64,000 nucleotides of DNA from Gemmatimonadota bacterium. GTDB taxonomy: Bacteria > Gemmatimonadota > Gemmatimonadetes > Palauibacterales > Palauibacteraceae. Made by a program: the position numbers and the translations under genes. The stretch covers positions 224,001 through 288,000 of the forward strand of contig OZ220691.1 of assembly GCA_965116475.1 (NCBI GenBank). The letters are read 5' to 3'. The notes under the pieces were generated by a model, which made no database searches, was not told where the DNA came from, and saw only the letters and a program-made list of their open reading frames with translations. This document shows positions 1 through 64,000 of the stretch, in pieces. Positions within the stretch are counted from its first letter, which is position 1, and each line of letters opens with the position of its first letter.

Positions 1-49
1 AATGTTCCCGGAGAGTCTCATGCGGTTCACTGTCGCCGAGGGAGGCTGA
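1..49 (+). CDS. 3' end of an unidentified CDS (partial; ...MFPESLMRFTVAEGG*)
   Basis: Open frame ending TGA at 47-49, convergent with the next gene; too short to identify. Confidence 0.35.
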   Translation, partial: MFPESLMRFTVAEGG

Positions 50-53
50 CCTT

Positions 54-761
54 TCATCGGATCGCGGGGGAGCCGAGGAGGTCGGCGCGGCCCTCGATGT
101 CGAGGAGGGCGCGCTTGTAGCGGAGTCCGCCGGTGTATCCGCCCAGCGTCCGGTCGGCCCGGACGACCCGGTGGCACGGCACGATGATCGGGATCGGATT
201 GCGGCCGAGCGCATTGCCCACCGCGCGCGATGCTCTTGGACGGCCGATGCGCCGGGCGATGTCGGTGTACGTCACCGTCTCGCCGAACTCGAGTCCGGAG
301 GCGGCGTTCAGTACGGCGCGCTGAAAGTCGCCCAGTTCCGTGAGGTCGACGGAGAGATCGAAGCGAGGGCGGCGACGGCCGAAGTACTCCGTAAGCTGCG
401 CTTCCGCGGGCGCGAGCAGGTCGGAGTCGCACACCACGGGCGTCGACGGATGCCGGCGCTCGAGACCGGCGAGGAACGCGCCGTCGCTCTCGTCCTGCCA
501 TGAGAGCGCGACCAGGCCGGCCGCGCTCGACGCGATGCGCATGGCACCAAACGGAGAACCGAAGCGGTGCCAGCGGATGACCGGGCCACCCCGGAGGCCC
601 TCCGCGGTGCGATGCAGCATCCGGTATTCCACCGCGCGCTCCCGACAGACGGGGCACGCCGCCATGCGTTCGGCGAGTTTCCGGGCGGCGTCCGCATCCG
701 GATCGCCCAGGACCCAGGCGAGTACGTCTTCTTCGTGACAGGTCGCGCAACGTCGCGTCAT
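54..761 (-). CDS. Methylated-DNA--protein-cysteine methyltransferase (Ogt/Ada C-terminal type) with N-terminal zinc-finger anti-sigma-like domain
   Basis: IVPCHRVV active-site motif, YTDIARRIG...RAVGNALGRNP, GGYTGGL; N-terminal CATCH...CPVC; start ATG at 761 overlaps the sigma stop (ATGA). Confidence 0.9.
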   Translation of the reverse strand: MTRRCATCHEEDVLAWVLGDPDADAARKLAERMAACPVCRERAVEYRMLHRTAEGLRGGPVIRWHRFGSPFGAMRIASSAAGLVALSWQDESDGAFLAGLERRHPSTPVVCDSDLLAPAEAQLTEYFGRRRPRFDLSVDLTELGDFQRAVLNAASGLEFGETVTYTDIARRIGRPRASRAVGNALGRNPIPIIVPCHRVVRADRTLGGYTGGLRYKRALLDIEGRADLLGSPAIR

Positions 762-1309
762 AGCGGCCCCTCCTCGCGCCACACCTCGGCGAGGTCGCGG
801 CGCAGCTTCTTCATTCCCTGGTAGACGTTGGCGCGGGCGGCTTCGGACGTGCAGCCCAGCCGGTTGGAGATCGTCGCGTAGTCCATCTCTTCGATCCAGC
901 GGAGCCAGACGGCGTCCCGCTGCCGGCGGGGGAGCGCCGCGACACCCTTCCGGACGCGCGCCACGGCGGCCTCGGAGAGCCGATCCAGCGCCGCATCGGC
1001 CGCCGCAGCCGCGGCAACGGTGCCGGACCTCAACTCGTCGGAGTGGGCCGTGAGCAACGCCGCGCGCCGGCGCCTCATGGCGAGGTGGTCGAGCGCCCGC
1101 CGCGTCACCACCCGGTACAGCCAGGCACGGATGTTGGAGGCGTCCCCCGTCTCGGGCCGGGCACGGATCGCCGTCATCCACAGGTCCTGCACGATGTCCC
1201 GGGCCTCGTCCGCGTTGCCCAGCATCGCGGCCACATGGCGCTGCAATTCAGGCCCGTATCGCTCGGACCAGCGCCGCACCCCGTGTGCCGACTCCGTGCC
1301 TGTGGTCAT
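758..1309 (-). CDS. ECF (sigma-70 family) RNA polymerase sigma factor
   Basis: Region 2 (EARDIVQDLW...RAWLYRV...ALD) and region 4 (LPRRQRDAVWLR...YATISNRLG...ARANVYQG); 183 aa. Confidence 0.92.
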   Translation of the reverse strand: MTTGTESAHGVRRWSERYGPELQRHVAAMLGNADEARDIVQDLWMTAIRARPETGDASNIRAWLYRVVTRRALDHLAMRRRRAALLTAHSDELRSGTVAAAAAADAALDRLSEAAVARVRKGVAALPRRQRDAVWLRWIEEMDYATISNRLGCTSEAARANVYQGMKKLRRDLAEVWREEGPL

Positions 1310-1531
1310 CTGCCTCGGATCCGCCTTTCAACCCTTGCCAGCGCTCGTTCTCGCTCCTTACAACGTATCGCCCCGGAAACCGTGAAAACGGGCGCGCACC
1401 ACAGGCCGTGCCGCAACTGGCCACGCGAACGCGTGAATCGTACCGTGTGGGCCCGCGACCCACCCGGGCCTGAAGAGCACAGCGGCGGCGGGCGCGCCGT
1501 CCGACATCCAATCCGCAGAACCGAGGCTCCC

Positions 1532-2683
1532 TTGAAATCAGCACATATCGGACCCGTATCGTCCCCGACCCGCATCGCGGTCTCGTTCGCGGCCGCGTTC
1601 CTTGCGACGGCCTGCGCCGCCGACGCCGGAGAGGAAGCCGATGCCGCCACCAATCAGAACGGCATGGAGGACGGCGCCGAGAACGCCGCCGTGATGCACG
1701 ACCCGCTGCCGGAAGAGCGGCGATTCGCCAGCCTCGCCCAACTCACCTTCGAGGGGGAGAACGCCGAAGCGTACTACTCCTCGGACGGGCAGCGCCTGAT
1801 CTTCCAGCGCCGGCACGAGGGCGAGTACGAGTGCGACCAGATCTTCACCATCGGCGTCGAGGGCGGTGAGCGGAATCTCGTCTCGACGGGCCTGGGGCGG
1901 ACCACCTGCTCCTACTTCTTCCCGGACGACTCGCGGATCGTCTACAGCTCCACGCATCATGTGGCGCCCGAGTGTCCTCCGCCGCCCGACATGCGGCGCG
2001 GATACGTATGGGCGCTGTACGACTTCGACATCTACACGGCGAACCCGGACGGTTCCGACGTCCGGACGATCTTCTCGAGTCCCGGTTACGACGCGGAGGC
2101 GACCCTCGCTCCGGACGGTTCGCGGATCGTCTTCACCTCCACGCGCGACGGAGACCTGGACATCTACACGATGAATCCCGACGGCTCCGACGTCCGGCAG
2201 CTCACGAACGAACCCGGATACGACGGCGGGCCCTTCTTCTCCCCCGACGGATCGAAGATCGTGTACCGGGCGAGGTACCCCGAGAGCGCGGAGGAACTCG
2301 CGGACTACCAGGCGCTCCTGGCCGACGGTCTCGTCCGTCCCGGCGTGCTCGACATCTACGTGATGGACGCGGACGGCTCGAACCGGGTGCGCCTCACGGA
2401 CAACGGGGCCGCGAACTTCGCCCCCTTCTTCCACCCGAGCGGCGAGAAGGTGATCTTCGCTTCGAACCTGCACGAGGACGATCCCCGCAGCCGCAATTTC
2501 GACCTCTTTCTCGTGAACCTGGACGGGACGGGGCTGGAGCAGGTGACGTTCAGCGAGGAGTTCGAGAGCTTCCCCATGTTCAGCCCGGACGGCCGTTATC
2601 TCGTGTTCGGATCGAACCGGCACGGGTCCCACGAGGGCAACACGAACATCTTCATCGCCGAGTGGATCGACGACCTGCCCTGA
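1532..2683 (+). CDS. TolB-like beta-propeller (PD40/WD40-like repeat) lipoprotein
   Basis: Repeated FSPDG/SSDG..IVF motifs; lipobox-like LATAC; start placed at TTG 1532 after GAGG. Confidence 0.85.
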   Translation: MKSAHIGPVSSPTRIAVSFAAAFLATACAADAGEEADAATNQNGMEDGAENAAVMHDPLPEERRFASLAQLTFEGENAEAYYSSDGQRLIFQRRHEGEYECDQIFTIGVEGGERNLVSTGLGRTTCSYFFPDDSRIVYSSTHHVAPECPPPPDMRRGYVWALYDFDIYTANPDGSDVRTIFSSPGYDAEATLAPDGSRIVFTSTRDGDLDIYTMNPDGSDVRQLTNEPGYDGGPFFSPDGSKIVYRARYPESAEELADYQALLADGLVRPGVLDIYVMDADGSNRVRLTDNGAANFAPFFHPSGEKVIFASNLHEDDPRSRNFDLFLVNLDGTGLEQVTFSEEFESFPMFSPDGRYLVFGSNRHGSHEGNTNIFIAEWIDDLP

Positions 2684-2812
2684 TCGACGACCTGTCTGGC
2701 GGTCCGTGGCCGCCCGTGACCGACATCGCCCGTGGGCCGTCTAGTCTCTGAAGACAGTCCCGGCGGCGAACCGGCCGCCCGGGGCGGAGACCGGAAGACA
2801 CGGGAGCTTGGG

Positions 2813-4954
2813 ATGCGGTTCGCAAACGCGACAGGAAACTCTGGAGCCCCCTGGCGGTTGCGGGGCCGGCGGCGGGTGTGGGCGGTCGGGGTGGCATGGG
2901 GCGTCTCGTTCGCCGCGCCCCCGGTCTCCGCTCAGGAGGCGGAGGTCCCGATCGATTACGACGCCGCGATCGCGCAGAACGGGATCGAGGGCAGCTACGG
3001 ATATCTGCGCGCGCTGGACGGGTCCGCGACGCTCATTCAAGGGGACACCCGCGAGCGCGTCCAGCTCGCCGTGAACGAGCCCGTCCTCGTCGGCGACCGG
3101 ATCTTCGCGTCCGGCGAATCGCGCGTCGAGATTGCGCTCGCCGATGGCAACCTCGTCCGGATCGGGGATCGGGCGGAACTTGTCTTCCGCGCGCTCGCCA
3201 ACTCCGCGGATACGAGCGATCCCGCCTCCATTCTCGAACTCGCGCGCGGGTCGCTTCAGCTTCTGGTGGCCGCGAACCCACCGGGGGCCGAATGGCCCTC
3301 CATCATCACCCCGAACGGGACGATCCGGCCGCGGGGAGCCGGCTCCTTCCTGATCGTCGTCGACGACGAACGCCGTAGCGAGGTCGTCGTGCGCGAAGGC
3401 GTGGCGGAGGTCACGACAGAGACGGAACTCGCCGAGGTTCGGCGCGGGGAGAGCCTCTTCGTCGAGGGTGTGCGAGGGGACCGGCTCCGCTTCGCGGCGG
3501 CCCCGAATCTCGATGGTCTGGAGGCGTGGGGCCAGGGGCTCGGCGACTACGCGGGCGGGGAATACACCGCTCATGTGGACCCGGACCTCCACTACGCGGC
3601 GTCTTCGCTCGGAGGGCACGGGTCGTGGGTCCATGTCGACGCGGGGGTCGCCTGGCGTCCGCGGGTGTCGACGGGCTGGGCGCCGTACCGGCACGGGCGG
3701 TGGCGACACACGCCGAGCGGGATGTTCTGGGTCTCGTACGAACCGTGGGGCTGGGTGCCCTACCACTACGGGTACTGGGACCTCGATCCCGACTGGGGCT
3801 GGATCTGGTTCCCGGGCCGGAGTTTCGCCGTCGCGCACGTGTACTGGTACTGGGGCCCGAGCTACGCGGGCTGGATTCCCTCGGGATACTACTGGCGCCA
3901 CTACCGGAACTATTACGGGAGCAGCTGGGGCTTCCACTTCGGGGTCTACGGGCACATCGGGGGCGGCTTCGGGCGCTATCGGCACTGGACCTTCCTGCCG
4001 CACGGGCGCCTCGGACACCGGCGACAGCACTTTTACTCGGTGGGCGGTTCGGACTTCGGTCGCGGGCGGAGGGCGGTCGAGCGCGGCGTGCTGCTGACGG
4101 ACTCCCGCCTGCTCGGGCGCCAGGCGCAACGGCGACCCGCGCAGACGCTCGCAAGCCTCAGGCGCGCGGTGGCCCGTGACGGGAGAACGGCCGTCGATGC
4201 GAACGGCTTCATCGATCGCGGCACGAACCTGCCGCGTGAAGTCGAACGCGTGGTGCTGCGAGGGCGCGATGGCCGGTCGGCCCGCCCGCGCGACGCGACG
4301 GCCGGGGCGCGGAGCGACCCCTCGCGGGCGACCGGCGCGCCACCGGTACGCGTTACCACGCGGTCGGCGGAGGGCGGCACCGTGCGGCTGGAGCGGCCCG
4401 GAGTGCAGCGAGCGACGCGACCCGGCGTCCAGCGGGCGACGACGCGGACCGGCGTGCAACGGACGACGCCGCCCGCGTCCGAGACCGGCGCCCGCGCGGC
4501 GATCCGGCGGCCCACGACACGGGATGTTTCCGGCGGCGCGAGACGTCCCGCCGTGCGACCCTCGATACGGTCGGGTTCCGGCGGCGTACAGCGCGCATCC
4601 CCGCGGAGGGGCGACGACGGCGTCCGCCGGATCGTCCGTCCGCGGACGGCCCGGGAGCAGCCGGCCGTTCGGCCTACGACGGCGAGGCCGTCCCGGCCGG
4701 TCCTGCGACGTCCGCCGTCGACGACGAGACCCGTGATCCGGCAATCCATCCCGCGGTCACCGCGGCCCGCGGTGCGCCCCCCCGGCTCGTCAAGGTCGAG
4801 CGGCACCGTCAGAAGATCCGGCAGCGGGTCCCGGTCCGGAGGCGCGGTCCGCCGCTCCAGCGGCAGCTCCCGATCCGGGGGCGCGGTCCGCCGCTCCAGT
4901 GGCAGTTCGCGGTCGACCGGTGCGGCCCGCGCCCGCGGCCGGTCCGGGGGTTAG
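2813..4954 (+). CDS. FecR-domain / DUF6600-like exported protein with Arg/Ser/Gly-rich disordered tail
   Basis: Signal peptide ending VSA-QE; FecR-like segment (GDRIFAS..SRVEI..ADGNLVRIG); Trp-rich WRP..GWAPY..GRW..WVSYEPWGWVPYHYGYW block. Confidence 0.8.
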   Translation: MRFANATGNSGAPWRLRGRRRVWAVGVAWGVSFAAPPVSAQEAEVPIDYDAAIAQNGIEGSYGYLRALDGSATLIQGDTRERVQLAVNEPVLVGDRIFASGESRVEIALADGNLVRIGDRAELVFRALANSADTSDPASILELARGSLQLLVAANPPGAEWPSIITPNGTIRPRGAGSFLIVVDDERRSEVVVREGVAEVTTETELAEVRRGESLFVEGVRGDRLRFAAAPNLDGLEAWGQGLGDYAGGEYTAHVDPDLHYAASSLGGHGSWVHVDAGVAWRPRVSTGWAPYRHGRWRHTPSGMFWVSYEPWGWVPYHYGYWDLDPDWGWIWFPGRSFAVAHVYWYWGPSYAGWIPSGYYWRHYRNYYGSSWGFHFGVYGHIGGGFGRYRHWTFLPHGRLGHRRQHFYSVGGSDFGRGRRAVERGVLLTDSRLLGRQAQRRPAQTLASLRRAVARDGRTAVDANGFIDRGTNLPREVERVVLRGRDGRSARPRDATAGARSDPSRATGAPPVRVTTRSAEGGTVRLERPGVQRATRPGVQRATTRTGVQRTTPPASETGARAAIRRPTTRDVSGGARRPAVRPSIRSGSGGVQRASPRRGDDGVRRIVRPRTAREQPAVRPTTARPSRPVLRRPPSTTRPVIRQSIPRSPRPAVRPPGSSRSSGTVRRSGSGSRSGGAVRRSSGSSRSGGAVRRSSGSSRSTGAARARGRSGG
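4790..4906 (+). repeat. Three imperfect 39-nt coding tandem repeats (SRSGGAVRRSSGS-like)
   Basis: Units at 4790, 4829 and 4868; GGCGCGGTCCGCCGCTCCAG is exact in units 2 and 3. Confidence 0.75.
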
Positions 4955-4964
4955 TCCACCGGGG

Positions 4965-5534
4965 TCAGGGGTCCGGCCACACGGCCGGATCCCGCGCCAT
5001 CTCGGGCTCCGGTTCGACGCCGAGCGCCTCGACCATGCGGACGTAGTAGTTGAAGAAGCCGACCACCTCGGTCGCGGTGAGGATCTGCGCGTCGGTCCAG
5101 CCGACCTCCCGTAGCTCGTCGATGTCCCGCCGCCCGGTGGAGGTCGGCTCACGCGTGATCGCCACCGCATAGTCCATCAGCCGGCGCGTCTTCTCGTCGA
5201 GCCGGGCCGTGCGGTAGTCGGTACGGATCGCGCGGGCCAGCTCAGCGTCTCCGGTGGCCTGACGGAGATCCTCTCCGTGCGCCTCCGTTCAGTAGAAGCA
5301 GTCGAGTTCGCGCGAGGTCACGGTCGCGAGCATCTCCCGCACGTCCCGCCCCAGCGGTCCCGGCGCCAGCATCAACGCCTCGTAGAGCCGGATCGAGGCG
5401 CGCATGACGGGCGGGTTCAGGCTCTGGATGCCGATCACGTTGAAGACGCGCCCGGCGCGGCGGACGGCCTTCTCGTACTCGCGGGCGAGGAGCCCCTTCG
5501 CTTCGTCGGGAGCTACCGTCTCGATATGCGGCAT
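4965..5534 (-). CDS. AhpD-like / carboxymuconolactone decarboxylase family peroxidase-related selenoprotein (CFYU, Sec at codon 82; 189 aa)
   Basis: ORFs 5289-5534 and 4965-5177 are in the same frame, separated only by TGA 5289-5291 at the second Cys position of the CxxCxxxH motif (CFY-U-TEAH); AGGAGG RBS; hairpin downstream of the UGA. Confidence 0.88.
5262..5278 (-). promoter_or_regulatory. Putative bacterial SECIS element
   Basis: ACGGAGA-GGA-TCTCCGT perfect 7-bp stem starting 10 nt after the UGA, loop beginning GG. Confidence 0.75.
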
Positions 5535-5595
5535 TTCGCCTCCTGTGGACGATGGATCCGAGGTGCGAATCGGCTCATCGGCGGCCGCGGCTCCC

Positions 5596-6624
5596 TCAGC
5601 GGACGAGGAAACCGTCCCGCCACGGATCCTCCGGATCGACGAGGAACTCGTGGCGGCCCGTGACCCACGCCCGGCCACCCACCTCCGGCACGACCGCCGG
5701 ATGACCGCCGACGGTCGTCGTGTCCACGATCCGTCCGCTGAACCGGCCGCCGATGATGCTCTCGACAACGATCTCCGCGTCCCCGAGGATCTCGCCCCGG
5801 GCGCGAAGGATGGCCAGACGGCCGCTCACGGCGGTCCCGGTCGGGCTGCGGTCGAGTTCTCCGTCCGCGAAGATGCAGACGTGCCGCGAGTGGTGTGCGG
5901 CATCGGCCGCCGCGCCCGTGAACACGGTGCCGTAGAGAAAGCCGAGATCGGGATCGTCCGGATGAGAGATGTCGCCGGCGGCGGACGAAGACACCGCGCG
6001 CGTGATCCGGCGCCCCGCGTCGATGAGGTCGGCCGCGCAGCCGGGGGTGAGGGAGAGCCCGAGGGCGTCCGCATCGACGTAGGCATAGAACGCGCCGCCG
6101 AACGCGAGGTCGTACGGCACCTTGCCCAGCCCCTCGACCTCGACGGCCCGCTCCAGCGCGGGCGCGAAGGAGGGCACGTTGAGGAACCGGACCTCGCGGA
6201 CCCGTTCGCCGTCCAGGATGGCGGTGGCGCGTACGAGTCCGGCCGGCGTGTCGATCGTCACGGGCCGCTCCCTCCCCGATCCGTCGATCCAGCCGGCTTC
6301 GGCGGCGATCTTCGCCACGCCGATGATCCCGTGACCGCACATGGTCGAATAGCCCTCGTTGTGCATGAACAGGACGGAGAAGTCCGATCCGGGCCGCACG
6401 GGCGGCATCACGAGGCAGCCGTACATGTCCGCATGCCCACGCGGTTCCCACATGAGGGCGCGGCGGAGTTCGTCGTGCTCCGCCCGCGCGACGCGACGCC
6501 GTGCGAGGACCGTGTCTCCATCCAACTCCGGGAAACCCGCCACGATGACGCGGAGCGGCTCTCCCTCGGTGTGGGCATCGATCGTCTCGATGCGAAGCCA
6601 GTGTTCGGGCGCGGTCCAGATCAT
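5596..6624 (-). CDS. Proline racemase family protein, Cys/Thr type (probable trans-3-hydroxy-L-proline dehydratase)
   Basis: IDAHTEGEPLR, EPRGHADMYG, MCGH and DRSPTGT motifs; start at ATG 6624 (GAGGAG upstream). Confidence 0.85.
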   Translation of the reverse strand: MIWTAPEHWLRIETIDAHTEGEPLRVIVAGFPELDGDTVLARRRVARAEHDELRRALMWEPRGHADMYGCLVMPPVRPGSDFSVLFMHNEGYSTMCGHGIIGVAKIAAEAGWIDGSGRERPVTIDTPAGLVRATAILDGERVREVRFLNVPSFAPALERAVEVEGLGKVPYDLAFGGAFYAYVDADALGLSLTPGCAADLIDAGRRITRAVSSSAAGDISHPDDPDLGFLYGTVFTGAAADAAHHSRHVCIFADGELDRSPTGTAVSGRLAILRARGEILGDAEIVVESIIGGRFSGRIVDTTTVGGHPAVVPEVGGRAWVTGRHEFLVDPEDPWRDGFLVR

Positions 6625-6765
6625 TGTGAACTCCTCGGTGAGACGGTGGCCCCCGTCGACGGGATCGTCGTATGCTGGCGTCGCTGATCTTACGCCCCGT
6701 CGCCGAAGTCCGCTCCGGAGACGGTTCGCCGCGCCGCACGATGATCGATCGTCAGGGGAGAAGGC

Positions 6766-7386
6766 ATGAGACCGAGGGCTGTCGCCGCCGAACTCGTGGG
6801 CACGTTTGCGCTCGCGCTGTCCGCCGCGATTTCCGTCAATCACCCCGGTTTTTCTGTCCCGGCGCCGGCGATGGCGGGACTCACGCTGGGGGTCCTCGTT
6901 CACCTGGTCGGGCCTGTCTCGGGGTGCCTGCTCAACCCGGCGGTGACGATCGCCATCTGGTCGATCGGCAGGCTCGAGGCGAAGGACGCCGGCTCGTTCA
7001 TCGCGGCGCAGTTTGCGGGGGCCGGGCTGGCCCTCGCCCTCGGAAGCGTCCTGTTCGCAGATCCGGTCCCGCTCCCCGTGGACGCGTCCGCCGGCACCGG
7101 CGTGGCCGAGATGCTGGGAGCTGCATTCCTCGCCTTCACGATCGGGGCCGTCTTCATGGGCCGCATCCCCGACCGGCTGACCGGCGCCGTCATCGGCGCG
7201 GCACTCGTCGTGGGAATCTCCTGGGCCGCGCACGGATCGAACGGAGTGCTCAATCCCGCGGTGGCCCTGGGGATCGGTTCCTTCTCGTTCCCCTACGTGT
7301 GGGGACCGGTCGTCGGCGCCCTGATCGGCGCGCATCTGTCCCGGTACGTGTGCGACCCGGGCGGCCGGACGACCCGGGTCGACTAA
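6766..7386 (+). CDS. MIP/aquaporin family channel
   Basis: AELVGTF, SGCLLNPAVT and VLNPAVAL (two NPA motifs), six hydrophobic segments, YVWGP. Confidence 0.88.
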   Translation: MRPRAVAAELVGTFALALSAAISVNHPGFSVPAPAMAGLTLGVLVHLVGPVSGCLLNPAVTIAIWSIGRLEAKDAGSFIAAQFAGAGLALALGSVLFADPVPLPVDASAGTGVAEMLGAAFLAFTIGAVFMGRIPDRLTGAVIGAALVVGISWAAHGSNGVLNPAVALGIGSFSFPYVWGPVVGALIGAHLSRYVCDPGGRTTRVD

Positions 7387-7799
7387 CCGCCCGTGGCCTG
7401 GCGGTCGGAGAGGTTCTCGCCCTCGGGCGGGTCCGGTGTTTCGCCCGCGGCGAGAGCGCGGTAGAAGGTGAGTCCGTTTCTGTCGAGGTCGTAGAAGGCG
7501 AACTCGCGCGTGCCCCAGGGCGTCCGCCGCAGGGCCGTGCGCTCGTGGAAAACCCCCAGGTCCCGGTATTCCTCGAACAGTTCCTCGACGTCGGGCACGA
7601 CGAAACGCAGCATGGGCCGCTCCACGCGGGACCACTCCTCCGCGTCGTGCCACTGCAGGTGCAACTCGATCCCGTCCCGCCGCACGCCGGCGTACCCCGG
7701 GTCGCGAGTCGAATCGGCGAACGCGAGTTCGAAGCCGAGCCGCCCGACGTAGAAGCCGATCGCCGCGGCCACATCCCGCGACGGAAGCACGGGCTGCAC
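7383..7799 (-). CDS. VOC/glyoxalase/bleomycin-resistance family protein (start uncertain)
   Basis: PVLPSRDVAAAIGFYVGRLGF ... TPWGTREFAFYDLDRNGLTF. Confidence 0.8.
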   Translation of the reverse strand: MQPVLPSRDVAAAIGFYVGRLGFELAFADSTRDPGYAGVRRDGIELHLQWHDAEEWSRVERPMLRFVVPDVEELFEEYRDLGVFHERTALRRTPWGTREFAFYDLDRNGLTFYRALAAGETPDPPEGENLSDRQATGG

Positions 7800-7831
7800 C
7801 GCTGCGAGGCGGGCCGTCCGCCCCTCGGCCG

Positions 7832-8905
7832 CTATCGGTAGTTCTCCATCAGGGCGTCCAGCGCCTCGGCGCCCGGGCACAACTCCTCGAAGGGGAGGTT
7901 CCACAGCGGCCGATCGACCGTCCCCAGCACGTCGTGCAGGTCCCTCGACTCCGGATCCACGTAGAGGAGCCCGGTCGGAACCTCGCCTGCGTTCTGCCGC
8001 TCGCGCAGGTAGCCGTACACGGCGTCCCTGTCCGTCGCGTCGTAGTCGCCCTCGACCTGCCGGAAGCGGATCACGCTGCCGTCGTGCATGCGGACGTCGC
8101 GTACGTCCTCGGAGCCGATATCGGCCGTGATCTCATCCGCCGGGGGGACGAAGTCCTTCGGGGCCACGAACGCGGCCTCGACCGCCTCGCGGAAGTGCTC
8201 GCGCGTGTAGGCGTAGCTTTTCGTCGACCCGACGTGGTCGTTGAAGGTCACGCACGGAGAGATGACATCGACGAGGGCCAGGCCCGGGTGCCGGATCCCG
8301 GCCTTGATGATGGGAACGAGCTGGTTCTTGTCGCCGGAGAAGCCGCGGGCCACGAAGGTCGCGCCGATCGAAAGCCCGAGCAGGGCCGGATCGATGGGGG
8401 GCTGTTCGTTCGGCACGCCCCGCTTCGACTTCGAGCCCATGTCGGCCGAGGCCGAGAACTGGCCCTTCGTCAGGCCGTAGACCCCGTTGTTCTCGATGAT
8501 GTAGAGGAGATTGAGGTTGCGCCGCACCGCGTGGCAGAGCTGGCCGAGGCCGATCGAGAGCGAGTCCCCGTCGCCGGAGACGCCTATGTAGACGAGGTCG
8601 CGGTTCGCGGCGTTCGCCCCGCTCGCGACCGACGGCATGCGCCCGTGCACGCTGTTGAAGCCGTGCGATTCGGACATGAAGTAGGCGGTCGTCTTGGACG
8701 AACAGCCGATCCCGCTCATCTTCGCGGCCCGGTGCGTGGGGATCGCAAGCTCCCACGCCGCTTCGATCAGCGCCGCCGTGACGGAGTCGTGGCCGCACCC
8801 CGCGCACAGCGTGGACATCACGCCCTCGTAGTCGCGGCGCGTGAGCCCCAGTTCGTTCTTCTCCAGACTCGGGTGGAAGACCCGCGGCTTCGCAATGTAC
8901 GTCAT
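7832..8905 (-). CDS. korB: 2-oxoacid:ferredoxin oxidoreductase subunit beta
   Basis: LCAGCGH, SGIGCSSK, VHGR, TPP motif GDGD...NNGVYGLTKGQ, ISPCVTFN. Confidence 0.93.
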   Translation of the reverse strand: MTYIAKPRVFHPSLEKNELGLTRRDYEGVMSTLCAGCGHDSVTAALIEAAWELAIPTHRAAKMSGIGCSSKTTAYFMSESHGFNSVHGRMPSVASGANAANRDLVYIGVSGDGDSLSIGLGQLCHAVRRNLNLLYIIENNGVYGLTKGQFSASADMGSKSKRGVPNEQPPIDPALLGLSIGATFVARGFSGDKNQLVPIIKAGIRHPGLALVDVISPCVTFNDHVGSTKSYAYTREHFREAVEAAFVAPKDFVPPADEITADIGSEDVRDVRMHDGSVIRFRQVEGDYDATDRDAVYGYLRERQNAGEVPTGLLYVDPESRDLHDVLGTVDRPLWNLPFEELCPGAEALDALMENYR

Positions 8906-10743
8906 GCACCCACTCCTTCGGCCGTCTCCACCGCGAGACCGAGGCGGTCTTTAACGCCCGCGATGACGTGTCGCGCGCTCAGCGGGAGCCCCCCGTAGCG
9001 GAGGACCGACGTGAGCTTCTCCTTCGAGGCCGGCGTCTCCAGCGTGAGCAGCGACTTCAACTGCGCGTCCCGGTTCTGTTCGATGACGATGTTGAGGTCG
9101 TGGGCCTCGATGAAGCGCGCGATTTCGGGCGCGAACGGGAACCCGCGGATCCGCATGTAGTCGAGCCGGAGCCCGTCCTCCGCCTCCATGCGCTCGATGG
9201 CCTCCCGCGCCGCGCCGTCGCAGGCGCCCACCGTGATGAGTCCGTATCGCGCGTCCGGCCGCGACCGGATCTCGGGGGGAGGCACGGCTTCCGCCGCGCT
9301 GTCGATCTTCTCGCCGATGCGATCGATGACTTCCTGGTATTCGTCCGGATCCTCGGTGTACTTGCCGTACTTCGTGTGGCCGGAGCCGCGCGTGAAGTAG
9401 GCGCCCTTCGGATGCTCGCCCGGGATTGTGCGATACGGAATCCCGTCCCCGTCCACGTCCAGGTACCGATAGAAGGTCTCGACCTCCGCCAGCGCCTCGG
9501 CGTCGAGCACCTTCCCGCGATCCGGCCGGTACTCGTCATCCCACCGGAAGCGGGGCACGACCCAGTCGTTCATCCCGATGTCGAGGTCCGAGAGCACGAA
9601 CACGGGCGTCTGGAAGCGTTCCGCCAGGTCGAACGCCTGTACGCTGAACTCGAAGCACTCCGCCGGATCCTTCGGATACAGGCAGAGGTGCTTCGTGTCC
9701 CCGTGCGAGGCGTAGGCGCAGAGGAGGATGTCGCCCTGCTGCGTGCGCGTCGGCATCCCGGTCGACGGGCCGACGCGCTCGATGTCGAAGAAGACGCACG
9801 GGACTTCGGCGTAGTACGCGAGCCCGATGAACTCGGTCATGAGCGAGATGCCGGCCCCGCTCGTCGCCGTGAAGGCGCGGGCTCCGGCCCACCCCGCGCC
9901 GATCGTGATGCCGGCCGCCGCGAGTTCGTCCTCCGCCTGCAGGATCGCCGCCCGGCTCCGTCCCGTCTCCTCCTCGACGCGCAGACGCCGGCAATAGGCC
10001 GTGAAGGCGTCGACGAGCGAGGTCGAGGGCGTGATCGGATACCACGCCGCGACCGTGGCGCCCGCGTAGACGCAGCCCAGCGCCGCCGCCGTGTTGCCGT
10101 CGATCAGGATCGAGTCGCGCGTGGCATCCATCCCCTCGAGCCGGATCGGCAGGGGGCACTCGAAGTTCTCGGCCGCGTAGTCGTAGCCGAGCCGGATCGC
10201 CTTGAAGTTCGCGTCGAGCAGATGACGCTTCTTCTCGCCGAAGGTCTCCTCGAGCAGTTCCCGGATCACATCCATGTCGATGTCGAGGAGGGCGGCGAGG
10301 GCGCCCGTGTAAGCGATGTTCTTCATCAGGATGCGCGTGCGGCCGCCGTCGAAGGTCTTCACGCACATCTCGGCCAGCGGCACGCCGAGGAAGGTCACTT
10401 CCTCCCGCCGCAGCGTGTCCGCCATGGGCCAGCTCGAGTCGTACAGCAGCCAGCCGCCGGGCACGAGTTCCTCGATGTCCTGCGAGTAGGTCTCCGGGTT
10501 CATCGCCACGATGAGGTCGAAATCCGGGGTGCGCGCGACGTGGCCCGACCCGTTCACGCGGATCTCGTACCAGGTGGGAAGGCCCTGGATGTTCGAGGGG
10601 AAGACGTTTTTCCCGGATACCGGCACGCCCATCCGAAAGATCGACTGCATGATGAGGCCGTTGGCGCTCGCGGAGCCCGTCCCGTTCACGGTGCCGATCT
10701 TGAGCGCGAAGTCGTTCACGCGGTCCGTCTTCATGTCGGCCAT
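8902..10743 (-). CDS. korA: 2-oxoacid:acceptor oxidoreductase subunit alpha
   Basis: YPITPS, QAEDELAA, TATSGAGISLM, GPSTGMPTRTQQGD; stop overlaps korB start. Confidence 0.93.
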   Translation of the reverse strand: MADMKTDRVNDFALKIGTVNGTGSASANGLIMQSIFRMGVPVSGKNVFPSNIQGLPTWYEIRVNGSGHVARTPDFDLIVAMNPETYSQDIEELVPGGWLLYDSSWPMADTLRREEVTFLGVPLAEMCVKTFDGGRTRILMKNIAYTGALAALLDIDMDVIRELLEETFGEKKRHLLDANFKAIRLGYDYAAENFECPLPIRLEGMDATRDSILIDGNTAAALGCVYAGATVAAWYPITPSTSLVDAFTAYCRRLRVEEETGRSRAAILQAEDELAAAGITIGAGWAGARAFTATSGAGISLMTEFIGLAYYAEVPCVFFDIERVGPSTGMPTRTQQGDILLCAYASHGDTKHLCLYPKDPAECFEFSVQAFDLAERFQTPVFVLSDLDIGMNDWVVPRFRWDDEYRPDRGKVLDAEALAEVETFYRYLDVDGDGIPYRTIPGEHPKGAYFTRGSGHTKYGKYTEDPDEYQEVIDRIGEKIDSAAEAVPPPEIRSRPDARYGLITVGACDGAAREAIERMEAEDGLRLDYMRIRGFPFAPEIARFIEAHDLNIVIEQNRDAQLKSLLTLETPASKEKLTSVLRYGGLPLSARHVIAGVKDRLGLAVETAEGVGA

Positions 10744-10753
10744 TCCGTCTCCG

Positions 10754-12592
10754 TCAGGGAGTCACCGACACGAAACCGCCCGGCGCCATCTCCTCGATCC
10801 CCAGCCCGGAATAGGGATGGTCCGCATCCTGACCCGCGTAGGGCTTGAGCAGATCGAAGGTCCGCATGTCCCAGGCCGCCGTCGGACAGCGCTCCGCGCA
10901 CAACCCGCAGTGAATGCACAGGTCCTCGTCCTTCACCATGGCGCGGGCCGTGTGCGGCAGCGGCTCGGAGACGTAGATGTCCTGCTCCGTGTTCTCGGCG
11001 GGCGCGAGCAGTCGGGTGCGGAGGTCCGCTTCCTCTCCGTTGTGCGTGATCGTGAGACAATTGAGGGGACAGATGTCGATGCAGGCGTCGCACTCGATGC
11101 ACAGGCTCCCCGTGAAGTGCGTCTGGATGTCGCAATTCAGGCAGCGCTCGACCTCGGTCAGCGTCTGCTCGAGGTCGAACCCCTCCTCGACTTCCGTCTC
11201 GATGCTCCGGAGGCGCTCCTCCAGGCGGACGTGCCGCATCTTCCGCCGGCCGGCGTACTCGTAGTCGTTCGAGTAGCTCCACTCGTGGAGGCCCATCTTG
11301 GCGCTCACGAGGTTCATGTGCTCGGGCGGACGCTTCCGGACGTCCTCCCCGCTGCAGTAGGCGTGGATGGAAATCGCCGCCTGGTGCCCGTGCTCGGCCG
11401 CCCAGATGATGTTCTCGGGCCCCCACGCCGCGTCGCCGCCGAAGAAGACGCCCTCGCGCGTCGACATGAACGTCGTCCGGTCTACGACCGCTTCCCGCCA
11501 CTTGTTGAACTCGATCCCCGCATCGTCCTCGATCCAGGGGAAGGCGGTCTCCTGCCCGATGGCGAGGATGACGGCATCCGCCGGGAAGAACGCCTCGTCG
11601 AGCTTGGTGGACACGAGCCGGCCCTGGTCGTTCTCGTGCCATTCCACGATGTCGAAGTTCATCCCCCTGAGAACACCGTCCTCGACGACGAACTCCGTGG
11701 GCGAGTGGTTCTCGACGATGTCGACGAGTTCCTCCTCCGCATCCTCCAGCTCCCACGGGGAGGCCTTGAAGTACGGCTTGGACTTGCGGGCCATGACCTT
11801 GACGTTCGTCCCGCCGATCCGCTTCGAGGTGCGGCAGCAGTCCATGGCCGTGTTCCCCACGCCGATGACGAGCACGTTCTGCTCGATCGAGTTCGTGTGC
11901 CCGAAGGCGACGGATTCGAGCCAGTCGATGCCGATGTAGATGCGGTCCGTATCGTACCGGCCCGGCAGGCGCAGCTCCTTGCCGCGCGGCGCGCCGGAGC
12001 CGACGAAGACGGCATCGAAGCCCTGCTCCAGCAGCCACTTCATGCTCTCGACGGGCGCGTTGTACCGAATGTCCACGCCCATGTCGAGGATGTAGTCGAT
12101 TTCCTCCCACAGCACTTCAGGGGGCAGGCGGAACTGCGGAATGTTCGTCCACATGAGGCCGCCCGGCCGGTCGTTCTTCTCGAAGATCGTGACCTCGTAG
12201 CCGAGGGGCATGAGGTCGCGGGCGACGGTCAGCGACGCGGGGCCCGCGCCCACGCAGGCGATCCGCTTCCCGTTCTTCTGCTTCGGGATCTCCGGGAAGC
12301 GGGGCGTGATGTCGCCTCGGAGGTCGGCGGCGACGCGCTTGAGGCGGCAGATCGCGACCGGCTTGTCCTCGACCCGGCCGCGCCGGCAGGCGGGCTCGCA
12401 GGGGCGGTCGCACGTCCTGCCGAGGATGCCCGGGAAGACGTTCGACTCCCAGTTGAGCATGTAGGCGTCGTCGTACCGCTCCTGGGCGATGAGGCGGATG
12501 TAACCCGGTACGTTGGTGTGAGCCGGGCAGGCCCACTGGCAATCCACGACTTTGTGGTAGTAGTCGGGATTCTCGACGTTCGTTGGCTCCAC
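10754..12592 (-). CDS. GltD-like FAD/NAD(P)-dependent oxidoreductase with N- and C-terminal 4Fe-4S domains
   Basis: CQWACPAH, GRTCDRPCEPACRR, VGAGPAS, IGVGNTAMD, CIECDACIDICP, CIHCGLCAERCP; GTG start at 12592. Confidence 0.9.
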   Translation of the reverse strand: MEPTNVENPDYYHKVVDCQWACPAHTNVPGYIRLIAQERYDDAYMLNWESNVFPGILGRTCDRPCEPACRRGRVEDKPVAICRLKRVAADLRGDITPRFPEIPKQKNGKRIACVGAGPASLTVARDLMPLGYEVTIFEKNDRPGGLMWTNIPQFRLPPEVLWEEIDYILDMGVDIRYNAPVESMKWLLEQGFDAVFVGSGAPRGKELRLPGRYDTDRIYIGIDWLESVAFGHTNSIEQNVLVIGVGNTAMDCCRTSKRIGGTNVKVMARKSKPYFKASPWELEDAEEELVDIVENHSPTEFVVEDGVLRGMNFDIVEWHENDQGRLVSTKLDEAFFPADAVILAIGQETAFPWIEDDAGIEFNKWREAVVDRTTFMSTREGVFFGGDAAWGPENIIWAAEHGHQAAISIHAYCSGEDVRKRPPEHMNLVSAKMGLHEWSYSNDYEYAGRRKMRHVRLEERLRSIETEVEEGFDLEQTLTEVERCLNCDIQTHFTGSLCIECDACIDICPLNCLTITHNGEEADLRTRLLAPAENTEQDIYVSEPLPHTARAMVKDEDLCIHCGLCAERCPTAAWDMRTFDLLKPYAGQDADHPYSGLGIEEMAPGGFVSVTP

Positions 12593-12807
12593 CGTCTCTC
12601 CTCGGGCCGACCCCGCCCGACAACCCCACGGCTCCCCGACCCGTGAGTCGCTTGGTGAGATAACCGTCCGCAATCCTAGGGGACGAGGGGAATTGTCGCC
12701 AGTTTTACGGGTGGCGGGCGGCTGGCGGCCGGGTGCCGGCCGGGCGGCGGCGGCGTGGCAGCCGGCGGATCGTTGCTGTGGCGGCCGGGGCCGCGGAAGT
12801 TGAACCC

Positions 12808-14052
12808 ATGCAAGAGCAGCCCGTGCACACGGTTGTCGGAGGGGCTCACCTCTTCCGGCGCGATACGGCGGCCAAGCTCGGACGGATCGCGGGACGCTAT
12901 CTCGACCGGTACGCGGCGGACCCTGCCGCCCTCCGGGAGGCCCTCGGGACTCGGCTCCCCTCCGGGACGGCGGAAGCGGTGCACCGGCGCGTGCGCGCCA
13001 AGCTCCAACGCGAACCGGTCGAGAGCTTCCTGATCGACTTCGAAGATGGCTTCGGCGCCCGGTCCGAGGCGGAAGAAGACGAGGCGGCGGCGCTGGCGGC
13101 AGCGGAAGTCGCGGCGGGGGCGGCGGCCGGCAGCCTCCCGCCCTCGCTGGGAATCCGCATCAAGTCGCTGTCCGAAGTCACCGGCGAGCGGGCGTTGCGC
13201 ACGCTCGAGCGCTTCCTGGCGGCACTCGCGCGGACCCGGCGCGACTTGCCGGACGGGTTCACCGTGCTCCTTCCGAAGGTCGTCGCGGCCGGTCAGGTGG
13301 CGAGGCTCGCCGGGGCCCTGGACCGGCTCGAGACGACGCTCGGGCTGCCGGAGAAGCGGGTGGCGATCGACCTCATGATCGAAACGCCGCAGTCACTGGT
13401 GGCGCCGGACGGACGGATCGCCGTGCCCGGGCTGGTCGCGGCGACGGACGGGCGCTGCCGCACCGTGCACCTCGGAGCGTACGACCTCACGGGCGCCGCC
13501 GCGGTCGCGGCGGAAGATCAGACCCTGGGGCACCCGCTGTGCGACGTGGCGAGGCAGCTTCTGCAGCTCTCGCTCGCCGGGACCGGCGTCCAGCTCTCGG
13601 ATGGGGCGACGAACGTGCTCCCCGTCGAACCGCATCGTGGAGAGACCGACGTCTCGCCGGCCGAGCGGGCGGAAAACAGGGCCGTCGTGCACGACGCCTG
13701 GCGCCTGCACTACGCCGATGTGCGGCGGTCTCTGAGCCAGGGGTTCTATCAGAGTTGGGACCTCCACCCGGCCCAGCTCGTCTCCCGCTACGCGGCCGTC
13801 TTCTCCTTCTTCGTCGAAGGACTGGACGCGGCGGCGAGCCGGCTCGACCGCTTCGTGGCCGCCGCGGGACGGGCCGTCCTGACGGGATCGGTGTTCGACG
13901 ATGAAGCCTCGGGCCAGGGCCTGCTGAACTTCTTTCTCCGGGGGCTCGCGAGCGGCGCCCTGACGGCGGAGGAGGCGGCGCGCTCCGGCCTCACCGCCGC
14001 GGAACTCGAGACGCGCTCCTTCCGCAAGATCCTCGAGCGGCGCCGCGGGTGA
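12808..14052 (+). CDS. HpcH/HpaI aldolase / citrate lyase-like (DUF6986-type) protein
   Basis: QPVHTVVGGAH, IDFEDGFG, LPKV, MIETPQ, HLGAYD, LSDGATNVLP, WDLHPAQL. Confidence 0.78.
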   Translation: MQEQPVHTVVGGAHLFRRDTAAKLGRIAGRYLDRYAADPAALREALGTRLPSGTAEAVHRRVRAKLQREPVESFLIDFEDGFGARSEAEEDEAAALAAAEVAAGAAAGSLPPSLGIRIKSLSEVTGERALRTLERFLAALARTRRDLPDGFTVLLPKVVAAGQVARLAGALDRLETTLGLPEKRVAIDLMIETPQSLVAPDGRIAVPGLVAATDGRCRTVHLGAYDLTGAAAVAAEDQTLGHPLCDVARQLLQLSLAGTGVQLSDGATNVLPVEPHRGETDVSPAERAENRAVVHDAWRLHYADVRRSLSQGFYQSWDLHPAQLVSRYAAVFSFFVEGLDAAASRLDRFVAAAGRAVLTGSVFDDEASGQGLLNFFLRGLASGALTAEEAARSGLTAAELETRSFRKILERRRG

Positions 14053-15035
14053 TCGCGGCCTGGATCGAGCGCGGCGCCGTCCACGTGCGCGACGACCTCC
14101 CGCGGCCCGCTCCAGGGCCCGGGGAGGCCGTCATCCGGGTCCTGATGGCGGGGATCTGCGGGACGGACCTGGAGTTGCTGCGCGGATACGGCGACTTCTC
14201 TGGGATTCCGGGGCACGAGTTCGTCGGACGCGTGGAGGAGGGGCCGCCGGAGTGGGTTGGCGCCCGCGTCGTCGCCGAGATCAACGTGACCTGCCGCTCG
14301 CGAAGCTTCGAACCTCTCTGTGCCAGTTGTGCCAACAGCCGGCCGACCCACTGCCTTCGCCGCGAGGCGATCGGCATCCACGGGCGCGACGGCGCGTTCG
14401 CCGAATGGCTGCGGGCGCCGGTCGCCAACCTGCATCGCGTGCCGGAGCCGGTTCCGGACGAGGTGGCCGTGTTCGCGGAACCGATGGCGGCCGCCTGCCG
14501 CGTCCTGCGCCAGATAGAGACCGGGATCGAGCGTGGCCGCGTGAACCGGGCGCTCGTCGTGGGCGCGGGACGGCTGGGGCAACTCGTGGCGCGCGTGCTG
14601 GCGATCAGGGTGCCGGCGCTGGAGGTCGCCGGTCGTTCGGAGCGGAATCTGGCCCGGGCCCGAGCTGCCGGCCTCGTCGCGGGGCCGGTCACCGCCGTGG
14701 AGGATGCGGCCTACGACCTCGTCATCGAATGCAGCGGCGCGGCGGCCGGGTTTGCGGTTGCCCGCCGAGCCGTTCGGCCGCGCGGAACGATCATCCTCAA
14801 GAGTACATACGAAAACGAGTTATCCGTCGACATCTCATCCGTCGTAGTAGATGAGATACGGCTCCTCGGCTCGCGGTGCGGGCCCTTCGAGGACGCCCTG
14901 TCCGCACTGGAGCGAAGGGATCTTGAGGTCCGCGATCTCATCGACGACCGGCTCCCGCTCTCGGCCGCCCCGGAGGCCTTCGACCGGGCGGCGCAGGCGG
15001 GAATCGCGAAGGTGCTCCTCGTCCCCTGGCTGTAG
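14049..15035 (+). CDS. Zinc-dependent alcohol dehydrogenase (MDR family)
   Basis: AGICGTDL, GHEFVG, structural Zn cysteines, VGAGRLG; GTGA overlap with upstream gene. Confidence 0.9.
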   Translation: MIAAWIERGAVHVRDDLPRPAPGPGEAVIRVLMAGICGTDLELLRGYGDFSGIPGHEFVGRVEEGPPEWVGARVVAEINVTCRSRSFEPLCASCANSRPTHCLRREAIGIHGRDGAFAEWLRAPVANLHRVPEPVPDEVAVFAEPMAAACRVLRQIETGIERGRVNRALVVGAGRLGQLVARVLAIRVPALEVAGRSERNLARARAAGLVAGPVTAVEDAAYDLVIECSGAAAGFAVARRAVRPRGTIILKSTYENELSVDISSVVVDEIRLLGSRCGPFEDALSALERRDLEVRDLIDDRLPLSAAPEAFDRAAQAGIAKVLLVPWL

Positions 15036-15147
15036 ATGCCACGGACGTTGGCGGCCCTCACGCCGATCCCCTCCTGCCGGTGCTCGACGCGATCTCAGCG
15101 CCCGAAAACGTTCCCGCGGGAACGCGGGCGGCCAGCCACCGCCGGAT

Positions 15148-16452
15148 TCAGTCGGAGAGTCGGACGGCGCCGACGCGGACGGGGCGGACGCGGACGCCGC
15201 CGCCCTCGCCGGGGATCGTCCACGCGAACAGGAGTTCGTCCCCCATCCGCACCATGCGCGGGAACCCGCTCGAGCGCTCGCCGGCAGTCTCGGAGATCAG
15301 AAGCGGCGTCCCGAGCGACCCGTCCGGATCGACCCGCCGGGCGAGGACGCGCGGTGTGTCGTTGGAAGCCTCCAGCCATACCACCACGGCCGAGCCGTCG
15401 TCGAGGCGTTCGATGTCTACGCGCCCCAGCGGCAGCCCCTCATCGACCCGGATCCGCGGGCCGAAGGTTGCGCCACCGTCATCCGAGAACGCGGCGTACA
15501 CCTGCGGGGCGCCATCGACGCCCGTGTACCACGCCGCGCCGAGGATCCGGTCGTCGCCGCTCAACTGCGGTCCGTTCACGGGACAGCCCGGGATGACCCA
15601 GCCGTCGGTGGACAGGGCCACGGGCTCGGTCCAGCGCTCCCCCGCCCCGCGAACGACGGCGATGTCGCGAACCTCGGATTCGCTCCGGTCGCGGTAGGCG
15701 GCCACGAGGCCTTCGCCCACGCGGGCCAGTGCGGTCTGGCAGCACTCGCACGTGCGGTCGTCGAGCAGCACCTCCGGGCCGAGATGGCCATCCGGGGCGA
15801 GCGTGCGGAAGCGGACGGACATCGCCCCGCGCTCGCCCACTCCGCCTCCGGCCACGTGCTCTCCGCCGGCGGCGACGTGGCCCGCCATGGCGCGGGCGTC
15901 GAGCCAGGTCAGCCCCGCGCCGTCACCCCACGGCACCATCGACACGAAGCCGTGCTCGGTCGGCGACGCGTCATCGTGCGCCCGGAACGGCTCCGACCAG
16001 GTCGCTCCATCATCGGAGGAAAGCGCCAGCATCACGTGGTAGGCGTAGGGCGCGTCGGCGACCTTCTCCAGCCAGTGAACGGCGAGCGTCCCGTCCCGCA
16101 TCTCCACCGAGGACGGAAAGTCGGCCCAGTTCACAAACATGTCGTCCGACGCCCACACGGTCCGCGGCTCGGACCAGCCGCCCTCCCCGCGAATCGCCAG
16201 GCGCAACGCGGGTACGCCCTCCTCGGGCTCGATCCACGTCAGGATGGCGCGACCCCCGGCCCCGACCGACAGGTACGGCTCGCCGCTGGGTGTCGGCCGG
16301 TCGAACTCGACGTCGCCCGCCTCCAGCCACACCTGCGCTCCCCCGCCGCCGGAGCACCCGCCCAGGCATGCGCCGAGGAGGGCCGCCACGGCGAGGGAAC
16401 GGATTCGCCCGGGACCGAACCGGACACGGATGCGCGTATCGGCTTCGGACAT
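15148..16452 (-). CDS. BNR-repeat / sialidase-fold lipoprotein
   Basis: Lipobox LGGC; Asp-box motifs SSDDGATW and SDDGGATF; NWADFP, TCECCQT, GCPVNGP. Confidence 0.75.
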   Translation of the reverse strand: MSEADTRIRVRFGPGRIRSLAVAALLGACLGGCSGGGGAQVWLEAGDVEFDRPTPSGEPYLSVGAGGRAILTWIEPEEGVPALRLAIRGEGGWSEPRTVWASDDMFVNWADFPSSVEMRDGTLAVHWLEKVADAPYAYHVMLALSSDDGATWSEPFRAHDDASPTEHGFVSMVPWGDGAGLTWLDARAMAGHVAAGGEHVAGGGVGERGAMSVRFRTLAPDGHLGPEVLLDDRTCECCQTALARVGEGLVAAYRDRSESEVRDIAVVRGAGERWTEPVALSTDGWVIPGCPVNGPQLSGDDRILGAAWYTGVDGAPQVYAAFSDDGGATFGPRIRVDEGLPLGRVDIERLDDGSAVVVWLEASNDTPRVLARRVDPDGSLGTPLLISETAGERSSGFPRMVRMGDELLFAWTIPGEGGGVRVRPVRVGAVRLSD

Positions 16453-16498
16453 TCTCATCTCCCCTGGTTGAAGCCGTATGATACATGCCCAACGCGCA

Positions 16499-16553
16499 GC
16501 AGAGAACCAGCAGAGAACCCGCAGAGAACCCGCGGAGAACCCGCGGAGCACCA
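16499..16553. repeat. Five tandem 11-bp repeats, consensus GC(A/G)GAGAACC(C/A), in a divergent intergenic region
   Basis: GCAGAGAACCA GCAGAGAACCC GCAGAGAACCC GCGGAGAACCC GCGGAGCACCA. Confidence 0.9.
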
Positions 16554-16568
16554 GCGACGGGAGGCCAG

Positions 16569-17657
16569 GTGTCACAACGTGCGTCGGTCATGCCGGGACC
16601 GGGACGACCACTCGAGGTCCGGACCTTCGACGATCCCGACCTCGGACCGGGCGAGACGTGGCTGGAGATAGAGGCGAGCGAGGTGTGCGGAACGGATGTC
16701 CATCTCCACCACGGACGCCTCGCGGGCGTGCCCTGGCCCATCATCCCGGGGCATGTGAGCGTGGGACGCATCCGGGAGACGAGAGGTCCCGGGGTCGATG
16801 CCTCGGGACGGCCGCTGGCGGAGGGGGACGCCGTCACCTTCTTCGACGTGGTGGGCACGTGCCACCGCTGCTTCTACTGCTCCGCTGCCCGGCAGCCGAA
16901 CCTGTGCCCGCACCGCCGCGTCTACGGCATCACGTTCAGCGCTCGGGAGGGATTGCTCGGAGGATGGGCGACGTCCATGCGGCTCACGGCCGACACGTCG
17001 ATCTTCAAGCTGCCCGAGGGGCTCGCGACAGCGGATGTCATCGGCGGCGGCTGCGGACTCTTCACCGGTTTCGGGGCCGTCGAGCGCTCGGAACTCCGGC
17101 CGGGCGACACGGTCGTCGTTCAGGGCTCCGGCCCCGTCGGCCTCGCGGCCGCCGCCTTCGCCCGGGTCCGGGGCTGCGGTCCCCTCGTGGTCATCGGCGA
17201 CCCCGACCCGCGCCTCGAGCTCGCCACCGCGATGGGCGCCGACGTCACGCTTTCGCTGGATCGAACGTCGGGCCGTGACCGGTCGGCAAGCGTGGCCGAC
17301 CTCACCGAGGGCCGGGGCGCCGACGTCGTCATCGAGGCGAGCGGCAACCCGGCGGCGATCCCGGAGGGATTTGCCCTCCTCCGCGACGGAGGCACGTACG
17401 TCGTGGCGGGACACTACACGGATGTCGGTCCCGTCTCCATCAACCCGCACGTCGACATCAACCGGAAGCACGCGACCGTGAAGGGGCGCTGGGGGACCGA
17501 GCTGCCGCACGTCTCGGGCGCGCTCGACCTGCTCGCGCGGCACCGCCTCCCCTTCGCCCGGGTGATCGGGGGTGAATACGGTCTCGGGGCAGCGGGTCAG
17601 GCCCTCGCCGACGTCGAGCGGCTCGCCGTCACCAAGGCGATCATCGTTCCGTCCTAG
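16569..17657 (+). CDS. Zinc-binding dehydrogenase (MDR family)
   Basis: EVCGTDVH, IPGH, CHRCFYC...LC, QGSGPVG; GTG start after GGAGG. Confidence 0.88.
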   Translation: MSQRASVMPGPGRPLEVRTFDDPDLGPGETWLEIEASEVCGTDVHLHHGRLAGVPWPIIPGHVSVGRIRETRGPGVDASGRPLAEGDAVTFFDVVGTCHRCFYCSAARQPNLCPHRRVYGITFSAREGLLGGWATSMRLTADTSIFKLPEGLATADVIGGGCGLFTGFGAVERSELRPGDTVVVQGSGPVGLAAAAFARVRGCGPLVVIGDPDPRLELATAMGADVTLSLDRTSGRDRSASVADLTEGRGADVVIEASGNPAAIPEGFALLRDGGTYVVAGHYTDVGPVSINPHVDINRKHATVKGRWGTELPHVSGALDLLARHRLPFARVIGGEYGLGAAGQALADVERLAVTKAIIVPS

Positions 17658-19435
17658 AAGTCGCCGGCGACCTGTGGGGCGGACTCGACGCGGATCGTGA
17701 GGATGTCGATGTCGTGGTACTGCTGGTGGCGGATGGAGGAGGCGTAGTGCCGCAGCAGCCGGAGCGGCGTCTCCGCCTCGACGGGGACGCCCGCGGCCAC
17801 CTCGCTGAGCATCGCCAGCTGATCCTCGACGTTCTTCTCGTCCGTCGTCGCGATGAACTCGAGGTCCGCCGCGGGACCGTCGCTGCTCGCGATGAGCAAC
17901 AGGCTTCGGGCTTCACCCGTCCCGGCTTCGGTCTCGGCCTCAGCCTCCTCGCGAACGAGGATCTGCATCGTCTCTTCGCCGACCGCGCGCAGACGCGTCT
18001 CCATCTCCCCGCCCCAGCCCCGGCGCGCCGCGAACTTCACGAGGAAGGCGTCGACCTCCGACCACGTGGCCTCCGACAACCGCGTTTTCAGTCGCGCCCG
18101 ACGGCCGCCCGTGACCTCCGAGAAGATGGTGAGCAGGATCACCGTGAGACCGCCGACCGTCATGCCGTTGCCGAGGAACTCCTCCCACGCTCCGACGATC
18201 TGGTCCGGGTAGATCCAGTCGAACTGGAAGACGATGCCCAGCCAGAACGCGACGCCGACGACGAGGCCGTTGCGGTAGTCCAGCCCCTCCTGGAGCAGGA
18301 TCTTCATGCCGAAGACGAAGATCAGCGCCACGACGACGATGAAATAGGCCGCCACGACGGGGCCGGGGATCGCGATAATGAGGGCGAGCAGTTTCGGCAG
18401 GAAGGCGAACGCCGCGAAGACGACGCCGACGCAGATTCCGATGGCGCGAGAGGTGACGCCGGTGAGTTCGGCGACGGCGATGCCCACGCCGTAGGTCGTG
18501 TTGGGGACGGTACCCGCCAGGCCGGAAAGGAGGTTGCCCGCGCCGTCGGCGGCGATCGCTCCCTGGATGGAGCGGAAGTCGATCGCGCGCGGCCGGCGCC
18601 AGGAAACCCTCTGAATCGCGATCGCATCGCCGAGCGTGTCCATGGCGCTCACGAGCGTCACCATGAGGAATGACGGCAGCAGCGCCCAGAACTCGGGGCG
18701 GAAGCTCAGGTCGAGACCGGGGTACGCCAGGTCCGGCAGGCCGATCCACGAGGCATCGTAGACGCTGGACAGCTCGTAGATCCCGAACCCGAGGCCGGCA
18801 ACGAGCGACCCGGCGACGATCCCGAGGGCCGGGGCCCAGAGCCGAAGCGCGCCGGAGAACCGCAGCGGGACGAGCACTGTGACCGCCAGCGTCACGCCGG
18901 CCACGACCGGACCCGCGGCGATCGGGGCTCCGGCGGGCACCTCGGCGAGCTTCCGCAGGATCATCGGAGTGAGCGTCACCGGGATGAGGATCAGCACGGT
19001 GCCCGCCACGGTGGGCGTGAACACCCGGCGCAGGAGCGCCATCCGGGACGCGAGAAGGAACTGGACCATCGAGGAGGCGATGATCAGGACCGCGAGCATT
19101 TCCGGCCCGCCCTGCTCGATGGCGGTGACGCTTACCGCGATGAAGGCGCTCGTGCTCCCCATGACGAGGACGTAGCCGGCGCCGATCCGTCCCACGCTGC
19201 GCGCCTGAATCGCCGTCGTGATGCCGCTGATCACGAGCGCCGCGAACACCGCCCACGACAGGTACTCCGGGCTGCCGCCCGCCACCGTGATCATGACCGT
19301 CGGCGTGAGCACGATGCTGGCGAGGCAGATGAGCGCGTACTGGACGCCGAGTCCGGCCGCCATGGGGAGCGGGGGACGTTCGTTCGGCTCGAAGCGCACG
19401 TCCTGGCGGGCGAGCCCGGGGCCGGAACCCGCCAT
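17654..19435 (-). CDS. Nucleobase:cation symporter-2 (uracil/xanthine permease) with a C-terminal soluble extension
   Basis: LGVQY, ISGITTAIQ, FTPTVAGTV, ADGAGNLLSGLAG..PNTTY, many TM segments; ~150-aa soluble tail. Confidence 0.85.
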   Translation of the reverse strand: MAGSGPGLARQDVRFEPNERPPLPMAAGLGVQYALICLASIVLTPTVMITVAGGSPEYLSWAVFAALVISGITTAIQARSVGRIGAGYVLVMGSTSAFIAVSVTAIEQGGPEMLAVLIIASSMVQFLLASRMALLRRVFTPTVAGTVLILIPVTLTPMILRKLAEVPAGAPIAAGPVVAGVTLAVTVLVPLRFSGALRLWAPALGIVAGSLVAGLGFGIYELSSVYDASWIGLPDLAYPGLDLSFRPEFWALLPSFLMVTLVSAMDTLGDAIAIQRVSWRRPRAIDFRSIQGAIAADGAGNLLSGLAGTVPNTTYGVGIAVAELTGVTSRAIGICVGVVFAAFAFLPKLLALIIAIPGPVVAAYFIVVVALIFVFGMKILLQEGLDYRNGLVVGVAFWLGIVFQFDWIYPDQIVGAWEEFLGNGMTVGGLTVILLTIFSEVTGGRRARLKTRLSEATWSEVDAFLVKFAARRGWGGEMETRLRAVGEETMQILVREEAEAETEAGTGEARSLLLIASSDGPAADLEFIATTDEKNVEDQLAMLSEVAAGVPVEAETPLRLLRHYASSIRHQQYHDIDILTIRVESAPQVAGDF

Positions 19436-20955
19436 CAGGGGCCGCCTCCCCCGGCGAGCGCTTCGGCGGGCGCGGCGGAGCGCCAGCGTTCGGGGTGGGC
19501 TTCGAGCCGTTCCACGGCCTCCGCGAGAACCTCGAGCGCCAGGTCGATGGTGTCGAGGTGCGTGCGGAAGGCGAGCGCCGCCATCCGCAACCAGAACGTC
19601 CCATCGATCGTCGTCGAGGAGAAGAAGATCCTCCCATCGCGATGCGTCTCTTCCACGAGAGCCTGGTTGAAGGCGTTCGCGTCACCCGACTCCGGCACCC
19701 AGCGGTAGGTCACCACCGAGAGTTGAGGCTTCGGACCCACTTCGAATCCGAGCGCCCCGACCTCGCCGTGAAAATACCGGGCGAGTTCCAGCTTCTCCTC
19801 GAGGCAGGCCCGAAAGGGGGCTTCTCCGTGCAGGAGGAGCGGCAGCCAGACCCGAAGCCCGCGAAAGTGCTTCGTGAGTTCAGGGGATACGGCGGCCGGC
19901 GAACGACCTCCCCACTCGGACTCGACCGTGTCCTGCAGGTAGCTGGCGTAGTAGGCGTGGGCATCCTGGAGCGCCTCGCCGTCGCGGATGAGCACGGCGC
20001 CGGTGCCGTACGGCAGGAACATTCCCTTGTGCGGATCGAGCACCAGCGAATCCGCGCGCTCCATCCCGGTGAGCACGCGCCGGCTGCCCTTCACGAGAGT
20101 GAAAAAGCCCCCGTATGCCGCATCGACGTGGAACCAGAGACCTTCGCGCTCGCACACATCGGCGATGCGGTCCAGGGGATCGACCTGGCCGGTATCGGCG
20201 GTACCGGCCGATCCGAGGACGAGCCACGGTCGAAGCCCCCGTGCCCGGTCCTCCGCGACGAGTTCCGCGAGTGAGTCGGGACACAGCCGGAGGTCCCGGT
20301 CGCGGGACACCTCGCGCCGGACGGCCTCCGCGAGGCCGGCCACGCGGACCGCCTTGTGCAGGCAGTGGTGTGTGTGGGCGGAGGAGTAGACGACGGCCCG
20401 CTCGTAGTCGCGAGCCCGGAGCCCGGCCGCTTCCCGCGCCGTAACCACCGCGATCAGACTGGCGATGGAGCCGCCCGAAGCGAGGTTCCCGTCGGCCCCG
20501 GCGGGGAATCCGACGAGCGACGCCATCCAGTCGAGGATCAGGTCCTCCATCTCGACCGCGCCCGGCCCGGTGAATCGTACGCCCGCGTATTCGTTCGTCA
20601 CCGCGGCCAGATAGTCCCCCAGCGACGAGGCGTAGATGCCTCCGCCCGGGATGTAGCCGAGATGCCCGCCGTGCGAGGGCACGAGGCCGACGCCCACCAC
20701 GGACTCGTCGATCCGGTCGATGAGTCCGGCCAGGGGCTGCGGCCCGCGCCCGAATCCGAGCTTTCGGATCTCCCGGACGGCGGACTTGTCGTGCCGGTAG
20801 GCGAGCCGTTCGGGGAGTCCGTCGAGGAACCGTTGCGCATAGGCGTGCGCCTCGCCCATGAGGCGGTCGCGCTCGCCCGCGTCGGGGTCGAGCGGCCGCG
20901 CAGCCTCCTCCAGTTCCAGGATCCGGGACCGCTGCCGACTTGAGATCGAGCGCAT
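19435..20955 (-). CDS. PLP-dependent group II amino acid decarboxylase
   Basis: SGGSIASL, GSAGTADTGQVD, WFHVDAAYGG, DSLVLDPHKGM (PLP lysine). Confidence 0.9.
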   Translation of the reverse strand: MRSISSRQRSRILELEEAARPLDPDAGERDRLMGEAHAYAQRFLDGLPERLAYRHDKSAVREIRKLGFGRGPQPLAGLIDRIDESVVGVGLVPSHGGHLGYIPGGGIYASSLGDYLAAVTNEYAGVRFTGPGAVEMEDLILDWMASLVGFPAGADGNLASGGSIASLIAVVTAREAAGLRARDYERAVVYSSAHTHHCLHKAVRVAGLAEAVRREVSRDRDLRLCPDSLAELVAEDRARGLRPWLVLGSAGTADTGQVDPLDRIADVCEREGLWFHVDAAYGGFFTLVKGSRRVLTGMERADSLVLDPHKGMFLPYGTGAVLIRDGEALQDAHAYYASYLQDTVESEWGGRSPAAVSPELTKHFRGLRVWLPLLLHGEAPFRACLEEKLELARYFHGEVGALGFEVGPKPQLSVVTYRWVPESGDANAFNQALVEETHRDGRIFFSSTTIDGTFWLRMAALAFRTHLDTIDLALEVLAEAVERLEAHPERWRSAAPAEALAGGGGP

Positions 20956-21041
20956 GATGCGATCCTATCCCTTTCGTTCGGGGGACGCGAGCGTTCCGGC
21001 CCGGCAGGCAGGGGCCGCCAACCTTTGCCGGAGGATCCCGC

Positions 21042-22811
21042 TTGTATCCGCGTCGAAAGTCATCCTGGAGCTACGGTCTCGCCGCCGCGCTTGCCGCCGC
21101 GCTCGCCGTCGGGCTCGCGTCCGCCGCCGAGGCGCAGCCGCGCGCGGCACGGGCGGAGAGCTATCTCCGTTCCTTCCATGACCTGAGGCTCTTCAACGGC
21201 GCGGCCCTCATCGTCGACGAGGGCGAGGTCCTGTTCGAGGGCGCGTTCGGCCGGGGCGACTTCCCGGACGGCGGCGCCAACACCCCGGGCACGCGGTTCC
21301 GCATCGCTTCGCTGACGAAGCAGTTCACGGCCGCGCTCATCCTGATACTCGAGGAAGAGGGACTGCTGCGGGTCGAGGATCCGGTGGGCCGCTACATCGA
21401 GGAATATCCGCCGGAGTTCGCCGAACGGATCACGCTCCACCACCTGCTCACGCACACCTCGGGACTGCCCAGCTACACGAACATGCCGGGGTTCCTCGAA
21501 TGGGAGGCGGCGACCCCGTTCTCGCCCGGCGAGATCGTCGCCCTCACATGGGAAGACGCCCTCTCCTTCGAGCCGGGCACGGACTTCGAGTACTCCAACA
21601 CGGGCTACGTGCTCCTCGGCTGGATCGCGGCACGCGTGACGGGGCTGAGCTATGACGAGGCCCTTCGCACCTACGTGCTCGAACCGCTGGCGTTGGACGA
21701 TACCGGGTACGACCATGCGCTCCGGCCGCCGGAGGGCCACGCCCGCGGCCACACGCGCGACCTCGTCGGCTACCGGCAGGCGCGCCTGATCGACCCGTCC
21801 GTGCCCTATTCCGCCGGCATGCTCTACTCCACCATCGGCGACCTCGCCCGCTGGGCCACCGGCCTCTTCGCCGAAGGCGGCCTGTTCCGGGACCCGGAGA
21901 CGCTGGCACGCATGACGACCCCCGGCCTCGAGTCCGGGTCGTACGGGTACGGCGTAGGCGTGCGGACGCGGAACATCGAGCGCGACCCCGAAGTGCGCGT
22001 GATCGAACACACGGGGGGGATCTTCGGCTTCTCCTCCTGGCTGCGCGTCTTCCCGGACCACGGACGCCTCATCGTGCTGCTGGACAACACATCCTCCGAT
22101 CTGGGACCGCTCGTGGAGGGGTTGACGAACCTGCTGTGGGGCGCCGAGGCCGCGCGCCCGAAACCGTCGATCGCCGAACGGCTGCTGCCGATCGTCGAGG
22201 CGGGCGGAGTCGAGGCGGCGATGTCCAGGTACGACAACTGGCGGCGCACGCGACCGGAGGAATACGACTACGCCCCCGGCCAGATCCTGAGACTCGCCGG
22301 CCATTTCCGGGAGGACGAACCAGCCACCGCCATTGCGATCCTCGAGGCCTACGCGGCCGGGACGCCGGAGCCTCCCGCGATCCGCTTCGCGCTGTCCGAG
22401 CTTCACGAAGAGGCCGGAGCCCCGGAGGCGGCGTCCGCCCACATTCGGCAGGCGCTCACCTACAACCCCGGCATGCCCCGGCTGCTGGAGCGCCTGTCGG
22501 AGCTGGGCGTCGAGCCCGATCCGGCGCTTCGGCTCCCCATTGTGCGGGTGGAACCCGGGAACCTGTCCCTGTTGGTGGGCGAGTACCGGATCGACCCGGC
22601 CACGACGCTCACCGTCACGCTCGAAGAGGGTGGGCTCATAGCCGCCCGCACCGGCGAGCCCGCGTTCCGGCTCCTCCCCCAGTCCCCGACCGCCTTCCTG
22701 ATGCACGGCGCCGCCGTGCAGTTCGTGTTCGACGTCGCGGACGGCGCCGCGGGGGCGGTCTCGGTGGTGGAGGCCGACCAGCGCCTCGTTTTCCCGAGAA
22801 TCGGAAACTGA
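21042..22811 (+). CDS. Serine hydrolase (beta-lactamase class C-like) with TPR-like and C-terminal DUF3471-like regions
   Basis: FRIASLTK (SxxK), LLTHTSG, YSN, HTGG; signal peptide. Confidence 0.88.
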   Translation: MYPRRKSSWSYGLAAALAAALAVGLASAAEAQPRAARAESYLRSFHDLRLFNGAALIVDEGEVLFEGAFGRGDFPDGGANTPGTRFRIASLTKQFTAALILILEEEGLLRVEDPVGRYIEEYPPEFAERITLHHLLTHTSGLPSYTNMPGFLEWEAATPFSPGEIVALTWEDALSFEPGTDFEYSNTGYVLLGWIAARVTGLSYDEALRTYVLEPLALDDTGYDHALRPPEGHARGHTRDLVGYRQARLIDPSVPYSAGMLYSTIGDLARWATGLFAEGGLFRDPETLARMTTPGLESGSYGYGVGVRTRNIERDPEVRVIEHTGGIFGFSSWLRVFPDHGRLIVLLDNTSSDLGPLVEGLTNLLWGAEAARPKPSIAERLLPIVEAGGVEAAMSRYDNWRRTRPEEYDYAPGQILRLAGHFREDEPATAIAILEAYAAGTPEPPAIRFALSELHEEAGAPEAASAHIRQALTYNPGMPRLLERLSELGVEPDPALRLPIVRVEPGNLSLLVGEYRIDPATTLTVTLEEGGLIAARTGEPAFRLLPQSPTAFLMHGAAVQFVFDVADGAAGAVSVVEADQRLVFPRIGN

Positions 22812-22827
22812 GCGCCCCCCTATCGAC

Positions 22828-23946
22828 ATGCACGACTTCGCCGTCATCGGGCTCGGAGCCATCGGAAGCGCGACCGCGGCCGAACTCGTCCGGCGAGGAC
22901 ATTCGGTGATCGGATTCGACCGCTACACGCCCCCGCACACGATGGGATCGGCGCACAGCGAGACGCGGATGATCCGCGAGGCGTGGTATCACGGGTCTCC
23001 GTACCTGCCGCTCGTCCGTGACGCCCGCCGGCGCTGGAAGAACCTCGAGCGCTCGTCCGGCCGAACGCTGCTGCGGACGGCGGGCGCCCTCATGATGGGG
23101 CCGGAAGATGGCCGCGCGTTCGCGGGGATTCCGCTTCGCGCCGTCGCTCAGCCGGACACCGATCACTTCCTCCTCTCGGCGGAAGACGTCGTCGCGCGCT
23201 TCCCCTGGCTCCGCCCGGATCCCGGGACCGTCACCATCTACGAACCGGGGGCCGCCATCTTCTCGCTGGAGGCCTGCATCGAGGCGATGCTGGAGGCGGC
23301 CGGGGGCGCGGACCTGCGCTTCGACGAGCCCGCCGTTGGGTGGTCCGCTTCGGCCTCCGGCGTCCGCGTCCGGACCAAAGGGGCAACATACCCGGCGCGG
23401 CGGCTTGCGATCGCCGCCGGGGCGTGGACTCCGCAACTGCTTTCCGAACTTTTCCTTCCGCTCGAAGTGGAGCGCACCGTGCAGTACTGGTTCGAGCCCG
23501 CCGGTGAACACGCGGACACGCTCGCGGAGGGTCCCGCCTGGGTGTGGGAACTCGAACGGGAGGGGACGTGGTACGGCTTCCCCCCGACGGCGCGCGGCCT
23601 CAAGGCGGGGATGCACTTCCAGGCCGGACGCGGGACCGATGTCGAGCGGGTCGACCGCGAGGTCGGGGCCTCCGAGACAGAAGCGCTGCGAAGGCTGTTC
23701 GGGCGGTACGCGCCGGGCGTAGCGGGCGCGCTGGCCCATGCGTCGGTCTGCCTCTACACGAACACCGCCGACGAGGACTTCATCCTCGACCGCCACCCCG
23801 ACCATCCCGGCGTGGTGCTGTTCGCCGGCGGCTCCGGGCACGCGTTCAAGTTCGCGCCCGTGCTCGGGTCGCTCATGGCCGACCTTCTCACGGATGAGCC
23901 CCCCGGTCTCGGGCTGCCGATCTTCTCGATCGACCGCTTTCGCTGA
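22828..23946 (+). CDS. solA: N-methyl-L-tryptophan oxidase / monomeric sarcosine oxidase family
   Basis: VIGLGAIGS, GSAHSETRMIR, CLYTNT.DEDFILD, GSGHAFKF. Confidence 0.85.
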   Translation: MHDFAVIGLGAIGSATAAELVRRGHSVIGFDRYTPPHTMGSAHSETRMIREAWYHGSPYLPLVRDARRRWKNLERSSGRTLLRTAGALMMGPEDGRAFAGIPLRAVAQPDTDHFLLSAEDVVARFPWLRPDPGTVTIYEPGAAIFSLEACIEAMLEAAGGADLRFDEPAVGWSASASGVRVRTKGATYPARRLAIAAGAWTPQLLSELFLPLEVERTVQYWFEPAGEHADTLAEGPAWVWELEREGTWYGFPPTARGLKAGMHFQAGRGTDVERVDREVGASETEALRRLFGRYAPGVAGALAHASVCLYTNTADEDFILDRHPDHPGVVLFAGGSGHAFKFAPVLGSLMADLLTDEPPGLGLPIFSIDRFR

Positions 23947-26900
23947 GGGGGCCGGCGAAGCGCAGGAAGAGCGCGGGCACGACGACCATGTTCAGCGTGG
24001 TGGACGTCACGAGGCCCCCGAGAACGACGACGGCGAGCGGGGCCTGGATCTCCTTGCCGGGTTCGCCGATGCCCAACGCGAGGGGAACGAGCGCGAGGCC
24101 CGCCGTGAGCGCCGTCATGAGGATGGGGCTCAGCCGTTCCATCGAGCCGCGCCGGATGCTCGGGCCGAGTTCGCCGCCCGCCGCACGAAGGTCCTGGTAG
24201 CGGCTCACGAGGAGGATCCCGTTTCGTACCGCGATGCCGAACAACGTGATGAGCCCGACCAGCGTTGCGATGTTCACGGTGCCGCCGATTAGCAGCACGG
24301 CGAGCACGCCGCCCGCCAGCGCCAGGGGCAGGTTCACCATGAGGAGCGCCGCGATCCGGGCGCTCCCGAAGGCCCGGAACATGATGAGGAAGATAGCGGC
24401 GATCGAGAACAGCGAGAGCAGCGTGATGCGCCGCGTCGCCTCCCGCCCGCTCTCGAACTGCCCTCCGTACTGGACGTAGTAACCCGGCGGCAGTTCGACT
24501 TCGGCCGCGACCCGCGCCCGCAGTTCCTCCGCAACTCCGCCCACGTCGCGCCCCGCGACGTTCGCGCTCACGACGATCTTCCGCTGCACGTTCTCCCGGC
24601 TGATCGTGTTGGGGCCCACCGACGGCACAATCGAAGCGAGCTGCGACAGCGGCACCGTCGCGCCCGCCGGGGTCGTCATCAGCGTACTGCCGATCGCCTC
24701 GGGATCCGCACGGTGTTCGTCCGCGTAGCGCACCACGAGGCCGAACGCGCGATCGCCTTCCCGGATGAGGGATACCTCCTCCCCCTGAAAAGCGACATCC
24801 ACGGCCGCGGCCATCTCCGCCGGCGTGACGCCGTGGCGGGCCATGGCCCGGCGGTCGGCGCGGACCTGGAGCTGGGGGATGTCCGCCTGCCGCTCGACGG
24901 AGACGTCCACCAGCCCCGCCACCGTCCCCGCGACGGTCTCGATCTCGCCGGCGATGTCGCGCAGTTGGCGGAGGTCCGGACCGAACAGATTCGCCGCGAT
25001 GGCGGCCCGCGTGCCGGAGAGCATGTGGTCGATCCGGTGTCCGATCGGCTGTCCAATCGTGACGTTCGTCCCGGGGAGTCCCGCCAGGTCGTCCCGGAGC
25101 GCGGCCATGACCTCCTCCAGGTCATGCTCCGATAGGTCCAGCCGCGCGTCGACCTCCGAGGCGTTGGCGCCCTGCGCGTGCTCGTCGAGTTCGGCCCGGC
25201 CGGTCCGCCGCGACGTGGAGACGACGGCCGGGTGCGCCAGTAGCTGGCGCTCCACGCGGGCCCCGATCGCGTCCGACTCCACCAGTGACGTGCCGGGCAT
25301 GCTCGCGACGGAAACGGTGAGCGTCCCCTCCTGGAACTCGGGCAGGAAGCCGCGCCCCAGCAGCGGCACGAGCGCCAGGGAGCCGGCAAGCAGGAGCGCC
25401 GCACCGCCCAGCACGGCCCCGGAGCGGCGCAGCGCCCCGTCGAGCACCCGCGCGTACGCCCGTTCGATCCCGCGCATCAGCCACGGCTCGCGGGGGCGGG
25501 TGATCGCCCGGTCTCCCGGCAGCAACATGTGGCAGAGCGCCGGCGTCACCGTCACCGCGACGAGCAGCGACGAGAGGATGCTCACGATGTACGCCAGCCC
25601 CAGGGGCCGGAGCATGCGCCCCTCCACGCCCGAGAGGAAGAAGAGCGGGACGAAGACGATGGAGATGATGAGCGTGGCGCTGAGGATCGGGTTCCGGATC
25701 TCCCGCGCCGCGTCCCGGACGAGGGCCAGCGGGCGGCGGCGGCCGTCCGGCGGGCGGCGGCGGTCTTCGCGCAGGCGGCGGTACACGTTCTCGACGACGA
25801 TGATCGCGTCGTCCACCAGTGCGCCGATGGCGATGGCCATGCCGCCCAGCGTCATCGTGTTGATCGTACCCCCGAGGAGCCGCAGCACGATGACCGCCAG
25901 CGCCAGCGAGAGCGGGATCGCGAGGGCGGAAATCGCCGTCGTCCTCAGGTTCCACAGGAAGAGCAGGAGCACCGCGATGACGAGCAAAGCACCGTCGCGC
26001 AGAGCTTCGATCACGTTCTCTACGGCGAGCGAGATGAAATCGGCCTGCCGGAACACCGACCGCTCGAAGGCCACGCCCGCCGGGAGTTCCACTTCGATCT
26101 CGTTCAGTTCCGCGTCGATCCGCTCCGTCAACTCCAGCGTATTGGCGCCGGGCTGCTTCTGGACCGAGAGCACGACGGCGGGCTCCGCGTTCACGGAAGC
26201 GGTGCCGAACCGGACACGCGAGCCGATTCGAACCTCCGCCAGGTCCTCGATGAGGACCGGCACCCCCTCCCTCACGGCGACGACGGTCAAGCCGATCTCC
26301 TCCAGGTCGCGCGCGCGGCCGATGCCGCGGATCAGGATCTCGCGTCCGCCCGAGCGATAGACGCCTCCCGACGCGTTCCGGTTCGAACCTGCCGCCGCCT
26401 CCAGCACCTCATCGAGCCCGATGCCGTAGGCGAGCAGGCGCTCGGGCCGGATCAGGACCTGGTACTGGCGGACCTGTCCGCCGATCGACACCACCTGCGA
26501 CACCCCGGGCACGGCGAGCAGCCTGCGCCGCACGGCCCAGTCGGCGGTCGTCCGTGCCTCCATGAGTTGCGGGGCGGGCGCGCTCATGCCGACGAGCAGG
26601 ATCTCGCCCATGATCGAACTCACGGGCGCGAGGACGGGCGCGCTCACATCCTCGGGCAGTTGGGCCGTGGCGAGTTGAAGCCGCTCGTTCACGATCTGCC
26701 GGGCGCGGAGGATGTCCGTCCCCCAGTCGAAATCCACCCACACGATGCTGATGCCCTGCGCCGAACTCGACCGGACCCGGCGCACGCCGGCCGCGCCGTT
26801 CACGGCCGTCTCGATCGGGAAGGTGACGAGACTCTCCACCTCTTCCGGCGCCAGTCCGTAAGCGTCGCTGAGCACCGTCACCGTAGGCGCGGTGAGGTCG

Positions 26901-27019
26901 GGAAAGACGTCGACGGGCAGCGTGGCGGCCACCCATCCCCCGCCCGCCAGCAGGAGCGCCCCGGCGGCCACGGCGAGGAAGCGGTTCTCGAGCGAGGCGT
27001 GGACGAGCCGGTCCAGCAT
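23888..27019 (-). CDS. CusA/CzcA family heavy-metal efflux RND permease
   Basis: LPVDVFPDL, APEEVESLVTFPIE, GALVDDAIIVVEN, RLSPILMTALTA; start MLDRLV at 27019; about 1043 aa. Confidence 0.93.
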   Translation of the reverse strand: MLDRLVHASLENRFLAVAAGALLLAGGGWVAATLPVDVFPDLTAPTVTVLSDAYGLAPEEVESLVTFPIETAVNGAAGVRRVRSSSAQGISIVWVDFDWGTDILRARQIVNERLQLATAQLPEDVSAPVLAPVSSIMGEILLVGMSAPAPQLMEARTTADWAVRRRLLAVPGVSQVVSIGGQVRQYQVLIRPERLLAYGIGLDEVLEAAAGSNRNASGGVYRSGGREILIRGIGRARDLEEIGLTVVAVREGVPVLIEDLAEVRIGSRVRFGTASVNAEPAVVLSVQKQPGANTLELTERIDAELNEIEVELPAGVAFERSVFRQADFISLAVENVIEALRDGALLVIAVLLLFLWNLRTTAISALAIPLSLALAVIVLRLLGGTINTMTLGGMAIAIGALVDDAIIVVENVYRRLREDRRRPPDGRRRPLALVRDAAREIRNPILSATLIISIVFVPLFFLSGVEGRMLRPLGLAYIVSILSSLLVAVTVTPALCHMLLPGDRAITRPREPWLMRGIERAYARVLDGALRRSGAVLGGAALLLAGSLALVPLLGRGFLPEFQEGTLTVSVASMPGTSLVESDAIGARVERQLLAHPAVVSTSRRTGRAELDEHAQGANASEVDARLDLSEHDLEEVMAALRDDLAGLPGTNVTIGQPIGHRIDHMLSGTRAAIAANLFGPDLRQLRDIAGEIETVAGTVAGLVDVSVERQADIPQLQVRADRRAMARHGVTPAEMAAAVDVAFQGEEVSLIREGDRAFGLVVRYADEHRADPEAIGSTLMTTPAGATVPLSQLASIVPSVGPNTISRENVQRKIVVSANVAGRDVGGVAEELRARVAAEVELPPGYYVQYGGQFESGREATRRITLLSLFSIAAIFLIMFRAFGSARIAALLMVNLPLALAGGVLAVLLIGGTVNIATLVGLITLFGIAVRNGILLVSRYQDLRAAGGELGPSIRRGSMERLSPILMTALTAGLALVPLALGIGEPGKEIQAPLAVVVLGGLVTSTTLNMVVVPALFLRFAGPLSESGRSRRSAARDRGAHP

Positions 27020-27048
27020 CCCCTGCAGGAGGCCTGACCGGTCTCCCA

Positions 27049-28554
27049 CTAGTGCGGGTGCCCGTGGTCCGAGACTTCCACATCGCCGAGCGAAGCCAGT
27101 CTCACCTGGTAGGTGCCGACGGCGACCACCTGTTCTCCGACCGCGACGCCGGAGTGCACGATGGTCCACGAACCGTCCGAGGGGCCGGTCTCCACCACCC
27201 GCCGTTGGAACGCCTCGCCGCCGACCTTCACGTAGACTACGGAGAGCCCGTCCTCGTCGAGGATCGCCGGCGCCGGGACGGCTACTCCCTCCACGGGCTC
27301 CCCGAGGAGCAGGTGCCCTTCGGCCAGCATCCCCGCCTTGAGCGCGCCGCCGGGGTTCGCCACCGCGAAGCGCACCGGCAGCGTCCGGCTCCCCGCCTCG
27401 ATGATGCTGCCCACGGACACCAGGCGGTCTGCCGCGTGCGCCCGGGTCGCCCCTTCGACGGTAAACCACGCGCCGCGGACATCGCCGGCCGCTTCGGCGT
27501 AGCGGGCCGGCATCCGCGCGACGAACCACAGGGGATCGGGACGCACCACCGTGAACGCGTGCGTCCCGATGGCGACGTGCGCCCCGGGGGCCACGTGACG
27601 GTCCGCGATCACGCCCCCGATCGGACTCCGAAGCCGGTAGACGTGCGGGCCGGGACCGCCGTCCCCGTCCGCGGAGCGAAGGCCTCCCACGGCCTCGGAC
27701 GCGGCCCGGGCCACCTCGAGGTTGTGGCGGGCCTCCTCCAGGCGGCGCTCGGAGATGGCGCCGGCGGCGAAGAGGCGCTCCGCCCGGTCCGCCTCGCGCT
27801 CGGCCTCCACGACGTCCGCCAGCATGCGGGCATACGAGTCGTCGAGGCTCGTGGGAGCGATCAGCGCCAGCGTCTCCCCCTCCCGCACCGCCTCGCCGGG
27901 GGCCGGCGATGGCCCCTGGACGAGCAGGAGGCCCGCCACCGGCGTCGAGACGTGCGCGAGCCCGCCCGCGGGGGCCGTGACCTCACCGGTCACCGGGATC
28001 GAGTTGGGGATCCGGCGCGTCTCCGCGACCGCCACCTCGAACGGCATCGCCCACTGTTCTTCCTTCGCGAGCGCGATCAGCCCCGGAAGCGGCTGCTCTT
28101 CGTCGTGCGGGAGCGCTTCTTCGCTCTCCCACACCCGCAACTGCCCCACCGGGATCGCGTGGCCCGCGCCGCGGGCCGTAAGGGTCAGGTCCGCCCGCCA
28201 TGTCCCGGTCTCCGTGAGGGTCGGGCTCGCCGTGTAGACGCCCGGGCTCGCCGGAGCCGCGAGCACGATCTCCTCGCGGGCCCCGCCCGGTCCCCGGAGC
28301 AGGAGCACGAGGCGCCCCTCCCGCACCGGCTTCCAGTCCGCCAGCCAGGTGAGGTGGATGGCCCACGGCTCGCTCGCGACGCCCCGCACGTGCGGCGGGT
28401 ACTCGACGAAGAGTTCGAGCGACTCGGTCCAGTGCGTCACCACGCCGCCGCCGGCATGGGAATGAGTGGCGGCCGCCGCCTCGTCGGCGGGCGGCGCATC
28501 GCACCCCGGACTGGAGAGCCCCGCCACCATGGCGACCGCCCGGGTCACGCGCAT
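27049..28554 (-). CDS. Efflux RND periplasmic adaptor subunit (CzcB/CusB-like) with His-rich ends
   Basis: Lipoprotein-like N-terminus, HSH, LRSPIGGVI, SRTLPVRF.V.N....LKAGM, C-terminal DHGHPH. Confidence 0.88.
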   Translation of the reverse strand: MRVTRAVAMVAGLSSPGCDAPPADEAAAATHSHAGGGVVTHWTESLELFVEYPPHVRGVASEPWAIHLTWLADWKPVREGRLVLLLRGPGGAREEIVLAAPASPGVYTASPTLTETGTWRADLTLTARGAGHAIPVGQLRVWESEEALPHDEEQPLPGLIALAKEEQWAMPFEVAVAETRRIPNSIPVTGEVTAPAGGLAHVSTPVAGLLLVQGPSPAPGEAVREGETLALIAPTSLDDSYARMLADVVEAEREADRAERLFAAGAISERRLEEARHNLEVARAASEAVGGLRSADGDGGPGPHVYRLRSPIGGVIADRHVAPGAHVAIGTHAFTVVRPDPLWFVARMPARYAEAAGDVRGAWFTVEGATRAHAADRLVSVGSIIEAGSRTLPVRFAVANPGGALKAGMLAEGHLLLGEPVEGVAVPAPAILDEDGLSVVYVKVGGEAFQRRVVETGPSDGSWTIVHSGVAVGEQVVAVGTYQVRLASLGDVEVSDHGHPH

Positions 28555-28718
28555 GACACCTCCTGGATTGCGAACCTGTCCCGTCCGTTCAACGTTGCCC
28601 GACCCCCGGCCGGGGGCCAGAGCGGCCGAAACCTCGGCCCGGGGACGGCCCGTACTGTTCAGTGGCTGCCGGCCTCGCCACGTTGAAGCGTACGCCATGC
28701 GCGGAAGAGGGAGACCTG

Positions 28719-28781
28719 ATGAGAAAGATCGCCATCGCCGTCGCCGTGATCGTCATTCGGAAGCTGCTCAAGAAGCTCTGA
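28719..28781 (+). CDS. Putative 20-aa small cationic/hydrophobic peptide MRKIAIAVAVIVIRKLLKKL
   Basis: AGGGAG 5 nt before ATG; 17 of 19 post-Met codons end in G/C; followed by a hairpin. Confidence 0.55.
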   Translation: MRKIAIAVAVIVIRKLLKKL

Positions 28782-28795
28782 CGGCGGAACGGAAC

Positions 28796-28821
28796 TCCCG
28801 GTGACCCGCGGGTTCCCGGGA
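28796..28821. terminator. GC-rich hairpin between the small ORF and convergent lepB
   Basis: TCCCGG-TGACCC-GC-GGGTTC-CCGGGA; no clear U-tract. Confidence 0.35.
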
Positions 28822-28838
28822 CACTGCGTTAGTCCGGA

Positions 28839-29609
28839 CTAGTCGGGCGACGGTCCGATCCGTCCCGGCCTCATCGCCGTGAGGAACCGCAGCGGCCTCA
28901 GCGCCTCACGGTCGTACGAGTAGTAGATGAAGAAGGGCCGGCCCCGCATCTTCCCGCGCTCGACGAACCCCCAGTAGCGCGAATCGAGGCTCTCCTCCCG
29001 GTTGTCCCCCAGCATGAAGTAGCGTTCCGGCGGCACCACGAGCGGTCCCCAGTTGTCCCGCGTGGGTTCGTACTCGCCCCGCTCCGGGTCCGGAATCAGG
29101 TGCGCCAGTTGCCACAGCATCCGGGGATCCCCTTCATCCAGTTGTCGCGGATTGCGGCGGACGTACGGTTCGTCGACGGCGACGCCGTTCCGGAAGAAGA
29201 CGCCTCTTTCCATGTGCAGCGTGTCGCCGGGCAAACCCACGGTTCGCTTGACGATGTCCAGCCCCGGGGAATGGTCCGCCCTGAACACGATGATGTCCCC
29301 GTACTCCGGCTCGGCGTATCCCGGCACGCGAGCGCTCGTAAACGGGATCGGCGCACCGAGCGATGTCTTGTTCACGAGCAGAAAATCGCCGACCAGCAGC
29401 GTCCCCTCCATCGACCCCGACGTGATCACGAACGTCGCCAGCAGGAACGTCCTGAAGAAGATGAAGATGAGGAACGCGACGAACAGGGTGCGCGCCCAGT
29501 CGCGGAACCACTCCGCGCTGAACGCCGCCGGAGATGAGGGACGTTCCCGCGCTTCCGCGGCGTCGTCCGCCCCTCCGTTACCGCGCTTCGTTCTGCGACT
29601 TCGTGCCAT
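28839..29609 (-). CDS. lepB: Signal peptidase I
   Basis: TM segment then ITSGSMEGTLLVGD (catalytic Ser), IVKRTVGLPGD (Lys), GDNREESLDSRYWG. Confidence 0.95.
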   Translation of the reverse strand: MARSRRTKRGNGGADDAAEARERPSSPAAFSAEWFRDWARTLFVAFLIFIFFRTFLLATFVITSGSMEGTLLVGDFLLVNKTSLGAPIPFTSARVPGYAEPEYGDIIVFRADHSPGLDIVKRTVGLPGDTLHMERGVFFRNGVAVDEPYVRRNPRQLDEGDPRMLWQLAHLIPDPERGEYEPTRDNWGPLVVPPERYFMLGDNREESLDSRYWGFVERGKMRGRPFFIYYSYDREALRPLRFLTAMRPGRIGPSPD

Positions 29610-29733
29610 GTTTCGGCGTGCTCTCCTGCGGGGGTCGCCGGCGCGCCCGGCGCCCGGCGTGATCGTCGGCTGGGGCGGAGGCTACTCTGCGACCATGTCC
29701 CCCGCCACGCAAACCGCCGACGTTTGAGTGTCG

Positions 29734-32046
29734 TTACATGAGGCCGTCGGAGTATATGTGGAGGCGCCAGATGTTGCCGCCGCGGACGGCGCGGGCGATG
29801 TCGATGCGGAACAGGCCGTCCATGAGCGACAGGCCGAGGCCAACGCTCGACCGCCAGCCCTCCGTGCCGAAGGCATCCACGGGTCCCGCCCAGCCCGCGT
29901 CCCAGAACCCCGTGACCCGGACCGGGCTGCCGCCGATGTCGTACGCGGGATCGCCGATCCGGAAACCGCGCCCCAGTTCGAACCGGCCGAACCAGAAGCT
30001 CTCGCCGCCGTTCGACACCGGGTCGAAGGCCCGGAGCGTGTAGGATCCGCCGAGGTGGAAGCGGCGCTGTGGAGGCGGCTCCCCGAACACCCTTCCCGCT
30101 CCGCCCTCCAGCGCCACAGACCACTGGTTCACGGGGAGCTGCAGCGCCGCGGAAAGCGCGGCGCGCCCGTAGAGATCGAAGTCGCCCGTCGCGGCTTCGC
30201 CCCAGAGGGAGCCACTGAGGATCGGCGTGCCCGGGTCCACCGAAGAAAACGCCCGCAGGCGGCCGGAGACGCCCGCGATGTCGCCGCGCGCGGCCACGAT
30301 GTTGTCCGGGAAGACCGCATCGCCGAAGAGGTTCGGGAGCGAGGCGTCGCTCTGCTTGATGGCGTTCTGGTGGCGCTCCGCGAAGAGCGCCCCCTCCAGG
30401 CGTGTCCGCTTTCCCTGGCGGCTCGCCGAGATCTCGAGGCCGGTCTCCCGGAAGTAGAGGCCTTCATCGTACCCCATGACGAGGCTGTTGAAGGAGTTGC
30501 CGAAGGAGAGCGGACGGCCCCAGTCGCCGAGGTCCGTGAGGCGCCGGTACGCCATGATCCCGAAACCGCCCGTGACCGCCTGGCGCCGCCACCCGACCTC
30601 CACCCCGGGCTCCCACTCCGGGATGCCCACGCGCGGCGTGACCGAAAACTCCGACGTGACGCCCGTCGGCATGGCGAACCGTGCGCTGAACGACAGCCCC
30701 TCGACCCGATTGTAGCGGAGCCTGCGCAGACCCGGAGCCAGATCCAGGCGGGGACCCAGTCCCACGGCGGCGGGGACCTGCAGCGAGGAAAGACGGTCCT
30801 TCAGGTCGTCGAGTTCCGCCTCGGCGAAGGCGTCGACGGTGGCGGAAAAGAGCGGCTCCGGCAGCTCCGGGGACAAGGGGAGTTCCGCGACGGGAGGGAC
30901 GATGATCACGATCGGCCGCACAGCTTCGAGCAGCGAGTCCGGTTCCGCGGTGAGGGGGTCGTCACGCCTGCGCCCGGCCTCGCGCTCCTCCCGGCGCCGG
31001 GTTCGACCTTCCGTCACGGACACGTCGAGCGCCTGTCCCTCGGGCGCGAGGAACTCTTCGTCCCCATCGACCCAGCGCGTCCAGCCCGGTGGCAGATCGT
31101 CTCCCGGATCGAGCAATGGTTCCCGGTCCACGGCGTAGTCCTCGAAGGTCCACTCGTAGCGCACCGGCATGCTCGCGAGATCCGCCATCGTGGCGACCGC
31201 GTCGAAGGCCATGCGATTCGGAAGCCACCAGCGAAGTTCCTGCAGGCCGTAGTCGATCGTGATGAATTCGACCCTGGCGCGGATCGGCTTCACGAAGCCG
31301 GGAACGTCCTCCGCGTCCTCCGGTTCTTCGCGGTCGAAGTCGAACTCGATCGCCGGACGGTAGGCGGCGCGCGTGAGGACCCCTTCGTCGGCGTCGAACC
31401 ACAGCGAGCCGACAATGCGGTCGAAGCGGGCCTCGCGCGGCTCGACGATCGCCTCGATCAGCGTGACCGTGCGGTCGTCCCCCGGGAAGCGGATCCGCAG
31501 CGTATCGCCGGAGCGGTAGCGGTAGTGATAGGCCGCGGTATCGGCCAGGGGATGGAGGGCCCACTCCGAGCCCACCGTCACGTGCTCGCTCGCCGGATCG
31601 ATCATGTCGAAGTCGAGCTCGAACGCGTCGTCGTCGCGCAGGTCGTTCTCGAACTCGACGCCCAGGCCGACGATCGGCACGCCGCGGCGTACCCCCAGCC
31701 AGCGGACGATGTGCTCGCCTTCCGCCGCCCAGCGCAGACGCGCCACCCGCTCCTGGTGGAACATCGCCCGCTCGCGGCGCAGGAACGCGCCGCCCAGCCC
31801 GGCGTAGATGCGCTCGCGGAAGGTCGCCTCGAAGCTCGTCAGCCCTTCGGCCCGAGCCTTGCGCTGCGCCATGGCCCGGTCGATCAGTCCCGCGATCCCT
31901 TCGTCGGCGTAGGCGTCGGACGGAATCGGCCGCGAGACGGGAACAGGCGGCTCCTGGAGGGCGAGCGCGTCGGCTGCGGCGCCCGCGACGGCACCCATAC
32001 ACATCGCCAGCGCCAGCGCGCACCGGGCGACAGAGATTCGTTCCAA
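29734..32046 (-). CDS. Outer-membrane beta-barrel protein (Omp85-like C-terminus; DUF5686-like RYNRVEG motif)
   Basis: Signal peptide, RYNRVEGL, LGGSYTLRAF, FWDAGWA, amphipathic terminal strands. Confidence 0.6.
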   Translation of the reverse strand: MERISVARCALALAMCMGAVAGAAADALALQEPPVPVSRPIPSDAYADEGIAGLIDRAMAQRKARAEGLTSFEATFRERIYAGLGGAFLRRERAMFHQERVARLRWAAEGEHIVRWLGVRRGVPIVGLGVEFENDLRDDDAFELDFDMIDPASEHVTVGSEWALHPLADTAAYHYRYRSGDTLRIRFPGDDRTVTLIEAIVEPREARFDRIVGSLWFDADEGVLTRAAYRPAIEFDFDREEPEDAEDVPGFVKPIRARVEFITIDYGLQELRWWLPNRMAFDAVATMADLASMPVRYEWTFEDYAVDREPLLDPGDDLPPGWTRWVDGDEEFLAPEGQALDVSVTEGRTRRREEREAGRRRDDPLTAEPDSLLEAVRPIVIIVPPVAELPLSPELPEPLFSATVDAFAEAELDDLKDRLSSLQVPAAVGLGPRLDLAPGLRRLRYNRVEGLSFSARFAMPTGVTSEFSVTPRVGIPEWEPGVEVGWRRQAVTGGFGIMAYRRLTDLGDWGRPLSFGNSFNSLVMGYDEGLYFRETGLEISASRQGKRTRLEGALFAERHQNAIKQSDASLPNLFGDAVFPDNIVAARGDIAGVSGRLRAFSSVDPGTPILSGSLWGEAATGDFDLYGRAALSAALQLPVNQWSVALEGGAGRVFGEPPPQRRFHLGGSYTLRAFDPVSNGGESFWFGRFELGRGFRIGDPAYDIGGSPVRVTGFWDAGWAGPVDAFGTEGWRSSVGLGLSLMDGLFRIDIARAVRGGNIWRLHIYSDGLM

Positions 32047-32165
32047 AAGTGCTCTCCAGTTCAGTGCCGACCTGGCGGCGTCGAGGCGGGGGGCTCTCGG
32101 AGCCGCTACGTGTATGTTTGGGTAGACGTTTCAACCTTCGCCCGCGTCACCGGGGAGGAAAGCGC

Positions 32166-32825
32166 GTGGGTCTGTACTCCGAGCACATCTTTCCGCGACT
32201 CATGGAGAGCGGTCTCAAGGGCGAGGTGCATCGCCGGTATCGGCGCCGGGTGCTCTCCCGTGCACAGGGAGAGGTGCTCGAGGTGGGCTTCGGCACGGGC
32301 CTCAATCTCGAATGTTACCCGACGTCGGTTCGCCGCGTCACGGGGATCGACCCCGCGGCCGTGCTCGAACGCCGCGTACACGCCCGCATCGCCCGAGCCC
32401 CCTTCCCCGTCGAGCGCGTGATCCACGACGCCGCCGACCGGCTCCCTTTTCCCGACGAACACTTCGACACGGTGACGAGCACCTGGACGCTGTGTTCGAT
32501 CGATCGGCTCCGCGATGCCCTCCTTGAACTGAGGCGTGCGCTGAAGCCCTCCGGGGAGCTGCTCTTCCTCGAGCACGGCCGGAACGAGAGCGGCTGGGTT
32601 TCGCGCCTGCAGGACACCCTCAACCCCGTCCAGAACGTCGTCGCCTGCGGCTGCAACATAAACCGGAGGATCGACGCCGAGATCGAGCGCGGGGGATTCC
32701 GTATCGTGGACCTCGATCGCTTCACCATGCCCGGGGTGCCCCGGGCGCTGGGTTCCGTCTACCTTGGCGTGGCGAGATCGCGGCGCGGCGGAGGCCTCGC
32801 AGAGCCGCGGCGGGCACGGTCGTGA
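32166..32825 (+). CDS. Class I SAM-dependent methyltransferase
   Basis: VLEVGFGTG, LPFPDEHFDTV, RRALKPSGELLFLEHG; GTG start after GAGGA. Confidence 0.9.
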   Translation: MGLYSEHIFPRLMESGLKGEVHRRYRRRVLSRAQGEVLEVGFGTGLNLECYPTSVRRVTGIDPAAVLERRVHARIARAPFPVERVIHDAADRLPFPDEHFDTVTSTWTLCSIDRLRDALLELRRALKPSGELLFLEHGRNESGWVSRLQDTLNPVQNVVACGCNINRRIDAEIERGGFRIVDLDRFTMPGVPRALGSVYLGVARSRRGGGLAEPRRARS

Positions 32826-32831
32826 CGCGGC

Positions 32832-33191
32832 TCAGCCCTTCAGCGTCTTCGTGGCGAGGGCGGCGCCCGCCGAGCCCGCGACGGCCGGGCCGAGCAGGAA
32901 GAGAAGCGCCAGGCCCCAGTGGCCGGACGGAGGATCCGTCACCGTCACCCAGATGCCGATCGCGCCCAGCAGGGCGAGGCCCCAGCCCGGCGCCAGCCCC
33001 CAGAGGAGGGGCCGCGCGCCGCGGTGCCACCGCGTGAGGCCGAAACCCGCGGAAAAGTACAGGAGACCCCCGAGCGCGATGAGCCCGGGACCGGGTCCGA
33101 CGGGGAGATCCCTGAATACGAGCGCCAGCCCCGCGAGGCCGGCGAGGAGACAGACGATGACCGAGGCGAGGACTTTCAGGGCGGCTCTCAT
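32832..33191 (-). CDS. Small integral membrane protein (about 4 TM), unknown function
   Basis: Four hydrophobic segments in 119 aa; high GC3. Confidence 0.65.
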   Translation of the reverse strand: MRAALKVLASVIVCLLAGLAGLALVFRDLPVGPGPGLIALGGLLYFSAGFGLTRWHRGARPLLWGLAPGWGLALLGAIGIWVTVTDPPSGHWGLALLFLLGPAVAGSAGAALATKTLKG

Positions 33192-33783
33192 GGCGTGCGA
33201 AGATGCGGCGCGATCCGCGGTTTCTCAAACGTCCCCGGCGCCGGCCCTTCGCCGTCGGGCGCTCGCGGTCGCCGTCGCGTTCGCGGCCGTCGTCCACCTC
33301 GTGGGCGCCGCGGGAGCGATGGGCCAGGATGCGGATCCCGAGGGCCGCGGACCGCCGGCCATCGATCTCGAGGCGCTGGCGTGGATCGCGGGCCACTGGG
33401 GCGGGGACGCCTTCGGGGGACAGATCGATGAGGCATGGTTCAGCCCCGCTGGCCGCTCCATGTCCGGCTCCTTCCGCCTCGTCCGCGACGGTCTCGCGGT
33501 CATGTACGAACTCCTGCTGCTGGAACAGGATGACGATGGCGAGATTTACTATCGGTTCAAGCACGTCGGGCGGGGCTGGGAGCCGTGGGAGGAGACGCGG
33601 CTCGAATACCGTCTCACGGCCCTCGAAGGCCGAAAGGCCACCTTCCGGAGCACGGCCGAGGCGCCGCCGCCGAACGCTCCCTGGTGGTTCACGTACGAGA
33701 GCCCGGCAAATGCCGAATTGCTCGTCACCATTCATGGCAGCGCAGGCGGAGATCCGATCGTCCTGTCGATGACAAGGCGATGA
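33190..33783 (+). CDS. Exported protein, DUF6265-like (start uncertain)
   Basis: LAWIAGHWGG...EAWFSP.G.SMSGSFR...MYE...FKH pattern; signal-like RRRALAVAVAFAA. Confidence 0.7.
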   Translation: MACEDAARSAVSQTSPAPALRRRALAVAVAFAAVVHLVGAAGAMGQDADPEGRGPPAIDLEALAWIAGHWGGDAFGGQIDEAWFSPAGRSMSGSFRLVRDGLAVMYELLLLEQDDDGEIYYRFKHVGRGWEPWEETRLEYRLTALEGRKATFRSTAEAPPPNAPWWFTYESPANAELLVTIHGSAGGDPIVLSMTRR

Positions 33784-33850
33784 GGCCGTATCTTTCGGGA
33801 GACGGAAAGCGTTCATCTGGCAGAGAGCCGGGCCCGACCGGGGGAGTCGT

Positions 33851-34675
33851 ATGAGAGTATTGGAGTCGAGCAACAGAGGTGCCCGTTTGGCGGCGCTGAC
33901 CCTCGTCGCGGGAGGCATGCTGGCGGGCGCGCCGGATCCGGTCGCGGCTCAGGAGGAGACGGAGAGGGAGACGGCGGAGCTGCTCGGCCAGGTGGTCAGC
34001 GCCTCGACGGGACTCCCGATCGAAGGGGCCCGCGTGATCCTCCTGGGTTCCGGGTACGGGGCGATCACCGATGCCGAAGGCAACTTCCGCGTCCCCCGGA
34101 CCTGGGCCGGCCGAGACTCGGTCGAGGTGCGGTACATCGGATATGAGGCCGGCTATACGATCATCGACCTCGAGCCGGACCAGACCACGCGCGTCACGCT
34201 GACCCTTTCGAGCACCGTCATTCGCGTCGCGGATCTCACGGTGGAGGTGCGGCAGACCCGCCGCGCGCGGCACGTGGAGGGCTTCCTGGAACGCATGGAC
34301 AAGGGATTCGGGACCTTCTTCACGCCGCGGGACATCATCAATCGTAACCCGCGCCTGCCCAGCGATCTCCTGCGCGGGCTTCCGAACGTCTCGGTGGGCC
34401 GGATCGAATACGGGAGAGCGGAGATTTTCCTTGGAGAAGGCGCCCGGCTCGGATGTCCGCCGGCGCTTTATCTGGACGGGATGTACCAGGCGGGGATGCA
34501 ATTCGACGATCTCGAGAAGGAGGTGCTCGGCGCCGTCGAGGTCTACAGGCGGGACGTCGAGACGCCGATGGAATTCATGCGTACGGGTTCGACCTGCGGC
34601 GCGATCGTGGTCTGGACGCCGGACGGCGCGGGCTTCCTGGATTGGGCCTCGGAACTTCCCGGTCCCTTCGAATAG
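33851..34675 (+). CDS. Carboxypeptidase-regulatory-like domain + TonB-plug-like domain protein (no barrel)
   Basis: GQVVSASTGLPIEGARV..TDAEGNF..VRYIGY; DLLRGLPNV; LYLDG; VEVYR; CGAIVVWT. Confidence 0.75.
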   Translation: MRVLESSNRGARLAALTLVAGGMLAGAPDPVAAQEETERETAELLGQVVSASTGLPIEGARVILLGSGYGAITDAEGNFRVPRTWAGRDSVEVRYIGYEAGYTIIDLEPDQTTRVTLTLSSTVIRVADLTVEVRQTRRARHVEGFLERMDKGFGTFFTPRDIINRNPRLPSDLLRGLPNVSVGRIEYGRAEIFLGEGARLGCPPALYLDGMYQAGMQFDDLEKEVLGAVEVYRRDVETPMEFMRTGSTCGAIVVWTPDGAGFLDWASELPGPFE

Positions 34676-34697
34676 CAGCGCCGGGCAAGACCCCGCG

Positions 34698-35120
34698 TCA
34701 GTCCCGCCCGCCGGCGGGCTCGCCGTTGAGGGTCAGCGTCCATTCGAGTTCCATGTCCTTCCGGAGCGAATGGTAGACCGAGCAGTAGCGTTCGAACGAG
34801 AGCATGACGGCGCGCCGAGCCTTGGCTTCGTCCACTTCCCCGGAGACGTGGAAGTCGAACTGGAGGCCCTTCACGTAGCGCGGCGCCGTATCCGCTCTGC
34901 GCGCCCGCGCCCGGACCGAGAGTCCGGTGAGTTCCTGGCGCCCCTTCTCGAGGATGACGACCACGTCGATTGCGGCGCAGGCGGCGACGGATTCCACCAG
35001 CAGGGCGACCGGGCTGGGGGCGATGCCCTCGTCCCCGTCGATTCGCGTCTCGTGGCCGGCCCGGTCGGCGCTGAACTTGAGCCCGCCGTCCCACCGGATC
35101 TGGATTCCGTCCCTGTTCAT
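34698..35120 (-). CDS. OsmC family protein (YhfA-like)
   Basis: PSPVALLVESVAACAAIDVVVILEK...LSFERYCSVYHSL (two conserved Cys). Confidence 0.88.
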   Translation of the reverse strand: MNRDGIQIRWDGGLKFSADRAGHETRIDGDEGIAPSPVALLVESVAACAAIDVVVILEKGRQELTGLSVRARARRADTAPRYVKGLQFDFHVSGEVDEAKARRAVMLSFERYCSVYHSLRKDMELEWTLTLNGEPAGGRD

Positions 35121-35275
35121 CTCGATCTCCGTGGCTGGTGTTCAGACCTCGGGCAACATAGTACAACACGGTTGGCGGCCCGTGGCAAAACCCTGCGTCC
35201 GGGCCGGGAGCGGGCTGCCGAACCGCTGAAACCGTCCCGGGATGGAGGGCGTACGGGCTTTTCGGGAGGTGCGAC

Positions 35276-35560
35276 ATGCTCGAGTTCATCGGGAATTTTC
35301 TCTGGCTCGCCATCGCCGGCGCCGCTTCGGTCGGCGGTTATGTGACGATGAAGAGGTTCGTGCGCGGACGGCTGCGCTTCGTCGACGGCGTTCACCGGCG
35401 CGGCGTTCCGCTCGTGGCCGGGGTCGCGGGCTGGGGCGTCGGACTGCTGGCCGCGGTGCTGCCGTTGGTCACTCCCCTCACGGCCGTCCTGTTCGGGATC
35501 GGAGTCGGTACCGGCGTGGCGGCGGGCCGCAGGGAGATCAAGCGCCTCCCGAGCCCTTGA
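35276..35560 (+). CDS. Small membrane protein, unknown function
   Basis: GGAGGT RBS; three hydrophobic segments; stop overlaps next start (TTGA). Confidence 0.7.
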   Translation: MLEFIGNFLWLAIAGAASVGGYVTMKRFVRGRLRFVDGVHRRGVPLVAGVAGWGVGLLAAVLPLVTPLTAVLFGIGVGTGVAAGRREIKRLPSP

Positions 35561-36729
35561 CCTTCTCCGCGGACCCGCTGCGCCTCACAACCGTCCTCAC
35601 GGACCTCGTCTCCACCAACTCGGTGAACCCGTCCCTCGTGGAGGGGGCCCCCGGCGAGGCGGAGATCGCGACACTCACGATGCGGCACCTGCTCGAGGCG
35701 AGCCTCGAAGTGACCCGGTACGAGCCGGAGGCGGGCCGGCCGAGCATCGTCGGGCGCCTCGAGGGCGCGGGGGAAGGGCCGGCGCTGATGCTGAACGCCC
35801 ACTACGACACGGTCGGCGTGGAGGGCATGGACGCGCCGTTCTCGCCGAGCATACGGGACGGTCGGCTCTACGGACGCGGCGCCTACGACATGAAAGGGGC
35901 GCTGGCCGCCTGTATCGAGGCCGCCCGCCTCCTCCGCGAATCCGAAACGCGCCTTGCCGGCGATGTCCTCGTGGCCGCGGTGGCCGACGAGGAGTACGCG
36001 AGCCTGGGCACCGCGGACCTGCTCGAACGGCGCGCGCGGGGGGAACTCGCCTTCGACGCCGCGATCGTCACCGAGCCCACATCGCTGGAGTTGTGCGTGG
36101 CCCACCGCGGATTCACGTGGGTCGAGATCGTGACGCGCGGACGCGCCGCCCACGGAAGCCGCTACGGGGACGGCATCGATGCGAACCTGCGCATGGGACG
36201 CGTCCTGCACCGGCTGGAGGCGTTCATTGAGGAGCTCCAGTCCCGGCCGGGGCACCCCCTCCTCGGCCCGCCGTCGATGCACGCGGCGCTGGTGGAGGGC
36301 GGGAGCGGGATCAGCACCTACTCCCCGCGCTGCACGCTCAAGGTCGAGCGGCGGACCGTGCCGCCCGAGACGCGGGAGTCCGTGGAGGGCGAGATCGCGG
36401 CCCTGATCGAGGATCTGCGCGCGGAGGACCCATCCCTCGAGGTCGACTGGTCGACCTTCTTCCACCGCGAGCCCTTCGAGACGACGCCGGAGGCGCCGGT
36501 CGCGGCCTGCGTATCGCGCGCCGTCCGCACCGTGTTCGGCCGGATGCCGGATGTCATCGGCGATTCCCCCTGGATGGACTCCGCCCTGACGCAGGCCGCG
36601 GGCGTCGACAGCGTCGTGATCGGCCCGCACGGCGCGGGCGCGCATGCCGACGAGGAATGGGTGGACCTCGAATCGTGTGCGCGGCTGGCCGAAATCCTCG
36701 CCGGGGCGGCCGCCGACTACTGCGCCTGA
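35557..36729 (+). CDS. M20 family ArgE/DapE-type deacylase
   Basis: LNAHYDTV, YGRGAYDMKG, ADEEYAS, TEPT, GRAAHGS, AHADEEWV. Confidence 0.92.
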   Translation: MTFSADPLRLTTVLTDLVSTNSVNPSLVEGAPGEAEIATLTMRHLLEASLEVTRYEPEAGRPSIVGRLEGAGEGPALMLNAHYDTVGVEGMDAPFSPSIRDGRLYGRGAYDMKGALAACIEAARLLRESETRLAGDVLVAAVADEEYASLGTADLLERRARGELAFDAAIVTEPTSLELCVAHRGFTWVEIVTRGRAAHGSRYGDGIDANLRMGRVLHRLEAFIEELQSRPGHPLLGPPSMHAALVEGGSGISTYSPRCTLKVERRTVPPETRESVEGEIAALIEDLRAEDPSLEVDWSTFFHREPFETTPEAPVAACVSRAVRTVFGRMPDVIGDSPWMDSALTQAAGVDSVVIGPHGAGAHADEEWVDLESCARLAEILAGAAADYCA

Positions 36730-36730
36730 T

Positions 36731-38905
36731 TCAGCGGGCGAACAGGTCCTCGACGGACAGCCCCATCCGCAGCTTCCGTTCTATCGCCCCCTGCCAACCC
36801 GCGGGACGGGCATCGAACAGGTTGTCGACGCCGGCGACCAGCCTGAGGCCTCGCCCGAGATCGACGGAGGTCTGCAGGTCGATGGCCACGAACCGCTCCT
36901 GCGTGCCGATCGTCGCGTCGCTCCCATCGGGACCCGTCCCAATGATCGGCGCGGCGCCCGTGAGATGCGCCGTGGCATCCAGGCTCAATCCGGAGTGCGC
37001 CTCGGCGGTCCACGCCGCCCGGACGCGCGCGGAGTGTGCGGCGCGCCGGTCCAGCGGGAGTCCCGAGTCGACCGCGTATGCGTCGAGGTACGCGTAGCCT
37101 GCGGCGAACTCCGCCCCACCCAGGACGGCGCGGAGGCTGAACTCGAACCCGCGCGTGACCGCTTCCGCGACGTTCCGGGGGGAGAGGATGAGGAGACCGC
37201 TCTCGGCATTCCCGACGAACCCCGGCTCGATGAGGTTCCGAATCCGGTTGGAAAAGCCCTCGACCCCGACCCGAACCGTCGCTGCCGGCTGCCAGTCCAC
37301 CCCGCCGGAGATGTTCCACGAGCGCTCCGGATCCAGTTCCGGGAACCCCTGGAGGACATAACCGCCCCCCACGTTGACGAAGTTCCATGCCAGCTCCTTG
37401 AAGGACGGCGCCCGGAAACCGCGGGCCACCGCGGCCCGCAGATGCACGTGCGCTCCGGCGCGCCGGGTCACGCCCACGGTCGGCGAGAGGTTCGAGCCCC
37501 AGCGGTCGTTCCAGGTGAGGCGGGCGCCGCCGCTCAACACGGTGCCTCCGAGACGCCAGGCGTCCTGCGCGAAGAGCGCGAGTTGCCGGTCGGCCGCACG
37601 CTCCTCGACGAGCTTGTCGGGCGACCGAATCGCGCGGCTCGCGACCTCGAGACCGACGTCGACCGAATGCCCGCCCAGGGCGGCCGAATACCCCGCGGCG
37701 CCCTTCGCGAGACGCTCCCACTGCGTGGCTTCGCCGTCATCGGCGATGGGAGCATCTCCACGGGCGCTTCGGTACAGGTGCTCGTATTCCTGAAGAAAGA
37801 GACTTCCGCTCCACGTCCCGGGACCCAGCGGCCGTCGCGCCTCGACCCACCCGGAGAATCCCGCGTTGTCGTTGAACCCCGAGAACGCGCCGCCCACCGG
37901 CCAGCGCTGCCGCTCGCGAAGGTAGGTGGCGGTGGCGCGAAGGTCCCACGCGTCCGACGCCTTGAACTGAAGGCGGGACCGGAAGTCCCAGACGCGGGCG
38001 AAGGCGCTCGGCCCCCGGTCGGCGAGCCCCGGGATCCGGTCTTCCTGGCGCCAGCCGCCCGTGATTCGATATCGGAGGCGGCCCCCGCCGCTTGCCGTCG
38101 CCTCTGCCTCGCGGCGTCCGGCACCGCCCGACAAGGCGCGCGCCCCGACCCGAAACCCCGCAGCCGGAAGCTGCGTGATGACGTTCACGACGCCGCCGAG
38201 CGCATCGGAGCCGTACAGGGACGAGAGGGGGCCCTTCACGATCTCCACCCGCTCCACGCCCGCCAGCGACATGCGGCTCAGGTCGCGGTTCTCCAGCAGC
38301 GCACCCGCGGTCGGTTGACCGTCGAGGAGGACGAGGACGCGGGCGCCGCCGACGCCCCGGATCATGAGGTTCGAGCCGACCGGAGCAGCGGCCGTCACCT
38401 GGACGCCGGGAAGCTCCGCCAGCAGCCGGTCCGCGGCCGCGACGCCGGCCGCGTCGATCTCCTCGGCTTCCACCGTCGCCATCGGCACCGCGATCTGCGA
38501 GCGGAGCCGCGGGAGCGGGCTTGCCGTGACGACGATTTCGTCGAGCGCCAGCGGGTCGCGCTCGAGCCCGATTCGCCATCCCGCCTCGATCGCATCCCGT
38601 CCGGCGAGGGTGCGGGAACGGTACCCAAGCGCCGAGACGATGACGGCGCCTCCGGAGTCCCAGCTCGCGTCGGGAACGAAGGAACCGCCAGCGTCCGTGC
38701 GCACCGCGGCTCCACGGGCGACCGAATCCGGCGAGACGCCGGCGAGGGGGTCCGGCATCCACGCCACCTCGGCGTCGGAGATCGCCGCCCCCGATTCGAG
38801 ATCGTAGACGCGCCCCTCCGACTGAGCCCAGGCCGCGTGCGGCCGGAGGATGCCGACGGCGCCGATGGCGACGCAAAGCGCCAGCCGGGCGACGCGCACC
38901 CTCAT
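36731..38905 (-). CDS. TonB-dependent receptor (iron/heme-type candidate)
   Basis: LDEIVVTAS, plug motif ERVEIVKGPLSSLYGSDALGGVVNVIT, GFRAPS, GVDNLFD; start overlaps upstream stop. Confidence 0.9.
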   Translation of the reverse strand: MRVRVARLALCVAIGAVGILRPHAAWAQSEGRVYDLESGAAISDAEVAWMPDPLAGVSPDSVARGAAVRTDAGGSFVPDASWDSGGAVIVSALGYRSRTLAGRDAIEAGWRIGLERDPLALDEIVVTASPLPRLRSQIAVPMATVEAEEIDAAGVAAADRLLAELPGVQVTAAAPVGSNLMIRGVGGARVLVLLDGQPTAGALLENRDLSRMSLAGVERVEIVKGPLSSLYGSDALGGVVNVITQLPAAGFRVGARALSGGAGRREAEATASGGGRLRYRITGGWRQEDRIPGLADRGPSAFARVWDFRSRLQFKASDAWDLRATATYLRERQRWPVGGAFSGFNDNAGFSGWVEARRPLGPGTWSGSLFLQEYEHLYRSARGDAPIADDGEATQWERLAKGAAGYSAALGGHSVDVGLEVASRAIRSPDKLVEERAADRQLALFAQDAWRLGGTVLSGGARLTWNDRWGSNLSPTVGVTRRAGAHVHLRAAVARGFRAPSFKELAWNFVNVGGGYVLQGFPELDPERSWNISGGVDWQPAATVRVGVEGFSNRIRNLIEPGFVGNAESGLLILSPRNVAEAVTRGFEFSLRAVLGGAEFAAGYAYLDAYAVDSGLPLDRRAAHSARVRAAWTAEAHSGLSLDATAHLTGAAPIIGTGPDGSDATIGTQERFVAIDLQTSVDLGRGLRLVAGVDNLFDARPAGWQGAIERKLRMGLSVEDLFAR

Positions 38906-39981
38906 CGGAGCCGCTGGAACCTCAAGGAGGGGAAGCCCGAATCCCCGGTCGCATTGTAGTAGTCGAAGAGCTGCACCTTGTAGACCTCCTCGGCCACCCG
39001 GACGAGGAAGACATTGTACGTCGGCCACATTCGATTGCTCTGCCGGATGCTGTACCAGAACGTGCCCTGCGCATCGGATGTCGTGGCCGGAAACGCGCCG
39101 GCGATCGTCGAGAGGAAGCCGGCATAATCCGGCGCGTCGTCGGCCCGGGCCAGCGCGGTGAAGTCGTCCGTCGCGTCGAGCGGGAAGGTTCCCGCCCCGC
39201 AGGCTTCGTTCACCAGTATCGTGAACTCGGGCGACGTCGCGACGTCCCAGTCGCAACCGGCGGGGTCGCGCACGATCCCGTTCGACAGGCCCACGTACAC
39301 GGGACCGCGAGTGAGATCGAGCGCGAGAGTCTCCGGCGCGCCGAGGCTGCCGCCCGGATCGTGGCGGCGGAACTGGATGGTCGCCCCCACCGGCCTCTCT
39401 CCCTGCATCGCGATGTCCACCATGCGAATCACGCCGTACCCGCGTCCCGAACCCTCGCGCAACTTCCAGGCCGCGGCGGGATTCGCGACGATCGAGCCCC
39501 GTTGGGGATCGAAGCGGAACCACGACGGGCCCGTCTCGGGCGACAGGACATCTTCGACGAATCCCGCCGCCGGGATGTCAGCGGCCGTGACCGCCTCGAA
39601 CGCCGCTTCCCCATCCTGCGGGGTCAGCGCCGCGACCTGATCGGCCGTCAGGCCCGCGTTGTTCCCCAGGCTGACCGCCGACACGGAGCCGGGGCCCGCA
39701 ACGCCCCCGTTCAACCGGACGGAAAACCTGCGGAACGCCATGTCCCACGACGTGGAACCACCGGGGTCCGCGGGGCTCTGGACCGCCCCGCCACCGGTCA
39801 GGCTCACATAGGCGAAGGAGACGGGCGAGGAAGCGTCGATCGAGATCACGCCTTCTTCGAACGTTTCCTCCTCGGGGGGCGCGGCGACTTCCGACTCGCA
39901 TCCCGCAGCGGCCGCGAGCATGAAAGGAATCGTCAGCGCGCGGAGCGGAATCCGCGGCGCGACGGGCAGGCATCGATACAT
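38902..39981 (-). CDS. HmuY-like lipoprotein, probably two HmuY-type repeats
   Basis: Lipobox AAGC; WDMAFRRFSVRLNGG..GPG, second WDVA, C-terminal VFLVR..YKVQLFDYY...SGFPSLRF. Confidence 0.78.
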   Translation of the reverse strand: MYRCLPVAPRIPLRALTIPFMLAAAAGCESEVAAPPEEETFEEGVISIDASSPVSFAYVSLTGGGAVQSPADPGGSTSWDMAFRRFSVRLNGGVAGPGSVSAVSLGNNAGLTADQVAALTPQDGEAAFEAVTAADIPAAGFVEDVLSPETGPSWFRFDPQRGSIVANPAAAWKLREGSGRGYGVIRMVDIAMQGERPVGATIQFRRHDPGGSLGAPETLALDLTRGPVYVGLSNGIVRDPAGCDWDVATSPEFTILVNEACGAGTFPLDATDDFTALARADDAPDYAGFLSTIAGAFPATTSDAQGTFWYSIRQSNRMWPTYNVFLVRVAEEVYKVQLFDYYNATGDSGFPSLRFQRLR

Positions 39982-40021
39982 GTAAACATCTCCGTGTCGA
40001 GATCCAGCGCCGTTCGGGGGT

Positions 40022-41026
40022 TCATGGCCGCTCGCGGACGGGTGACGGCGCGCGCCTTCCCGCGGCAGTCGTACAGGGTCCGAGCGGTGAGACGAAACCG
40101 TTGGCGCAGAAGCGCGCCCTGGCCTTCGCCGCAATCCAGTCGGTGATGAGGGGATGGGGCAGGAAGCCTTCGGTGGCGGTGTATTCGAGACCCTCCAGCA
40201 CGTCGGCGTAGGGCCCGAAGCCTGACACGCGGTACGGGATCACGAGGACGTGCCGGTGACGCTCACCCATTCCGACCACCAGCGTCCTGATCCGCGCCTC
40301 TGCCTCCTCCCTCTCGCTGGCCCAGTCTTCTCTCAGCGTGCCGACGTGGACCTCCGCGTAGCCGTCGTCCCGCAGCGCACCGGCTGCGTCCTCCATGGAG
40401 CGGAGCACCCGCCGGTCCTCTCCTTCATCTCCCATGCCATGGGCGAGCAGCAGTACGCCGCTCTCGGCGGCAGTTACACCGGCGGTCGCGGCCCGGTCGG
40501 CCAGAATACGAGCGGCCTGGCCGGATCCTCCCAGTCCCTCGGTCTCCAGCAGGATCCGGCTGCCGTTCGCGAGCGGCTCGAGTTCCGTCCCGCTCACCAT
40601 TCGGTGTCCCACCATCGCGCGCTTGGGCGGGTCCGGACGGAGCCCGAGCAGGAACTCCGTCGGGTGCAGGAACGACGCCCCGGACACGAACAGCCTCACG
40701 ACGGCCACCGTGTTCACATCCTCGTCCGCCAGGGCGTCGAGGGCGGTCTGCATCGTCTCCGGGTTGGCCATGCCCAGCGCCAGGGACACGGGGATCTTCT
40801 CGCGGAGCGGCCGCACGGCGTCCTCGACCCGTCCGTTCCACTCCTCCCCACCCCCGTGCGCCATGACGAGCATCCCGGGCCGCGGCTCCGGGGCAGGCGC
40901 AACTCCCGCGCGTTCCGGACCGGAACCCCGTTCGACGTCCGGCTGCGGTCCCCCTGCGGACGCGCAGCCGCTCAGCACCCAGAACAATCCAAGGGCGGCG
41001 ACAGGCGCCCCCGACCCATTCGACAT
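40022..41026 (-). CDS. CbiX/SirB-like (class II chelatase) lipoprotein
   Basis: Two AHG motifs (LVMAHGG, LLLAHGMG), VVRLFVS, LPHPLITDWI; lipobox LSGC. Confidence 0.75.
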   Translation of the reverse strand: MSNGSGAPVAALGLFWVLSGCASAGGPQPDVERGSGPERAGVAPAPEPRPGMLVMAHGGGEEWNGRVEDAVRPLREKIPVSLALGMANPETMQTALDALADEDVNTVAVVRLFVSGASFLHPTEFLLGLRPDPPKRAMVGHRMVSGTELEPLANGSRILLETEGLGGSGQAARILADRAATAGVTAAESGVLLLAHGMGDEGEDRRVLRSMEDAAGALRDDGYAEVHVGTLREDWASEREEAEARIRTLVVGMGERHRHVLVIPYRVSGFGPYADVLEGLEYTATEGFLPHPLITDWIAAKARARFCANGFVSPLGPCTTAAGRRAPSPVRERP

Positions 41027-41048
41027 CGACTCGACCCCGGCATGAAGT

Positions 41049-41068
41049 GATAATGAGAATCATTCTCA
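41049..41068. promoter_or_regulatory. Fur box upstream of the chelatase-HmuY-TBDR operon
   Basis: GATAATGAGAATCATTCTC, 17/19 identical to GATAATGATAATCATTATC; perfect 7-1-7 TGAGAAT-C-ATTCTCA; AT-rich island 22 nt before the start. Confidence 0.88.
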
Positions 41069-41115
41069 ACTATAATAGTCAGATGAAGATGCGCGTCACT
41101 TGAGGGGAGTGCAAG

Positions 41116-42048
41116 CTATGATGCCGGGCGCTGGCCGGGGCCGCCCGTCCGGGCCGCGCCGGTCCATTCGAGGCTCCGGTCCCAGAGTTCGCGGGCGAGA
41201 TCCTCGTCGTAGGCCTGGGCCGTCGCGGCGACCTCGGAGTCCACTTTGAAATACCGCCCGGTGACCTCGTCGCGGGCGGGGTCCCCCACGAGCCGCATCA
41301 CGGCCCGGCCGCCGACTTCGGGCTTCGCCATCAGGCCCTTGGCCGCGTTCAGAAGCAGGCCCAGCGCGCTCCGGTTCTTCCGCCAGATCTGTGTACGGAG
41401 GACGCCGGGGTGGACGGCGTTCGCGGTGATCCCGCGGGCGCTCCAGCGGCGCACCGATTCGAAGGTGAAGAGGGCGTTGGCCAGCTTCGTATCGCCGTAG
41501 GCCTGGAAGCCGCCCTTCCAGGCGTCGCCGCGGACGATGGCCTCGAGGGGAGCGCGGCGCAGGTCCCCGTTTCGGTGTGCTTCGGAGCTCACGTTGACGA
41601 TCCGGCCGCGCCCGGCCGCGAGCGGCGCGAGGAGCCGATGGGTGAGGAGGAAATGGCCGAGGTGGTTCGTCGCGAACGTGATCTCGAAGCCATCGGACGT
41701 GATCTCGCGCCGATGGAGCCAGACGCCGGCGTTGTTCACGAGGATGTCGATCGCGGGAGCGTGGGCGGCAAGGCGGTCGGCCAGAGCACGAACATCGTCC
41801 TGCAACGAGAGGTCGGCGAGTTCGAGGCGGACATCCGTGTCCGCCGCCGCGTCCGCCGCGGCCCGCGCTTGCCGCACGTCGGCAAGCGCCGACTCCCCCC
41901 GCTCGCGGCTGCGGCACACCAGGGTCACGTCAGCGCCGGCCCGGGCGAGGAGTTCGGCGGCGGACTTCCCGACGCCCGAGTTCGCGCCGGTGACGACGGC
42001 GATCTGCCCTTTCAGGCCGAGGTCCGTTCCATCCGGGGTCTCCGTCAT
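41116..42048 (-). CDS. SDR family oxidoreductase (retinol dehydrogenase-like)
   Basis: VTGANSGVG, LVNNAG, TNHLGHFLL, YGDTK, VHPG. Confidence 0.92.
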   Translation of the reverse strand: MTETPDGTDLGLKGQIAVVTGANSGVGKSAAELLARAGADVTLVCRSRERGESALADVRQARAAADAAADTDVRLELADLSLQDDVRALADRLAAHAPAIDILVNNAGVWLHRREITSDGFEITFATNHLGHFLLTHRLLAPLAAGRGRIVNVSSEAHRNGDLRRAPLEAIVRGDAWKGGFQAYGDTKLANALFTFESVRRWSARGITANAVHPGVLRTQIWRKNRSALGLLLNAAKGLMAKPEVGGRAVMRLVGDPARDEVTGRYFKVDSEVAATAQAYDEDLARELWDRSLEWTGAARTGGPGQRPAS

Positions 42049-44069
42049 CGGGCCGGGAGGGCGAACGCCTGCAGCTTCGAATCGACCTGTCCGTTGGCGG
42101 AGGTGGCGACGACGACGAACTGGCGCCCGGACCGGGTGCGGTACGTCATCGGGTTGCCGCGCCCCAGCCCTTCACCCAGGTCCCCTCGCCACAGCGTGCT
42201 TCCATCGCGGACGTCCATGGCCTCGATCCACGGCGTGCCACCCGCCAGGAAGACGATCCCGCCCGCCGTCGCCAGCGGCCCCGACGTCGTGCCGTGGCTC
42301 TGCGGCGTGCCTCCCATGGGCGGGAGGTCCAGGCCCGCAAGCGCCGGGTGCTCGCGGATCGCGGAGTCGTCCCCGAACGGCCGCTGCCACAGGTGGTCCC
42401 CCGTATTCAGGTCGATCGCCGTGATCGTGCCGTAGGGCGGCTTGAGGATCGGAAGCCCGCCGGCCACCGAGAGGGTGCTCGCGAAGTTCGGGAGGTAATC
42501 CGCGTCCCCCGCCCCCGGCTCCGCCTCGGCGACGCGCGCGAGGAAGGGGTCGTCATACGCCTTCACGAACATGTGGCCGCTCTCGGGGTCGATGGCCGCG
42601 CCGCCCCACCCCGCCCCGCCGATGAGGCCCGGCATCATGATCGTCCCCTCGACGGAGGGCGGCGTGAAGATCGGACCGGTCCGGTGGCGGCGGAACACTT
42701 CCAGCGCCTCCGCGCGCAGCGCCGGCGTGAAATCGATGAGGTCGTCCTCGGTGATCCCCTGGCGGGAGAACGGCGCGGGCCGCGTCGGGAACGGCTGGGT
42801 CGGCCACGGCACCTCTCCCGGAACCGTGCTCTCCGGCACCGGCCGTTCCTCGACCGGCCATACCGGCTCGCCGGTTTCGCGGTCCAGCACGTACGTGAAC
42901 GCCGTCTTCCCCACCGCCACGACCGCGTCGATCTCGCGCCCTCCGACCTCGATCGTCACGAGGCCGGGCGGCGCCGGCAGGTCGTAGTCCCACAGGCCGT
43001 GGTGAACGGTCTGGAAGTGCCACACGCGCTCGCCCGTCCGCGCGTCCAGGCACACGAGCGACTCCGCGAACAGGTTCTGCCCCCGCCGGTGTCCGCCGTA
43101 GAAGTCGTTGTTCGGGGTGGAGACGGGCAGGTAGAGGAGCCCCCGCTCCGGGTCCAGCGAGAAGGGAGCCCACACGTTCGCCGACCCCGTGTAGGACCAG
43201 GACTCGTCCTCCCACGTCTCGACCCCGTACTCCCCCTCCTTCGGGATGGTGTGGAAGGTCCAGCGCAGTGCGCCGGTGCGCGCATCGAAGGCCTGGACAT
43301 CGCCGGGCGGGTTGTGGCGGTAGATCCGGTTGTCCGGGACGCCGCTGCCCACGATGACGATGTCCTCGTAGACGACAGCGGGAGAGGTGTTGGAGATGTG
43401 AAGCCGGTTCGCGTCCCAGGCGAGGCCCTCCGTCAGGTCGACCTCGCCTCCGTCCCCGAAACCGGGGATCGGCTCGCCGGTGGCGGCGTCGAGCGCGATC
43501 AGCCGCCAGCGGGAATTGAGGAAGATCCGGCGCTCGCTTCCGTCGCTCCACTCCGCGATCCCGCGGTGGCAGAAGCGGCAGCCGCGGTGGAGGTTCCCCC
43601 ACTCCCACGCTTTGGGGTCGTAGCTCCAGAACTCCTCTCCCGTCTCCGCGTCCAGCGCGACGACCCGGCTGTAGGGGGTCGAGAGCCACATCGTGTCGTT
43701 GATGACGATCGGCGTCGCCTCGAAGGCGCCCGGCGCCACGCGTTCGCCCTGGATGGGGCTCGCCGCGTCGGGAATCGGCTCTTCCCCCGTCTCCCAGACC
43801 CACGCCACGTCGAGCTGGGCGACGTTCGAGCGGTCGATGTCCGTGAGGGAGGAATACTTGCGGCCGCCCGGGTCGCCGCCGTACACCGGCCAGTCGTCGC
43901 CCGCATACGCCGTCGGCGGCCGCGAGCTTTCGCCGGCATCCCCATCGGCTCCGTCGCCGCCGCAACCCGCGAGCGCCACGCCGAATCCAAGCACAAGCCA
44001 CCCAAGGGCCAGCTTCGCGGGGCCAGGTGCAGGGGCGACGTGGGGCATCACGAACCGTCGTCGGGGCAT
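42045..44069 (-). CDS. PQQ-dependent dehydrogenase (glucose/quinate type), lipoprotein
   Basis: DWPVYGGD..G.KYS.L..I...NV, ATPIVI, repeated ALDA.TG..W, HHGLWDYD, GRQFVVVA; lipobox LAGC. Confidence 0.9.
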   Translation of the reverse strand: MPRRRFVMPHVAPAPGPAKLALGWLVLGFGVALAGCGGDGADGDAGESSRPPTAYAGDDWPVYGGDPGGRKYSSLTDIDRSNVAQLDVAWVWETGEEPIPDAASPIQGERVAPGAFEATPIVINDTMWLSTPYSRVVALDAETGEEFWSYDPKAWEWGNLHRGCRFCHRGIAEWSDGSERRIFLNSRWRLIALDAATGEPIPGFGDGGEVDLTEGLAWDANRLHISNTSPAVVYEDIVIVGSGVPDNRIYRHNPPGDVQAFDARTGALRWTFHTIPKEGEYGVETWEDESWSYTGSANVWAPFSLDPERGLLYLPVSTPNNDFYGGHRRGQNLFAESLVCLDARTGERVWHFQTVHHGLWDYDLPAPPGLVTIEVGGREIDAVVAVGKTAFTYVLDRETGEPVWPVEERPVPESTVPGEVPWPTQPFPTRPAPFSRQGITEDDLIDFTPALRAEALEVFRRHRTGPIFTPPSVEGTIMMPGLIGGAGWGGAAIDPESGHMFVKAYDDPFLARVAEAEPGAGDADYLPNFASTLSVAGGLPILKPPYGTITAIDLNTGDHLWQRPFGDDSAIREHPALAGLDLPPMGGTPQSHGTTSGPLATAGGIVFLAGGTPWIEAMDVRDGSTLWRGDLGEGLGRGNPMTYRTRSGRQFVVVATSANGQVDSKLQAFALPAR

Positions 44070-44185
44070 GCGTCCTCCGGAATGTCGTCGGCAAACGAAT
44101 CTCAGGGGACGGGAATCTGGGGGGCGCGCTCGGATGCGGCGAGTCCGCGGCCGGTCCGCGGCCTTCGGTCAGTCCCGGGGTGAGG

Positions 44186-45019
44186 TCAGTCGCCGGCGAC
44201 GTGTCCCGGGTTGTGCCGGCGGGCGTATTCCACGCAGGCCTCCCAGTCCGCTTCGAAGAAGGCGCGGGCGCGCGCGAGCTGCTCTGCGGTGAGAAGCGGG
44301 TCGGAACTCAGGATCCGCTCCGGCGCGACTCGTCCGAGCGCCACGCCCGCGTGCCAGGCGAGACGGCGAGACCTCACGTGGAGCCACCGGAGGGCGGCGG
44401 GCGCGGGTTCTTCGCGCCGCTTCGCGGGCCAGCGCCGGCCCACCTCCCGCAGGAACCGGTACTGCCGGTCGCGATAGGAACGGTTCGACGGGCGGAACGA
44501 GATCCGGGCCTCGTCATACGACGCGCCCACGTAGTCGGCGATGGCGCGAACGAACCGCCGGGGATCTGCGACGAGCCGGTCGAAGAAGAGGACGAGGGGC
44601 CGATGCTCGAAGTGATCCTCGAGCACCCGGATGCGCTCGCGGAAGAGCGCCGAGGATTGCGGCCGGACGCCGTCGTCGCGCTCGAGATCGATGAAGGCCT
44701 CGAACGGGACGTAGCGCAGTTCCTTGATCTCCCGGAGATACACCGACCGGAGCCACTCATCGTGGCGGCGCAGGACCAGGATCGGGCGGGCCGCCGGCGC
44801 CGCGCGCGCGAACCACTCCACGGCGGGCACGAACTCGCGGTATCCGAGCTGCCGGGATACGAGGACGGGAAGATCCCCGCCCCGCCGCACCCCCTTCGCG
44901 CTCTGCCGAAACCGCGTGCGCGGCACGTAGCGCACGCCTCGAAAATGCGGAAACACCCGTTCCTGCAGCCACCTGGACGCCGCCCGGCCCGCTCCGGCGT
45001 GGAAAAAGACCTCCGGCAT
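44186..45019 (-). CDS. Sulfotransferase-like protein
   Basis: N-terminal FFHAGAGRAASRWLQ (HxGxxKTxTxxLQ-like), ILVLRRH..WLRSVY. Confidence 0.6.
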   Translation of the reverse strand: MPEVFFHAGAGRAASRWLQERVFPHFRGVRYVPRTRFRQSAKGVRRGGDLPVLVSRQLGYREFVPAVEWFARAAPAARPILVLRRHDEWLRSVYLREIKELRYVPFEAFIDLERDDGVRPQSSALFRERIRVLEDHFEHRPLVLFFDRLVADPRRFVRAIADYVGASYDEARISFRPSNRSYRDRQYRFLREVGRRWPAKRREEPAPAALRWLHVRSRRLAWHAGVALGRVAPERILSSDPLLTAEQLARARAFFEADWEACVEYARRHNPGHVAGD

Positions 45020-45027
45020 CGGCTGCG

Positions 45028-45582
45028 CTATCCGGAGTGGGGGGATTGCGAATCCCGCCGCGCCCGCGGGATCCAGCGGGGGACGTCACGACAGTAGTCG
45101 TCGAATGCCTCGCCGAACGTCCGACGGAGATCCGGCTCTTCCCTCCTGACGACGAAGAGCGTCAGCCACAGCCAGTAAGCCAGCGCGTAGACGAGCAACG
45201 CCACGGACGAGAAGAACACGGCCTCGGACAGGAGGATGAGGACCACGCCCAGGAGAAGCGGGTGACGGGTGCGCCCATACCAGCCGTCCGTCACCAGGAC
45301 GCTGGGTGCGATTCCGGGGATGGCGGATGTCTGCCTCCGCAGGAGCCGGCCGACGGCCCACAGGTAGAGGTAGAAGCCGAATCCCGCCACAGGAACGCCC
45401 AGCCAGCGAAGAAAACCGATGTCCACCGACGGCAGCGGGATCGCTCCGGTGCGCTGGAGAATGAGTGCCGGGAGCCCCACGATGAAGACGCCGTACAGCA
45501 CGACCGCGGTGAGCACCGTCTTCAACGCTGCGGAATGTGAGCGCTTCACAATTCGAGCCTCGGCGTCGGGCATTGGAGCCAT
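45028..45582 (-). CDS. Isoprenylcysteine carboxylmethyltransferase / PEMT family membrane protein
   Basis: LVTDGWYGRTRHP..LG, REEPDLRRTFGEAFDDYCRDVPRWIP. Confidence 0.85.
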   Translation of the reverse strand: MAPMPDAEARIVKRSHSAALKTVLTAVVLYGVFIVGLPALILQRTGAIPLPSVDIGFLRWLGVPVAGFGFYLYLWAVGRLLRRQTSAIPGIAPSVLVTDGWYGRTRHPLLLGVVLILLSEAVFFSSVALLVYALAYWLWLTLFVVRREEPDLRRTFGEAFDDYCRDVPRWIPRARRDSQSPHSG

Positions 45583-45685
45583 GTGACGCCGCAAGTGTTT
45601 CCGGCGTCTTCCGGACAGCATCCGGAAACCTACGTGCGCCACGCCGCCATTGGGAGCGGCGATGGACCTCGCGGGAGCAACGGGC

Positions 45686-46774
45686 ATGTATCACGGAAGA
45701 ACGCTGGCGCTGGCCGTTCTGGCTGCACTGCAACCGGTTGTCGTTCCGGTCGGTGCGGAAGGCCAGTCGATCGACGACTGCGACGGCCGGGCCTCCCTCC
45801 GGATCTCGGTGGTGGACGAGTCCGGCTTCATTGCGATCCCCGAAGCCACCGTCGTGTTGCGGTGGACGGACGCGGTTCGAAGACCCCTGCGGGAAGCCGC
45901 CGGTCCTGACGGCCGACTGCTCCTCTGCGCTCCCCGAGACGCCGGCCAGGCCACGCTCTGGGCCGAGTTCGGAGACGCATCGAGCGAGGAATCCGTCGTG
46001 GCCCTCCAAGCGGGGATGCCGCACGACGTGGAGCTTCGGCTCTTGCTCTCGGAGACGGGTTCCGGACGGCTCGTGGGGACTGTCCGCGACGCCGGTACGG
46101 ATGAGCCCGTGGCCGCGGCGGCCGTGTCGATCCTCGGCGAGTTCGGCGAGACGTCGAGCAACCGGCGGGGCCGCTTCGTCCTCAGCGGCGTCCCCGTCGG
46201 CCGCCGCGAGATCGCCGTGCGCCACCTCGGCTATGCGCCTTTCCGCCATTCGGTCGCGGTGGCCCGAGGCCGCACGACGGAAATCGAGATCGGTCTCGTC
46301 CCGGAACCGGTGGAGCTGGAGCCGCTGGTGGCGACCGTCGTTCGGTCCCGCCGGCTGGAGACCCGGGGCTTCTACGAGCGAAAATACTGGGGCGAACTGG
46401 TCGCAGGCGGCACGTTCTTCACGGCCGAGGACATCGAACGCCGCAATCCCCTGCGGATCACGCAGATGGTCGCCGATATCCCGGGGATCCGGCTCGCGAA
46501 CTGCGGCCCGCGGCAGAACAGCTGCAAGCTGTACAACTCCCGGATATCGGACATCTCCTCGAACGATGGCTGCCTGATGAACATCTACCTGGACGGCAGC
46601 CTCATCGTTCGCCGGGGCCGGATCCAACGCGGTGCCGTAGAGAACATCAACGATTTCGTCCTTCCGATCGAGATCGCGGGCGTCGAAATCTATCTCGGCC
46701 CCTCCGAGTTGCCAGCGGAGTTCGCCGGGATGGAATCCCGCTGCGGCGTCGTCGTGATCTGGACGAAATCGTGA
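45686..46774 (+). CDS. Carboxypeptidase-regulatory-like domain(s) + TonB-plug-like domain protein (no barrel)
   Basis: GTVRDAGTDEPVAAA..GRFVLSGVPVG..VRHLGY; GFYERK; IYLDG; GVEIY; CGVVVIWTK. Confidence 0.75.
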   Translation: MYHGRTLALAVLAALQPVVVPVGAEGQSIDDCDGRASLRISVVDESGFIAIPEATVVLRWTDAVRRPLREAAGPDGRLLLCAPRDAGQATLWAEFGDASSEESVVALQAGMPHDVELRLLLSETGSGRLVGTVRDAGTDEPVAAAAVSILGEFGETSSNRRGRFVLSGVPVGRREIAVRHLGYAPFRHSVAVARGRTTEIEIGLVPEPVELEPLVATVVRSRRLETRGFYERKYWGELVAGGTFFTAEDIERRNPLRITQMVADIPGIRLANCGPRQNSCKLYNSRISDISSNDGCLMNIYLDGSLIVRRGRIQRGAVENINDFVLPIEIAGVEIYLGPSELPAEFAGMESRCGVVVIWTKS

Positions 46775-46776
46775 GC

Positions 46777-48354
46777 TCAGCCCTCGCGCAGCGCGTCGAG
46801 GAATACGTCGCCGTACTGCTCGAGCTTGGCGGGTCCGATGCCGGGAACGCGCAGCATCTCCTCGGGCGAGCCCGGCCGCAGATCGATCAGGTCCCACAGC
46901 ACCTGATCGCTGAACACGATGTAGGCGGGGACGCCGCGCGCGTCCGCCAGTTCCTTCCGCAGGGTGCGGAGCCGCTGAAAGGTGGGGTCCGACGGCGAGC
47001 GGTCGACGTCGGCGGCCGCGGGGCGCCGCCGGGAGGCCGTGGCGCGCGCCTTCCGCTTGAGGACGGGAAGCACGTCCACGAGATCCGTCACGCCGAGCCC
47101 CGTGCACACGTCGCAGGATTCGCCGCACGCCTCGAAGTCCTCCCCGAAGTAGGCGAGCAGCCCGCGGTGGCGGCACGCGTCGCGGTCCGCGAGCCGGAAG
47201 AGGTCGACGGCCGCCCGGCGCTTCGCCTCGCGCACCGCCGGAGCGTCGATCTCGGCGAGGAACCGTTCGCGCACCTTCACGTCCGCCCACGAGTAGAAGA
47301 GCACGCAGTCGCTCGGCAGCCCGTCCCGCCCGGCGCGTCCGATCTCCTGGTACCACGACTCGATGTCCGACGGCATGTCCCGGTGGATGACGAAGCGCAC
47401 GTTGGATTTGTCGATCCCCATCCCGAAGGCGATCGTCGCCACCACCACCTCGACCTCGTCGCGCGCGAACGCGTCCTGGTGTTCGGCCCGCGCGCCGTCG
47501 TCGAGTCCCGCGTGGTACGGGACGGCGTCGACGCCCTCGCGCCGCAGGAACTCCGTCATCTGTTCCACGGATTTTCGCGACAGACAGTAGACGATCCCGC
47601 TCTCTCCCCGGTGCCGGCGGATGAGACCCAGAATCTCGGCCCGTGTATTTCCCTCCCCCTTCTTCCTGCACACGACGCGGAGGTTCGAGCGAAAGAAGGA
47701 GCCTTTGTACCCCTCGGGTTTCGTCATCCCCAACTGTCGAATGATGTCGGCGGCGACCCGGCGGGTGGCGGTCGCCGTGAGCGCGAGAATGGGCAGCCCG
47801 TTCCGTCCCGCGCCTTCGTCCCCTGCCGCGCCTCCGTCGCGAATCTCATCCCGCAGTCCGTGGAGCGCCCGGTAGGACGGACGAAAGTCGTGTCCCCATT
47901 GCGAGATACAGTGCGCCTCATCGACGACGATCAGGGAGAGCGGCGCGTAGCGCAGGCGCTGCCGCATGTGCGGCCCCAGCGCCTCCGGCGCCAGGTAGAC
48001 GAGTTCATAATCTCCCTGCTCGAACCCCCGCAGCCGGCGCCGGCGCTCGTCCGCCGCCAGCGAGGAGTTGATCGCGGTGGCCCGGAACCCGAGGTCGCGC
48101 AGGGCGTCGACCTGGTCCTTCATCAGGCTGATGAGCGGCGAGAGGACGAGCACCGTGCCCGGCATGAGGCGCGCCGGAATCTGGAAGGTGAGCGACTTCC
48201 CCGCCCCGGTGGGCATGACGCCGATGCAGTCCCGTCCCGCAAGGACCGCGTCGATGATATGCGCCTGTCCCGGCCGGAACTCGTCGTAGCCGAACACGTC
48301 GCGGAGGACGGATTCCGGGTGGGGGGCGCGCGGCTCGATCATCGTTCGCAACAT
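46777..48354 (-). CDS. recQ: RecQ family ATP-dependent DNA helicase with Zn-binding and HRDC domains
   Basis: MPTGAGKS, VDEAHCISQWGHDFRP, LTATA, ATIAFGMGIDK, QEIGRAGRDG, CR..LLAYFGE..CDVC, HRDC VPAYIVFSD..GIG. Confidence 0.93.
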   Translation of the reverse strand: MLRTMIEPRAPHPESVLRDVFGYDEFRPGQAHIIDAVLAGRDCIGVMPTGAGKSLTFQIPARLMPGTVLVLSPLISLMKDQVDALRDLGFRATAINSSLAADERRRRLRGFEQGDYELVYLAPEALGPHMRQRLRYAPLSLIVVDEAHCISQWGHDFRPSYRALHGLRDEIRDGGAAGDEGAGRNGLPILALTATATRRVAADIIRQLGMTKPEGYKGSFFRSNLRVVCRKKGEGNTRAEILGLIRRHRGESGIVYCLSRKSVEQMTEFLRREGVDAVPYHAGLDDGARAEHQDAFARDEVEVVVATIAFGMGIDKSNVRFVIHRDMPSDIESWYQEIGRAGRDGLPSDCVLFYSWADVKVRERFLAEIDAPAVREAKRRAAVDLFRLADRDACRHRGLLAYFGEDFEACGESCDVCTGLGVTDLVDVLPVLKRKARATASRRRPAAADVDRSPSDPTFQRLRTLRKELADARGVPAYIVFSDQVLWDLIDLRPGSPEEMLRVPGIGPAKLEQYGDVFLDALREG

Positions 48355-48484
48355 ACCACCGATGTCCGCCCCCGGCTCAACGGGCTCTCAACGGCGGAAA
48401 ACCCTTTTCGTGATGTCAGCGTCTGTACAGGTTGAGTGGTCAGGCCTGGCGAAGCCCAGGCTGTCCCTGCCCCGGAGGTGTGCG

Positions 48485-50731
48485 ATGTCGACGCGTTCCC
48501 GCCGATCCGGCCTGAGGGCCGGACTTTTTCTTCCGCTCGTCGTGTTTGCGGGCGCGCTGCTCGGAGCGTGTGGGGACGGTGCCGCTCCCCCCGACTACAC
48601 GGTCGACGAACTCGAGGCGGCGAAGCAGCAGCTTCGGGACCATGCGCGGCTGCGCACCTTCGAGGCCGGCAAGCTGTTCGGCGAAGCGTGGGTCGCCCGC
48701 GCTCCGAACGACGCGGAACTCCGAGGCCTCTACGCCTACCAGCTCGTGGGCTGGGGACTGTCGAAGGAGACCCACGAGCAAGCCGACGCGATTCTGGCGG
48801 ATGACCCCCAGAATCCGTGGGGTCTCTATACGCGGGCCTACGCCCACCTCGTTGACAATGAGGCCGGACCGGCGCACGAGCTGGCCCTGCAGGCGTGGGA
48901 GGCGTCACCGCAACCTGAATTCGCCTTCCTCCACCTGAACGCGTTGCGGAGGGACGACTTCGAGGCGGCGCGTGAGTTCCTTGAAGGGCTCGACGATGAG
49001 ACCCGCGGTTGGCCGGAGGTGCTCCGCATGCAGGCCGAACTGGAGTCCCAGGCCCGCTATGAACTGGACGACCCCACGTGGGCGGATTCCAGCCGGGCGA
49101 CGTGGGCCCTGTTCAGGGAGAAGTTCCCGGACCGTGTGCTCGGGTACACGAGGCTGGCCAACGAGGCGTATCAGGCCCGGAACATGGACGAGTGGACGCC
49201 GCTCATGGAGGCCGCGCTCGAGCTCGCGCCGGGGTCGGGGGAGGTGCGGAGCCAGCACTGGCGAGGTCTGTGGATGTCCGAACTCCTTCCCGCAGAGGAA
49301 CGGCGGGCGGCGGTGGAGGCGAGCATGGCGGCCTATCGGGAGGCGAGCCCCGAGACCGCGGAGGGCCTGCAGACCATGGCCACGATGTACCGGCAGATGG
49401 ATGACGAAGAGCGCGCGGCCGAACTGGACGCCCGGATCGTGGAGAGCGATCCGGCGAGCTATCACGCGATGCTCGCCTACCTCGCGGAGACGCGGAGGGC
49501 GAGTAGGCAGCTACAGGAGATGTGGCAGGCGCACGGCGAAGATTCGCCGGAATACCGCGCCGAACTCCCCGCCGTTCGCGATGCGGCCTACCGCTACCTG
49601 GAACGCCCGCTATACAGCGACCGCTTCACCGGCGGCGTGTACCTCGACCTCTACCAGGCTCTCGAGGGGATGGACCCCGTTCCCGCGGAGGAGTTGGCCG
49701 AGGCGATTCGTGGAACCGTGAAATACGAACGCCTCAATCCCCACATCACATTCGGCGAAGCTCCGCTCGCGATGATCGATCACACGCCCTACGCGCTCGA
49801 AGCGGCGGAGATCGTCCGCGAGGGCATGCCCGTCATGATGGAGCGCGTGATGGAGTCACGCGACTTCTACGACACGGAAGGCGAGTTCGACCAGGCGCTC
49901 CGCTTCTATCTGAGTGGCGTCTACGACGTGATCGGCTGGGCCTACTTCAAGGCGGGTCGCACCGACGACGGGCGCCACACGCTGGAGCGCGCGCTGGCAA
50001 TCAATGATCGCAGCCGGGATGCCAGGTATCACGCGGGTCAGGTGTACGAGCAGTTGGCCGCCGAGGCGAAAGTGGCCGGAGAAGCCGAGTCCGCAACCGA
50101 GTGGCTGGACAAGGCCGAGGATTCCTACATCGCCGGCTTCGGCGCCTCCCGGGGCGAGAACCCGAACGAGGCGGCGCTCGAAGCGCTCTATGAGAGCCGC
50201 AACGGGAGCCGCGAGGGGATCGAGGAGTATCTCGCGACGCTCGACGAGCGCGACCGGATCCGGCGGCGCGAGCGTATCCTCGAATCACGGGTAGAGGCGG
50301 CGGGGACGTACGAACCGTTCACGCTCGCGCGGTTGGATGGCGAGATGGTCGATTCCGCCGACCTCGAGGGGAAGATCGCCGTGCTGCACTTCTGGGGGAC
50401 GTGGTGCGGCCCGTGCATCGTCGAGATGCCGGAATACCAGAAGTTCGACGAACGCTACCGCGACGACGCCGAGGTCGCCGTGCTCTCGATCAGCAACGAC
50501 CGCACGAACGACGTGATCGAGGACTACCTCGCGAAGAACAACTTCGACTTCACCGTGCTCGTGGACGACGACTACGTGACGCGCGCCGGCGTGAACGCCT
50601 GGCCCACCACCTGGTTCGTCGACCGTGAGGGCTACATCCAGTTCGTGAAGATCGGCACCGCCCTGAAGCTCGACGAAGAGTTCTCCTGGCGCGTCGAGGC
50701 GCTCCGCGAAGAGACGACCAGCAGCCCTTGA
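48485..50731 (+). CDS. TPR-repeat lipoprotein with C-terminal TlpA-like disulfide reductase domain (paralog 1)
   Basis: Lipobox LGAC; helical repeats (DVIGWAYFKAG..YHAGQVYE); HFWGTWCGPCIVEMP; GGAGGT RBS. Confidence 0.85.
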   Translation: MSTRSRRSGLRAGLFLPLVVFAGALLGACGDGAAPPDYTVDELEAAKQQLRDHARLRTFEAGKLFGEAWVARAPNDAELRGLYAYQLVGWGLSKETHEQADAILADDPQNPWGLYTRAYAHLVDNEAGPAHELALQAWEASPQPEFAFLHLNALRRDDFEAAREFLEGLDDETRGWPEVLRMQAELESQARYELDDPTWADSSRATWALFREKFPDRVLGYTRLANEAYQARNMDEWTPLMEAALELAPGSGEVRSQHWRGLWMSELLPAEERRAAVEASMAAYREASPETAEGLQTMATMYRQMDDEERAAELDARIVESDPASYHAMLAYLAETRRASRQLQEMWQAHGEDSPEYRAELPAVRDAAYRYLERPLYSDRFTGGVYLDLYQALEGMDPVPAEELAEAIRGTVKYERLNPHITFGEAPLAMIDHTPYALEAAEIVREGMPVMMERVMESRDFYDTEGEFDQALRFYLSGVYDVIGWAYFKAGRTDDGRHTLERALAINDRSRDARYHAGQVYEQLAAEAKVAGEAESATEWLDKAEDSYIAGFGASRGENPNEAALEALYESRNGSREGIEEYLATLDERDRIRRRERILESRVEAAGTYEPFTLARLDGEMVDSADLEGKIAVLHFWGTWCGPCIVEMPEYQKFDERYRDDAEVAVLSISNDRTNDVIEDYLAKNNFDFTVLVDDDYVTRAGVNAWPTTWFVDREGYIQFVKIGTALKLDEEFSWRVEALREETTSSP

Positions 50732-50778
50732 CCGGGACGCTCCGAACCGCGATTGCATGCGGATCCTGGAGGTACAGC

Positions 50779-53019
50779 ATGTCGCTCCGCTCCCTTCGGC
50801 CCGGCCTCCGGGTCGGACTTTTCCTCGTCTGCGCTGCCCTCGCGAGCTGCGGCACGCCACCCGAATACACACCCGACCACACGCCTGAGGAACTCGAAGC
50901 GGCGAAGGCCGAGCTTCGGGATCACATACGCCTGCGCACCTTCGAGGCGGGCCTTCCCTTCGGCGAGGAATGGGTCGCGCGAGCCCCCCGGGACGCCGAA
51001 CTCCGGGCCCTCTACGCGGAACAACTCGGGGGTTGGCGGCTGTTCAAGGAGATTCGGGAGCAGGCCGACGCGATCCTGAACGATGACCCGGAGAACCCCT
51101 GGGGCCGGTATACGCGAGCCCTGGAGTTCTTCGCCCAAGGCGACTGGGAGCTTGCGGCCGAGCCGAGTCTCCAGGCCTGGGAGGCGCTGCCGCGCCCGGA
51201 GTTCGCTGCCGCGTACCTGCAGGCGACGATGGGCCGCGGCGTTGAAGAAGTTCGTGCGTTCCTGGTTTCACTCGACTCCGCCACGCGCGTGGCACCGGAA
51301 GTCCTGCGCAGACAGGCGGAGCTGGAGTCGTGGGCCCAATACGAACTCGACGACCCCGCGTGGGCGGACTCGAGTCTCGCGACCTACGCAGAGCTGCGCG
51401 AACGCTGGCCGGACCACGTGGACGGCTATCTGGGCGCTGCGGAAGACCTGTTCCGCGCCAATCGGGCAGAGGAGGCGCTGCCGCTGATCGAACGGGCCGT
51501 CGCGCTCGCCCCCGGCTCATTGGACGTCCGGCAGTGGCATTGGTGGATCCTGTTCGAGTCGGGTGTGCTGCCGGCCGAAGGGCGGCGCCCGGCCGTCGAG
51601 GCCAGCATCGCGGCGTTCCAGGACGCGGGGCCCGAATCCATCCGCGGGCTCTCGGCGACCGCGAGCATGTACCGGGACATGGAAGACATGGAGCGTGCGG
51701 AAAAACTCGAAGCTCTGGTCGTCGAGCGCGCTCCCCTCAGCCGCCACGCATCGCTGATATACGCGCGCGAGTACAACGCCGCGCGTAGCGAGCTGAACCG
51801 GCTCTTCCAGGCTGAAGGCCGCGATTCCCCGGAATACATGGCGCAGCTCGAAGTGGTGCGCGCCGCCGTAAACCGCTTTCTCGAGCGACCGCTGTACTCG
51901 GACCGACCCAAGGCAAGCGCCTACATGAGCCTCTACTTCGCGCTCCGGGACATGGATCCGGTGCCGCCGGAAGAACTGGCCGAAGCCGTACGGGGACTCG
52001 TCGCGTACAACGACCTGAACCCACACATCACATTTGGATCCGCGCTCATCGACATGGTGGAATCCACCCCGTATGCGCTGGAGGCGGCCGAGATCGCACG
52101 GAATCACGGGCTCAAAAACGCCGTCGACCGCGCCCGAGAGTCGCGCAACTCCTTCGATACCGAGGGAGAGTGGGAACAGTTCCTTCGCTACTACCTGAGC
52201 ATCGTCCACGATGCGATGGGCTGGGCCTATTTCAAGGCAGGACGGGTGGAAGACGGGCTGCACGCGCTGGAGCGCTCTCTCGTGCTGACGGAGTCGAATC
52301 GGGAGACCCGATATCACCTCGGACAAGTGTACGAACACTTCGCCGACCGGGCGGACGGGAATGGAGACGCCGAAGCGGCCATCGAGTGGCTGGACCGGGC
52401 GGAGGACTCCTACATCGCCGGCCTCGGAAGCACTCGGGTGGGCGAGAACCCCAGTCAGTCCGCGATCGAAGCGCTGTACGAGCGTCGCAACGGCAGCCGC
52501 GAAGGGATCGACGAATACCTCGCCACCCTCACTGAGCGCGACCAGATCCGCCGCCGCGAGCGGATCCTTGAGTCGCGGGTGGAGGCGGCGGGGACGTACG
52601 AGCCGTTCCGGTTGGCGCGGCTCGACGGGTCCATGGTCGACTCCGCCGACCTCGATGGGAAGGTCGCCGTGGTGCACTTCTGGGGCACGTGGTGCGGCCC
52701 GTGCATCGTCGAGATGCCCGAGTACCAGAAGTTCGACCTCCGGTACCGGAACGACCCCGATGTCCGCGTGGTCTCGATCAGCAACGACACGTCACGTGAC
52801 CTCGTCGAAGAATACCTCCAGCGAAACGACTTCGACTTCCAGGTGCTGATGGATGACGGCTACGTTCAGCGGGCCGGGATCGGGGCCTGGCCGACAACGT
52901 GGTTCGTGGACCGAGATGGATACATCCAGTTCGTGAAAATCGGCAACACCTCGAAGCTGGACGAGGAATTCTCCTGGCGCGTCGAGGCGCTCCGCGGCGC
53001 TCGCCTCGACCTCCCCTGA
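50779..53019 (+). CDS. TPR-repeat lipoprotein with C-terminal TlpA-like disulfide reductase domain (paralog 2)
   Basis: Lipobox LASC; collinear with paralog 1; HFWGTWCGPCIVEMP; GGAGGT RBS. Confidence 0.85.
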   Translation: MSLRSLRPGLRVGLFLVCAALASCGTPPEYTPDHTPEELEAAKAELRDHIRLRTFEAGLPFGEEWVARAPRDAELRALYAEQLGGWRLFKEIREQADAILNDDPENPWGRYTRALEFFAQGDWELAAEPSLQAWEALPRPEFAAAYLQATMGRGVEEVRAFLVSLDSATRVAPEVLRRQAELESWAQYELDDPAWADSSLATYAELRERWPDHVDGYLGAAEDLFRANRAEEALPLIERAVALAPGSLDVRQWHWWILFESGVLPAEGRRPAVEASIAAFQDAGPESIRGLSATASMYRDMEDMERAEKLEALVVERAPLSRHASLIYAREYNAARSELNRLFQAEGRDSPEYMAQLEVVRAAVNRFLERPLYSDRPKASAYMSLYFALRDMDPVPPEELAEAVRGLVAYNDLNPHITFGSALIDMVESTPYALEAAEIARNHGLKNAVDRARESRNSFDTEGEWEQFLRYYLSIVHDAMGWAYFKAGRVEDGLHALERSLVLTESNRETRYHLGQVYEHFADRADGNGDAEAAIEWLDRAEDSYIAGLGSTRVGENPSQSAIEALYERRNGSREGIDEYLATLTERDQIRRRERILESRVEAAGTYEPFRLARLDGSMVDSADLDGKVAVVHFWGTWCGPCIVEMPEYQKFDLRYRNDPDVRVVSISNDTSRDLVEEYLQRNDFDFQVLMDDGYVQRAGIGAWPTTWFVDRDGYIQFVKIGNTSKLDEEFSWRVEALRGARLDLP

Positions 53020-53076
53020 CACACCGCGCTACCAAGTCACCCGGCGGTGTGACCCGGGGTCGCGGGCATTGTGCTG

Positions 53077-54717
53077 CTACCAGCGGAAGGCGGTTCGGGC
53101 GGCCTCCGCGGCGAGTAGCGTTCGCAGTTGTCGGGCCGTGTCGACGGGCAGGTAGGGGATGTCCACCTTGTGGGCGGCGGCCCCCGCGCCGGCCGTATCC
53201 ACCCGGAGGCTCGCCATCCCGCGCCAGCGGTCGAGCGGTGACGCGCGCAACGCCACGACCTGGACGCGGGTGTAGCGGGCGATCGTCGTGCGGCGCCACA
53301 GCCAGCCGCTGCGGAACCAGACCATGTCGTCCTTGAGCGCCCACCCGAGGCAGGCGACGTAGCGCCGCGCGTAGAACACGGCCCAGGCCAGAAAGGCGGC
53401 GTGGAAGGCCACGCCCCAGGCTCCGAGGGTGAAGTAGAGCGGCACCGATGCCAGCGTGGCGACGAAGCACGTCCCCCTCGCCACGCGCCGGAAGGCGAGC
53501 GGAGAGACGGGCTCCCAGCCGACCTCGGGGGCGTCCAGTTCGGGGATCACCTCCCGGAGGAACTCGCGCAGGCGTTCCCGCCGGAGGATGGGCGCGAGCC
53601 GGTGCCGGTGCGGATCCGCGTTCCCCGGTTGTCCGGCCTGGCCGCCTCCGGCGGTCTGGACCCCGACCGCAACGCGGCCCGCCCAGCGCTGCAGCGGCCC
53701 CTCGTGGATGGTCACGGTCTGAACGCGGCGCAGCGGGATGGTGGCGGCGACCTGCGTCAGCATGCCGAACGTGGCGCGCAGCCCCTCCTCGGACCGCACG
53801 ACGCGGTAGTCGTGCAGGCGCACGAGCGTCCAGGCGACGGAGAGCAGCCGGGCGAAGATGACGAAGGCGACGACCAGCGCCGCAATGGCGGCCACGGTCG
53901 CCGCGATGCCGGCCGCCACCACGTCCGCGGCCGCGCCCTCGACCGCGGGGCCGAGCCACGACTGCTCCCCGGCGACCCAGTCGGAGGCCCGCTCGAAGAG
54001 GCCCGTCTCCCACGCGAGGCCGAGGGCGGCCGCGATCAGCACCATGCCGCGGTTCTGGAGCAGGCCGTGGATCAGGAGTTCGCGCGCGGGGAGGTGCAGC
54101 AGCGTGCGCCCCTCCACCGCTGCAGCCGACGCGCGATCCACCGGCGCCACCGTCGGGGTCGCGACCCTCCCCTCCTCGACGACCGACCCGTCCTCGGCGA
54201 ACGCCCCCTCCGCCGCGGCCGCCCCCTCCGCTGCGGCCCCCTCCCCGGCCGCATCGCGCTTTCCCTCGCGGACCCGCTCCCGCAGCGCTTCGAGCGCCGG
54301 CAGCGGGAGAACGGTCAGCGTCGCCTCGGGTTCCTGCCCCCCGCCCGTCTGGAGCTTGACCTCCACGACGCCCAGCACGCGGTGGAAGACGCCCTGCACG
54401 GCGTCGAGGTTCTGGACCCGCGCGTAGGGGACGTGCCGCTCGCGGCGGAACAGGAGTCCGCTCCGGATCACGAGTTCCGCCTCCTCGTACCGGTACCGGA
54501 ACGTCAGATAGTGGACGACGGACGCCGCCACGAACGGGATGAGGCCGATGAGGAGGACGGAACGCATCTCCACGACGCCCAGGAAGTTGGCCGACGCGCC
54601 TCCGATGATCAGGGGGAGGATCGCGCGGCGGATCTGGCCGGCGAGCGAGAAGCCGATGGAGAGCGGGTGGAGTCGGTGCTCGACGGCCCGGGAGGGCGCC
54701 GCTGCCTCAGACGGCAT
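53077..54717 (-). CDS. YdbT-like membrane protein with bacterial PH (bPH_2) domains
   Basis: RLHPLS; three IRSG..VP..RVQ..L.TAG-like repeats between TM segments. Confidence 0.85.
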   Translation of the reverse strand: MPSEAAAPSRAVEHRLHPLSIGFSLAGQIRRAILPLIIGGASANFLGVVEMRSVLLIGLIPFVAASVVHYLTFRYRYEEAELVIRSGLLFRRERHVPYARVQNLDAVQGVFHRVLGVVEVKLQTGGGQEPEATLTVLPLPALEALRERVREGKRDAAGEGAAAEGAAAAEGAFAEDGSVVEEGRVATPTVAPVDRASAAAVEGRTLLHLPARELLIHGLLQNRGMVLIAAALGLAWETGLFERASDWVAGEQSWLGPAVEGAAADVVAAGIAATVAAIAALVVAFVIFARLLSVAWTLVRLHDYRVVRSEEGLRATFGMLTQVAATIPLRRVQTVTIHEGPLQRWAGRVAVGVQTAGGGQAGQPGNADPHRHRLAPILRRERLREFLREVIPELDAPEVGWEPVSPLAFRRVARGTCFVATLASVPLYFTLGAWGVAFHAAFLAWAVFYARRYVACLGWALKDDMVWFRSGWLWRRTTIARYTRVQVVALRASPLDRWRGMASLRVDTAGAGAAAHKVDIPYLPVDTARQLRTLLAAEAARTAFRW

Positions 54718-55288
54718 CGTCCCCCGCGGGCGGCAGGAGGTGATCGCGGATGCGGAGCGCGGTTTCGTGCTCGAGTCCGTCGAGGGAGACCTTGGCGTAG
54801 TCGGTGCCCGCGGTGTAGATGCCCAGCGTGCCGAGGCCGTAGCGGCGCTCGAGCGGCCCCTGCGACACGTCGGTGTGCTGCACGCGGGAACGCGCCACGC
54901 TGATCGCCTGCCGCCAGATGACGCCCTTGCGGATCTCGATCCCGTCCGGGTGCACGGCGTAGGACGCGTAGCGGTGGTGAAGGGCGGGCCACCGGTACAG
55001 CCACCAGCCCAGCCCGCCCGTGATGGCGGCCCAGACGCCGGCGATCGCCGCCACGACGCCCGGCGGCGGCCCGGCTGCGGCCCACGCCACCGCGACCCCC
55101 ACCGCGAGCGGGAGCGAGACGCAACCGGTGACGATGCCGCCGATCGTGCGCTGCAGCGGGATCACCTTCGGGTCGAGAGAACGGCGCACCCCGTCCGCGA
55201 TGCCGTCGGCTGCCGGGGCTGCCGGGCCCGCCGCCTCTGCCGCCTCTGCCGTCTCTGCCGTCTCGATGTTGTGCGTCGACTCGTTCAT
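54707..55288 (-). CDS. YdbS-like membrane protein with one bPH_2 domain
   Basis: Two TM helices then [35 protein letters not shown]. Confidence 0.87.
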
Positions 55289-55373
55289 GTGGACAAGTTA
55301 CGCTGATCGAAGGGTCTTCGTGTCGCAGACCCGGGCCGGCGGGGACCGGCCGGCGATCCGATGGGAGGAAGCC

Positions 55374-55724
55374 GTGAGCGCCGCGGAGTCACGCAGCGAC
55401 GAAGAACTGCTCGCCGAGTGTACGGTCGAAACGTTCCGGGCCGGCGGTCCGGGCGGCCAGCACCAGAACAAGACGGAGTCGGCCGTGCGGCTCACGCACC
55501 GTCCCACCGGCATCGTCGTGACCGCGCGCGAGTCCCGCAGCCAGCACCGCAACCGCGCCCGCGCCCTGGAACGGCTCCGCGCCGCCCTCCGCGAGCGGGA
55601 GCACACGCCGCGGCCCCGCCGCCCGACGAAGCCCACCCGCGCCTCCCGCGAGGAGCGGCTGCAACAGAAACGGCGCCGCTCCCTCACGAAGAGGCAGCGG
55701 CGCCGTCCCGGACCCGACGAGTAG
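55374..55724 (+). CDS. Short peptide chain release factor-like protein (ArfB-type peptidyl-tRNA hydrolase)
   Basis: [30 protein letters not shown], basic tail [21 protein letters not shown]. Confidence 0.88.
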
Positions 55725-55762
55725 CCGGCGCGAGCCGAACGCCCGAGACCCGACTCCGCGCG

Positions 55763-57127
55763 TCAGGTCGTCGTCGTGGTGACCCGCCGCGCCGGGCGAT
55801 TGTTGTACTTCTCCCACAGGCTGCGGTGCTTGTTGTCCAGGTCGGACGGCACGCCCTTGATGAACACCCACTCGATCCGGGTCGTGATCTCGAGCGGGTC
55901 TCCGTCGGTCACGATCAGGTTCCCCACCTTCCCGACCTCCAGCGACCCCAGCCGGTCGTCCACGCCCAGCACGCGCGCCGGGCCCAGCGTCACGGCTTCC
56001 AGCGCGGCCTCCTTCGAGAGCCCCCACGACACGGAGTTCGCCGCCTCGTAGGGGAGCGTCCGCGCGTCGGACGAGTTGAAGGTCGCGAACGCGATCTCGA
56101 CCCCCGCGTCTCGCAGCACGCCGGGCAGCGTGTTCGGATCGTCGTACGCGGTGTCCTCGCCCTGCGGCAGCCGCTGCACCGGCCCCAGGATCACGGGGAT
56201 GTTCTTCTCGGCCAGCGTGCCCGCGATCTCTCGCGCGCCGTTTCCGCCCGCGATGACGAGGTCCAGGTTCCACTTCTCCGCGAACTCGATCGCCGACTCG
56301 ATCTCGCGCCACCCGTTCGCCCGCACGATGACCTTCATCCCGCGGTCGAGGACGCGCGACAGGTGCTCGAGCTGGATGTTGCGGGGCACGCGGCTCGACC
56401 CGGACGCCACCGCCTGCCGGTAGTGCTCCGCGGCGACGAACCACGAGTCCATCTCCGCCACGTCCTCGTCGAAGCGCTCCTGCGCCCGCCGGAAGGAACG
56501 GCCGCCCGCCGGGGGCCCGAAGCCGGCGAAGGCCCGGAAACCCGTCGACAGCGTGGGCCAGCCGAGGACCATGGCCGCGGTCTTCTCGATCTCCATCTCC
56601 TCCACCGTCCAGCCGTCGAGATGGATGAGCGTGGCCTGGCCCTGGATGCCGGAGCCTCCGCCGCCGAAGCCGCGGCCCCGGCCGCCGGGGGCGACCATCG
56701 AGTGCGTGATCCCGTTCGCTCGCGCGACGGGAATGTGCTCGCTGGCGGGGTGGATCGCCGTGTGTGCGTTGAGGTGCGGATTCCAGCGCCCCAGTTCGCC
56801 CGCGTCGTTCGTCACCGCAACGGCCCCGATCTCCGTGAGCCCGAGCGAGCTGAACGAATCGATCATGCCGGGAAAGACATGCTTCCCTTCCCCGTCGATG
56901 ATCTCGGCGTCCGCCGGGATGTCGACGTCGGATCCGACCGCGATGATGCGGCCGTCCCGGATGACGATCGTCCCGCCCTCGATCACGCCGTCGGCCACCG
57001 TGTGAATCGTGGCCCCCTGCACCGCGAACGTGCCGCCCTCCTGCGCCGCGGCCTGAGCCGGCAGGGCGAATCCGACCGTCCCGAGGACCGCCGCCGCCGC
57101 GAATATCGACTTCACCGTGCGTGTCAT
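55763..57127 (-). CDS. Exported amidohydrolase family protein, degenerate metal site
   Basis: Signal peptide; FPGMIDSFSSLG (no HxH); LGSLEVGKVGNLIVTDGDPL. Confidence 0.85.
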   Translation of the reverse strand: MTRTVKSIFAAAAVLGTVGFALPAQAAAQEGGTFAVQGATIHTVADGVIEGGTIVIRDGRIIAVGSDVDIPADAEIIDGEGKHVFPGMIDSFSSLGLTEIGAVAVTNDAGELGRWNPHLNAHTAIHPASEHIPVARANGITHSMVAPGGRGRGFGGGGSGIQGQATLIHLDGWTVEEMEIEKTAAMVLGWPTLSTGFRAFAGFGPPAGGRSFRRAQERFDEDVAEMDSWFVAAEHYRQAVASGSSRVPRNIQLEHLSRVLDRGMKVIVRANGWREIESAIEFAEKWNLDLVIAGGNGAREIAGTLAEKNIPVILGPVQRLPQGEDTAYDDPNTLPGVLRDAGVEIAFATFNSSDARTLPYEAANSVSWGLSKEAALEAVTLGPARVLGVDDRLGSLEVGKVGNLIVTDGDPLEITTRIEWVFIKGVPSDLDNKHRSLWEKYNNRPARRVTTTTT

Positions 57128-58536
57128 CGTCCACCTCCTGACCGGTTGCCGGGATCCCGCTCGTCGCCGGAGTCGTCTTCGTCGTCGGCCTCGCCGAGCA
57201 TCTCTCTCAGCTCCGCCTTCTCGGCCGCGATCTCGGCCCGCAGCGCCATGTCCGCGTCGATATCGAACACCACGTCGCCGTCGATATACGTCGTCCGGAC
57301 CCTCGCGTAGGAGGAGAGCGGATAGTTCTCCCACAGGACGATGTCCGCGTCCTTCCCCGCCGCCAGGGACCCCACGCGGTCGTCGATCATGAGCTGGATC
57401 GCCGGGTTGATGGTGACGGTGGCGAGGGCCTCGGCCTCGCTCAGGCCACCCCACTTCATCGTCTTGGCGGCTTCCTGGTTGAGGTGCCGTCCCTCTTCTC
57501 CGCTGTCGGAGTTGATGGAGACGTTGACGCCGCGCTGCGTCATGATCGCCGCGTTGTGCGGAATCGCCTCGTAGGCCTCCATCTTGTACGCCCACCAGTC
57601 CGAGAACGTGGAGGCGTGGGCCCCGTGCTCCGCCATCTCGTCGGCCACGCGATAGCCTTCGAGGACGTGCTGGAACACGTGGATGCGGAAGCCGAATTCC
57701 TCGGCCACCCGCATGAGCTGCAGGATCTCGTCGGCGCGGTAGCTGTGCGCGTGTACGTAGCGCGTGCCTTCGAGGACCTCGACGAGCGGATCCATGGTCA
57801 GGTTGCGGCGCGGCGGGATCGCGTCGCGGTCGCCGTCGGCCACGCGCGCCCGGTAGGCGTCCCACTCGGCCTTGTACTCGGTGGCCTCGATGAAGGCCTG
57901 CCGGACCACGTCCATCACGCCCATGCGGGAGGCGGGATAGCGCGCCTCCTGTCCGGGAAGCGTGGGGCTGCCGGCCCGCTTCGGGTTCTCGCCGAGGGCG
58001 AACTTGATGGTGGGCGGCGCGCCCTGGAAGAGCAGACCCTGCGCGTCCGCGCCCCAGCGGTGCTTGATGACGGCGTTGTTCCCGCCGATCGGATTCGCGC
58101 TCCCGTGCATGACGTGCGATGTCGTCGTGCCGCCCGCCGCCTCGCGGTAGATCGCGATGTCGGTCGGGTCGATCACGTCGTGGATCGACACCATGGAGGA
58201 GACGGAGACCGCCCCCTCGTTGATCGCGTCGGCCGCGATGTGGGAGTGGGCGTCGACGATGCCGGGTGTGATGAACTTGCCCGTCGCGTCGATGACCGTC
58301 GCGCCGGAGGGCGCCTCCACCTCGGAGGCCGGACCGACGGCGACGATGCGCCCGCCCTCGAACAGGATGGCGCCGTCCTCGATCCGCCCGGCTTCCGCCG
58401 CGGTGAGAATCGTGGCGCCCGTGATGAGGATCGGCTGCTCCTGCGCGGCCGCCCCGACCGGAACCGCGAAGGCGAGGCCGAGCGCCAGGCACCCGGCTGC
58501 GACCCGTCCGGCAGCCCGTATCGTCGCATATCTCAT
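57124..58536 (-). CDS. Exported amidohydrolase family protein with intact metal-binding motifs
   Basis: PGIVDAHSH, KFALGENPK, HAHSYRADE, FQHVLEGY, INSDS, GSLAAGKDAD. Confidence 0.9.
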   Translation of the reverse strand: MRYATIRAAGRVAAGCLALGLAFAVPVGAAAQEQPILITGATILTAAEAGRIEDGAILFEGGRIVAVGPASEVEAPSGATVIDATGKFITPGIVDAHSHIAADAINEGAVSVSSMVSIHDVIDPTDIAIYREAAGGTTTSHVMHGSANPIGGNNAVIKHRWGADAQGLLFQGAPPTIKFALGENPKRAGSPTLPGQEARYPASRMGVMDVVRQAFIEATEYKAEWDAYRARVADGDRDAIPPRRNLTMDPLVEVLEGTRYVHAHSYRADEILQLMRVAEEFGFRIHVFQHVLEGYRVADEMAEHGAHASTFSDWWAYKMEAYEAIPHNAAIMTQRGVNVSINSDSGEEGRHLNQEAAKTMKWGGLSEAEALATVTINPAIQLMIDDRVGSLAAGKDADIVLWENYPLSSYARVRTTYIDGDVVFDIDADMALRAEIAAEKAELREMLGEADDEDDSGDERDPGNRSGGGR

Positions 58537-60244
58537 CGGACACCTCCTCCGGGCCTCGTGCCCGTGAAGTCCATGTTGCGCGCACCTCCGAAGGAAGCGT
58601 TCCCCTCGATCGCATCGCCTTCGACCGTGCCGGTGTAGACGATCTCCACTTCCATGCCCGGTCCCATCGTGGCCGAAGCCGTGATGCTGAACTCGTTGCC
58701 GCTCACCCAGCCGTCGGTGATCCGCTGCTCGCCGCGCTCGCCCTGGATCGTGCCGGAGATCGTGCCGTCCTCCGATACCTCGAGTTCGGCCGTCGCTTCC
58801 TGCGAGTCGTTGTTCAGGGAGAGGAGCCAGGTCCCGTTCATGTCGACCGCCGGGGGCTCCGTGGGACGCGGCTCGGGCGCTTCCTCCTCGAACCGGTGGC
58901 CGTCGACGAACACCATCCGAATGTCGGTGTCCTCGTCGAACAGCGGGCCGTCCGTGACGACGAGGTTCGCGATCTTGCCCGCCTCGACCGAGCCGAGCAT
59001 CGCGTCCACGCCGTAGATGCGGGCGGGCGCGGCGGTGAGCGCCTCCAGCGCCGCCTCCTCGGAGAGCCCGTTCTCGATCGCGGTCCGCACCTTGTCCATC
59101 ATGGCGCGGGGGCTCCCGGCCGAGCCGCTGTAGAAGGCCCATTCGACGCCCGCCTGCTCGAGCCGGGCCGGCGTCGTCGGCGCGTAGGCGCGGCGCTTCA
59201 GCGACGAGAGCGACTCGTCGGCTTCCGGATCCGCGTCGCGGTTCCGCTCCGGCCAGTCCACGTTCACGAGCACCTGGGCGCCCGCGGCGGCGATCTCGTC
59301 GGCGAGCCCGTACGCCTCGTGCGCGCCCTGAAGGACCGGCCGCGTGCCCGTGTCGCGCCCGAGCTTGATCGCGCGCCGGATCTGCCGCACCTCGTTCGCC
59401 GGCATGACCGTGGGCCACCCGCCGGCGATCGCATCCTGGATCGGGCCGAGCGCCCGGTCGTAGGTGGGCCTCGGCTGGCCGCTCGGGTTGGCCGTGTAGC
59501 GCGCCTCGTACTGCCGGCTGTGATCGGCGTCGAGGTAGAGTTGCCGGATGTAGGCGATGACGCCCATGAGCGAACCCGGGAAGCTCCGGAATCCGCCGGC
59601 TCCGCTCATCGTCACGCGGAGCGCCGCGGGCGCCTTCACGACCATCTCCTGCTCGTCGCCCGCGAGGTTCACGACGACGCCCTGCCCCGTCACGATCCCG
59701 TCGTCCGGGGCCACCAGAGCGTTCGTGAACCCGCCGCTGCGCCACGTCTCGATCGCGTCGGCGTCCGGGTCCAGCATGTCGGCCGCGTTGATCCAGGAGT
59801 TCGTCGCCGGACGGTCCTCGGGTCCCACGGTGCGGGGCTGGTTCGCCTGCTCGGCAAACACGGCAAAGGGGTTGCCTCCGCCGCCGCCTCCGGGGTGCCC
59901 GCCTGCGAGGCCATCCCGACCTGGGACAACCCGTCGAACAGGCCGGGATAGACGGTCAGGCCCGAGACGTCGATCGCCCAGGCGTCGCCGGGGACCTCGA
60001 CATCGGCTCCCACGGCTTCGATGAGGCCGTTGGCGATGACGACGGTGCCGTTCTCGATCACGGCGCCCGTGCCGGTCACGATGCGCGCGTTCTGGAGGGC
60101 GAAGAACGGGGGAGGCACCGGGGCCTGGCTCGGCATGTACTGCGCGTCGGCGGGCGCCGGGGCCGCGAGGCCCGACAGCGACGCGAGGAGCAGTCCCGGG
60201 ACCACCCCGCCCGCCAGCCGGCGCGCGAGTGCGGTTCGGTTCAT
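58533..60244 (-). pseudogene. Exported amidohydrolase family gene split by a one-base frameshift near 59892-59895 (pseudogene or sequencing error)
   Basis: N-terminal half (signal, YPGLFDG) in the 60244 frame; C-terminal half (GSVEAGKIANLVV) in the 59861 frame; the offset of 383 nt needs one more base. Confidence 0.8.
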
Positions 60245-60265
60245 GAGAAGTACATCCTTCCGAAT

Positions 60266-60320
60266 GGGTCCATCACGGGGTCCATCACGGGTCCATCACG
60301 GGTCCATCACGGTCCATCGC
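60266..60320. repeat. Five tandem 10-12 bp repeats, consensus GGGTCCATCAC, upstream of the amidohydrolase operon
   Basis: GGGTCCATCAC G GGGTCCATCAC GGGTCCATCAC GGGTCCATCAC GGTCCATCGC. Confidence 0.9.
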
Positions 60321-60416
60321 GCGGAAACATGCCTCCGCGCATCCCTTCACAACACGCCAGGGCAAATCTCCGTTCAGTCCCGCGCGCGGTCAACGCCGCC
60401 GCGGCGCCGACGAAGG

Positions 60417-60815
60417 CTATCCGACGGTTCGGACCAGTCCGGACTCGATGATGCGGCGGTCCCGGGTCAGAAGCGTGGCGCCCAGGGCCCTGGCCGTCGC
60501 GACGATCGTCCTGTCCGCGGGATCGCGGTGGAACGAATCCGGCAGGGCCGCGATCTCCGAAGCGATGGCCGGCGATATCCCCTGCCGCCGAACCAGCGGA
60601 GGCGCCACGGCCTTCTCCAGCCAGTCGCGCAGCGGGATCGACAGCCGGATCCGGCCGAGACCGCACAGCGTCGCCACCTCCAGGAGAGAAATATCCGAAA
60701 CGATCAGGGGCGTCCGGCCGTCGGCCGCTTCGATGATCTCCCGTTGGGCCGCGGAGAGGCGACCCGAATCCTCGAACCACCAGATCAGGATGTGCGTGTC
60801 CAGCAGCGGCGTCAC
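60417..60815 (-). CDS. vapC: Type II toxin-antitoxin system VapC (PIN domain) toxin
   Basis: LLDTHILIWW, ISLLEVA, HRDPADRTIVATA, LLTRD; GTGA overlap with the antitoxin. Confidence 0.92.
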   Translation of the reverse strand: MTPLLDTHILIWWFEDSGRLSAAQREIIEAADGRTPLIVSDISLLEVATLCGLGRIRLSIPLRDWLEKAVAPPLVRRQGISPAIASEIAALPDSFHRDPADRTIVATARALGATLLTRDRRIIESGLVRTVG

Positions 60816-61051
60816 TTCCCCAGCATCTCCCAGTGTTCCTCGGGAATCGCCGGCCCGACGATATCGCCGTGCACGGTAACGGTCCCGATCAACTCCTCCT
60901 GCGGGTACTCGGAGGCGGAATGGCTTGGCGGGACAAGTTCGGCGACCGGCCGACCCCGTTTCAGGATGACGATCCGTTCACCGGTATCGCGCACCCTGTC
61001 GAGGATCGCCAGGCACCTGGCTTTGAAGTCGGAAGCGTTGATCGTTTCCAT
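60812..61051 (-). CDS. Phd/YefM family antitoxin
   Basis: INASDFKARCLAILDRV..TGERIVILKRGRPVAELVP. Confidence 0.92.
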   Translation of the reverse strand: METINASDFKARCLAILDRVRDTGERIVILKRGRPVAELVPPSHSASEYPQEELIGTVTVHGDIVGPAIPEEHWEMLGK

Positions 61052-61087
61052 ATGACCAGACTTGACGACCAGTCATCCGATTGTCAA
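61052..61087 (-). promoter_or_regulatory. Probable promoter/operator of the toxin-antitoxin operon (possibly leaderless)
   Basis: TTGACA at 61087-61082 on the minus strand, 30 nt before the ATG; no SD; ATGAC...GTCAT inverted and GACCAG direct repeats. Confidence 0.5.
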
Positions 61088-61152
61088 CCCTCGGCTCCTC
61101 CGAGTCCTGGTATTGGTTTGGCGGAGGAGGACGCGCGCGTTACGGTGGGGGC

Positions 61153-62604
61153 ATGGAACACGCTCAGCTTCCATCGGACGGTCTCGTGGTCGTCGTCAAG
61201 CGGGACTGCCCTACCTGCCAACTCGTCGAACCCGCGCTTGAGCGGCTCGCGGCCGACCCCGGCGGCCTGGCCGTCTTCAGCCAGGACGACCCGGGCTTCC
61301 CCGCCGCCGTCCCGGGTGTCATCGACGACACGGCACTCGAACACTCGTTCCGGCTCGACGTAGAGACGGTTCCCACGCTCGTGCGCTTCGAGGGCGGGCA
61401 AGAGGTGGGCCGCGCGGTGGGGTGGAACCGGGCGGAGTGGCGCGACCTGACGTCGACGCCGGACCTGGGCGCGGAACTGCCCGAGTTCCAGCCGGGCTGC
61501 GGTTCCCGGTCCGTGGAACCCGGCGCGGCGGAGCGGCTGCGGGCGCGCTTCGGCGAGACCGGCATCGAAGCGCGACAGGTGGCGCTGGACCCGCATGCGG
61601 ACGCCGTGGAGGCCTGCTTCGAGCGCGGGTGGACGGACGGACTGCCCGTCGTCCCGCCGACTCCGGAGCGGATCCTGCGCATGCTCGCGGGCACGCCCCG
61701 GGCTCCGGACGAGGTCGTGGGCGCGGTGCCGCCGGACTACGCGGAGTGCACGGTCGAGAAGGTGGCGATCAACGCCGTGCTCGCGGGCTGCAAACCGGAG
61801 TACATGCCCGTCCTGCTCGCCGCGCTCGAGGCCGCGCTCGACCCGGGCTTCACGCTGCACGGCATTCTGTGCAGCACGTGCTTCACGTCGCCTCTCATCA
61901 TCGTCAACGGCCCCATCGCCCGCCGCATCGGGATGAACGCGGGACTCAACGTCCTCGGGCAGGGGAACCGAGCCAACGCCACCATCGGCCGGGCGCTCAA
62001 CCTCATCGTGCGCAACGTCGGCGGCGGCCGGCCCGGCGAGATCGACCGATCCACCTTCGGGGCGCCGAGCAAGTACACGTTCTGCTTCGCGGAGGACGAG
62101 TCGGACGACGAATGGGAGCCGCTCTCGGTGGCGCGCGGCCTCCCGCGCGGGGCCAGCGCCGTCACGCTCTTCCAGGGCGAGGGCGTGCAGGGGGTCATGG
62201 ACCAGCGCTCCCGCACGCCCGAGGAGTTGACCGCGTCGCTGGCGGCGTGCCTGCTGGCCGTCTGCCACCCGAAGATCTGCGAGTGGGCGCACGCGGTGCT
62301 GCTCCTTTCGCCGGAGCATTACGGTATCTACCGGGCGGCGGGCTGGGACCGGGCGCGGATCACCAAGGCGCTGCTCGAGGCGACGACGCGGCCGCTGAGC
62401 GAGGTGGCGCGCGGCGCGGGAGGCCTCGCCGAGGGCGTGCCGGATTCGGAGACGCGCCGCCACGTGCCCAAGTTCCTGCCCGGTGGACTGCTCCTCGCCC
62501 GGGCCGGCGGCGCGGCCGGACTGTACTCCGCCATCCTGGCCGGCTGGCCCGGCGGCCGCGCCTGGCAGCACTCATACCCCATCACGAGAGAGATCGACAC
62601 ATGA
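61153..62604 (+). CDS. Thioredoxin-like (CPTC) domain fused to an uncharacterised domain; partner of the UGSC selenoprotein
   Basis: VVVKRDCPTC...VETVPTL; PGCGS; RGWTDGLPVVPPT, EKVAINAVLAGCKPEY, GNRANATIGRA; ATGA overlap with next gene. Confidence 0.8.
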   Translation: MEHAQLPSDGLVVVVKRDCPTCQLVEPALERLAADPGGLAVFSQDDPGFPAAVPGVIDDTALEHSFRLDVETVPTLVRFEGGQEVGRAVGWNRAEWRDLTSTPDLGAELPEFQPGCGSRSVEPGAAERLRARFGETGIEARQVALDPHADAVEACFERGWTDGLPVVPPTPERILRMLAGTPRAPDEVVGAVPPDYAECTVEKVAINAVLAGCKPEYMPVLLAALEAALDPGFTLHGILCSTCFTSPLIIVNGPIARRIGMNAGLNVLGQGNRANATIGRALNLIVRNVGGGRPGEIDRSTFGAPSKYTFCFAEDESDDEWEPLSVARGLPRGASAVTLFQGEGVQGVMDQRSRTPEELTASLAACLLAVCHPKICEWAHAVLLLSPEHYGIYRAAGWDRARITKALLEATTRPLSEVARGAGGLAEGVPDSETRRHVPKFLPGGLLLARAGGAAGLYSAILAGWPGGRAWQHSYPITREIDT

Positions 62605-63164
62605 CCGCTCCGACCGCGGGCAGCCCTCCGACACCGGCGACGCCGGCGACTGTCCTCCACGACCCCACCTCCGAACTCGCCCCCGAGATGCGCCCGCGGC
62701 GCGCGCCTCCTCCGTCGCTCGAAGGACGGGTGGTGGCGCTCCAGGGGATCGGAAAGCTCCGCAGCGACGAGTTCCTCGACCACGTGAAGGCGCGGCTCGA
62801 AGCGCGCGGCATCGCGACGATCCGCACCGACAAGCCGACCAACGCCCGGCGGGCATCGACCGAACTCCTGCAGAGGATCGCCACCGAGGCCGATGTCGTG
62901 GTGCAGGCGCTGGCCGATTGAGGGTCCTGCACGTCGTGCGGTCTGCACGACCTCAGAGACCTCGATGAACGCGGGATCCCCGGCTGCTTCGTCGTCACGA
63001 CCGAGTTCGAGGAAGCCGCGCGCAGCCAGTCCCGCTCGCTCGGCTTCGAGCCCGGCATCGTCTGGGTCCCGCACCCGATCCAGAACCGCACCGCGGCGGA
63101 ACTCGAGGCGCTGGCCGAGGAGGCGATCGACCCGATTCTGGCCATGATCACCACCACGGACTGA
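62601..63164 (+). CDS. UGSC family selenoprotein (Sec at codon 107; 187 aa)
   Basis: In-frame TGA 62919-62921 reads ALAD-U-GSCTSCG; the frame stays open with high GC3 to TGA 63162-63164. Confidence 0.88.
62933..62951 (+). promoter_or_regulatory. Putative bacterial SECIS element
   Basis: GTCGTGC-GGTCT-GCACGAC perfect 7-bp stem starting 11 nt after the UGA, loop beginning GG. Confidence 0.78.
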
Positions 63165-63309
63165 CCCCGACTGATCCCCCGGCGGTCCGACCGGCCGGGC
63201 CGGACCGTCTCTCGCGGGCGCGTGCCCGGAACCCTCGGACTTGCTCACGGCGTCGAAAGCCGTCTATTTGGCAGCAGCAGGATCGAGACTGAAACAGCCA
63301 GGAGGCCGC

Positions 63310-64000
63310 ATGCCGACCCGCCGACGATTCCTCGCCCGCCTCGGGGGCTCCGCCGCAGCCGCCGGAGCCATGACCATGGTTCCCACGAAGTGGAGCACCG
63401 CAGTCGCGGCGGCCCGCGACCTGTCCCGCACGCCCGGCTCCGCCGAGGAGATCGCGCGCGACGAGGAGTTCTGGCTCGAGATCCAGAAGGCGTTCACCAC
63501 CGACCGTTCCCTCGTCAACCTCAATAACGGGGGCGTGAGCCCGACGCCCGCCCACGTGCTCGAGGCGATGAAGCGGGACCTCGACTTCGCGAACCAGATC
63601 CCGGTCTACAACGGGTGGCAGATCCTCGAGCCGCAGCGGGAGGGCGTCCGCGCCCGGCTCGCCCGGCAGTGGGACGTGGACCCGGAGGAAGTCGCGATCA
63701 CGCGCAACGCCTCGGAGGGCCTCCAGATCCTCCAGAACGGGTACGACCTCGAGCGCGGCGACGAAGTCGTGACGACGACCCAGGACTACGGGCGCATGAT
63801 CACGACGTTCCAGCAGCGCGAGCGCCGCGAGGGGATCGTCATGAAGCAGTTCAAGATCCCGGTCCCGGCCGAGGATCCGGCCGAGATCGTGCGGCTGTTC
63901 GAGGAGCAGATCACCGACCGCACGCGGCTCATCCTCATGTGCCACATGATCAACATCACCGGGCAGATCCTCCCCGTGCGCGAGGTCGTGGAGATGGCGC
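63310..64000 (+). CDS. Aminotransferase class V (cysteine desulfurase / isopenicillin N epimerase-like) with Tat-like signal, 3' partial
   Basis: AGGAGG RBS; MPTRRRFL; VNLNNGGVSP, EEVAITRNASEG, GDEVVTT.QDY; runs off the window end and is absent from the ORF track. Confidence 0.87.
   Translation, partial: MPTRRRFLARLGGSAAAAGAMTMVPTKWSTAVAAARDLSRTPGSAEEIARDEEFWLEIQKAFTTDRSLVNLNNGGVSPTPAHVLEAMKRDLDFANQIPVYNGWQILEPQREGVRARLARQWDVDPEEVAITRNASEGLQILQNGYDLERGDEVVTTTQDYGRMITTFQQRERREGIVMKQFKIPVPAEDPAEIVRLFEEQITDRTRLILMCHMINITGQILPVREVVEMA

Follow-up and report, generated by a model that had tools for sequence, protein, structure and literature searches.

The locus considered here raises the question of what a TGA codon is doing in the middle of an otherwise open reading frame: whether it ends a small gene, marks a lesion or a sequencing error, is decoded as a standard amino acid, or specifies selenocysteine (Sec). 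The window, by which we mean the whole stretch of 64,000 nucleotides that was analyzed, carries on its minus strand a gene that an ORF listing under translation table 11 splits into two pieces (5289..5768 and 4965..5177), just as the preliminary description had reported. On translation, the frame that begins with the ATG at 5534 runs open to 4967–4965, and nothing interrupts it except a single in-frame TGA at 5291–5289. The 37 codons between this TGA and the next ATG (5177), which had been claimed to be open and in frame, are present as such and encode TEAHGEDLRQATGDAELARAIRTDYRTARLDEKTRRL. Reading through yields a product of 189 amino acids containing the string DCFYUTEAH, and the earlier claim that this restores the CxxCxxxH motif of AhpD as CFYUTEAH agrees with the translation, in which the motif appears as C79-F-Y-U82-T-E-A-H86. 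The features of the predicted gene are these:

4965–5534, minus strand: the whole predicted AhpD-like selenoprotein gene, from ATG 5534–5532 through 189 codons to the terminal TGA at 4967–4965, as obtained by translation.
5289–5291, minus strand: the in-frame UGA at codon 82, read as selenocysteine on the basis of TGA conservation in this column and of Cys homologues.
5277–5300, minus strand: the active-site motif C79-F-Y-U82-T-E-A-H86, with residues invariant in 11 full-length sequences.
5334–5339, minus strand: conserved R66-E67, upstream of the active-site motif and invariant in the same 11 sequences.
5539–5544, minus strand: a Shine–Dalgarno sequence, AGGAGG, visible in the letters themselves and separated from the ATG by 5 nt.

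It is very probable that positions 4965–5534 of the minus strand hold one intact gene of the AhpD-like selenoprotein family (TIGR01926 / COG2128), with a CxxU active site and with a hairpin downstream of the UGA that serves as its SECIS element. This reading follows from the frame itself, the family match, the fold, the conservation of the TGA, and the conservation of the hairpin together with its cost in codon choice. The actual insertion of Sec at codon 82 we infer from these same lines of sequence evidence.

The family call, an AhpD/CMD-like peroxidase, is upheld by profile and by structure. The read-through protein matches the NCBIfam model TIGR01926 (peroxidase-related enzyme) at 131.4 bits against a cut-off of 81.8, with residues 4–178 aligned to positions 3–178 of a 178-position profile, and matches the Pfam CMD family PF02627 at 1.4e-9 (38.2 bits against a cut-off of 23). 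An AlphaFold model computed from an 11-sequence alignment (pLDDT 81.5) has eight helices and superposes on 6k40, an AhpD-like protein of Deinococcus radiodurans, with a TM score of 0.82, the structural relatives as a group scoring 0.79–0.82; the protein thus has both the CMD domain and the all-helical AhpD fold. In the alignment of the 11 full-length sequences, R66, E67, C79, Y81, and H86 are invariant. By sequence, the relatives in the PDB are 2pfx (9e-24), 2oyo, 6k40, 3c1l, and 2prr, with identities of 26–34%, and in the two alignments printed the CFYC/CLYC of 2pfx and 2oyo stands opposite CFYU, which places U82 at the position of the second Cys.

A hairpin of 7 bp with a GG-initiated loop had also been described 10 nt past the UGA, and precisely such a structure, ACGGAGA/GGA/UCUCCGU, is found at 5278–5262, separated from the UGA by the 10-nt spacer ACGGAGGCGC. 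Its parts are as follows:

5262–5278, minus strand: the putative SECIS upper hairpin, ACGGAGA / GGA / UCUCCGU, 7 bp, with 17 nt from UGA to loop and a folding energy of −9.0 kcal/mol.
5252–5287, minus strand: a predicted lower-stem extension, CGG.GGC ... GCC.CCG, from the minimum-free-energy structure of the window sequence (−19.4 kcal/mol) and seen in the window only.

The criteria for bacterial SECIS elements set out in PMC13188914 are a loop of 3–9 nt, a stem of 4–16 bp, a G in the first two loop positions, a distance of 16–37 nt from the UGA, and an energy of at most −7.5 kcal/mol. The window hairpin, with its 3-nt GGA loop and the stem length, distance, and energy just listed, lies within every one of these limits, so that the claim of a SECIS-like hairpin holds against a published model; all seven pairs are also present in the five closest loci. 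The lower-stem extension is absent from the RNAalifold consensus of the six sequences that share the hairpin.

Agreement with such a model is readily produced in a window of 69.9% G+C. Both strands together contain 1127 UGA triplets; an uninterrupted hairpin satisfying these criteria lies downstream of 199 of them (17.7%), and in 71 cases (6.3%) such a hairpin has a stem of 7 bp or more. Fold energy compared with shuffled sequence was unremarkable (z = −0.17 over 60 nt, −0.93 over 131 nt) and was dropped as evidence for the hairpin, z-scores being uninformative at 70% G+C. A search of the window with Rfam, looking for a curated SECIS model or a tRNA-Sec, returned no matches at the gathering score. 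Taken alone, the window hairpin is weak evidence for Sec.

The codons in which the stem is written carry a different kind of information. The hairpin occupies CAC GGA GAG GAU CUC CGU (peptide HGEDLR). When this peptide is recoded synonymously under the codon usage of the window, taken from 10650 codons in 22 window ORFs, all seven pairs survive in only 0.23% of the versions (P = 0.0023). Two of the codons that the stem needs are rare ones, GAU (20% of the codons for Asp) and CGU (4.3% of those for Arg). For comparison with relatives, a contig profile scan of genomes yielded 600 matched stretches, 589 of them confirmed as relatives, and the best 80 of these (L001–L080) were kept. All seven pairs of the hairpin, here termed type A, are retained in six of the six sequences that have it, namely the window, L001–L004, and L006. 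There is no compensatory change among these six, the only variation being G-U/A-U at one pair, and the structural evidence for the type-A hairpin therefore rests on codon choice and conservation.

The preliminary description had added that two folds are possible, since the 3′ arm could pair instead with an ACGGAG directly after the UGA. That ACGGAG is indeed there; the fold that it would form is weaker (−7.2 against −9.0 kcal/mol) and is not conserved, the five relatives reading ACCGAG, ACCGAA, ACCCAG, ACGGAA, and ACCCAT at this place. We rejected the alternative ACGGAG/CUCCGU pairing, which is probably a matter of chance.

If UGA is decoded at codon 82, the residue inserted could in principle be a standard one, and a read-through or reassignment to Trp, Gly, or Cys, with no involvement of selenium, is the reading to be weighed first. 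The protein databases give it some foothold. An exhaustive search returned 2943 matches at E ≤ 0.001, and among the best 150 representatives the Sec column holds Cys in 106, Gly in 12, Ser in 8, Trp in 5, Leu in 4, and Asp and Asn in 1 each, the remainder being 11 sequences that begin past the column, 1 that stops just before it, and 1 with a gap. A word-based search with 20 matches gave Cys in 7, Trp in 4, and Gly in 1; three others end right after C-x-Y, one has an internal gap, and four are fragments from beyond the column. The window itself also shows no Sec machinery: none of selA, selB, or selD was found among the 45 window ORFs scanned, and ARAGORN detected no tRNA-Sec in the window, its only tRNA being a tRNA-Arg. 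Against this, TGA is the terminator of 29 of the 44 closed ORFs of the window, some of which match profiles to their last residues, and there is therefore no general reassignment of TGA. The Trp and Gly residues, for their part, were probably written by gene callers running under tables 4 or 25. In many database entries (P0005–P0009, P0023, P0026, P0028, and others) the Sec column holds Trp or Gly, or the protein is broken in two at that point; such entries are probably artefacts of gene calling, with TGA translated under tables 4 or 25 or taken as a stop. What fits Sec is a hairpin conserved at the distance of a SECIS, together with a second UGA-containing gene of the window that belongs to a known selenoprotein family, and we consider a standard amino acid at codon 82 highly unlikely.

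This second gene belongs to the UGSC family. When the window was scanned for TGAs lying in frame between coding-like stretches, three candidates emerged, one of which, at 20272–20274 on the plus strand, was rejected as an artefact lying antisense to a decarboxylase gene (19438–20955). The UGSC-family features are the following:

62601–63164, plus strand: a second predicted selenoprotein gene, of the UGSC family, with its Sec UGA at 62919–62921 (codon 107) in the motif AD-U-GSC.
62933–62951, plus strand: a predicted hairpin, GUCGUGC / GGUCU / GCACGAC, 11 nt past that UGA, in the centroid structure.

The product matches the Pfam family UGSC (PF24696) at 118 bits against a cut-off of 25, and the NCBIfam model NF041046, "UGSC family (seleno)protein", at 120 bits, just under its cut-off of 125; the TGA falls in the eponymous U-G-S-C motif. 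The ATG of the gene overlaps, as ATGA, the TGA stop of an upstream ORF of 507 residues (61081–62604), for which no family match was found beyond a weak thioredoxin one (E 0.0039).

This genome presumably encodes selABCD outside the window, a view to which the UGSC-family gene lends indirect support. Among relatives, the AhpD-like homologue has a tRNA-Sec no more than 10 kb away in 3 of the 56 loci scanned (at 626–722 in L017, 1363–1458 in L062, and 13726–13822 in L072), and in L072 the tRNA-Sec is adjoined by selA (13861–14898; 431.7 bits against 267.9). These finds indicate that carriers of the AhpD-like family possess the machinery for Sec.

A further possibility is that a TGC or TGT codon for Cys has turned into TGA, either in a gene now dead or through a base-call error. 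TGA and TGC are one base apart, Cys is the commonest residue at the Sec column in the wider family (the 106 of the best 150 matches noted above), and the closest Cys forms, P0002 and P0003, differ from the window protein in the motif only at the Sec residue or nearby. The comparison of genomes nevertheless leaves this explanation with very little probability. TGA stands in the codon-82 column in all 80 of the loci kept as the best of the 589 confirmed relatives, within the context C-x-Y-TGA-x-x-x-H, in 68 of them and in the other 12 alike; the carriers come from about eight phyla in all (Acidobacteriota, Gemmatimonadota, Chloroflexota, Planctomycetota, Actinomycetota, Fidelibacterota, Myxococcota, and Verrucomicrobiota). 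Two independent and nearly identical public fragments, P0010 (100% identity) and P0083 (98%), likewise terminate at ...DCFY. Past the TGA the window gene keeps a coding signature, with a GC3 of 0.85 and conserved residues, and it keeps the hairpin in the rare codons described above. The Cys homologues that one would look for opposite the UGA are found, both in those 106 representatives and in the CFYC/CLYC of 2pfx and 2oyo, with the UGA at the second position of CxxC. At the level of sequence, this distribution of TGA and Cys is the classical pattern of a Sec/Cys pair, which rules out a private nonsense mutation.

That the locus consists of two separate small genes, an N-terminal one of 81 residues and another of 70 residues starting at ATG 5177, is barely credible: the table 11 listing does yield both pieces and many public predictions are halves (among the best 150, 11 begin past the column and 1 stops short of it), but the 37 codons from the TGA to ATG 5177 are conserved, with H86 invariant and HGEDLR common, and one profile (TIGR01926) and one fold cover both halves.

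On the reading that codon 82 specifies Sec, the type-A hairpin turns out to be one of two that the family uses in this region. Across all 81 sequences the type-A structure pairs in 50% of cells, no better than in shuffles, and is therefore confined to a small clade. The other 75 loci have instead GACCUC, a six-nucleotide loop CGKGNN, and GAGGUC, 24 nt from the UGA, in codons for Asp-Leu-Arg-x-Glu-Val. This type-B hairpin, counted over all 81 sequences, is paired in 92% of cells; shifting the partner columns lowers this to 23–53%, and none of 500 shuffles attains the observed value. Two of its pairs show compensatory change from C-G to U-A on both sides, in 11 cells (e.g., GACUUC...GAAGUC and GAUCUC...GAGAUC), and a seventh pair (columns 21/40) covaries likewise. 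The SECIS criteria are passed by 75 of the 81 family sequences; in the remaining six the same hairpin is present but built of weaker pairs.

The two types draw on the same codons. In 75 of 81 sequences, the Asp-Leu-Arg codons (GAY CUC CGN) form the 5′ arm and pair with a downstream GAGGUC; in the window and its five relatives they form the 3′ arm and pair with an upstream ACGGRGA. The two hairpins are mutually exclusive within the 48 nt from the TGA in L001–L080, and the type-A hairpin sits 7 nt nearer to the UGA (17 vs. 24 nt from UGA to loop).

The 81 Sec forms, with X standing for Sec, were placed together with 11 Cys forms in a quick maximum-likelihood tree of 92 rows. Here the window belongs to a clade of seven (SH-aLRT 96), made up of five type-A Sec forms together with P0002 and P0003 and nested within the type-B radiation, in a tree that does not fix the position of L006 and has several Cys rows on long branches. 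P0002 (59% identity) and P0003 (57%) read CFYCTEAH and CFYCMEAH, and their place inside the clade of the window suggests a recent change from Sec to Cys. Because the type-A clade is nested in type B and holds these two Cys forms, it suggests a swap of the SECIS followed by a Sec-to-Cys reversion. Whether the SECIS was in fact rebuilt around the same Asp-Leu-Arg codons within one selenoprotein family, from their use as a 5′ arm to their use as a 3′ arm, we put at even chances. The pair of alternative hairpins sharing these codons is the only point here that may count as mildly new.

The window gene groups in the tree with Acidobacteriota copies, and 17 other Gemmatimonadota copies lie in a different clade. 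The KorA protein of the window (8905–10743) is 94% identical to a protein from a Gemmatimonadales MAG and 89% identical to one from Candidatus Palauibacter, which assigns the genome to Gemmatimonadota. Horizontal transfer, or descent from an old paralogue, is possible for the AhpD-like gene.

In bacteria, the SECIS hairpin is bound by SelB carrying Sec-tRNA(Sec), which competes with release factor 2 in delivering Sec when a ribosome arrives at the UGA. In the mechanism that we propose for the window gene, the hairpin 10 nt past the UGA, lying inside the coding sequence, would act as such an element and would bring the complex of SelB, GTP, and Sec-tRNA(Sec) to the ribosome at the moment when the A site receives the UGA, and insertion at codon 82 would thereby outcompete release factor 2. 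The product would be an all-helical thiol–selenol oxidoreductase of the AhpD/CMD fold, in which Sec82, together with Cys79, His86, and Glu67, may form a selenenylsulfide redox center. Sec82 and Cys79 would cycle between the selenol/thiol state and the selenenylsulfide, and in doing so may reduce peroxide or an oxidized partner protein.

The genomic surroundings of the gene bear on what such a partner might be. No ahpC or peroxiredoxin gene was found among the 45 window ORFs scanned, so the association that would place the protein with the AhpC-reducing AhpD of the Mycobacterium tuberculosis type is absent from the window. The gene is flanked by a gene of the proline-racemase family (5596–6612) and by a convergent FecR-like ORF. 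Clustering of 2099 flanking ORFs gave no neighbor common to most loci, no real neighbor occurring in more than 19 of the 81; the largest clusters consist of antisense shadow ORFs and of C-terminal halves of the AhpD-like gene itself.

Several other features of the window may be recorded. ORF 2732–4954, which is convergent to the AhpD-like selenoprotein gene, encodes an Arg/Gly-rich protein of 740 residues, and owing to a direct repeat, some 45 nt long, at its 3′ end (4806–4905, plus strand), the C-terminus of this protein contains RSGGAVRRSSGSS two times. At 48362–50728 and 50728–53016, on the plus strand, two adjacent genes encode paralogous proteins some 770 residues long, both with a ResA/TlpA-like thioredoxin domain at the C-terminal end; this pair (48362–53016) gives a weak match to a "WAxxUGC" selenoprotein model and has no in-frame TGA. 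A gene for a Phd-family antitoxin (60815–61051, minus strand) is followed by a 132-residue ORF on the same strand (60420–60815) for which no family match was found; the two may form a toxin–antitoxin pair.

If the two ORF fragments are one selenoprotein of 189 residues, the annotation of this locus needs correction accordingly. The genome would then decode UGA as Sec, and other split genes, such as the UGSC-family gene at 62601–63164, should be read again in the same way. The family to which the window gene adds one more member is already among the most abundant of prokaryotic selenoprotein families. And if both hairpins work, they provide a natural example of a coding-region SECIS that moved without the loss of Sec: two hairpins built on the same codons amount to a small natural experiment in SECIS evolution under coding constraint.

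How the window protein relates to known systems can be stated by degrees of likeness. M. tuberculosis AhpD is alkylhydroperoxidase D, the reductant of AhpC, and its catalytic set Glu-(x11)-Cys-x-x-Cys-x-x-x-His is one that we take to correspond to E67, C79, U82, and H86 of the window protein. The two share the CMD/AhpD fold, but they are distant in sequence, and there is no ahpC near the window gene. The NCBIfam model NF041238, "AhpD_rel_CFYUT", for an alkylhydroperoxidase-related (seleno)protein, describes a related AhpD domain and has in its name the CFYUT of the window motif; its profile, however, spans 357 positions, of which the window gene matches only 218–341, at 44.7 bits against 175, and membership was rejected.

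The nearest studied relative is DR1765 of D. radiodurans (6K40), which, together with the "peroxidase-related proteins" 2PFX, 2OYO, 2PRR, and 3C1L from structural genomics, has the same fold and the same motif position; the difference is that these proteins have CxxC where the window protein has CxxU. DR1765 is itself only 12% identical to M. tuberculosis AhpD, and the review that gives this figure reports at second hand that the protein protects D. radiodurans from H2O2: the mutant is H2O2-sensitive, and complementation is far poorer when both Cys residues of CxxC are mutated (PMC8945050).

For the hairpin, the window structure resembles the SECIS of E. coli fdhF and its recognition by SelB in its position 3′ of the UGA and in its G-rich loop. 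The fdhF element is a stem-loop that closely follows the UGA within the coding sequence and has its G-rich apical loop at a set distance. The window hairpin differs in that its sequence is unrelated, it is short (17 nt), and it has no evident bulged U.

The closest likeness is to the AhpD-like selenoprotein family itself. That such proteins exist, as the preliminary description had stated, has been in print since 2005, when work on the Sargasso Sea added to the known selenoprotein families an AhpD-like protein (COG2128) with CxxU, represented by 27 sequences (PMC1088965). In the 2008 GOS survey, AhpD-like 1 is given with 299 selenoproteins and 902 Cys homologues and counted among the most abundant families (PMC2398784); a 2022 review also includes the family (PMC9312934), a 2026 review (PMC13188914) and BSepDB (PMC13326102) list it with TIGR01926, and the UGSC family appears in the same published tables. 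Common to the window gene and this family are the TIGR01926 profile, the CxxU motif, homologues with Cys in place of Sec, and, a short way past the UGA, a SECIS hairpin whose apical loop begins with G. We see no essential difference between them, the hairpin of the window and its five relatives lying 7 nt nearer to the UGA, and the evidence supports the window gene as a real and correctly read further member of this known family.

Follow-up and report, generated by a model that had tools for sequence, protein, structure and literature searches.

The window analysed here, a stretch of 64,000 nucleotides from the genome of a Gemmatimonadota bacterium (3,620,669 bp, 69.4% G+C, a single contig, 96.3% complete), carries three co-oriented genes on its minus strand. 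The first (40022-41026) encodes a predicted exported lipoprotein of 334 aa with a class II chelatase fold of the CbiX/SirB type, whose signal peptide includes the lipobox LSGC with Cys21 (nt 40964-40975, minus strand). The second (38902-39981) encodes a long HmuY-family lipoprotein of 359 aa, with the lipobox AAGC and Cys28 (nt 39898-39909, minus strand), and the third (36731-38905) a TonB-dependent receptor of 724 aa composed of a signal peptide, an N-terminal extension, a plug and a barrel. A 40-nt gap separates the cbiX-like gene from the hmuY-like gene, the hmuY stop codon and the receptor ATG overlap (ATGA), and translational coupling of the downstream genes is part of this operon structure, whose end is marked by a convergent M20 peptidase gene. 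As reported in the first-pass annotation, neither an ABC transporter nor a haem oxygenase gene is present in the operon (ORF list and Pfam scan), and haem oxygenase (PF01126) was not found anywhere in the genome.

Upstream of the first gene, positions 41049-41068 hold a Fur-type operator, in which a 19-mer matching the consensus is combined with a palindrome. Scored against the 19-bp E. coli-type consensus, the 19-mer (41049-41067) matches at 17 of 19 positions, with 2 mismatches on the plus strand and 3 on the minus strand. It is the sole site with 3 mismatches or fewer in the entire genome, and none of 100 window shuffles matched the consensus. The palindrome, a perfect 7-1-7 repeat (TGAGAATcATTCTCA, 41054-41068), also has the top score genome-wide. 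Directly upstream lies a promoter-like site on the minus strand (41072-41099; -35 GTGACG, 16-nt spacer, -10 TATTAT), a consensus match only, with 9 of 12 positions agreeing; the operator overlaps the region just after its -10 hexamer, and the first ATG begins 22 nt downstream of the operator. Three promoter-like sites were found between 36500 and 41300, all in one A+T-rich intergenic stretch, compared with a mean of 0.2 in shuffled sequences. The near-consensus Fur box initially noticed before the three genes is thus the best site of the genome. Four Fur-family genes are encoded there, and the next-best Fur-like sites precede feoB, which carries Fur-like boxes, sufCB and a lipoprotein/PepSY-like pair.

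Conservation of gene order and operator

A synteny survey, of the kind proposed in the first-pass annotation, showed the order cbiX-like, hmuY, receptor again in 30 of the 79 related loci. In two Rhodothermales, Rubrivirga litoralis (L066) and a Rhodothermus MAG (L068), the genes are rearranged as receptor, HmuY and cbiX-like, and in two loci (L053 and L080) the receptor gene is followed by that of an unknown membrane protein and then by the cbiX-like gene. In 45 of the 79, the fetched flanks of the chelatase-like gene contain neither an HmuY nor a receptor gene. A Fur-like palindrome (7-1-7, at least 12/14, within -350 to +60 of the chelatase-like gene) is present in 49 of the 79 loci, including 25 of the 30 with the same order; the 842,593 background positions taken from these loci contained 12 such sites. 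In three Rhodothermales loci (L015, L038 and L039), TTAGAyTnArTCTAA precedes both the cbiX-like gene and a receptor gene located ~2.5 kb away. The box match and its conservation in related loci place the operon under predicted Fur-type repression.

Many loci devoid of HmuY and receptor genes still carry a Fur-like box, and thus the chelatase-like protein does not strictly need this receptor. It could be an iron-starvation periplasmic metal-binding protein or metallochaperone with a free metal ion instead of a tetrapyrrole as its ligand, conveying for example Fe2+ or another divalent ion towards an inner-membrane transporter, the receptor and the HmuY-like protein importing some other iron source. 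The box is indeed kept in 24 of the 49 loci without hmuY and receptor in the window order, and in the Palauibacter loci L011, L012 and L062 it was maintained after loss of hmuY and receptor from the neighbourhood. However, the linkage is repeated, rearranged and specifically to HmuY-family genes, whose solved members bind haem or porphyrin, and we consider a metallochaperone distinctly unlikely.

The exported chelatase-fold lipoprotein

Homology of the first protein to class II chelatases is weak by sequence and strong by predicted structure. It scores 18.3 bits with Pfam CbiX (PF01903), under the 22-bit cut-off, was missed by the CbiX-family genome search at E <= 0.001 and gives no Pfam CbiK match. 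Among longer relatives found via the window protein, 17 of 22 pass the CbiX cut-off (the highest at 80.7 bits), so that its sequence link to CbiX is transitive. Some sources label homologues 'sirohydrochlorin chelatase'. The predicted model (pLDDT 87.6, pTM 0.81) displays a pair of similar alpha/beta domains whose parallel four-stranded sheets face a central cleft, and an internal two-fold repeat is detected between the N- and C-halves (hhalign, E 3.2e-5). Foldseek gives a class II chelatase probability of 1.00. In structure alignments (VIA), the best match is SirB (5zt7_A, Z 18.5, rmsd 3.1 A over 231 residues), along with LmCpfC (Z 17.2), CbiX 4ccs (Z 16.9), the periplasmic CbiK(P) 2xvz (Z 16.4, rmsd 3.1 A over 223 residues) and FetB 9b86 (Z 15.5, rmsd 3.4 A over 218 residues); the similarity to SirB, CpfC/HemH, CbiX, CbiK(P), CbiK and FetB (Z 15.5-18.5) spans model residues 46-312. 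The class II chelatase homologue of the first-pass annotation therefore holds at the level of the predicted fold, whereas the direct sequence match remains under the cut-off.

The model also resembles periplasmic binding proteins (Foldseek, ~1e-4), and the conserved His/Glu sites in chelatases are metal sites; both points would suit the metallochaperone considered above. Against it, the entire two-domain cleft of tetrapyrrole enzymes is kept, with Z 16-18 to chelatases.

The lipobox pointed out at the start is a family trait: among the 96 homologues with a complete N-terminus, a lipobox-like Cys occurs in 81 and a hydrophobic leader in a further 13. These features bear on whether the protein could be a conventional cytoplasmic sirohydrochlorin chelatase serving siroheme or B12 synthesis, its uptake-gene neighbourhood being coincidental. 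The name attached to some homologues and a fold closest to that of SirB go in this direction. Yet the signal peptide with its lipobox and the Cys pair are conserved in the family, the gene belongs to a translationally coupled operon with conserved synteny and operator, the protein itself lies under the Pfam CbiX cut-off, and neither a siroheme-dependent enzyme nor a CobN pathway was found in the genome. We disfavour such a cytoplasmic role, which appears barely credible.

Across 42 sequences, H57, G85-M86-A87, H196, L231-R-E-D-W235, Y273 and H291 are invariant, and H121, C307 and C318, the latter two being the Cys pair near the C-terminus, are conserved in at least 90%. H57 sits at the end of strand E50-56 and, in a weak match (E 0.45), is aligned to the AHGS motif of CbiX 3lyh; it provides a metal-binding/catalytic His after strand 1, as His10 does in SirB/CbiX. 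H121 comes after strand E106-112; the second His of SirB, after strand 3, is His76. After strand 2 of the N-domain, the invariant G85-M86 stands where CbiX 3lyh, in a weak alignment, has Met-Glu. This Glu is the acidic metal ligand of SirB/CbiX, the acidic residue after strand 2 of SirB being Glu43. The corresponding loops of the C-domain carry H196, E233/D234 and Y273.

The HmuY-like lipoprotein and the receptor

The second protein matches Pfam HmuY (PF14064) with 49 bits for a cut-off of 27, providing the HMM confirmation that had been called for. A profile of 34 homologues matches P. gingivalis HmuY 3h8t (E 1.9e-14) via its N- and C-terminal parts only; between them, profile positions 104-319 form a ~215-residue insert without HmuY counterpart. 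The model has a moderate pLDDT of 70.4; its best Foldseek match is HmuY 3h8t (1.6e-7), and all matches with E <= 0.001 are HmuY-family entries (HmuY, BfrB, Tfo, BVU_2192 and BF2707). The lipobox Cys is found in 114 of 115 N-terminally complete homologues. By profile, by fold, and as a lipoprotein adjoining a TonB-dependent receptor, the protein has the features of the HmuY family.

Only one His had been seen in its mature part; there is indeed exactly one (H207) in the whole protein, and it is not conserved. M192 is conserved in at least 90% of the homologues. In the HmuY family, the axial haem ligand pair His134/His166 is particular to P. gingivalis HmuY, other members using Met. The non-canonical ligands put forward in the first-pass annotation are, given this use of Met, less unusual than they seemed. 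The presumed ligand region is taken up by the insert.

The receptor scores 79.5 bits for the Plug and 135 bits for the barrel domain of Pfam. With NCBIfam models it reaches 141 bits for TonB-B12 and 123.6 bits for TonB-hemin (cut-off 316.85), both far under the cut-offs, and its nearest solved relatives are CirA, BtuB, FepA and PhuR. These family scores fail to separate haem from B12 or siderophore receptors, a latitude which would also accommodate the other iron source of the metallochaperone reading. In classical haem receptors (HemR/HmuR/ShuA type), a conserved His lies between a FRAP box and an NPNL box, and the plug contains a further His. Here FRAP is found at residue 497, FPEL at 521 occupies the place of NPNL (FPEL/FPDL in the family), and, as originally noted, no His lies between them. 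Among 31 orthologues, the position between the two boxes is N, H, S, R, K or Q; since some have a His there (WHF), it is variable. In these orthologues no His is conserved in the plug or between FRAP and FPEL, and the His residues shared by all are 376, 413 and 624. The receptor does not show the pattern of a classical haem receptor: only FRAP is kept, NPNL is replaced, the conserved His is absent and the TonB-hemin score is below its cut-off.

A candidate haem-to-iron route and known systems

Genes of haem and tetrapyrrole routes were sought in the genome through named Pfam families, a search that leaves IsdG-, HugZ- and ChuW-type haem degraders outside. It yielded no CobN-family (CobN/HmuS) match, no HemS, no DyP and no siroheme-dependent NIR_SIR enzyme, and the family search gave no other CbiX. 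A ferrochelatase is present, so porphyrin itself is not needed. B12 is handled away from the operon, behind two cobalamin riboswitches, and the single FecCD permease of the genome sits behind a cobalamin riboswitch. With no other CbiX, CobN or NIR_SIR found, no biosynthetic role for the chelatase-like protein is visible.

Judging from these sequence features, the operon is probably a compact means of taking iron from haem. In our preferred reading, which we rate at somewhat less than an even chance (about 0.45), haem or a related metallo-tetrapyrrole would be captured, imported and handled by the envelope chelatase-like protein, most likely being stripped of its iron, with Fe2+ passing via FeoB. 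The three genes would form one Fur-repressed envelope module dedicated to iron from haem or a closely related compound. Under iron scarcity, the long HmuY-family lipoprotein would bind the ligand on the outside of the cell, and the receptor would move it across the outer membrane; the exported chelatase-fold lipoprotein would receive it in its interdomain cleft, where it would be held by strand-end residues, H57, M86 and H121 from the N-domain and H196, E233/D234 and Y273 from the C-domain. Most likely Fe2+ would be released by reverse chelation, the ring being left intact, and would enter the cytoplasm through FeoB, whose gene also has Fur-like boxes. We infer here which ligand is taken up, in what sequence the proteins pass it on, on which face of the outer membrane the chelatase-like protein is placed and, above all, de-chelation.

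With the same uptake module, the chelatase-like lipoprotein could instead be only a periplasmic or surface haem carrier or store, iron being freed by another enzyme or haem being used whole. The conserved Met, His and Tyr facing the cleft are typical axial haem ligands. According to PMC13065792, which also describes holo-FetB, FetB and CbiK(P) constitute one CbiK family, exported members of which bind metalated porphyrins, and IhtB is called a haem-binding lipoprotein in a review. Moreover FetB/IhtB, of the characterised exported class II chelatases the nearest to ours, is described in PMC13065792 (2026) as having no reverse activity with haemin, which weakens our case for reverse chelation as well. 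A carrier would however have no visible destination, because no haem-type ABC importer was found and the sole FecCD permease is under a B12 riboswitch; the searched haem-degrading families were not found in the genome and the cell, with its ferrochelatase, makes its own haem. We regard this alternative as unlikely.

FetB also brings to mind forward chelation outside the cytoplasm, in which Mn, Co or another metal would be inserted into imported or released porphyrin, detoxifying it or making a bioactive metalloporphyrin. In PMC13065792, FetB loaded a protoporphyrin analogue with Co and Mn, and fetB deletion greatly lowered Mn-PPIX; in the window protein, H57 and probably H121 are at the positions of the CbiX/SirB metal-binding His pair. 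But forward chelation yields no iron, Fur-type repression in two phyla suits iron acquisition better than pigment production, and the family is CbiX/SirB-like rather than CbiK-like (Z 18.5 with SirB and 15.5 with FetB). There seems to be but a slim chance for it.

Coming back to iron release from haem, a broader proposal would be that haem de-chelatases evolved a second time, independently, as the exported CbiX/SirB-like proteins, class II enzymes working in reverse in the envelope. Combined with FeoB and with TonB receptors under Fur control, they would provide a widespread, ring-sparing haem-to-iron route in Gemmatimonadota, Rhodothermales and other phyla without haem oxygenase or HmuS. We hold this generalisation as doubtful, though not far-fetched.

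Cytoplasmic SirB and CbiX give the best structural match, with 13-17% identity, and the AHG motif after strand 1 has its counterpart in CbiX 3lyh. Whereas they are cytoplasmic enzymes of siroheme/B12 synthesis, the window protein is predicted to be exported, lies under an iron-type operator and is encoded with uptake genes, no such biosynthetic context being found around it. CbiK(P) of Desulfovibrio vulgaris (PDB 2XVX/2XVZ, Z 16.4) is likewise an exported class II chelatase, but a soluble one of CbiK type, in contrast to the CbiX/SirB-like lipoprotein described here. CbiK(P) is not known to occur with HmuY or a Fur box.

The Bacteroidota hmu operon (HmuY-HmuR-HmuS-HmuTUV) shares with ours the HmuY lipoprotein, the TonB-dependent receptor and a chelatase homologue, which in the hmu system works on imported haem. 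As stated in PMC12583661, HmuS converts haem to protoporphyrin IX, FeoB being the proposed Fe2+ importer, and depends on both a reductant and a membrane fraction. The window operon encodes no reductase; in our analysis, this difference and the lack of conserved haem-type His in the receptor and the HmuY-like protein would count against the preferred reading. HmuS is very large, membrane-anchored and of class I (CobN-like), whereas the present genome has no CobN-family match; hmuTUV is missing from the operon and the ~215-residue insert of its HmuY is missing from P. gingivalis HmuY. We therefore did not assign the operon to the HmuYRSTUV type. The chelatase family has invariant G-M-A and H-G at the cleft, and this Met/His-Gly parallel to HmuS is to be taken as a lead only.

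The Iht system of P. gingivalis (IhtA with IhtB/FetB, PDB 9B86) likewise places an exported class II chelatase-fold lipoprotein beside a TonB-dependent receptor, and IhtB has long been proposed as a 'reverse ferrochelatase' (review). According to the same review, iht transcription is unresponsive to iron or haem starvation, whereas the window operon has a conserved near-perfect Fur box. FetB is of CbiK type and 37% identical to Salmonella CbiK (PMC13065792), whereas the window protein is closest to SirB/CbiX (Z 18.5) and 11% identical to 9b86. Iht has the ABC transporter IhtCDE without HmuY, and our operon HmuY without an ABC transporter. With no Pfam CbiK match, SirB closer than FetB and no ABC genes, the operon was not classed as a member of the Iht system. 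Still, the likeness to HmuY/HmuR and IhtB perceived in the first-pass annotation is borne out by the Pfam and fold matches, by receptor linkage and by FetB (Z 15.5); this resemblance, like the gene anatomy, the export signal and the operator, is strengthened by the comparative data, namely synteny, operator conservation and no alternative haem genes among those sought.

Operon layout and iron operator

The three genes studied here follow one another, all on the minus strand, in a single-contig genome (3,620,669 bp, 69.4% G+C), whose relatives carry the names Gemmatimonadota and Candidatus Palauibacter. The first encodes the chelatase-like protein (334 aa; 40022-41026) and is followed after 40 nt by the gene of an HmuY-family protein (359 aa; 38902-39981), whose stop codon is overlapped by the ATG of the TonB-dependent receptor gene (ATGA; 724 aa; 36731-38905). 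At its 3' end the operon abuts a convergent M20 peptidase gene, while a co-oriented short-chain dehydrogenase (SDR) gene and a PQQ dehydrogenase gene are found upstream.

Within the 89-nt intergenic stretch ahead of the first gene lies a Fur-type 19-mer (41049-41067), which departs from the Fur consensus at two positions when read on the plus strand and at three on the minus strand. No match was obtained in 100 shuffles, and this is the sole site genome-wide with three mismatches or fewer. The core of this operator, TGAGAATcATTCTCA, is a perfect 7-1-7 palindrome with the top score in the genome. It is positioned directly 3' of a promoter-like -35/-10 pair and 22 nt ahead of the first ATG. Four Fur-family proteins are encoded in the genome. 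The next-best Fur-type sites are located 15-50 nt ahead of feoB (two boxes), ahead of sufC-sufB and ahead of a lipoprotein/PepSY-like pair, these neighbours being named by their first residues and feoB alone by family scan. The two feoB boxes, TGAGAACCAGTCTCA and CGATAATCGTTATCG, occupy 1369-1403 of L085, a locus of the same genome (genome 2775235-2775269), with the feoB start at L085:1417. At genome position 1716840 the motif CGATAATCGTTATCG occurs again, ahead of the putative sufC and sufB genes.

Conservation of the gene cluster and its operator

One genome per species was scanned, giving 314 stretches that encode a relative of the chelatase-like protein, of which the best 79 loci were kept. 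The order chelatase-like gene, hmuY, receptor gene is displayed by 30 of these 79 best loci. Of the loci without this order, 31 had been gene-called, and in 24 of them partners were also sought, among 61 proteins encoded nearby. Rubrivirga litoralis (locus L066) and a Rhodothermus MAG (L068) carry the receptor gene followed by a short hmuY and the chelatase-like gene. In loci L053 and L080, a response regulator gene precedes those of the receptor, a predicted membrane protein and the chelatase-like protein. This response regulator is of the LuxR type, and the membrane protein (about 240 aa; L053:5068-5790, L080:5057-5773) has no Pfam match at E <= 1e-4. In L015, L038 and, by tblastn, L039, a receptor gene lies about 2.5 kb downstream of the chelatase-like gene. 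The Palauibacter loci L011, L012 and L062 (gene at 6001-6970) have kept the chelatase-like gene without hmuY or receptor gene, between the same flanks as here, PQQ-dehydrogenase/SDR genes and an M20 peptidase gene. In L013 (6001-6961) a frameshift divides the gene and both partners are missing, with a perfect Fur-like box retained. No obvious partner gene was seen in the remaining examined loci.

A Fur-like palindrome (at least 12 of 14 positions) is present from -350 to +60 of the chelatase-like gene in 25/30 loci of the same order and in 24/49 of the others, against 12 sites per 842,593 other positions in the same loci; this background count serves as control for a degenerate 7-1-7 pattern that was widened after variants had been seen. 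Among Rhodothermales, a variant palindrome, TTAGAyTnArTCTAA, precedes both the chelatase-like and the receptor genes (L015:5841/9392, L038:5912/9377, L039:5911/9370) as well as the receptor gene heading the L068 cluster (L068:3178), and probably represents the same operator in a local version.

The family extends to 52 of 301 sampled Gemmatimonadota genomes at E <= 1e-20, a count that includes G000 and the unpublished genome G097, and to 9 of 15 genomes of the window's own genus. In the metatranscriptome-labelled sequencing run X2, contig records 2, 5, 6 and 8 are 94-99% alike to the window over parts of all three genes; as contigs of an RNA library, they are no evidence of transcription, of its level or of a response to iron, and uncovered parts carry no meaning. 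Record 6 ends at 40035, where its letters resemble the window just past the receptor stop codon, which suggests that it may be the same hmuY/receptor deletion form as the L011-type loci.

The chelatase-like lipoprotein and its partners

By sequence, the first protein is barely a CbiX: its Pfam score is 18.3 bits for a cut-off of 22, and the only NCBIfam match is CfbA, with 13 bits. Neither the protein nor its profile matched solved chelatases significantly (the best E value, 0.18, belonged to an unrelated design, and the profile match to the CbiX structure 3lyh had E 0.45). The link to solved chelatases is therefore drawn from structure comparison only. The model, predicted from 42 sequences (pLDDT 87.6, pTM 0.81), was submitted to Foldseek as well as to structural alignment. 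It matches SirB with a Z score of 18.5 (rmsd 3.1 A, 231 residues), followed by coproporphyrin ferrochelatase (17.2), CbiX (16.9), periplasmic CbiK (16.4) and FetB (PDB 9B86; 15.5), and the N- and C-terminal halves of the protein still align with each other. Conserved residues of both domains, H57, G85-M86-A87 and H121 in the first, H196, L231-R-E-D-W235 and Y273 in the second, are placed by the model at cleft-facing strand ends.

The family is large. A word-indexed search gave 558 homologues at E <= 0.001 among 8000 candidates scored, and an exhaustive one 705 matching cluster representatives, including 75 at E <= 1e-30. Among 22 longer relatives, 17 score above the Pfam threshold for CbiX. 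In 120 listed homologues, 96 of them N-terminally complete, a lipobox-like Cys is carried by 81/96, a hydrophobic leader without Cys by 13 and neither by 2. These counts come from a crude script of our own, not from SignalP or LipoP, and replace those of an earlier, stricter pattern that under-counted (65/120). Judged from these N-terminal signals, predicted export is a family trait. Two C-terminal Cys are also kept in at least 90% of the sequences.

Some relatives carry additional units. Exported proteins of about 550-600 aa (P0178, P0184, P0187, P0188, P0192, P0193, P0195, P0196, P0198, P0202, P0209, P0211 and P0214) align with the window protein over the C-terminal half. Because most of them have a Pfam CbiX match in the N-terminal half too, these proteins resemble two chelatase-like units in tandem; in most, the N-terminal half reads APDRGF at the position of AHGG in the window family. 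Two single representatives combine an exported chelatase-like unit with another domain, a WD40 propeller in P0220 and a C-terminal AhpC/TSA-redoxin (thioredoxin-like) domain in P0169. The latter fusion hints at possible envelope redox chemistry.

The second protein is a lipoprotein of the HmuY family (Pfam 49 bits; E 1.9e-14 to P. gingivalis HmuY), and it matches HmuY at both ends only, about 215 middle residues being without counterpart. Foldseek with its model returned HmuY-family entries exclusively at E <= 0.001, and NCBIfam gave no match. Its sole His is unconserved, and the model (pLDDT 70.4, low at residues 267-317) is too weak for ligand inference. Of 17 genomes belonging to the genus, 16 have at least one HmuY-family match, usually a short single one, and just 4 showed the long type of the operon. 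For Gaopeijia maritima, one source names a long HmuY that is 58% identical. The source genome has a second, short hmuY gene on the minus strand (214 aa, hydrophobic N-terminal anchor; locus L093:1462-2106, genome 3557558-3558202), with no adjoining receptor gene in a rough gene listing.

The receptor comprises plug and barrel, with FRAP present and FPEL in place of NPNL. No conserved His was found at the classical haem-receptor positions, and neither family scores nor solved relatives separate haem receptors from those for B12 or siderophores. Ahead of the plug stands an N-terminal extension of the SusC/RagA-type kind (38545-38824, residues about 28-120), where TIGR04056 aligns from residue 52 and 9gbc_A from residue 31. 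The gene at 33851-34675 codes for another protein, of 274 aa, that has a CarboxypepD_reg domain. That the chelatase-fold lipoprotein has a metal-binding role without any tetrapyrrole is, in our view, distinctly unlikely.

Tetrapyrrole metabolism of the host and known systems

Whole-genome family searches (genome 96.3% complete) revealed no CobN/HmuS, PF01126 haem oxygenase, HemS, DyP, further CbiX or siroheme-dependent NIR_SIR enzyme; ferrochelatase and FeoB are encoded. From these results, intact haem would have no obvious way to the cytoplasm, and a biosynthetic role as sirohydrochlorin chelatase lacks its context here. A cytoplasmic biosynthetic enzyme is hardly credible. Proteins of this kind are currently annotated as 'sirohydrochlorin chelatase' or 'hypothetical'. 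B12 uptake appears to be catered for elsewhere, since the only FecCD permease lies directly downstream of a cobalamin riboswitch and a second one precedes a 773-aa ORF (divergent elements of 67 and 53 bits, at 8763-8897, minus strand, and 9961-10096, plus strand, of locus L097 of the same genome). No riboswitch was detected at 36000-42500, where one sub-threshold antisense-RNA match had E 0.15, and with the two cobalamin riboswitches lying elsewhere, B12 or corrinoid uptake by the operon was rejected.

We also considered whether haem oxygenase and the chelatase-like gene exclude each other. PF01126 occurs in 30/301 sampled Gemmatimonadota genomes and in 4/52 of those with a chelatase-like match, these four having distant matches only (E 1e-28 to 1e-36); none of the 25 genomes with a match at E <= 1e-80 has it. 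The carrier families lack PF01126 almost throughout (0/22 in family f1, 1/47 in f6), therefore kinship explains this distribution, and we do not take it as evidence.

The most likely function of the operon is to obtain iron from haem or from a metallo-tetrapyrrole that resembles it, the chelatase-fold lipoprotein acting, we suppose, after or beside the receptor. By analogy, this lipoprotein may de-chelate its ligand, a reading to which we give a probability of roughly 45%. Against it, FetB/IhtB, the P. gingivalis CbiK-like lipoprotein, is reported to insert Co and Mn, not Fe or Ni, into a porphyrin analogue and to display no reverse activity with haemin (PMC13065792). Forward chelation, as in that assay, seems improbable for the window protein; a pure haem carrier is somewhat easier to envisage, if still unlikely. 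Either as haem carrier or as metal-binding protein, it would remain an unrecognised core member of the Fur regulon in these phyla.

Ring-sparing removal of iron from haem was disputed until shown in 2025 for HmuS. In HmuY-HmuR-HmuS, this homologue of class I chelatases turns haem into protoporphyrin IX when NADH and a membrane fraction are supplied; FeoB is the subsequent Fe2+ importer proposed by the authors (PMC12583661). For IhtA-IhtB, the lipoprotein is termed a putative reverse ferrochelatase (PMC12094164); the older proposal of an exported class II chelatase as haem de-chelatase is still unconfirmed. With a strong and conserved iron operator, linkage to hmuY and receptor genes across two phyla, and no other haem-iron route found in carrier genomes, the family described here would provide a cleaner test. 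Cultured carriers exist, Rubrivirga litoralis and Rhodothermus marinus (PMC6987092). If the de-chelatase reading is true, both classes of chelatase would have been put to use in reverse, and a haem-iron pathway would be added for marine and host-associated bacteria.

In the literature searched, we found no published description of the family or the operon, except that one paper notes in passing that cbiX and hmuY adjoin each other in R. marinus (PMC6987092). Two arrangements are known already: an exported class II chelatase encoded next to a TonB receptor, of the Iht kind, and HmuY with receptor and de-chelatase, of the Hmu kind. Compared with the literature reached, what had not been described is their combination, the CbiX/SirB-like family, the long HmuY and the tight Fur control.

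Follow-up and report, generated by a model that had tools for sequence, protein, structure and literature searches.

What does a selenoprotein of the UGSC family do, and with which partner does it do it? The question is raised by two overlapping genes, A and B, near the end of a 64,000-nucleotide stretch of a Gemmatimonadota genome (the whole stretch is called the window here), the second of which is interrupted by an in-frame TGA. UGSC-containing proteins were catalogued by Zhang and Gladyshev in 2007-2008 (PMC1976440, PMC2398784), and the family occurs in aerobic aquatic or marine bacteria. In the 2008 paper the protein is given a 'likely Trx-like fold', its fusion to an unnamed conserved domain ('Unknown_1', which may be the large domain described below) is already printed, and 255 Sec (selenocysteine) forms and 21 Cys forms are counted in GOS (PMC2398784). 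A 2026 review lists UGSC among the families with largely uncharacterised functions. A first-pass annotation of the locus had proposed a novel two-component selenium-dependent redox system; the selenoprotein, its partner and the Sec machinery proved to be real, but the novelty was overstated, the family having been catalogued in 2007-2008. The individual features described in that annotation, i.e. the 483-aa protein with CPTC and PGCGS, the ATGA overlap, the TGA read-through and the 7-bp hairpin 11 nt further on, all lie where it had placed them (Table 1).

Table 1 Features of the gene A-gene B locus, in window coordinates
Feature	Position	Strand	Description	Basis
Gene A	61153..62604	+	483 aa: thioredoxin-fold domain, Cys-bearing linker and large unnamed domain; stop included	ORF and translation
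Thioredoxin-fold domain	61153..61461	+	Approximately residues 1-103; CPTC at residues 19-22 (61207-61218)	Fold and CxxC
PGCGS linker	61492..61506	+	Residues 114-118; Cys116 codon (61498-61500) is a Sec/Cys position	Codons of homologues
Large domain	61576..62601	+	About 340 aa, residues ~142-483; Cys213 (61789-61791), Cys311 (62083-62085)	Conservation
ATGA	62601..62604	+	Gene A stop overlaps UGSC start; translational coupling	Read from sequence
Gene B	62601..63164	+	Selenoprotein of the UGSC family; 187 residues, U107 among them; range includes the last stop	PF24696 match
In-frame TGA	62919..62921	+	Selenocysteine U107, first residue of U-G-S-C-T-S-C (62919-62939)	Codon conservation and tRNA-Sec
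SECIS hairpin	62933..62951	+	7-bp stem and 5-nt loop GGUCU, beginning 11 nt past the UGA	Fold and covariation

Translation of 62601-63161 with TGA read as U yields a product that includes VVVQALAD-U-GSCTSCGLHDLRDLDERGIPGCFVVTTEF...IVWVPHPIQ. It matches the Pfam profile PF24696 with 118 bits (cut-off 25; E 6.3e-34), residues 19-184 aligning with model positions 2-171 of 172, and NCBIfam NF041046 with 120 bits over model positions 2-146 of 147; the latter score, obtained with Cys replacing Sec, is 5 bits under the strict naming threshold (equivalog cut-off 125). A whole-genome scan revealed one UGSC copy, with one TGA inside. Among 77 homologues found adjacent to a gene A homologue, 76 cover the Sec position, and the codon there is TGA in 72, TGC in two and TAG in two, the host genomes of the TAG forms having a tRNA-Sec-like gene with a CTA anticodon. 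Coding conservation continues past the UGA, as the first-pass reading implied: H116, D117, F136, H158, P159 and R163 do not vary among 74 sequences, nor do D106, U107, G108 and C110 around the Sec itself, S109 is nearly constant (at least 90%), and the motif UxxCxxCxxH is invariant within the orthologue group. The AF2 model of UGSC (pLDDT 92.5) has a flavodoxin-like fold in which U107-x-x-C110 is positioned at the N-terminus of a helix.

Bacterial SECIS elements are hairpins found within about 11-12 nt of the UGA, with G/U in the loop. The arms of the hairpin in gene B, GUCGUGC (62933-62939) and GCACGAC (62945-62951), pair perfectly and are present in the centroid fold. Taken singly, the sequence has a modest advantage over shuffles (z -1.98; 7 of 200 shuffles fold as well), and it is the comparative evidence that places the hairpin above chance: of the 504 stem cells in the alignment of the window with 72 TGA genes 96.8% are paired, and compensatory changes occur in three of its seven pairs, the observed values being reached by none of 500 shuffles. 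In two TGA-type actinomycete paralogues the stem is kept through further changes, and in the two TGC homologues the peptide is kept while the stem pairs in only 5/7 and 4/7 positions (read by eye from the aligned letters). An Rfam scan of the window gave no match, and neither sigma-70 promoters nor intrinsic terminators were found by scanning 60700-63500. Among sequencing runs, rows with a small share were left aside; one RNA-library run gave contigs over 26 of the 30 bins of the stretch, which does not show transcription; none of them bridges the hairpin, one ending at 62939 and a separate one beginning at 62942.

The machinery for Sec insertion, also expected from the first-pass reading, is encoded in the genome: selA (491 bits), selB (372.6 bits) and a tRNA-Sec (79.7 bits) with anticodon TCA (UCA). 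The selD gene is present but lies in two frames, with a Sec codon of its own and a frame change in a C run (G000:C1, near 176975); should this split be real and not an artefact of assembly, the genome would be unable to insert Sec. With the PF24696 score, the TGA in 72 of 76 homologues and the covariation of the stem, the claim of a UGSC selenoprotein is borne out, and on sequence evidence gene B is a true selenoprotein gene whose UGA-107 is decoded as Sec, aided by the SECIS hairpin within the reading frame. It is a member of the UGSC family (PF24696/NF041046) by its full-length profile match, its U-G-S-C motif and the strong preference for Sec over Cys, and no feature sets this copy apart from other members.

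Gene A homologues of 63-90% identity share its start Met, and the AF2 model of the protein is of high quality (pLDDT 95.1, pTM 0.91). The thioredoxin-fold domain and its CxxC are conserved, as seen in structure searches and in 80 homologous loci; the scores with PF00085 (12.2 bits, cut-off 23.5) and TIGR01068 (17.5 bits, cut-off 96.8) are below the thresholds, and the N-terminal domain of gene A has the thioredoxin fold but does not count as a thioredoxin. Database records call the whole protein 'thioredoxin family protein', a name that fits only a fifth of it.

The linker Cys116 is encoded by a Cys codon in 75 of the 80 loci and by TGA (Sec) in five, and this exchange argues for a redox-active residue. 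A hairpin 12 nt past the linker TGA is fully paired in 5/5 Sec forms against 1/75 Cys forms; the fold energies of the five hairpins were no better than those of shuffles, and sequence invariance and full pairing were used instead. The linker Cys persists even in divergent Redoxin fusions in which a degenerate CPTS stands in place of CxxC. Pyruvoyl self-cleavage between PG and CGS (cf. PrdA/GrdE) was considered for the linker and dropped, as standalone and UGSC-fused forms of the large domain are devoid of it; the Cys to Sec change in five loci fits redox use, and similarity to PF09338 was not found.

The large domain gave no match in Pfam or NCBIfam, the gene A and UGSC profiles found nothing meaningful among PDB sequences, and 29 of the 30 nearest feature clusters of the domain are without a common Pfam family. 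Its own family nevertheless comprises 6239 representatives at 50% identity. In the 80 loci C213 is conserved in 78 and C311 in 79, H236, H389, D162, D298 and R280 are present in all 80, and both Cys hardly vary in the domain family as a whole, standalone forms included. The matches listed by a wide fold search with the whole gene A model were all thioredoxins. Thioredoxins apart, the best Foldseek match of gene A was 7xky_A (E 4.4e-4, prob 0.82, TM 0.21/0.31, rmsd 14.2), which is the alpha chain of a class I fumarate hydratase with two subunits; the class I enzymes of Leishmania were matched too. As the domain has no recognisable relative, conservation alone points to catalysis in it.

The partnership of the two genes is evident on several scales, in keeping with the co-occurrence assumed in the first-pass annotation. 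UGSC adjoins gene A in 77 of the 80 loci, which come from Gemmatimonadota, Pseudomonadota, Actinomycetota, Acidobacteriota, Chloroflexota, Nitrospirota, Myxococcota and other phyla (in loci L048 and L087 gene A is present and no UGSC was found within 4 kb), and gene A is directly upstream of UGSC in 29/29 loci located through UGSC. Of 301 Gemmatimonadota genomes, 35 have both genes and none has only one of them above the threshold. Culturable carriers include Hyphomonas neptunium (PMC1976440), Xanthobacter sp. and Pseudonocardia lutea. Natural fusions of UGSC to the large domain were found as well (P0228, P0233 and P0270, with P0225 as a post-Sec fragment), UGSC being carried by 4 of 74 scanned members of the large-domain family. 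Since P0228 and P0270 have lost both motif Cys of the UGSC domain, UGSC is not the redox centre in every lineage. The large domain may also bear alternative N-terminal AhpC/Redoxin modules, and in a search for longer forms three of four matches joined a Cys-type UGSC domain to a flavoprotein that resembles thioredoxin reductase and has the motif CGTCDG. Among divergent actinomycete paralogues of the large domain 11 of 12 have their own adjacent UGSC paralogue (nine of Cys type, two of TGA type); these pairs have no thioredoxin domain, up to four of them occur in one genome, and they keep the core [U/C]-G-S-C motif and not C113 and H116. The minimal conserved unit is UGSC with the large domain, the thioredoxin part being optional, and genome comparison identifies gene A as a genuine, near-obligate partner of UGSC. 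To the printed accounts of UGSC, as far as their available text goes, a flavodoxin-like modelled fold and this near-obligate partner are added. The first-pass annotation had overlooked the UGSC fold, as well as linker Cys116 as a Sec/Cys site and the optional nature of the thioredoxin part.

Paralogous pairs have SDR, Amidohydro_2, CoA-transferase III, acyl-CoA dehydrogenase and thiolase-like proteins and TetR/IclR regulators as neighbours. In the 80 loci thiolase (7), SDR (8) and AMP-binding (5) genes are found nearby, selA follows the pair in ten and selB in seven; the alternate-frame clusters that six-frame ORF clustering of these loci placed over gene A were spurious. The paralogue neighbours hint at the breakdown of carboxylic acids or acyl-CoA compounds, the themes being weak and lineage-bound.

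The Sec region of gene B had been likened to that of GrdB, and a likeness of a remote and local kind was found. NCBIfam models of the GrdB, GrdF, GrdH and PrdB type match UGSC weakly, all on residues 80-164 (E 0.0028-0.16), with scores far below the cut-offs, and hhalign aligns UGSC with GrdB/PrdB-like selenoproteins Sec on Sec (probability 81.4%, E 1.2e-5) over 60 columns only. PF07355 has no match in gene B, in its genome or in 14 control genomes, and is matched in 26 of the 301 genomes of the phylum; no match to GrdA (PF04723) or GrdE/PrdA (PF09338) was found in the 96.3%-complete genome, and no positive control was matched by these models either. Short GRDB-like selenoproteins of the phylum (L103-L114) were set aside, being other than UGSC and having no gene A neighbour by HMM. 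The UGSC Sec loop thus appears to be a remote, local homologue, a distant cousin, of the GrdB/PrdB Sec loop; the pair is neither a glycine reductase nor a proline reductase and may work like the GrdB/PrdB enzymes without being a member of the group.

We propose that the two overlapping genes probably encode one two-protein thiol/selenol-dependent enzyme, a relay reductase. The large domain of gene A would hold the substrate site, for which the invariant polar residues D162, H236, N275, R280, D298, E314 and H389 together with Cys213 and Cys311 are candidates. In the modelled flavodoxin-like fold, U107-x-x-C110 at the helix N-terminus would serve as the reducing or nucleophilic centre and pass into a selenenylsulfide. 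In the subfamily that has a thioredoxin domain of its own, C19/C22 of this domain and a swinging linker Cys116 could re-reduce this centre, drawing reducing power from the NADPH/thioredoxin-reductase system of the cell. Because the Sec loop is distantly related to that of GrdB/PrdB, reductive cleavage beside a carbonyl would be the most likely chemistry. A wider reading, which we hold only tentatively and consider possible though doubtful, is that UGSC and the 340-aa domain form a large unrecognised superfamily of two-component metabolic reductases that depend on thiols or selenols and belong to aerobic bacteria. Its evolutionary cousins would be the B subunits of the Stickland glycine/proline reductases, though its substrate-binding partner would be entirely different; each paralogue would be tuned to its own carboxylic-acid or acyl-CoA substrate, and both subunits would carry Sec in some lineages.

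Several other readings have to be weighed against the relay reductase. That the TGA is a genuine stop, with a separate or decaying gene downstream and the hairpin as a by-product of the peptide, is close to refuted: the modest z-score of the single sequence, the Rfam null and the frameshifted selD of the assembly speak for it, but 72 of 76 orthologues from different phyla share the TGA at the aligned site and have an open and conserved frame beyond it, the stem shows compensatory changes and the TGC forms have let the stem go (5/7, 4/7), and the TAG forms live in genomes with a CTA-anticodon tRNA-Sec-like gene. It is unlikely, though not negligibly so, that UGSC is a mere electron carrier, a selenium redoxin reduced by TrxR-type flavoproteins, with Cys213/Cys311 doing all the substrate chemistry and Sec never contacting the substrate. 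The UGSC::TrxR-like fusions are laid out like known thioredoxin-reductase/thioredoxin fusions, [U/C]xxC at a helix N-terminus is redoxin-like, and C213 and C311 are nearly invariant even in standalone forms; yet these fusions are only three similar clusters, the excess of Sec over Cys (72 against 2 here, 255 against 21 in GOS) would be unusual for a mere carrier, and the loop with which the Sec loop aligns in GrdB/PrdB-like proteins is catalytic.

We find it improbable that the pair serves in stress defence or detoxification and not in metabolism, its U-x-x-C-x-x-C-x-x-H binding or reducing a toxicant (peroxide, disulfide, or a metal or metalloid, for example selenite, tellurite, arsenic or mercury). 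Antioxidant proteins typically have thioredoxin-fold or AhpC/Redoxin modules at the N-terminus, UxxCxxCxxH is invariant in the orthologue group and selA (10/80) or selB (7/80) follows the pair in some loci; sel genes, however, commonly cluster with the main selenoprotein gene of a genome, no conserved regulator, transporter or known resistance gene lies beside the pair in the 80 loci, the paralogous pairs, up to four per genome, are found in catabolic-type clusters, and C113 and H116 are not kept in paralogues. Slightly more improbable still is a non-redox hydro-lyase or isomerase in which Cys and Sec ligate an Fe-S cluster or metal. Its model would be the two-subunit class I (Fe-S) fumarate hydratases and tartrate dehydratases, composed of a larger subunit and a partner of ~170-190 aa, sometimes fused; class I fumarate hydratases (7xky_A and the Leishmania enzymes) are the best non-thioredoxin Foldseek matches of gene A, and the spacing of UxxCxxC resembles the CxxCxxC of cluster-binding motifs. 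The large domain nevertheless superposes poorly on them (TM 0.2-0.3) and has no sequence relation to them, which makes the match a lead only, and there is no three-Cys cluster site.

UGSC is thus essentially never found without one partner domain, itself a large family absent from Pfam and NCBIfam and with no solved relative found here; the pair carries up to three thiol/selenol centres and a Sec loop apparently related to that of the Stickland reductases. With these elements an abundant orphan selenoprotein becomes a testable two-protein unit. Annotation is affected as well: gene callers cut gene B short at its TGA and, in some Burkholderiales, the partner at its linker TGA.

Compared with known systems, the 103 N-terminal residues of gene A share the fold of thioredoxin and the TlpA/ResA-type oxidoreductases and have CxxC at the expected place, but differ from them in sub-cut-off scores and in the 340-aa domain to which a linker with a Cys/Sec position joins them. 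In GrdB/PrdB-type enzymes Sec acts in a thioredoxin-linked reductase. UGSC differs from GrdB, GrdF, GrdH and PrdB (PF07355, TIGR01917/TIGR01918) in being devoid of the N-terminal GRDB region of ~300 aa, in having an unrelated unnamed domain as partner and in its host lineages, which, judging by their names, are not Stickland fermenters; it shares with them a strand, U-x-x-C at the start of a helix, the helix itself, and E-x-x-G-I-P followed by a strand that ends in a P-H-P-like turn.

Gene A encodes a protein of three parts, a thioredoxin-fold domain (CPTC, C19/C22), a PGCGS linker with Cys116 and a large domain of ~340 aa, and overlaps gene B at an ATGA; translation of gene B through its internal TGA gives a product of 187 aa with D-U-G-S-C-T-S-C-G-L-H-D at residues 106-117. 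The first-pass annotation had placed both frames, the ATGA overlap, and the internal TGA with the hairpin behind it, and was right in every detail. The nearest proteins in the databases carry the name Candidatus Palauibacter, which belongs to Gemmatimonadota. A pair of toxin-antitoxin genes lies directly upstream of gene A. The N-terminus of the aminotransferase encoded downstream (RRRFLARLGGSAAAAGA) resembles a twin-arginine signal, and this gene is not kept beside the pair at other loci.

Features of the UGSC locus and the selD gene of the source genome (window positions unless prefixed)
Feature	Position	Strand	Description
PIN-domain toxin and Phd/YefM antitoxin	60417-61051	-	132 aa and 79 aa, genes overlapping
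gene A	61153-62604	+	483-aa protein
gene B (read-through frame)	62601-63164	+	ATG to TGA 63162-63164, open if TGA 62919-62921 is read through
SECIS hairpin	62933-62939 with 62945-62951		Perfect 7-bp stem, loop GGUCU, 11 nt past the UGA
class-V aminotransferase (Aminotran_5)	63310-64000	+	Downstream of the pair
selD (loci L010/L011)	G000:C1:176319-177246	-	Source genome, outside the window; in-frame TGA at the active-site position, HGAG-U-ACK

Gene B is a further member of the catalogued UGSC family, matching Pfam UGSC (PF24696) with 118 bits and NCBIfam NF041046, 'UGSC family (seleno)protein', with 120 bits against a cut-off of 125, and it is the only UGSC copy in the source genome. Its structural model (pLDDT 92.5) has a flavodoxin-like three-layer fold in which the selenocysteine (Sec) opens helix 108-123. 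In the literature passages that mention it, UGSC was termed 'a selenoprotein of unknown function' in 2007 (PMC1976440), was counted in GOS as 255 Sec and 21 Cys forms in 2008 (PMC2398784), and still stands among the families with largely uncharacterised functions in a 2026 review; these passages give neither a function nor a conserved partner gene.

Comparison of homologous sequences argues strongly for decoding of UGA-107 as Sec. Taken singly, the hairpin folds in a modestly unusual way (z -1.98; 7 of 200 shuffles equally good), and the window has no match in Rfam. The homologue set comprised 80 loci from many phyla encoding relatives of gene A, and the Sec codon was covered in 76 of the 77 adjacent UGSC homologues, being TGA in 72, TGC in 2 and TAG in 2. 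When the window and the 72 TGA genes were aligned without gaps, 96.8% of the 504 stem cells were paired and both-sided changes were seen in 3 of the 7 stem pairs; the observed pairing or covariation was reached by none of 500 shuffles. Read by eye, the peptide is preserved in both TGC genes with only 5/7 and 4/7 stem pairs, and the two TAG genes pair at 7/7. Past the UGA, 74 sequences show no variation at H116, D117, F136, H158, P159 and R163. A sign of conservation at the nucleotide level comes from four sequencing runs, in which summed contig depth rises several-fold to about twenty-fold over 62900-62971 (UGSC motif and SECIS) and contigs are interrupted at 62939/62942; these words are evidently common to many members of the community. 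The contigs of one run from a metatranscriptome library, labelled sponge metagenome, span 26 of the 30 bins of the stretch, which is not proof of transcription; the hairpin is crossed by no contig, one contig ending at 62939 and another beginning at 62942.

The source genome encodes selA (491 bits), selB (372.6 bits) and tRNA-Sec with anticodon TCA (79.7 bits). Its selD switches between two reading frames at a run of C near 176975, which may be an indel or homopolymer error of this single-contig assembly or a broken gene. The TAG forms of UGSC (L068:5665-5667 and L093:5653-5655), with the hairpin kept, are found in actinobacterial genomes, one of them titled Candidatus Blastococcus massiliensis. 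These genomes carry a tRNA-Sec-like gene with a CTA anticodon (L145:1497-1592 and L144:1497-1592; 64-66 bits in Rfam), and the match of codon and anticodon points to putative UAG-to-Sec recoding in both. Such recoding has been described for Geodermatophilaceae.

The association of the two genes is close. A UGSC homologue adjoins gene A in 77 of the 80 loci, just downstream on the same strand in 75 and divergently upstream in 2; among the remaining three, the contig stops at the gene in one, and no UGSC lies within 4 kb in the other two. Among 301 Gemmatimonadota genomes both genes occur in the same 35 and neither exceeds the threshold in the other 266, and gene A lies directly upstream of UGSC in all 29 loci of this phylum located through UGSC, the genomes being kin rather than independent cases. 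In one relative of the same class (G204:C1:1866673-1867718) the gene A match falls in two pieces in different frames beside an intact UGSC gene, which suggests a frameshift in this copy. Across 301 sampled actinomycete genomes the large domain was matched 22 times, in 14 genomes. Twelve divergent matches in genomes not flagged as unpublished were examined, leaving out 6 in unpublished genomes, 3 top orthologues and 1 fragment. The large-domain paralogue has its own UGSC paralogue directly beside it in 11 of the 12, in either gene order and without the thioredoxin domain; the core that is conserved thus consists of UGSC and the large domain, and the thioredoxin part is an accessory in the subfamily of gene A. 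The motif site of these UGSC paralogues is Cys in 9 and TGA in 2, both TGA forms being followed by a hairpin with an AGUUU loop and further compensating stem changes.

The large domain matched no Pfam or NCBIfam family in any of the 74 family members scanned, and a sequence search of the PDB returned no relative. The model of gene A is confident (pLDDT 95.1, pTM 0.91); Foldseek gave for its large domain poor matches to class I fumarate hydratases (7xky_A, E 4.4e-4, TM 0.21/0.31, rmsd 14.2) and to Toblerone-fold amidohydrolases, and a wide fold search with gene A was dominated by thioredoxins and hence said little about this part. This is a large family, with 6239 representatives at 50% identity; at 90% clustering, each of the 8000 candidates scored was significant. 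The domain occurs alone (~340-360 aa), duplicated (~710-740 aa), after AhpC/Redoxin domains and after a UGSC domain (proteins P0228, P0233, P0270 and P0225), P0225 starting just past the Sec site, as expected of a gene call restarted after TGA.

Exchange of Sec and Cys is a textbook sign of a catalytic redox residue. UGSC orthologues have U107, C110, C113, H116 and D117 invariant, and the paralogues keep only [U/C]-G-S-C. Gene A has Cys at positions 19 and 22 in all 79 loci that cover them, at 213 in 78 of 80 and at 311 in 79 of 80. Five of the 80 loci have TGA as the codon of linker Cys116 (L050:4346, L056:4325, L062:4334, L078:2600 and L087:4343), all from metagenome-assembled genomes labelled Beta-proteobacteria or Burkholderiales, in which gene A itself encodes a selenoprotein with PG-U-GS. 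An identical 21-nt hairpin lies 12 nt past the linker TGA, fully paired in 5/5 Sec forms as against 1/75 Cys forms; its fold energies are not significant and the five Sec forms are related. One of them, L087, has no UGSC within 4 kb. For the PG-U-GS protein, gene callers would report two genes, one for a small thioredoxin and one for an unknown protein of 360 aa. The linker Cys is retained even where CxxC has decayed to CPTS, which suggests that it pairs with Cys19. A search for longer UGSC forms gave four matches, three of which (the metagenome proteins P0274, P0275 and P0277; Pyr_redox_2) are fusions of a Cys-type UGSC placed before a thioredoxin-reductase-like flavoprotein with CGTCDG.

Starting from the Sec decoding, obligate pairing and Sec/Cys sites that these comparisons establish, we propose that the cellular NADPH/thioredoxin-reductase system would give reducing equivalents to C19/C22, which would pass electrons on to linker Cys116. 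In a tentative order, Cys116 would then serve the U107-C110 selenenylsulfide of UGSC, and UGSC would act on a putative substrate held by the large domain, with C213, C311, H236, H389, D162, D298, E314 and R280 as candidate residues. Nothing besides the pair is conserved in the surroundings of the 80 loci, where selA follows the pair in 10 and selB in 7, and neighbours include thiolase (7), SDR (8), aldo-keto reductase (6) and AMP-binding enzyme (5) genes. Near the actinomycete paralogues, SDR, Amidohydro_2, CoA-transferase, acyl-CoA dehydrogenase and thiolase-like genes and TetR/IclR regulators recur, a weak hint of organic-acid or acyl-CoA catabolism.

Among known systems, selenoprotein B of glycine and proline reductases (GrdB/PrdB) was compared with UGSC. 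Gene B gave weak matches (E 0.0028-0.16) to NCBIfam GrdB, GrdF, GrdH and PrdB-type subfamily models, all aligning residues 80-164 with model positions 320-399. Pfam GRDB was matched in 26 of 301 genomes of the Gemmatimonadota sample, and the 12 loci returned all end at a TGA followed by 82-108 residues beginning U-x-x-C (11 of 11 without L114, from a genome flagged unpublished). The Pfam model itself appears to stop at the Sec. Of these 11 proteins (L103-L113), 2 are full-length GrdB/PrdB-like and 9 are shorter, the TGA coming after an open frame of 161-256 aa; none belongs to UGSC or adjoins gene A. The profile of the 11 aligned with the UGSC profile over 60 columns, Sec on Sec (probability 81.4%, E 1.2e-5). 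UGSC is without the N-terminal GRDB region, and the source genome gave no match to GRDB, GrdA or GrdE/PrdA in searches whose positive controls were all silent. Since the Sec loops align and the GRDB region and partners are absent, UGSC may work like selenoprotein B and is not a member of that family. The unit of gene A and gene B is an uncharacterised variant of the thioredoxin-linked selenoenzymes.
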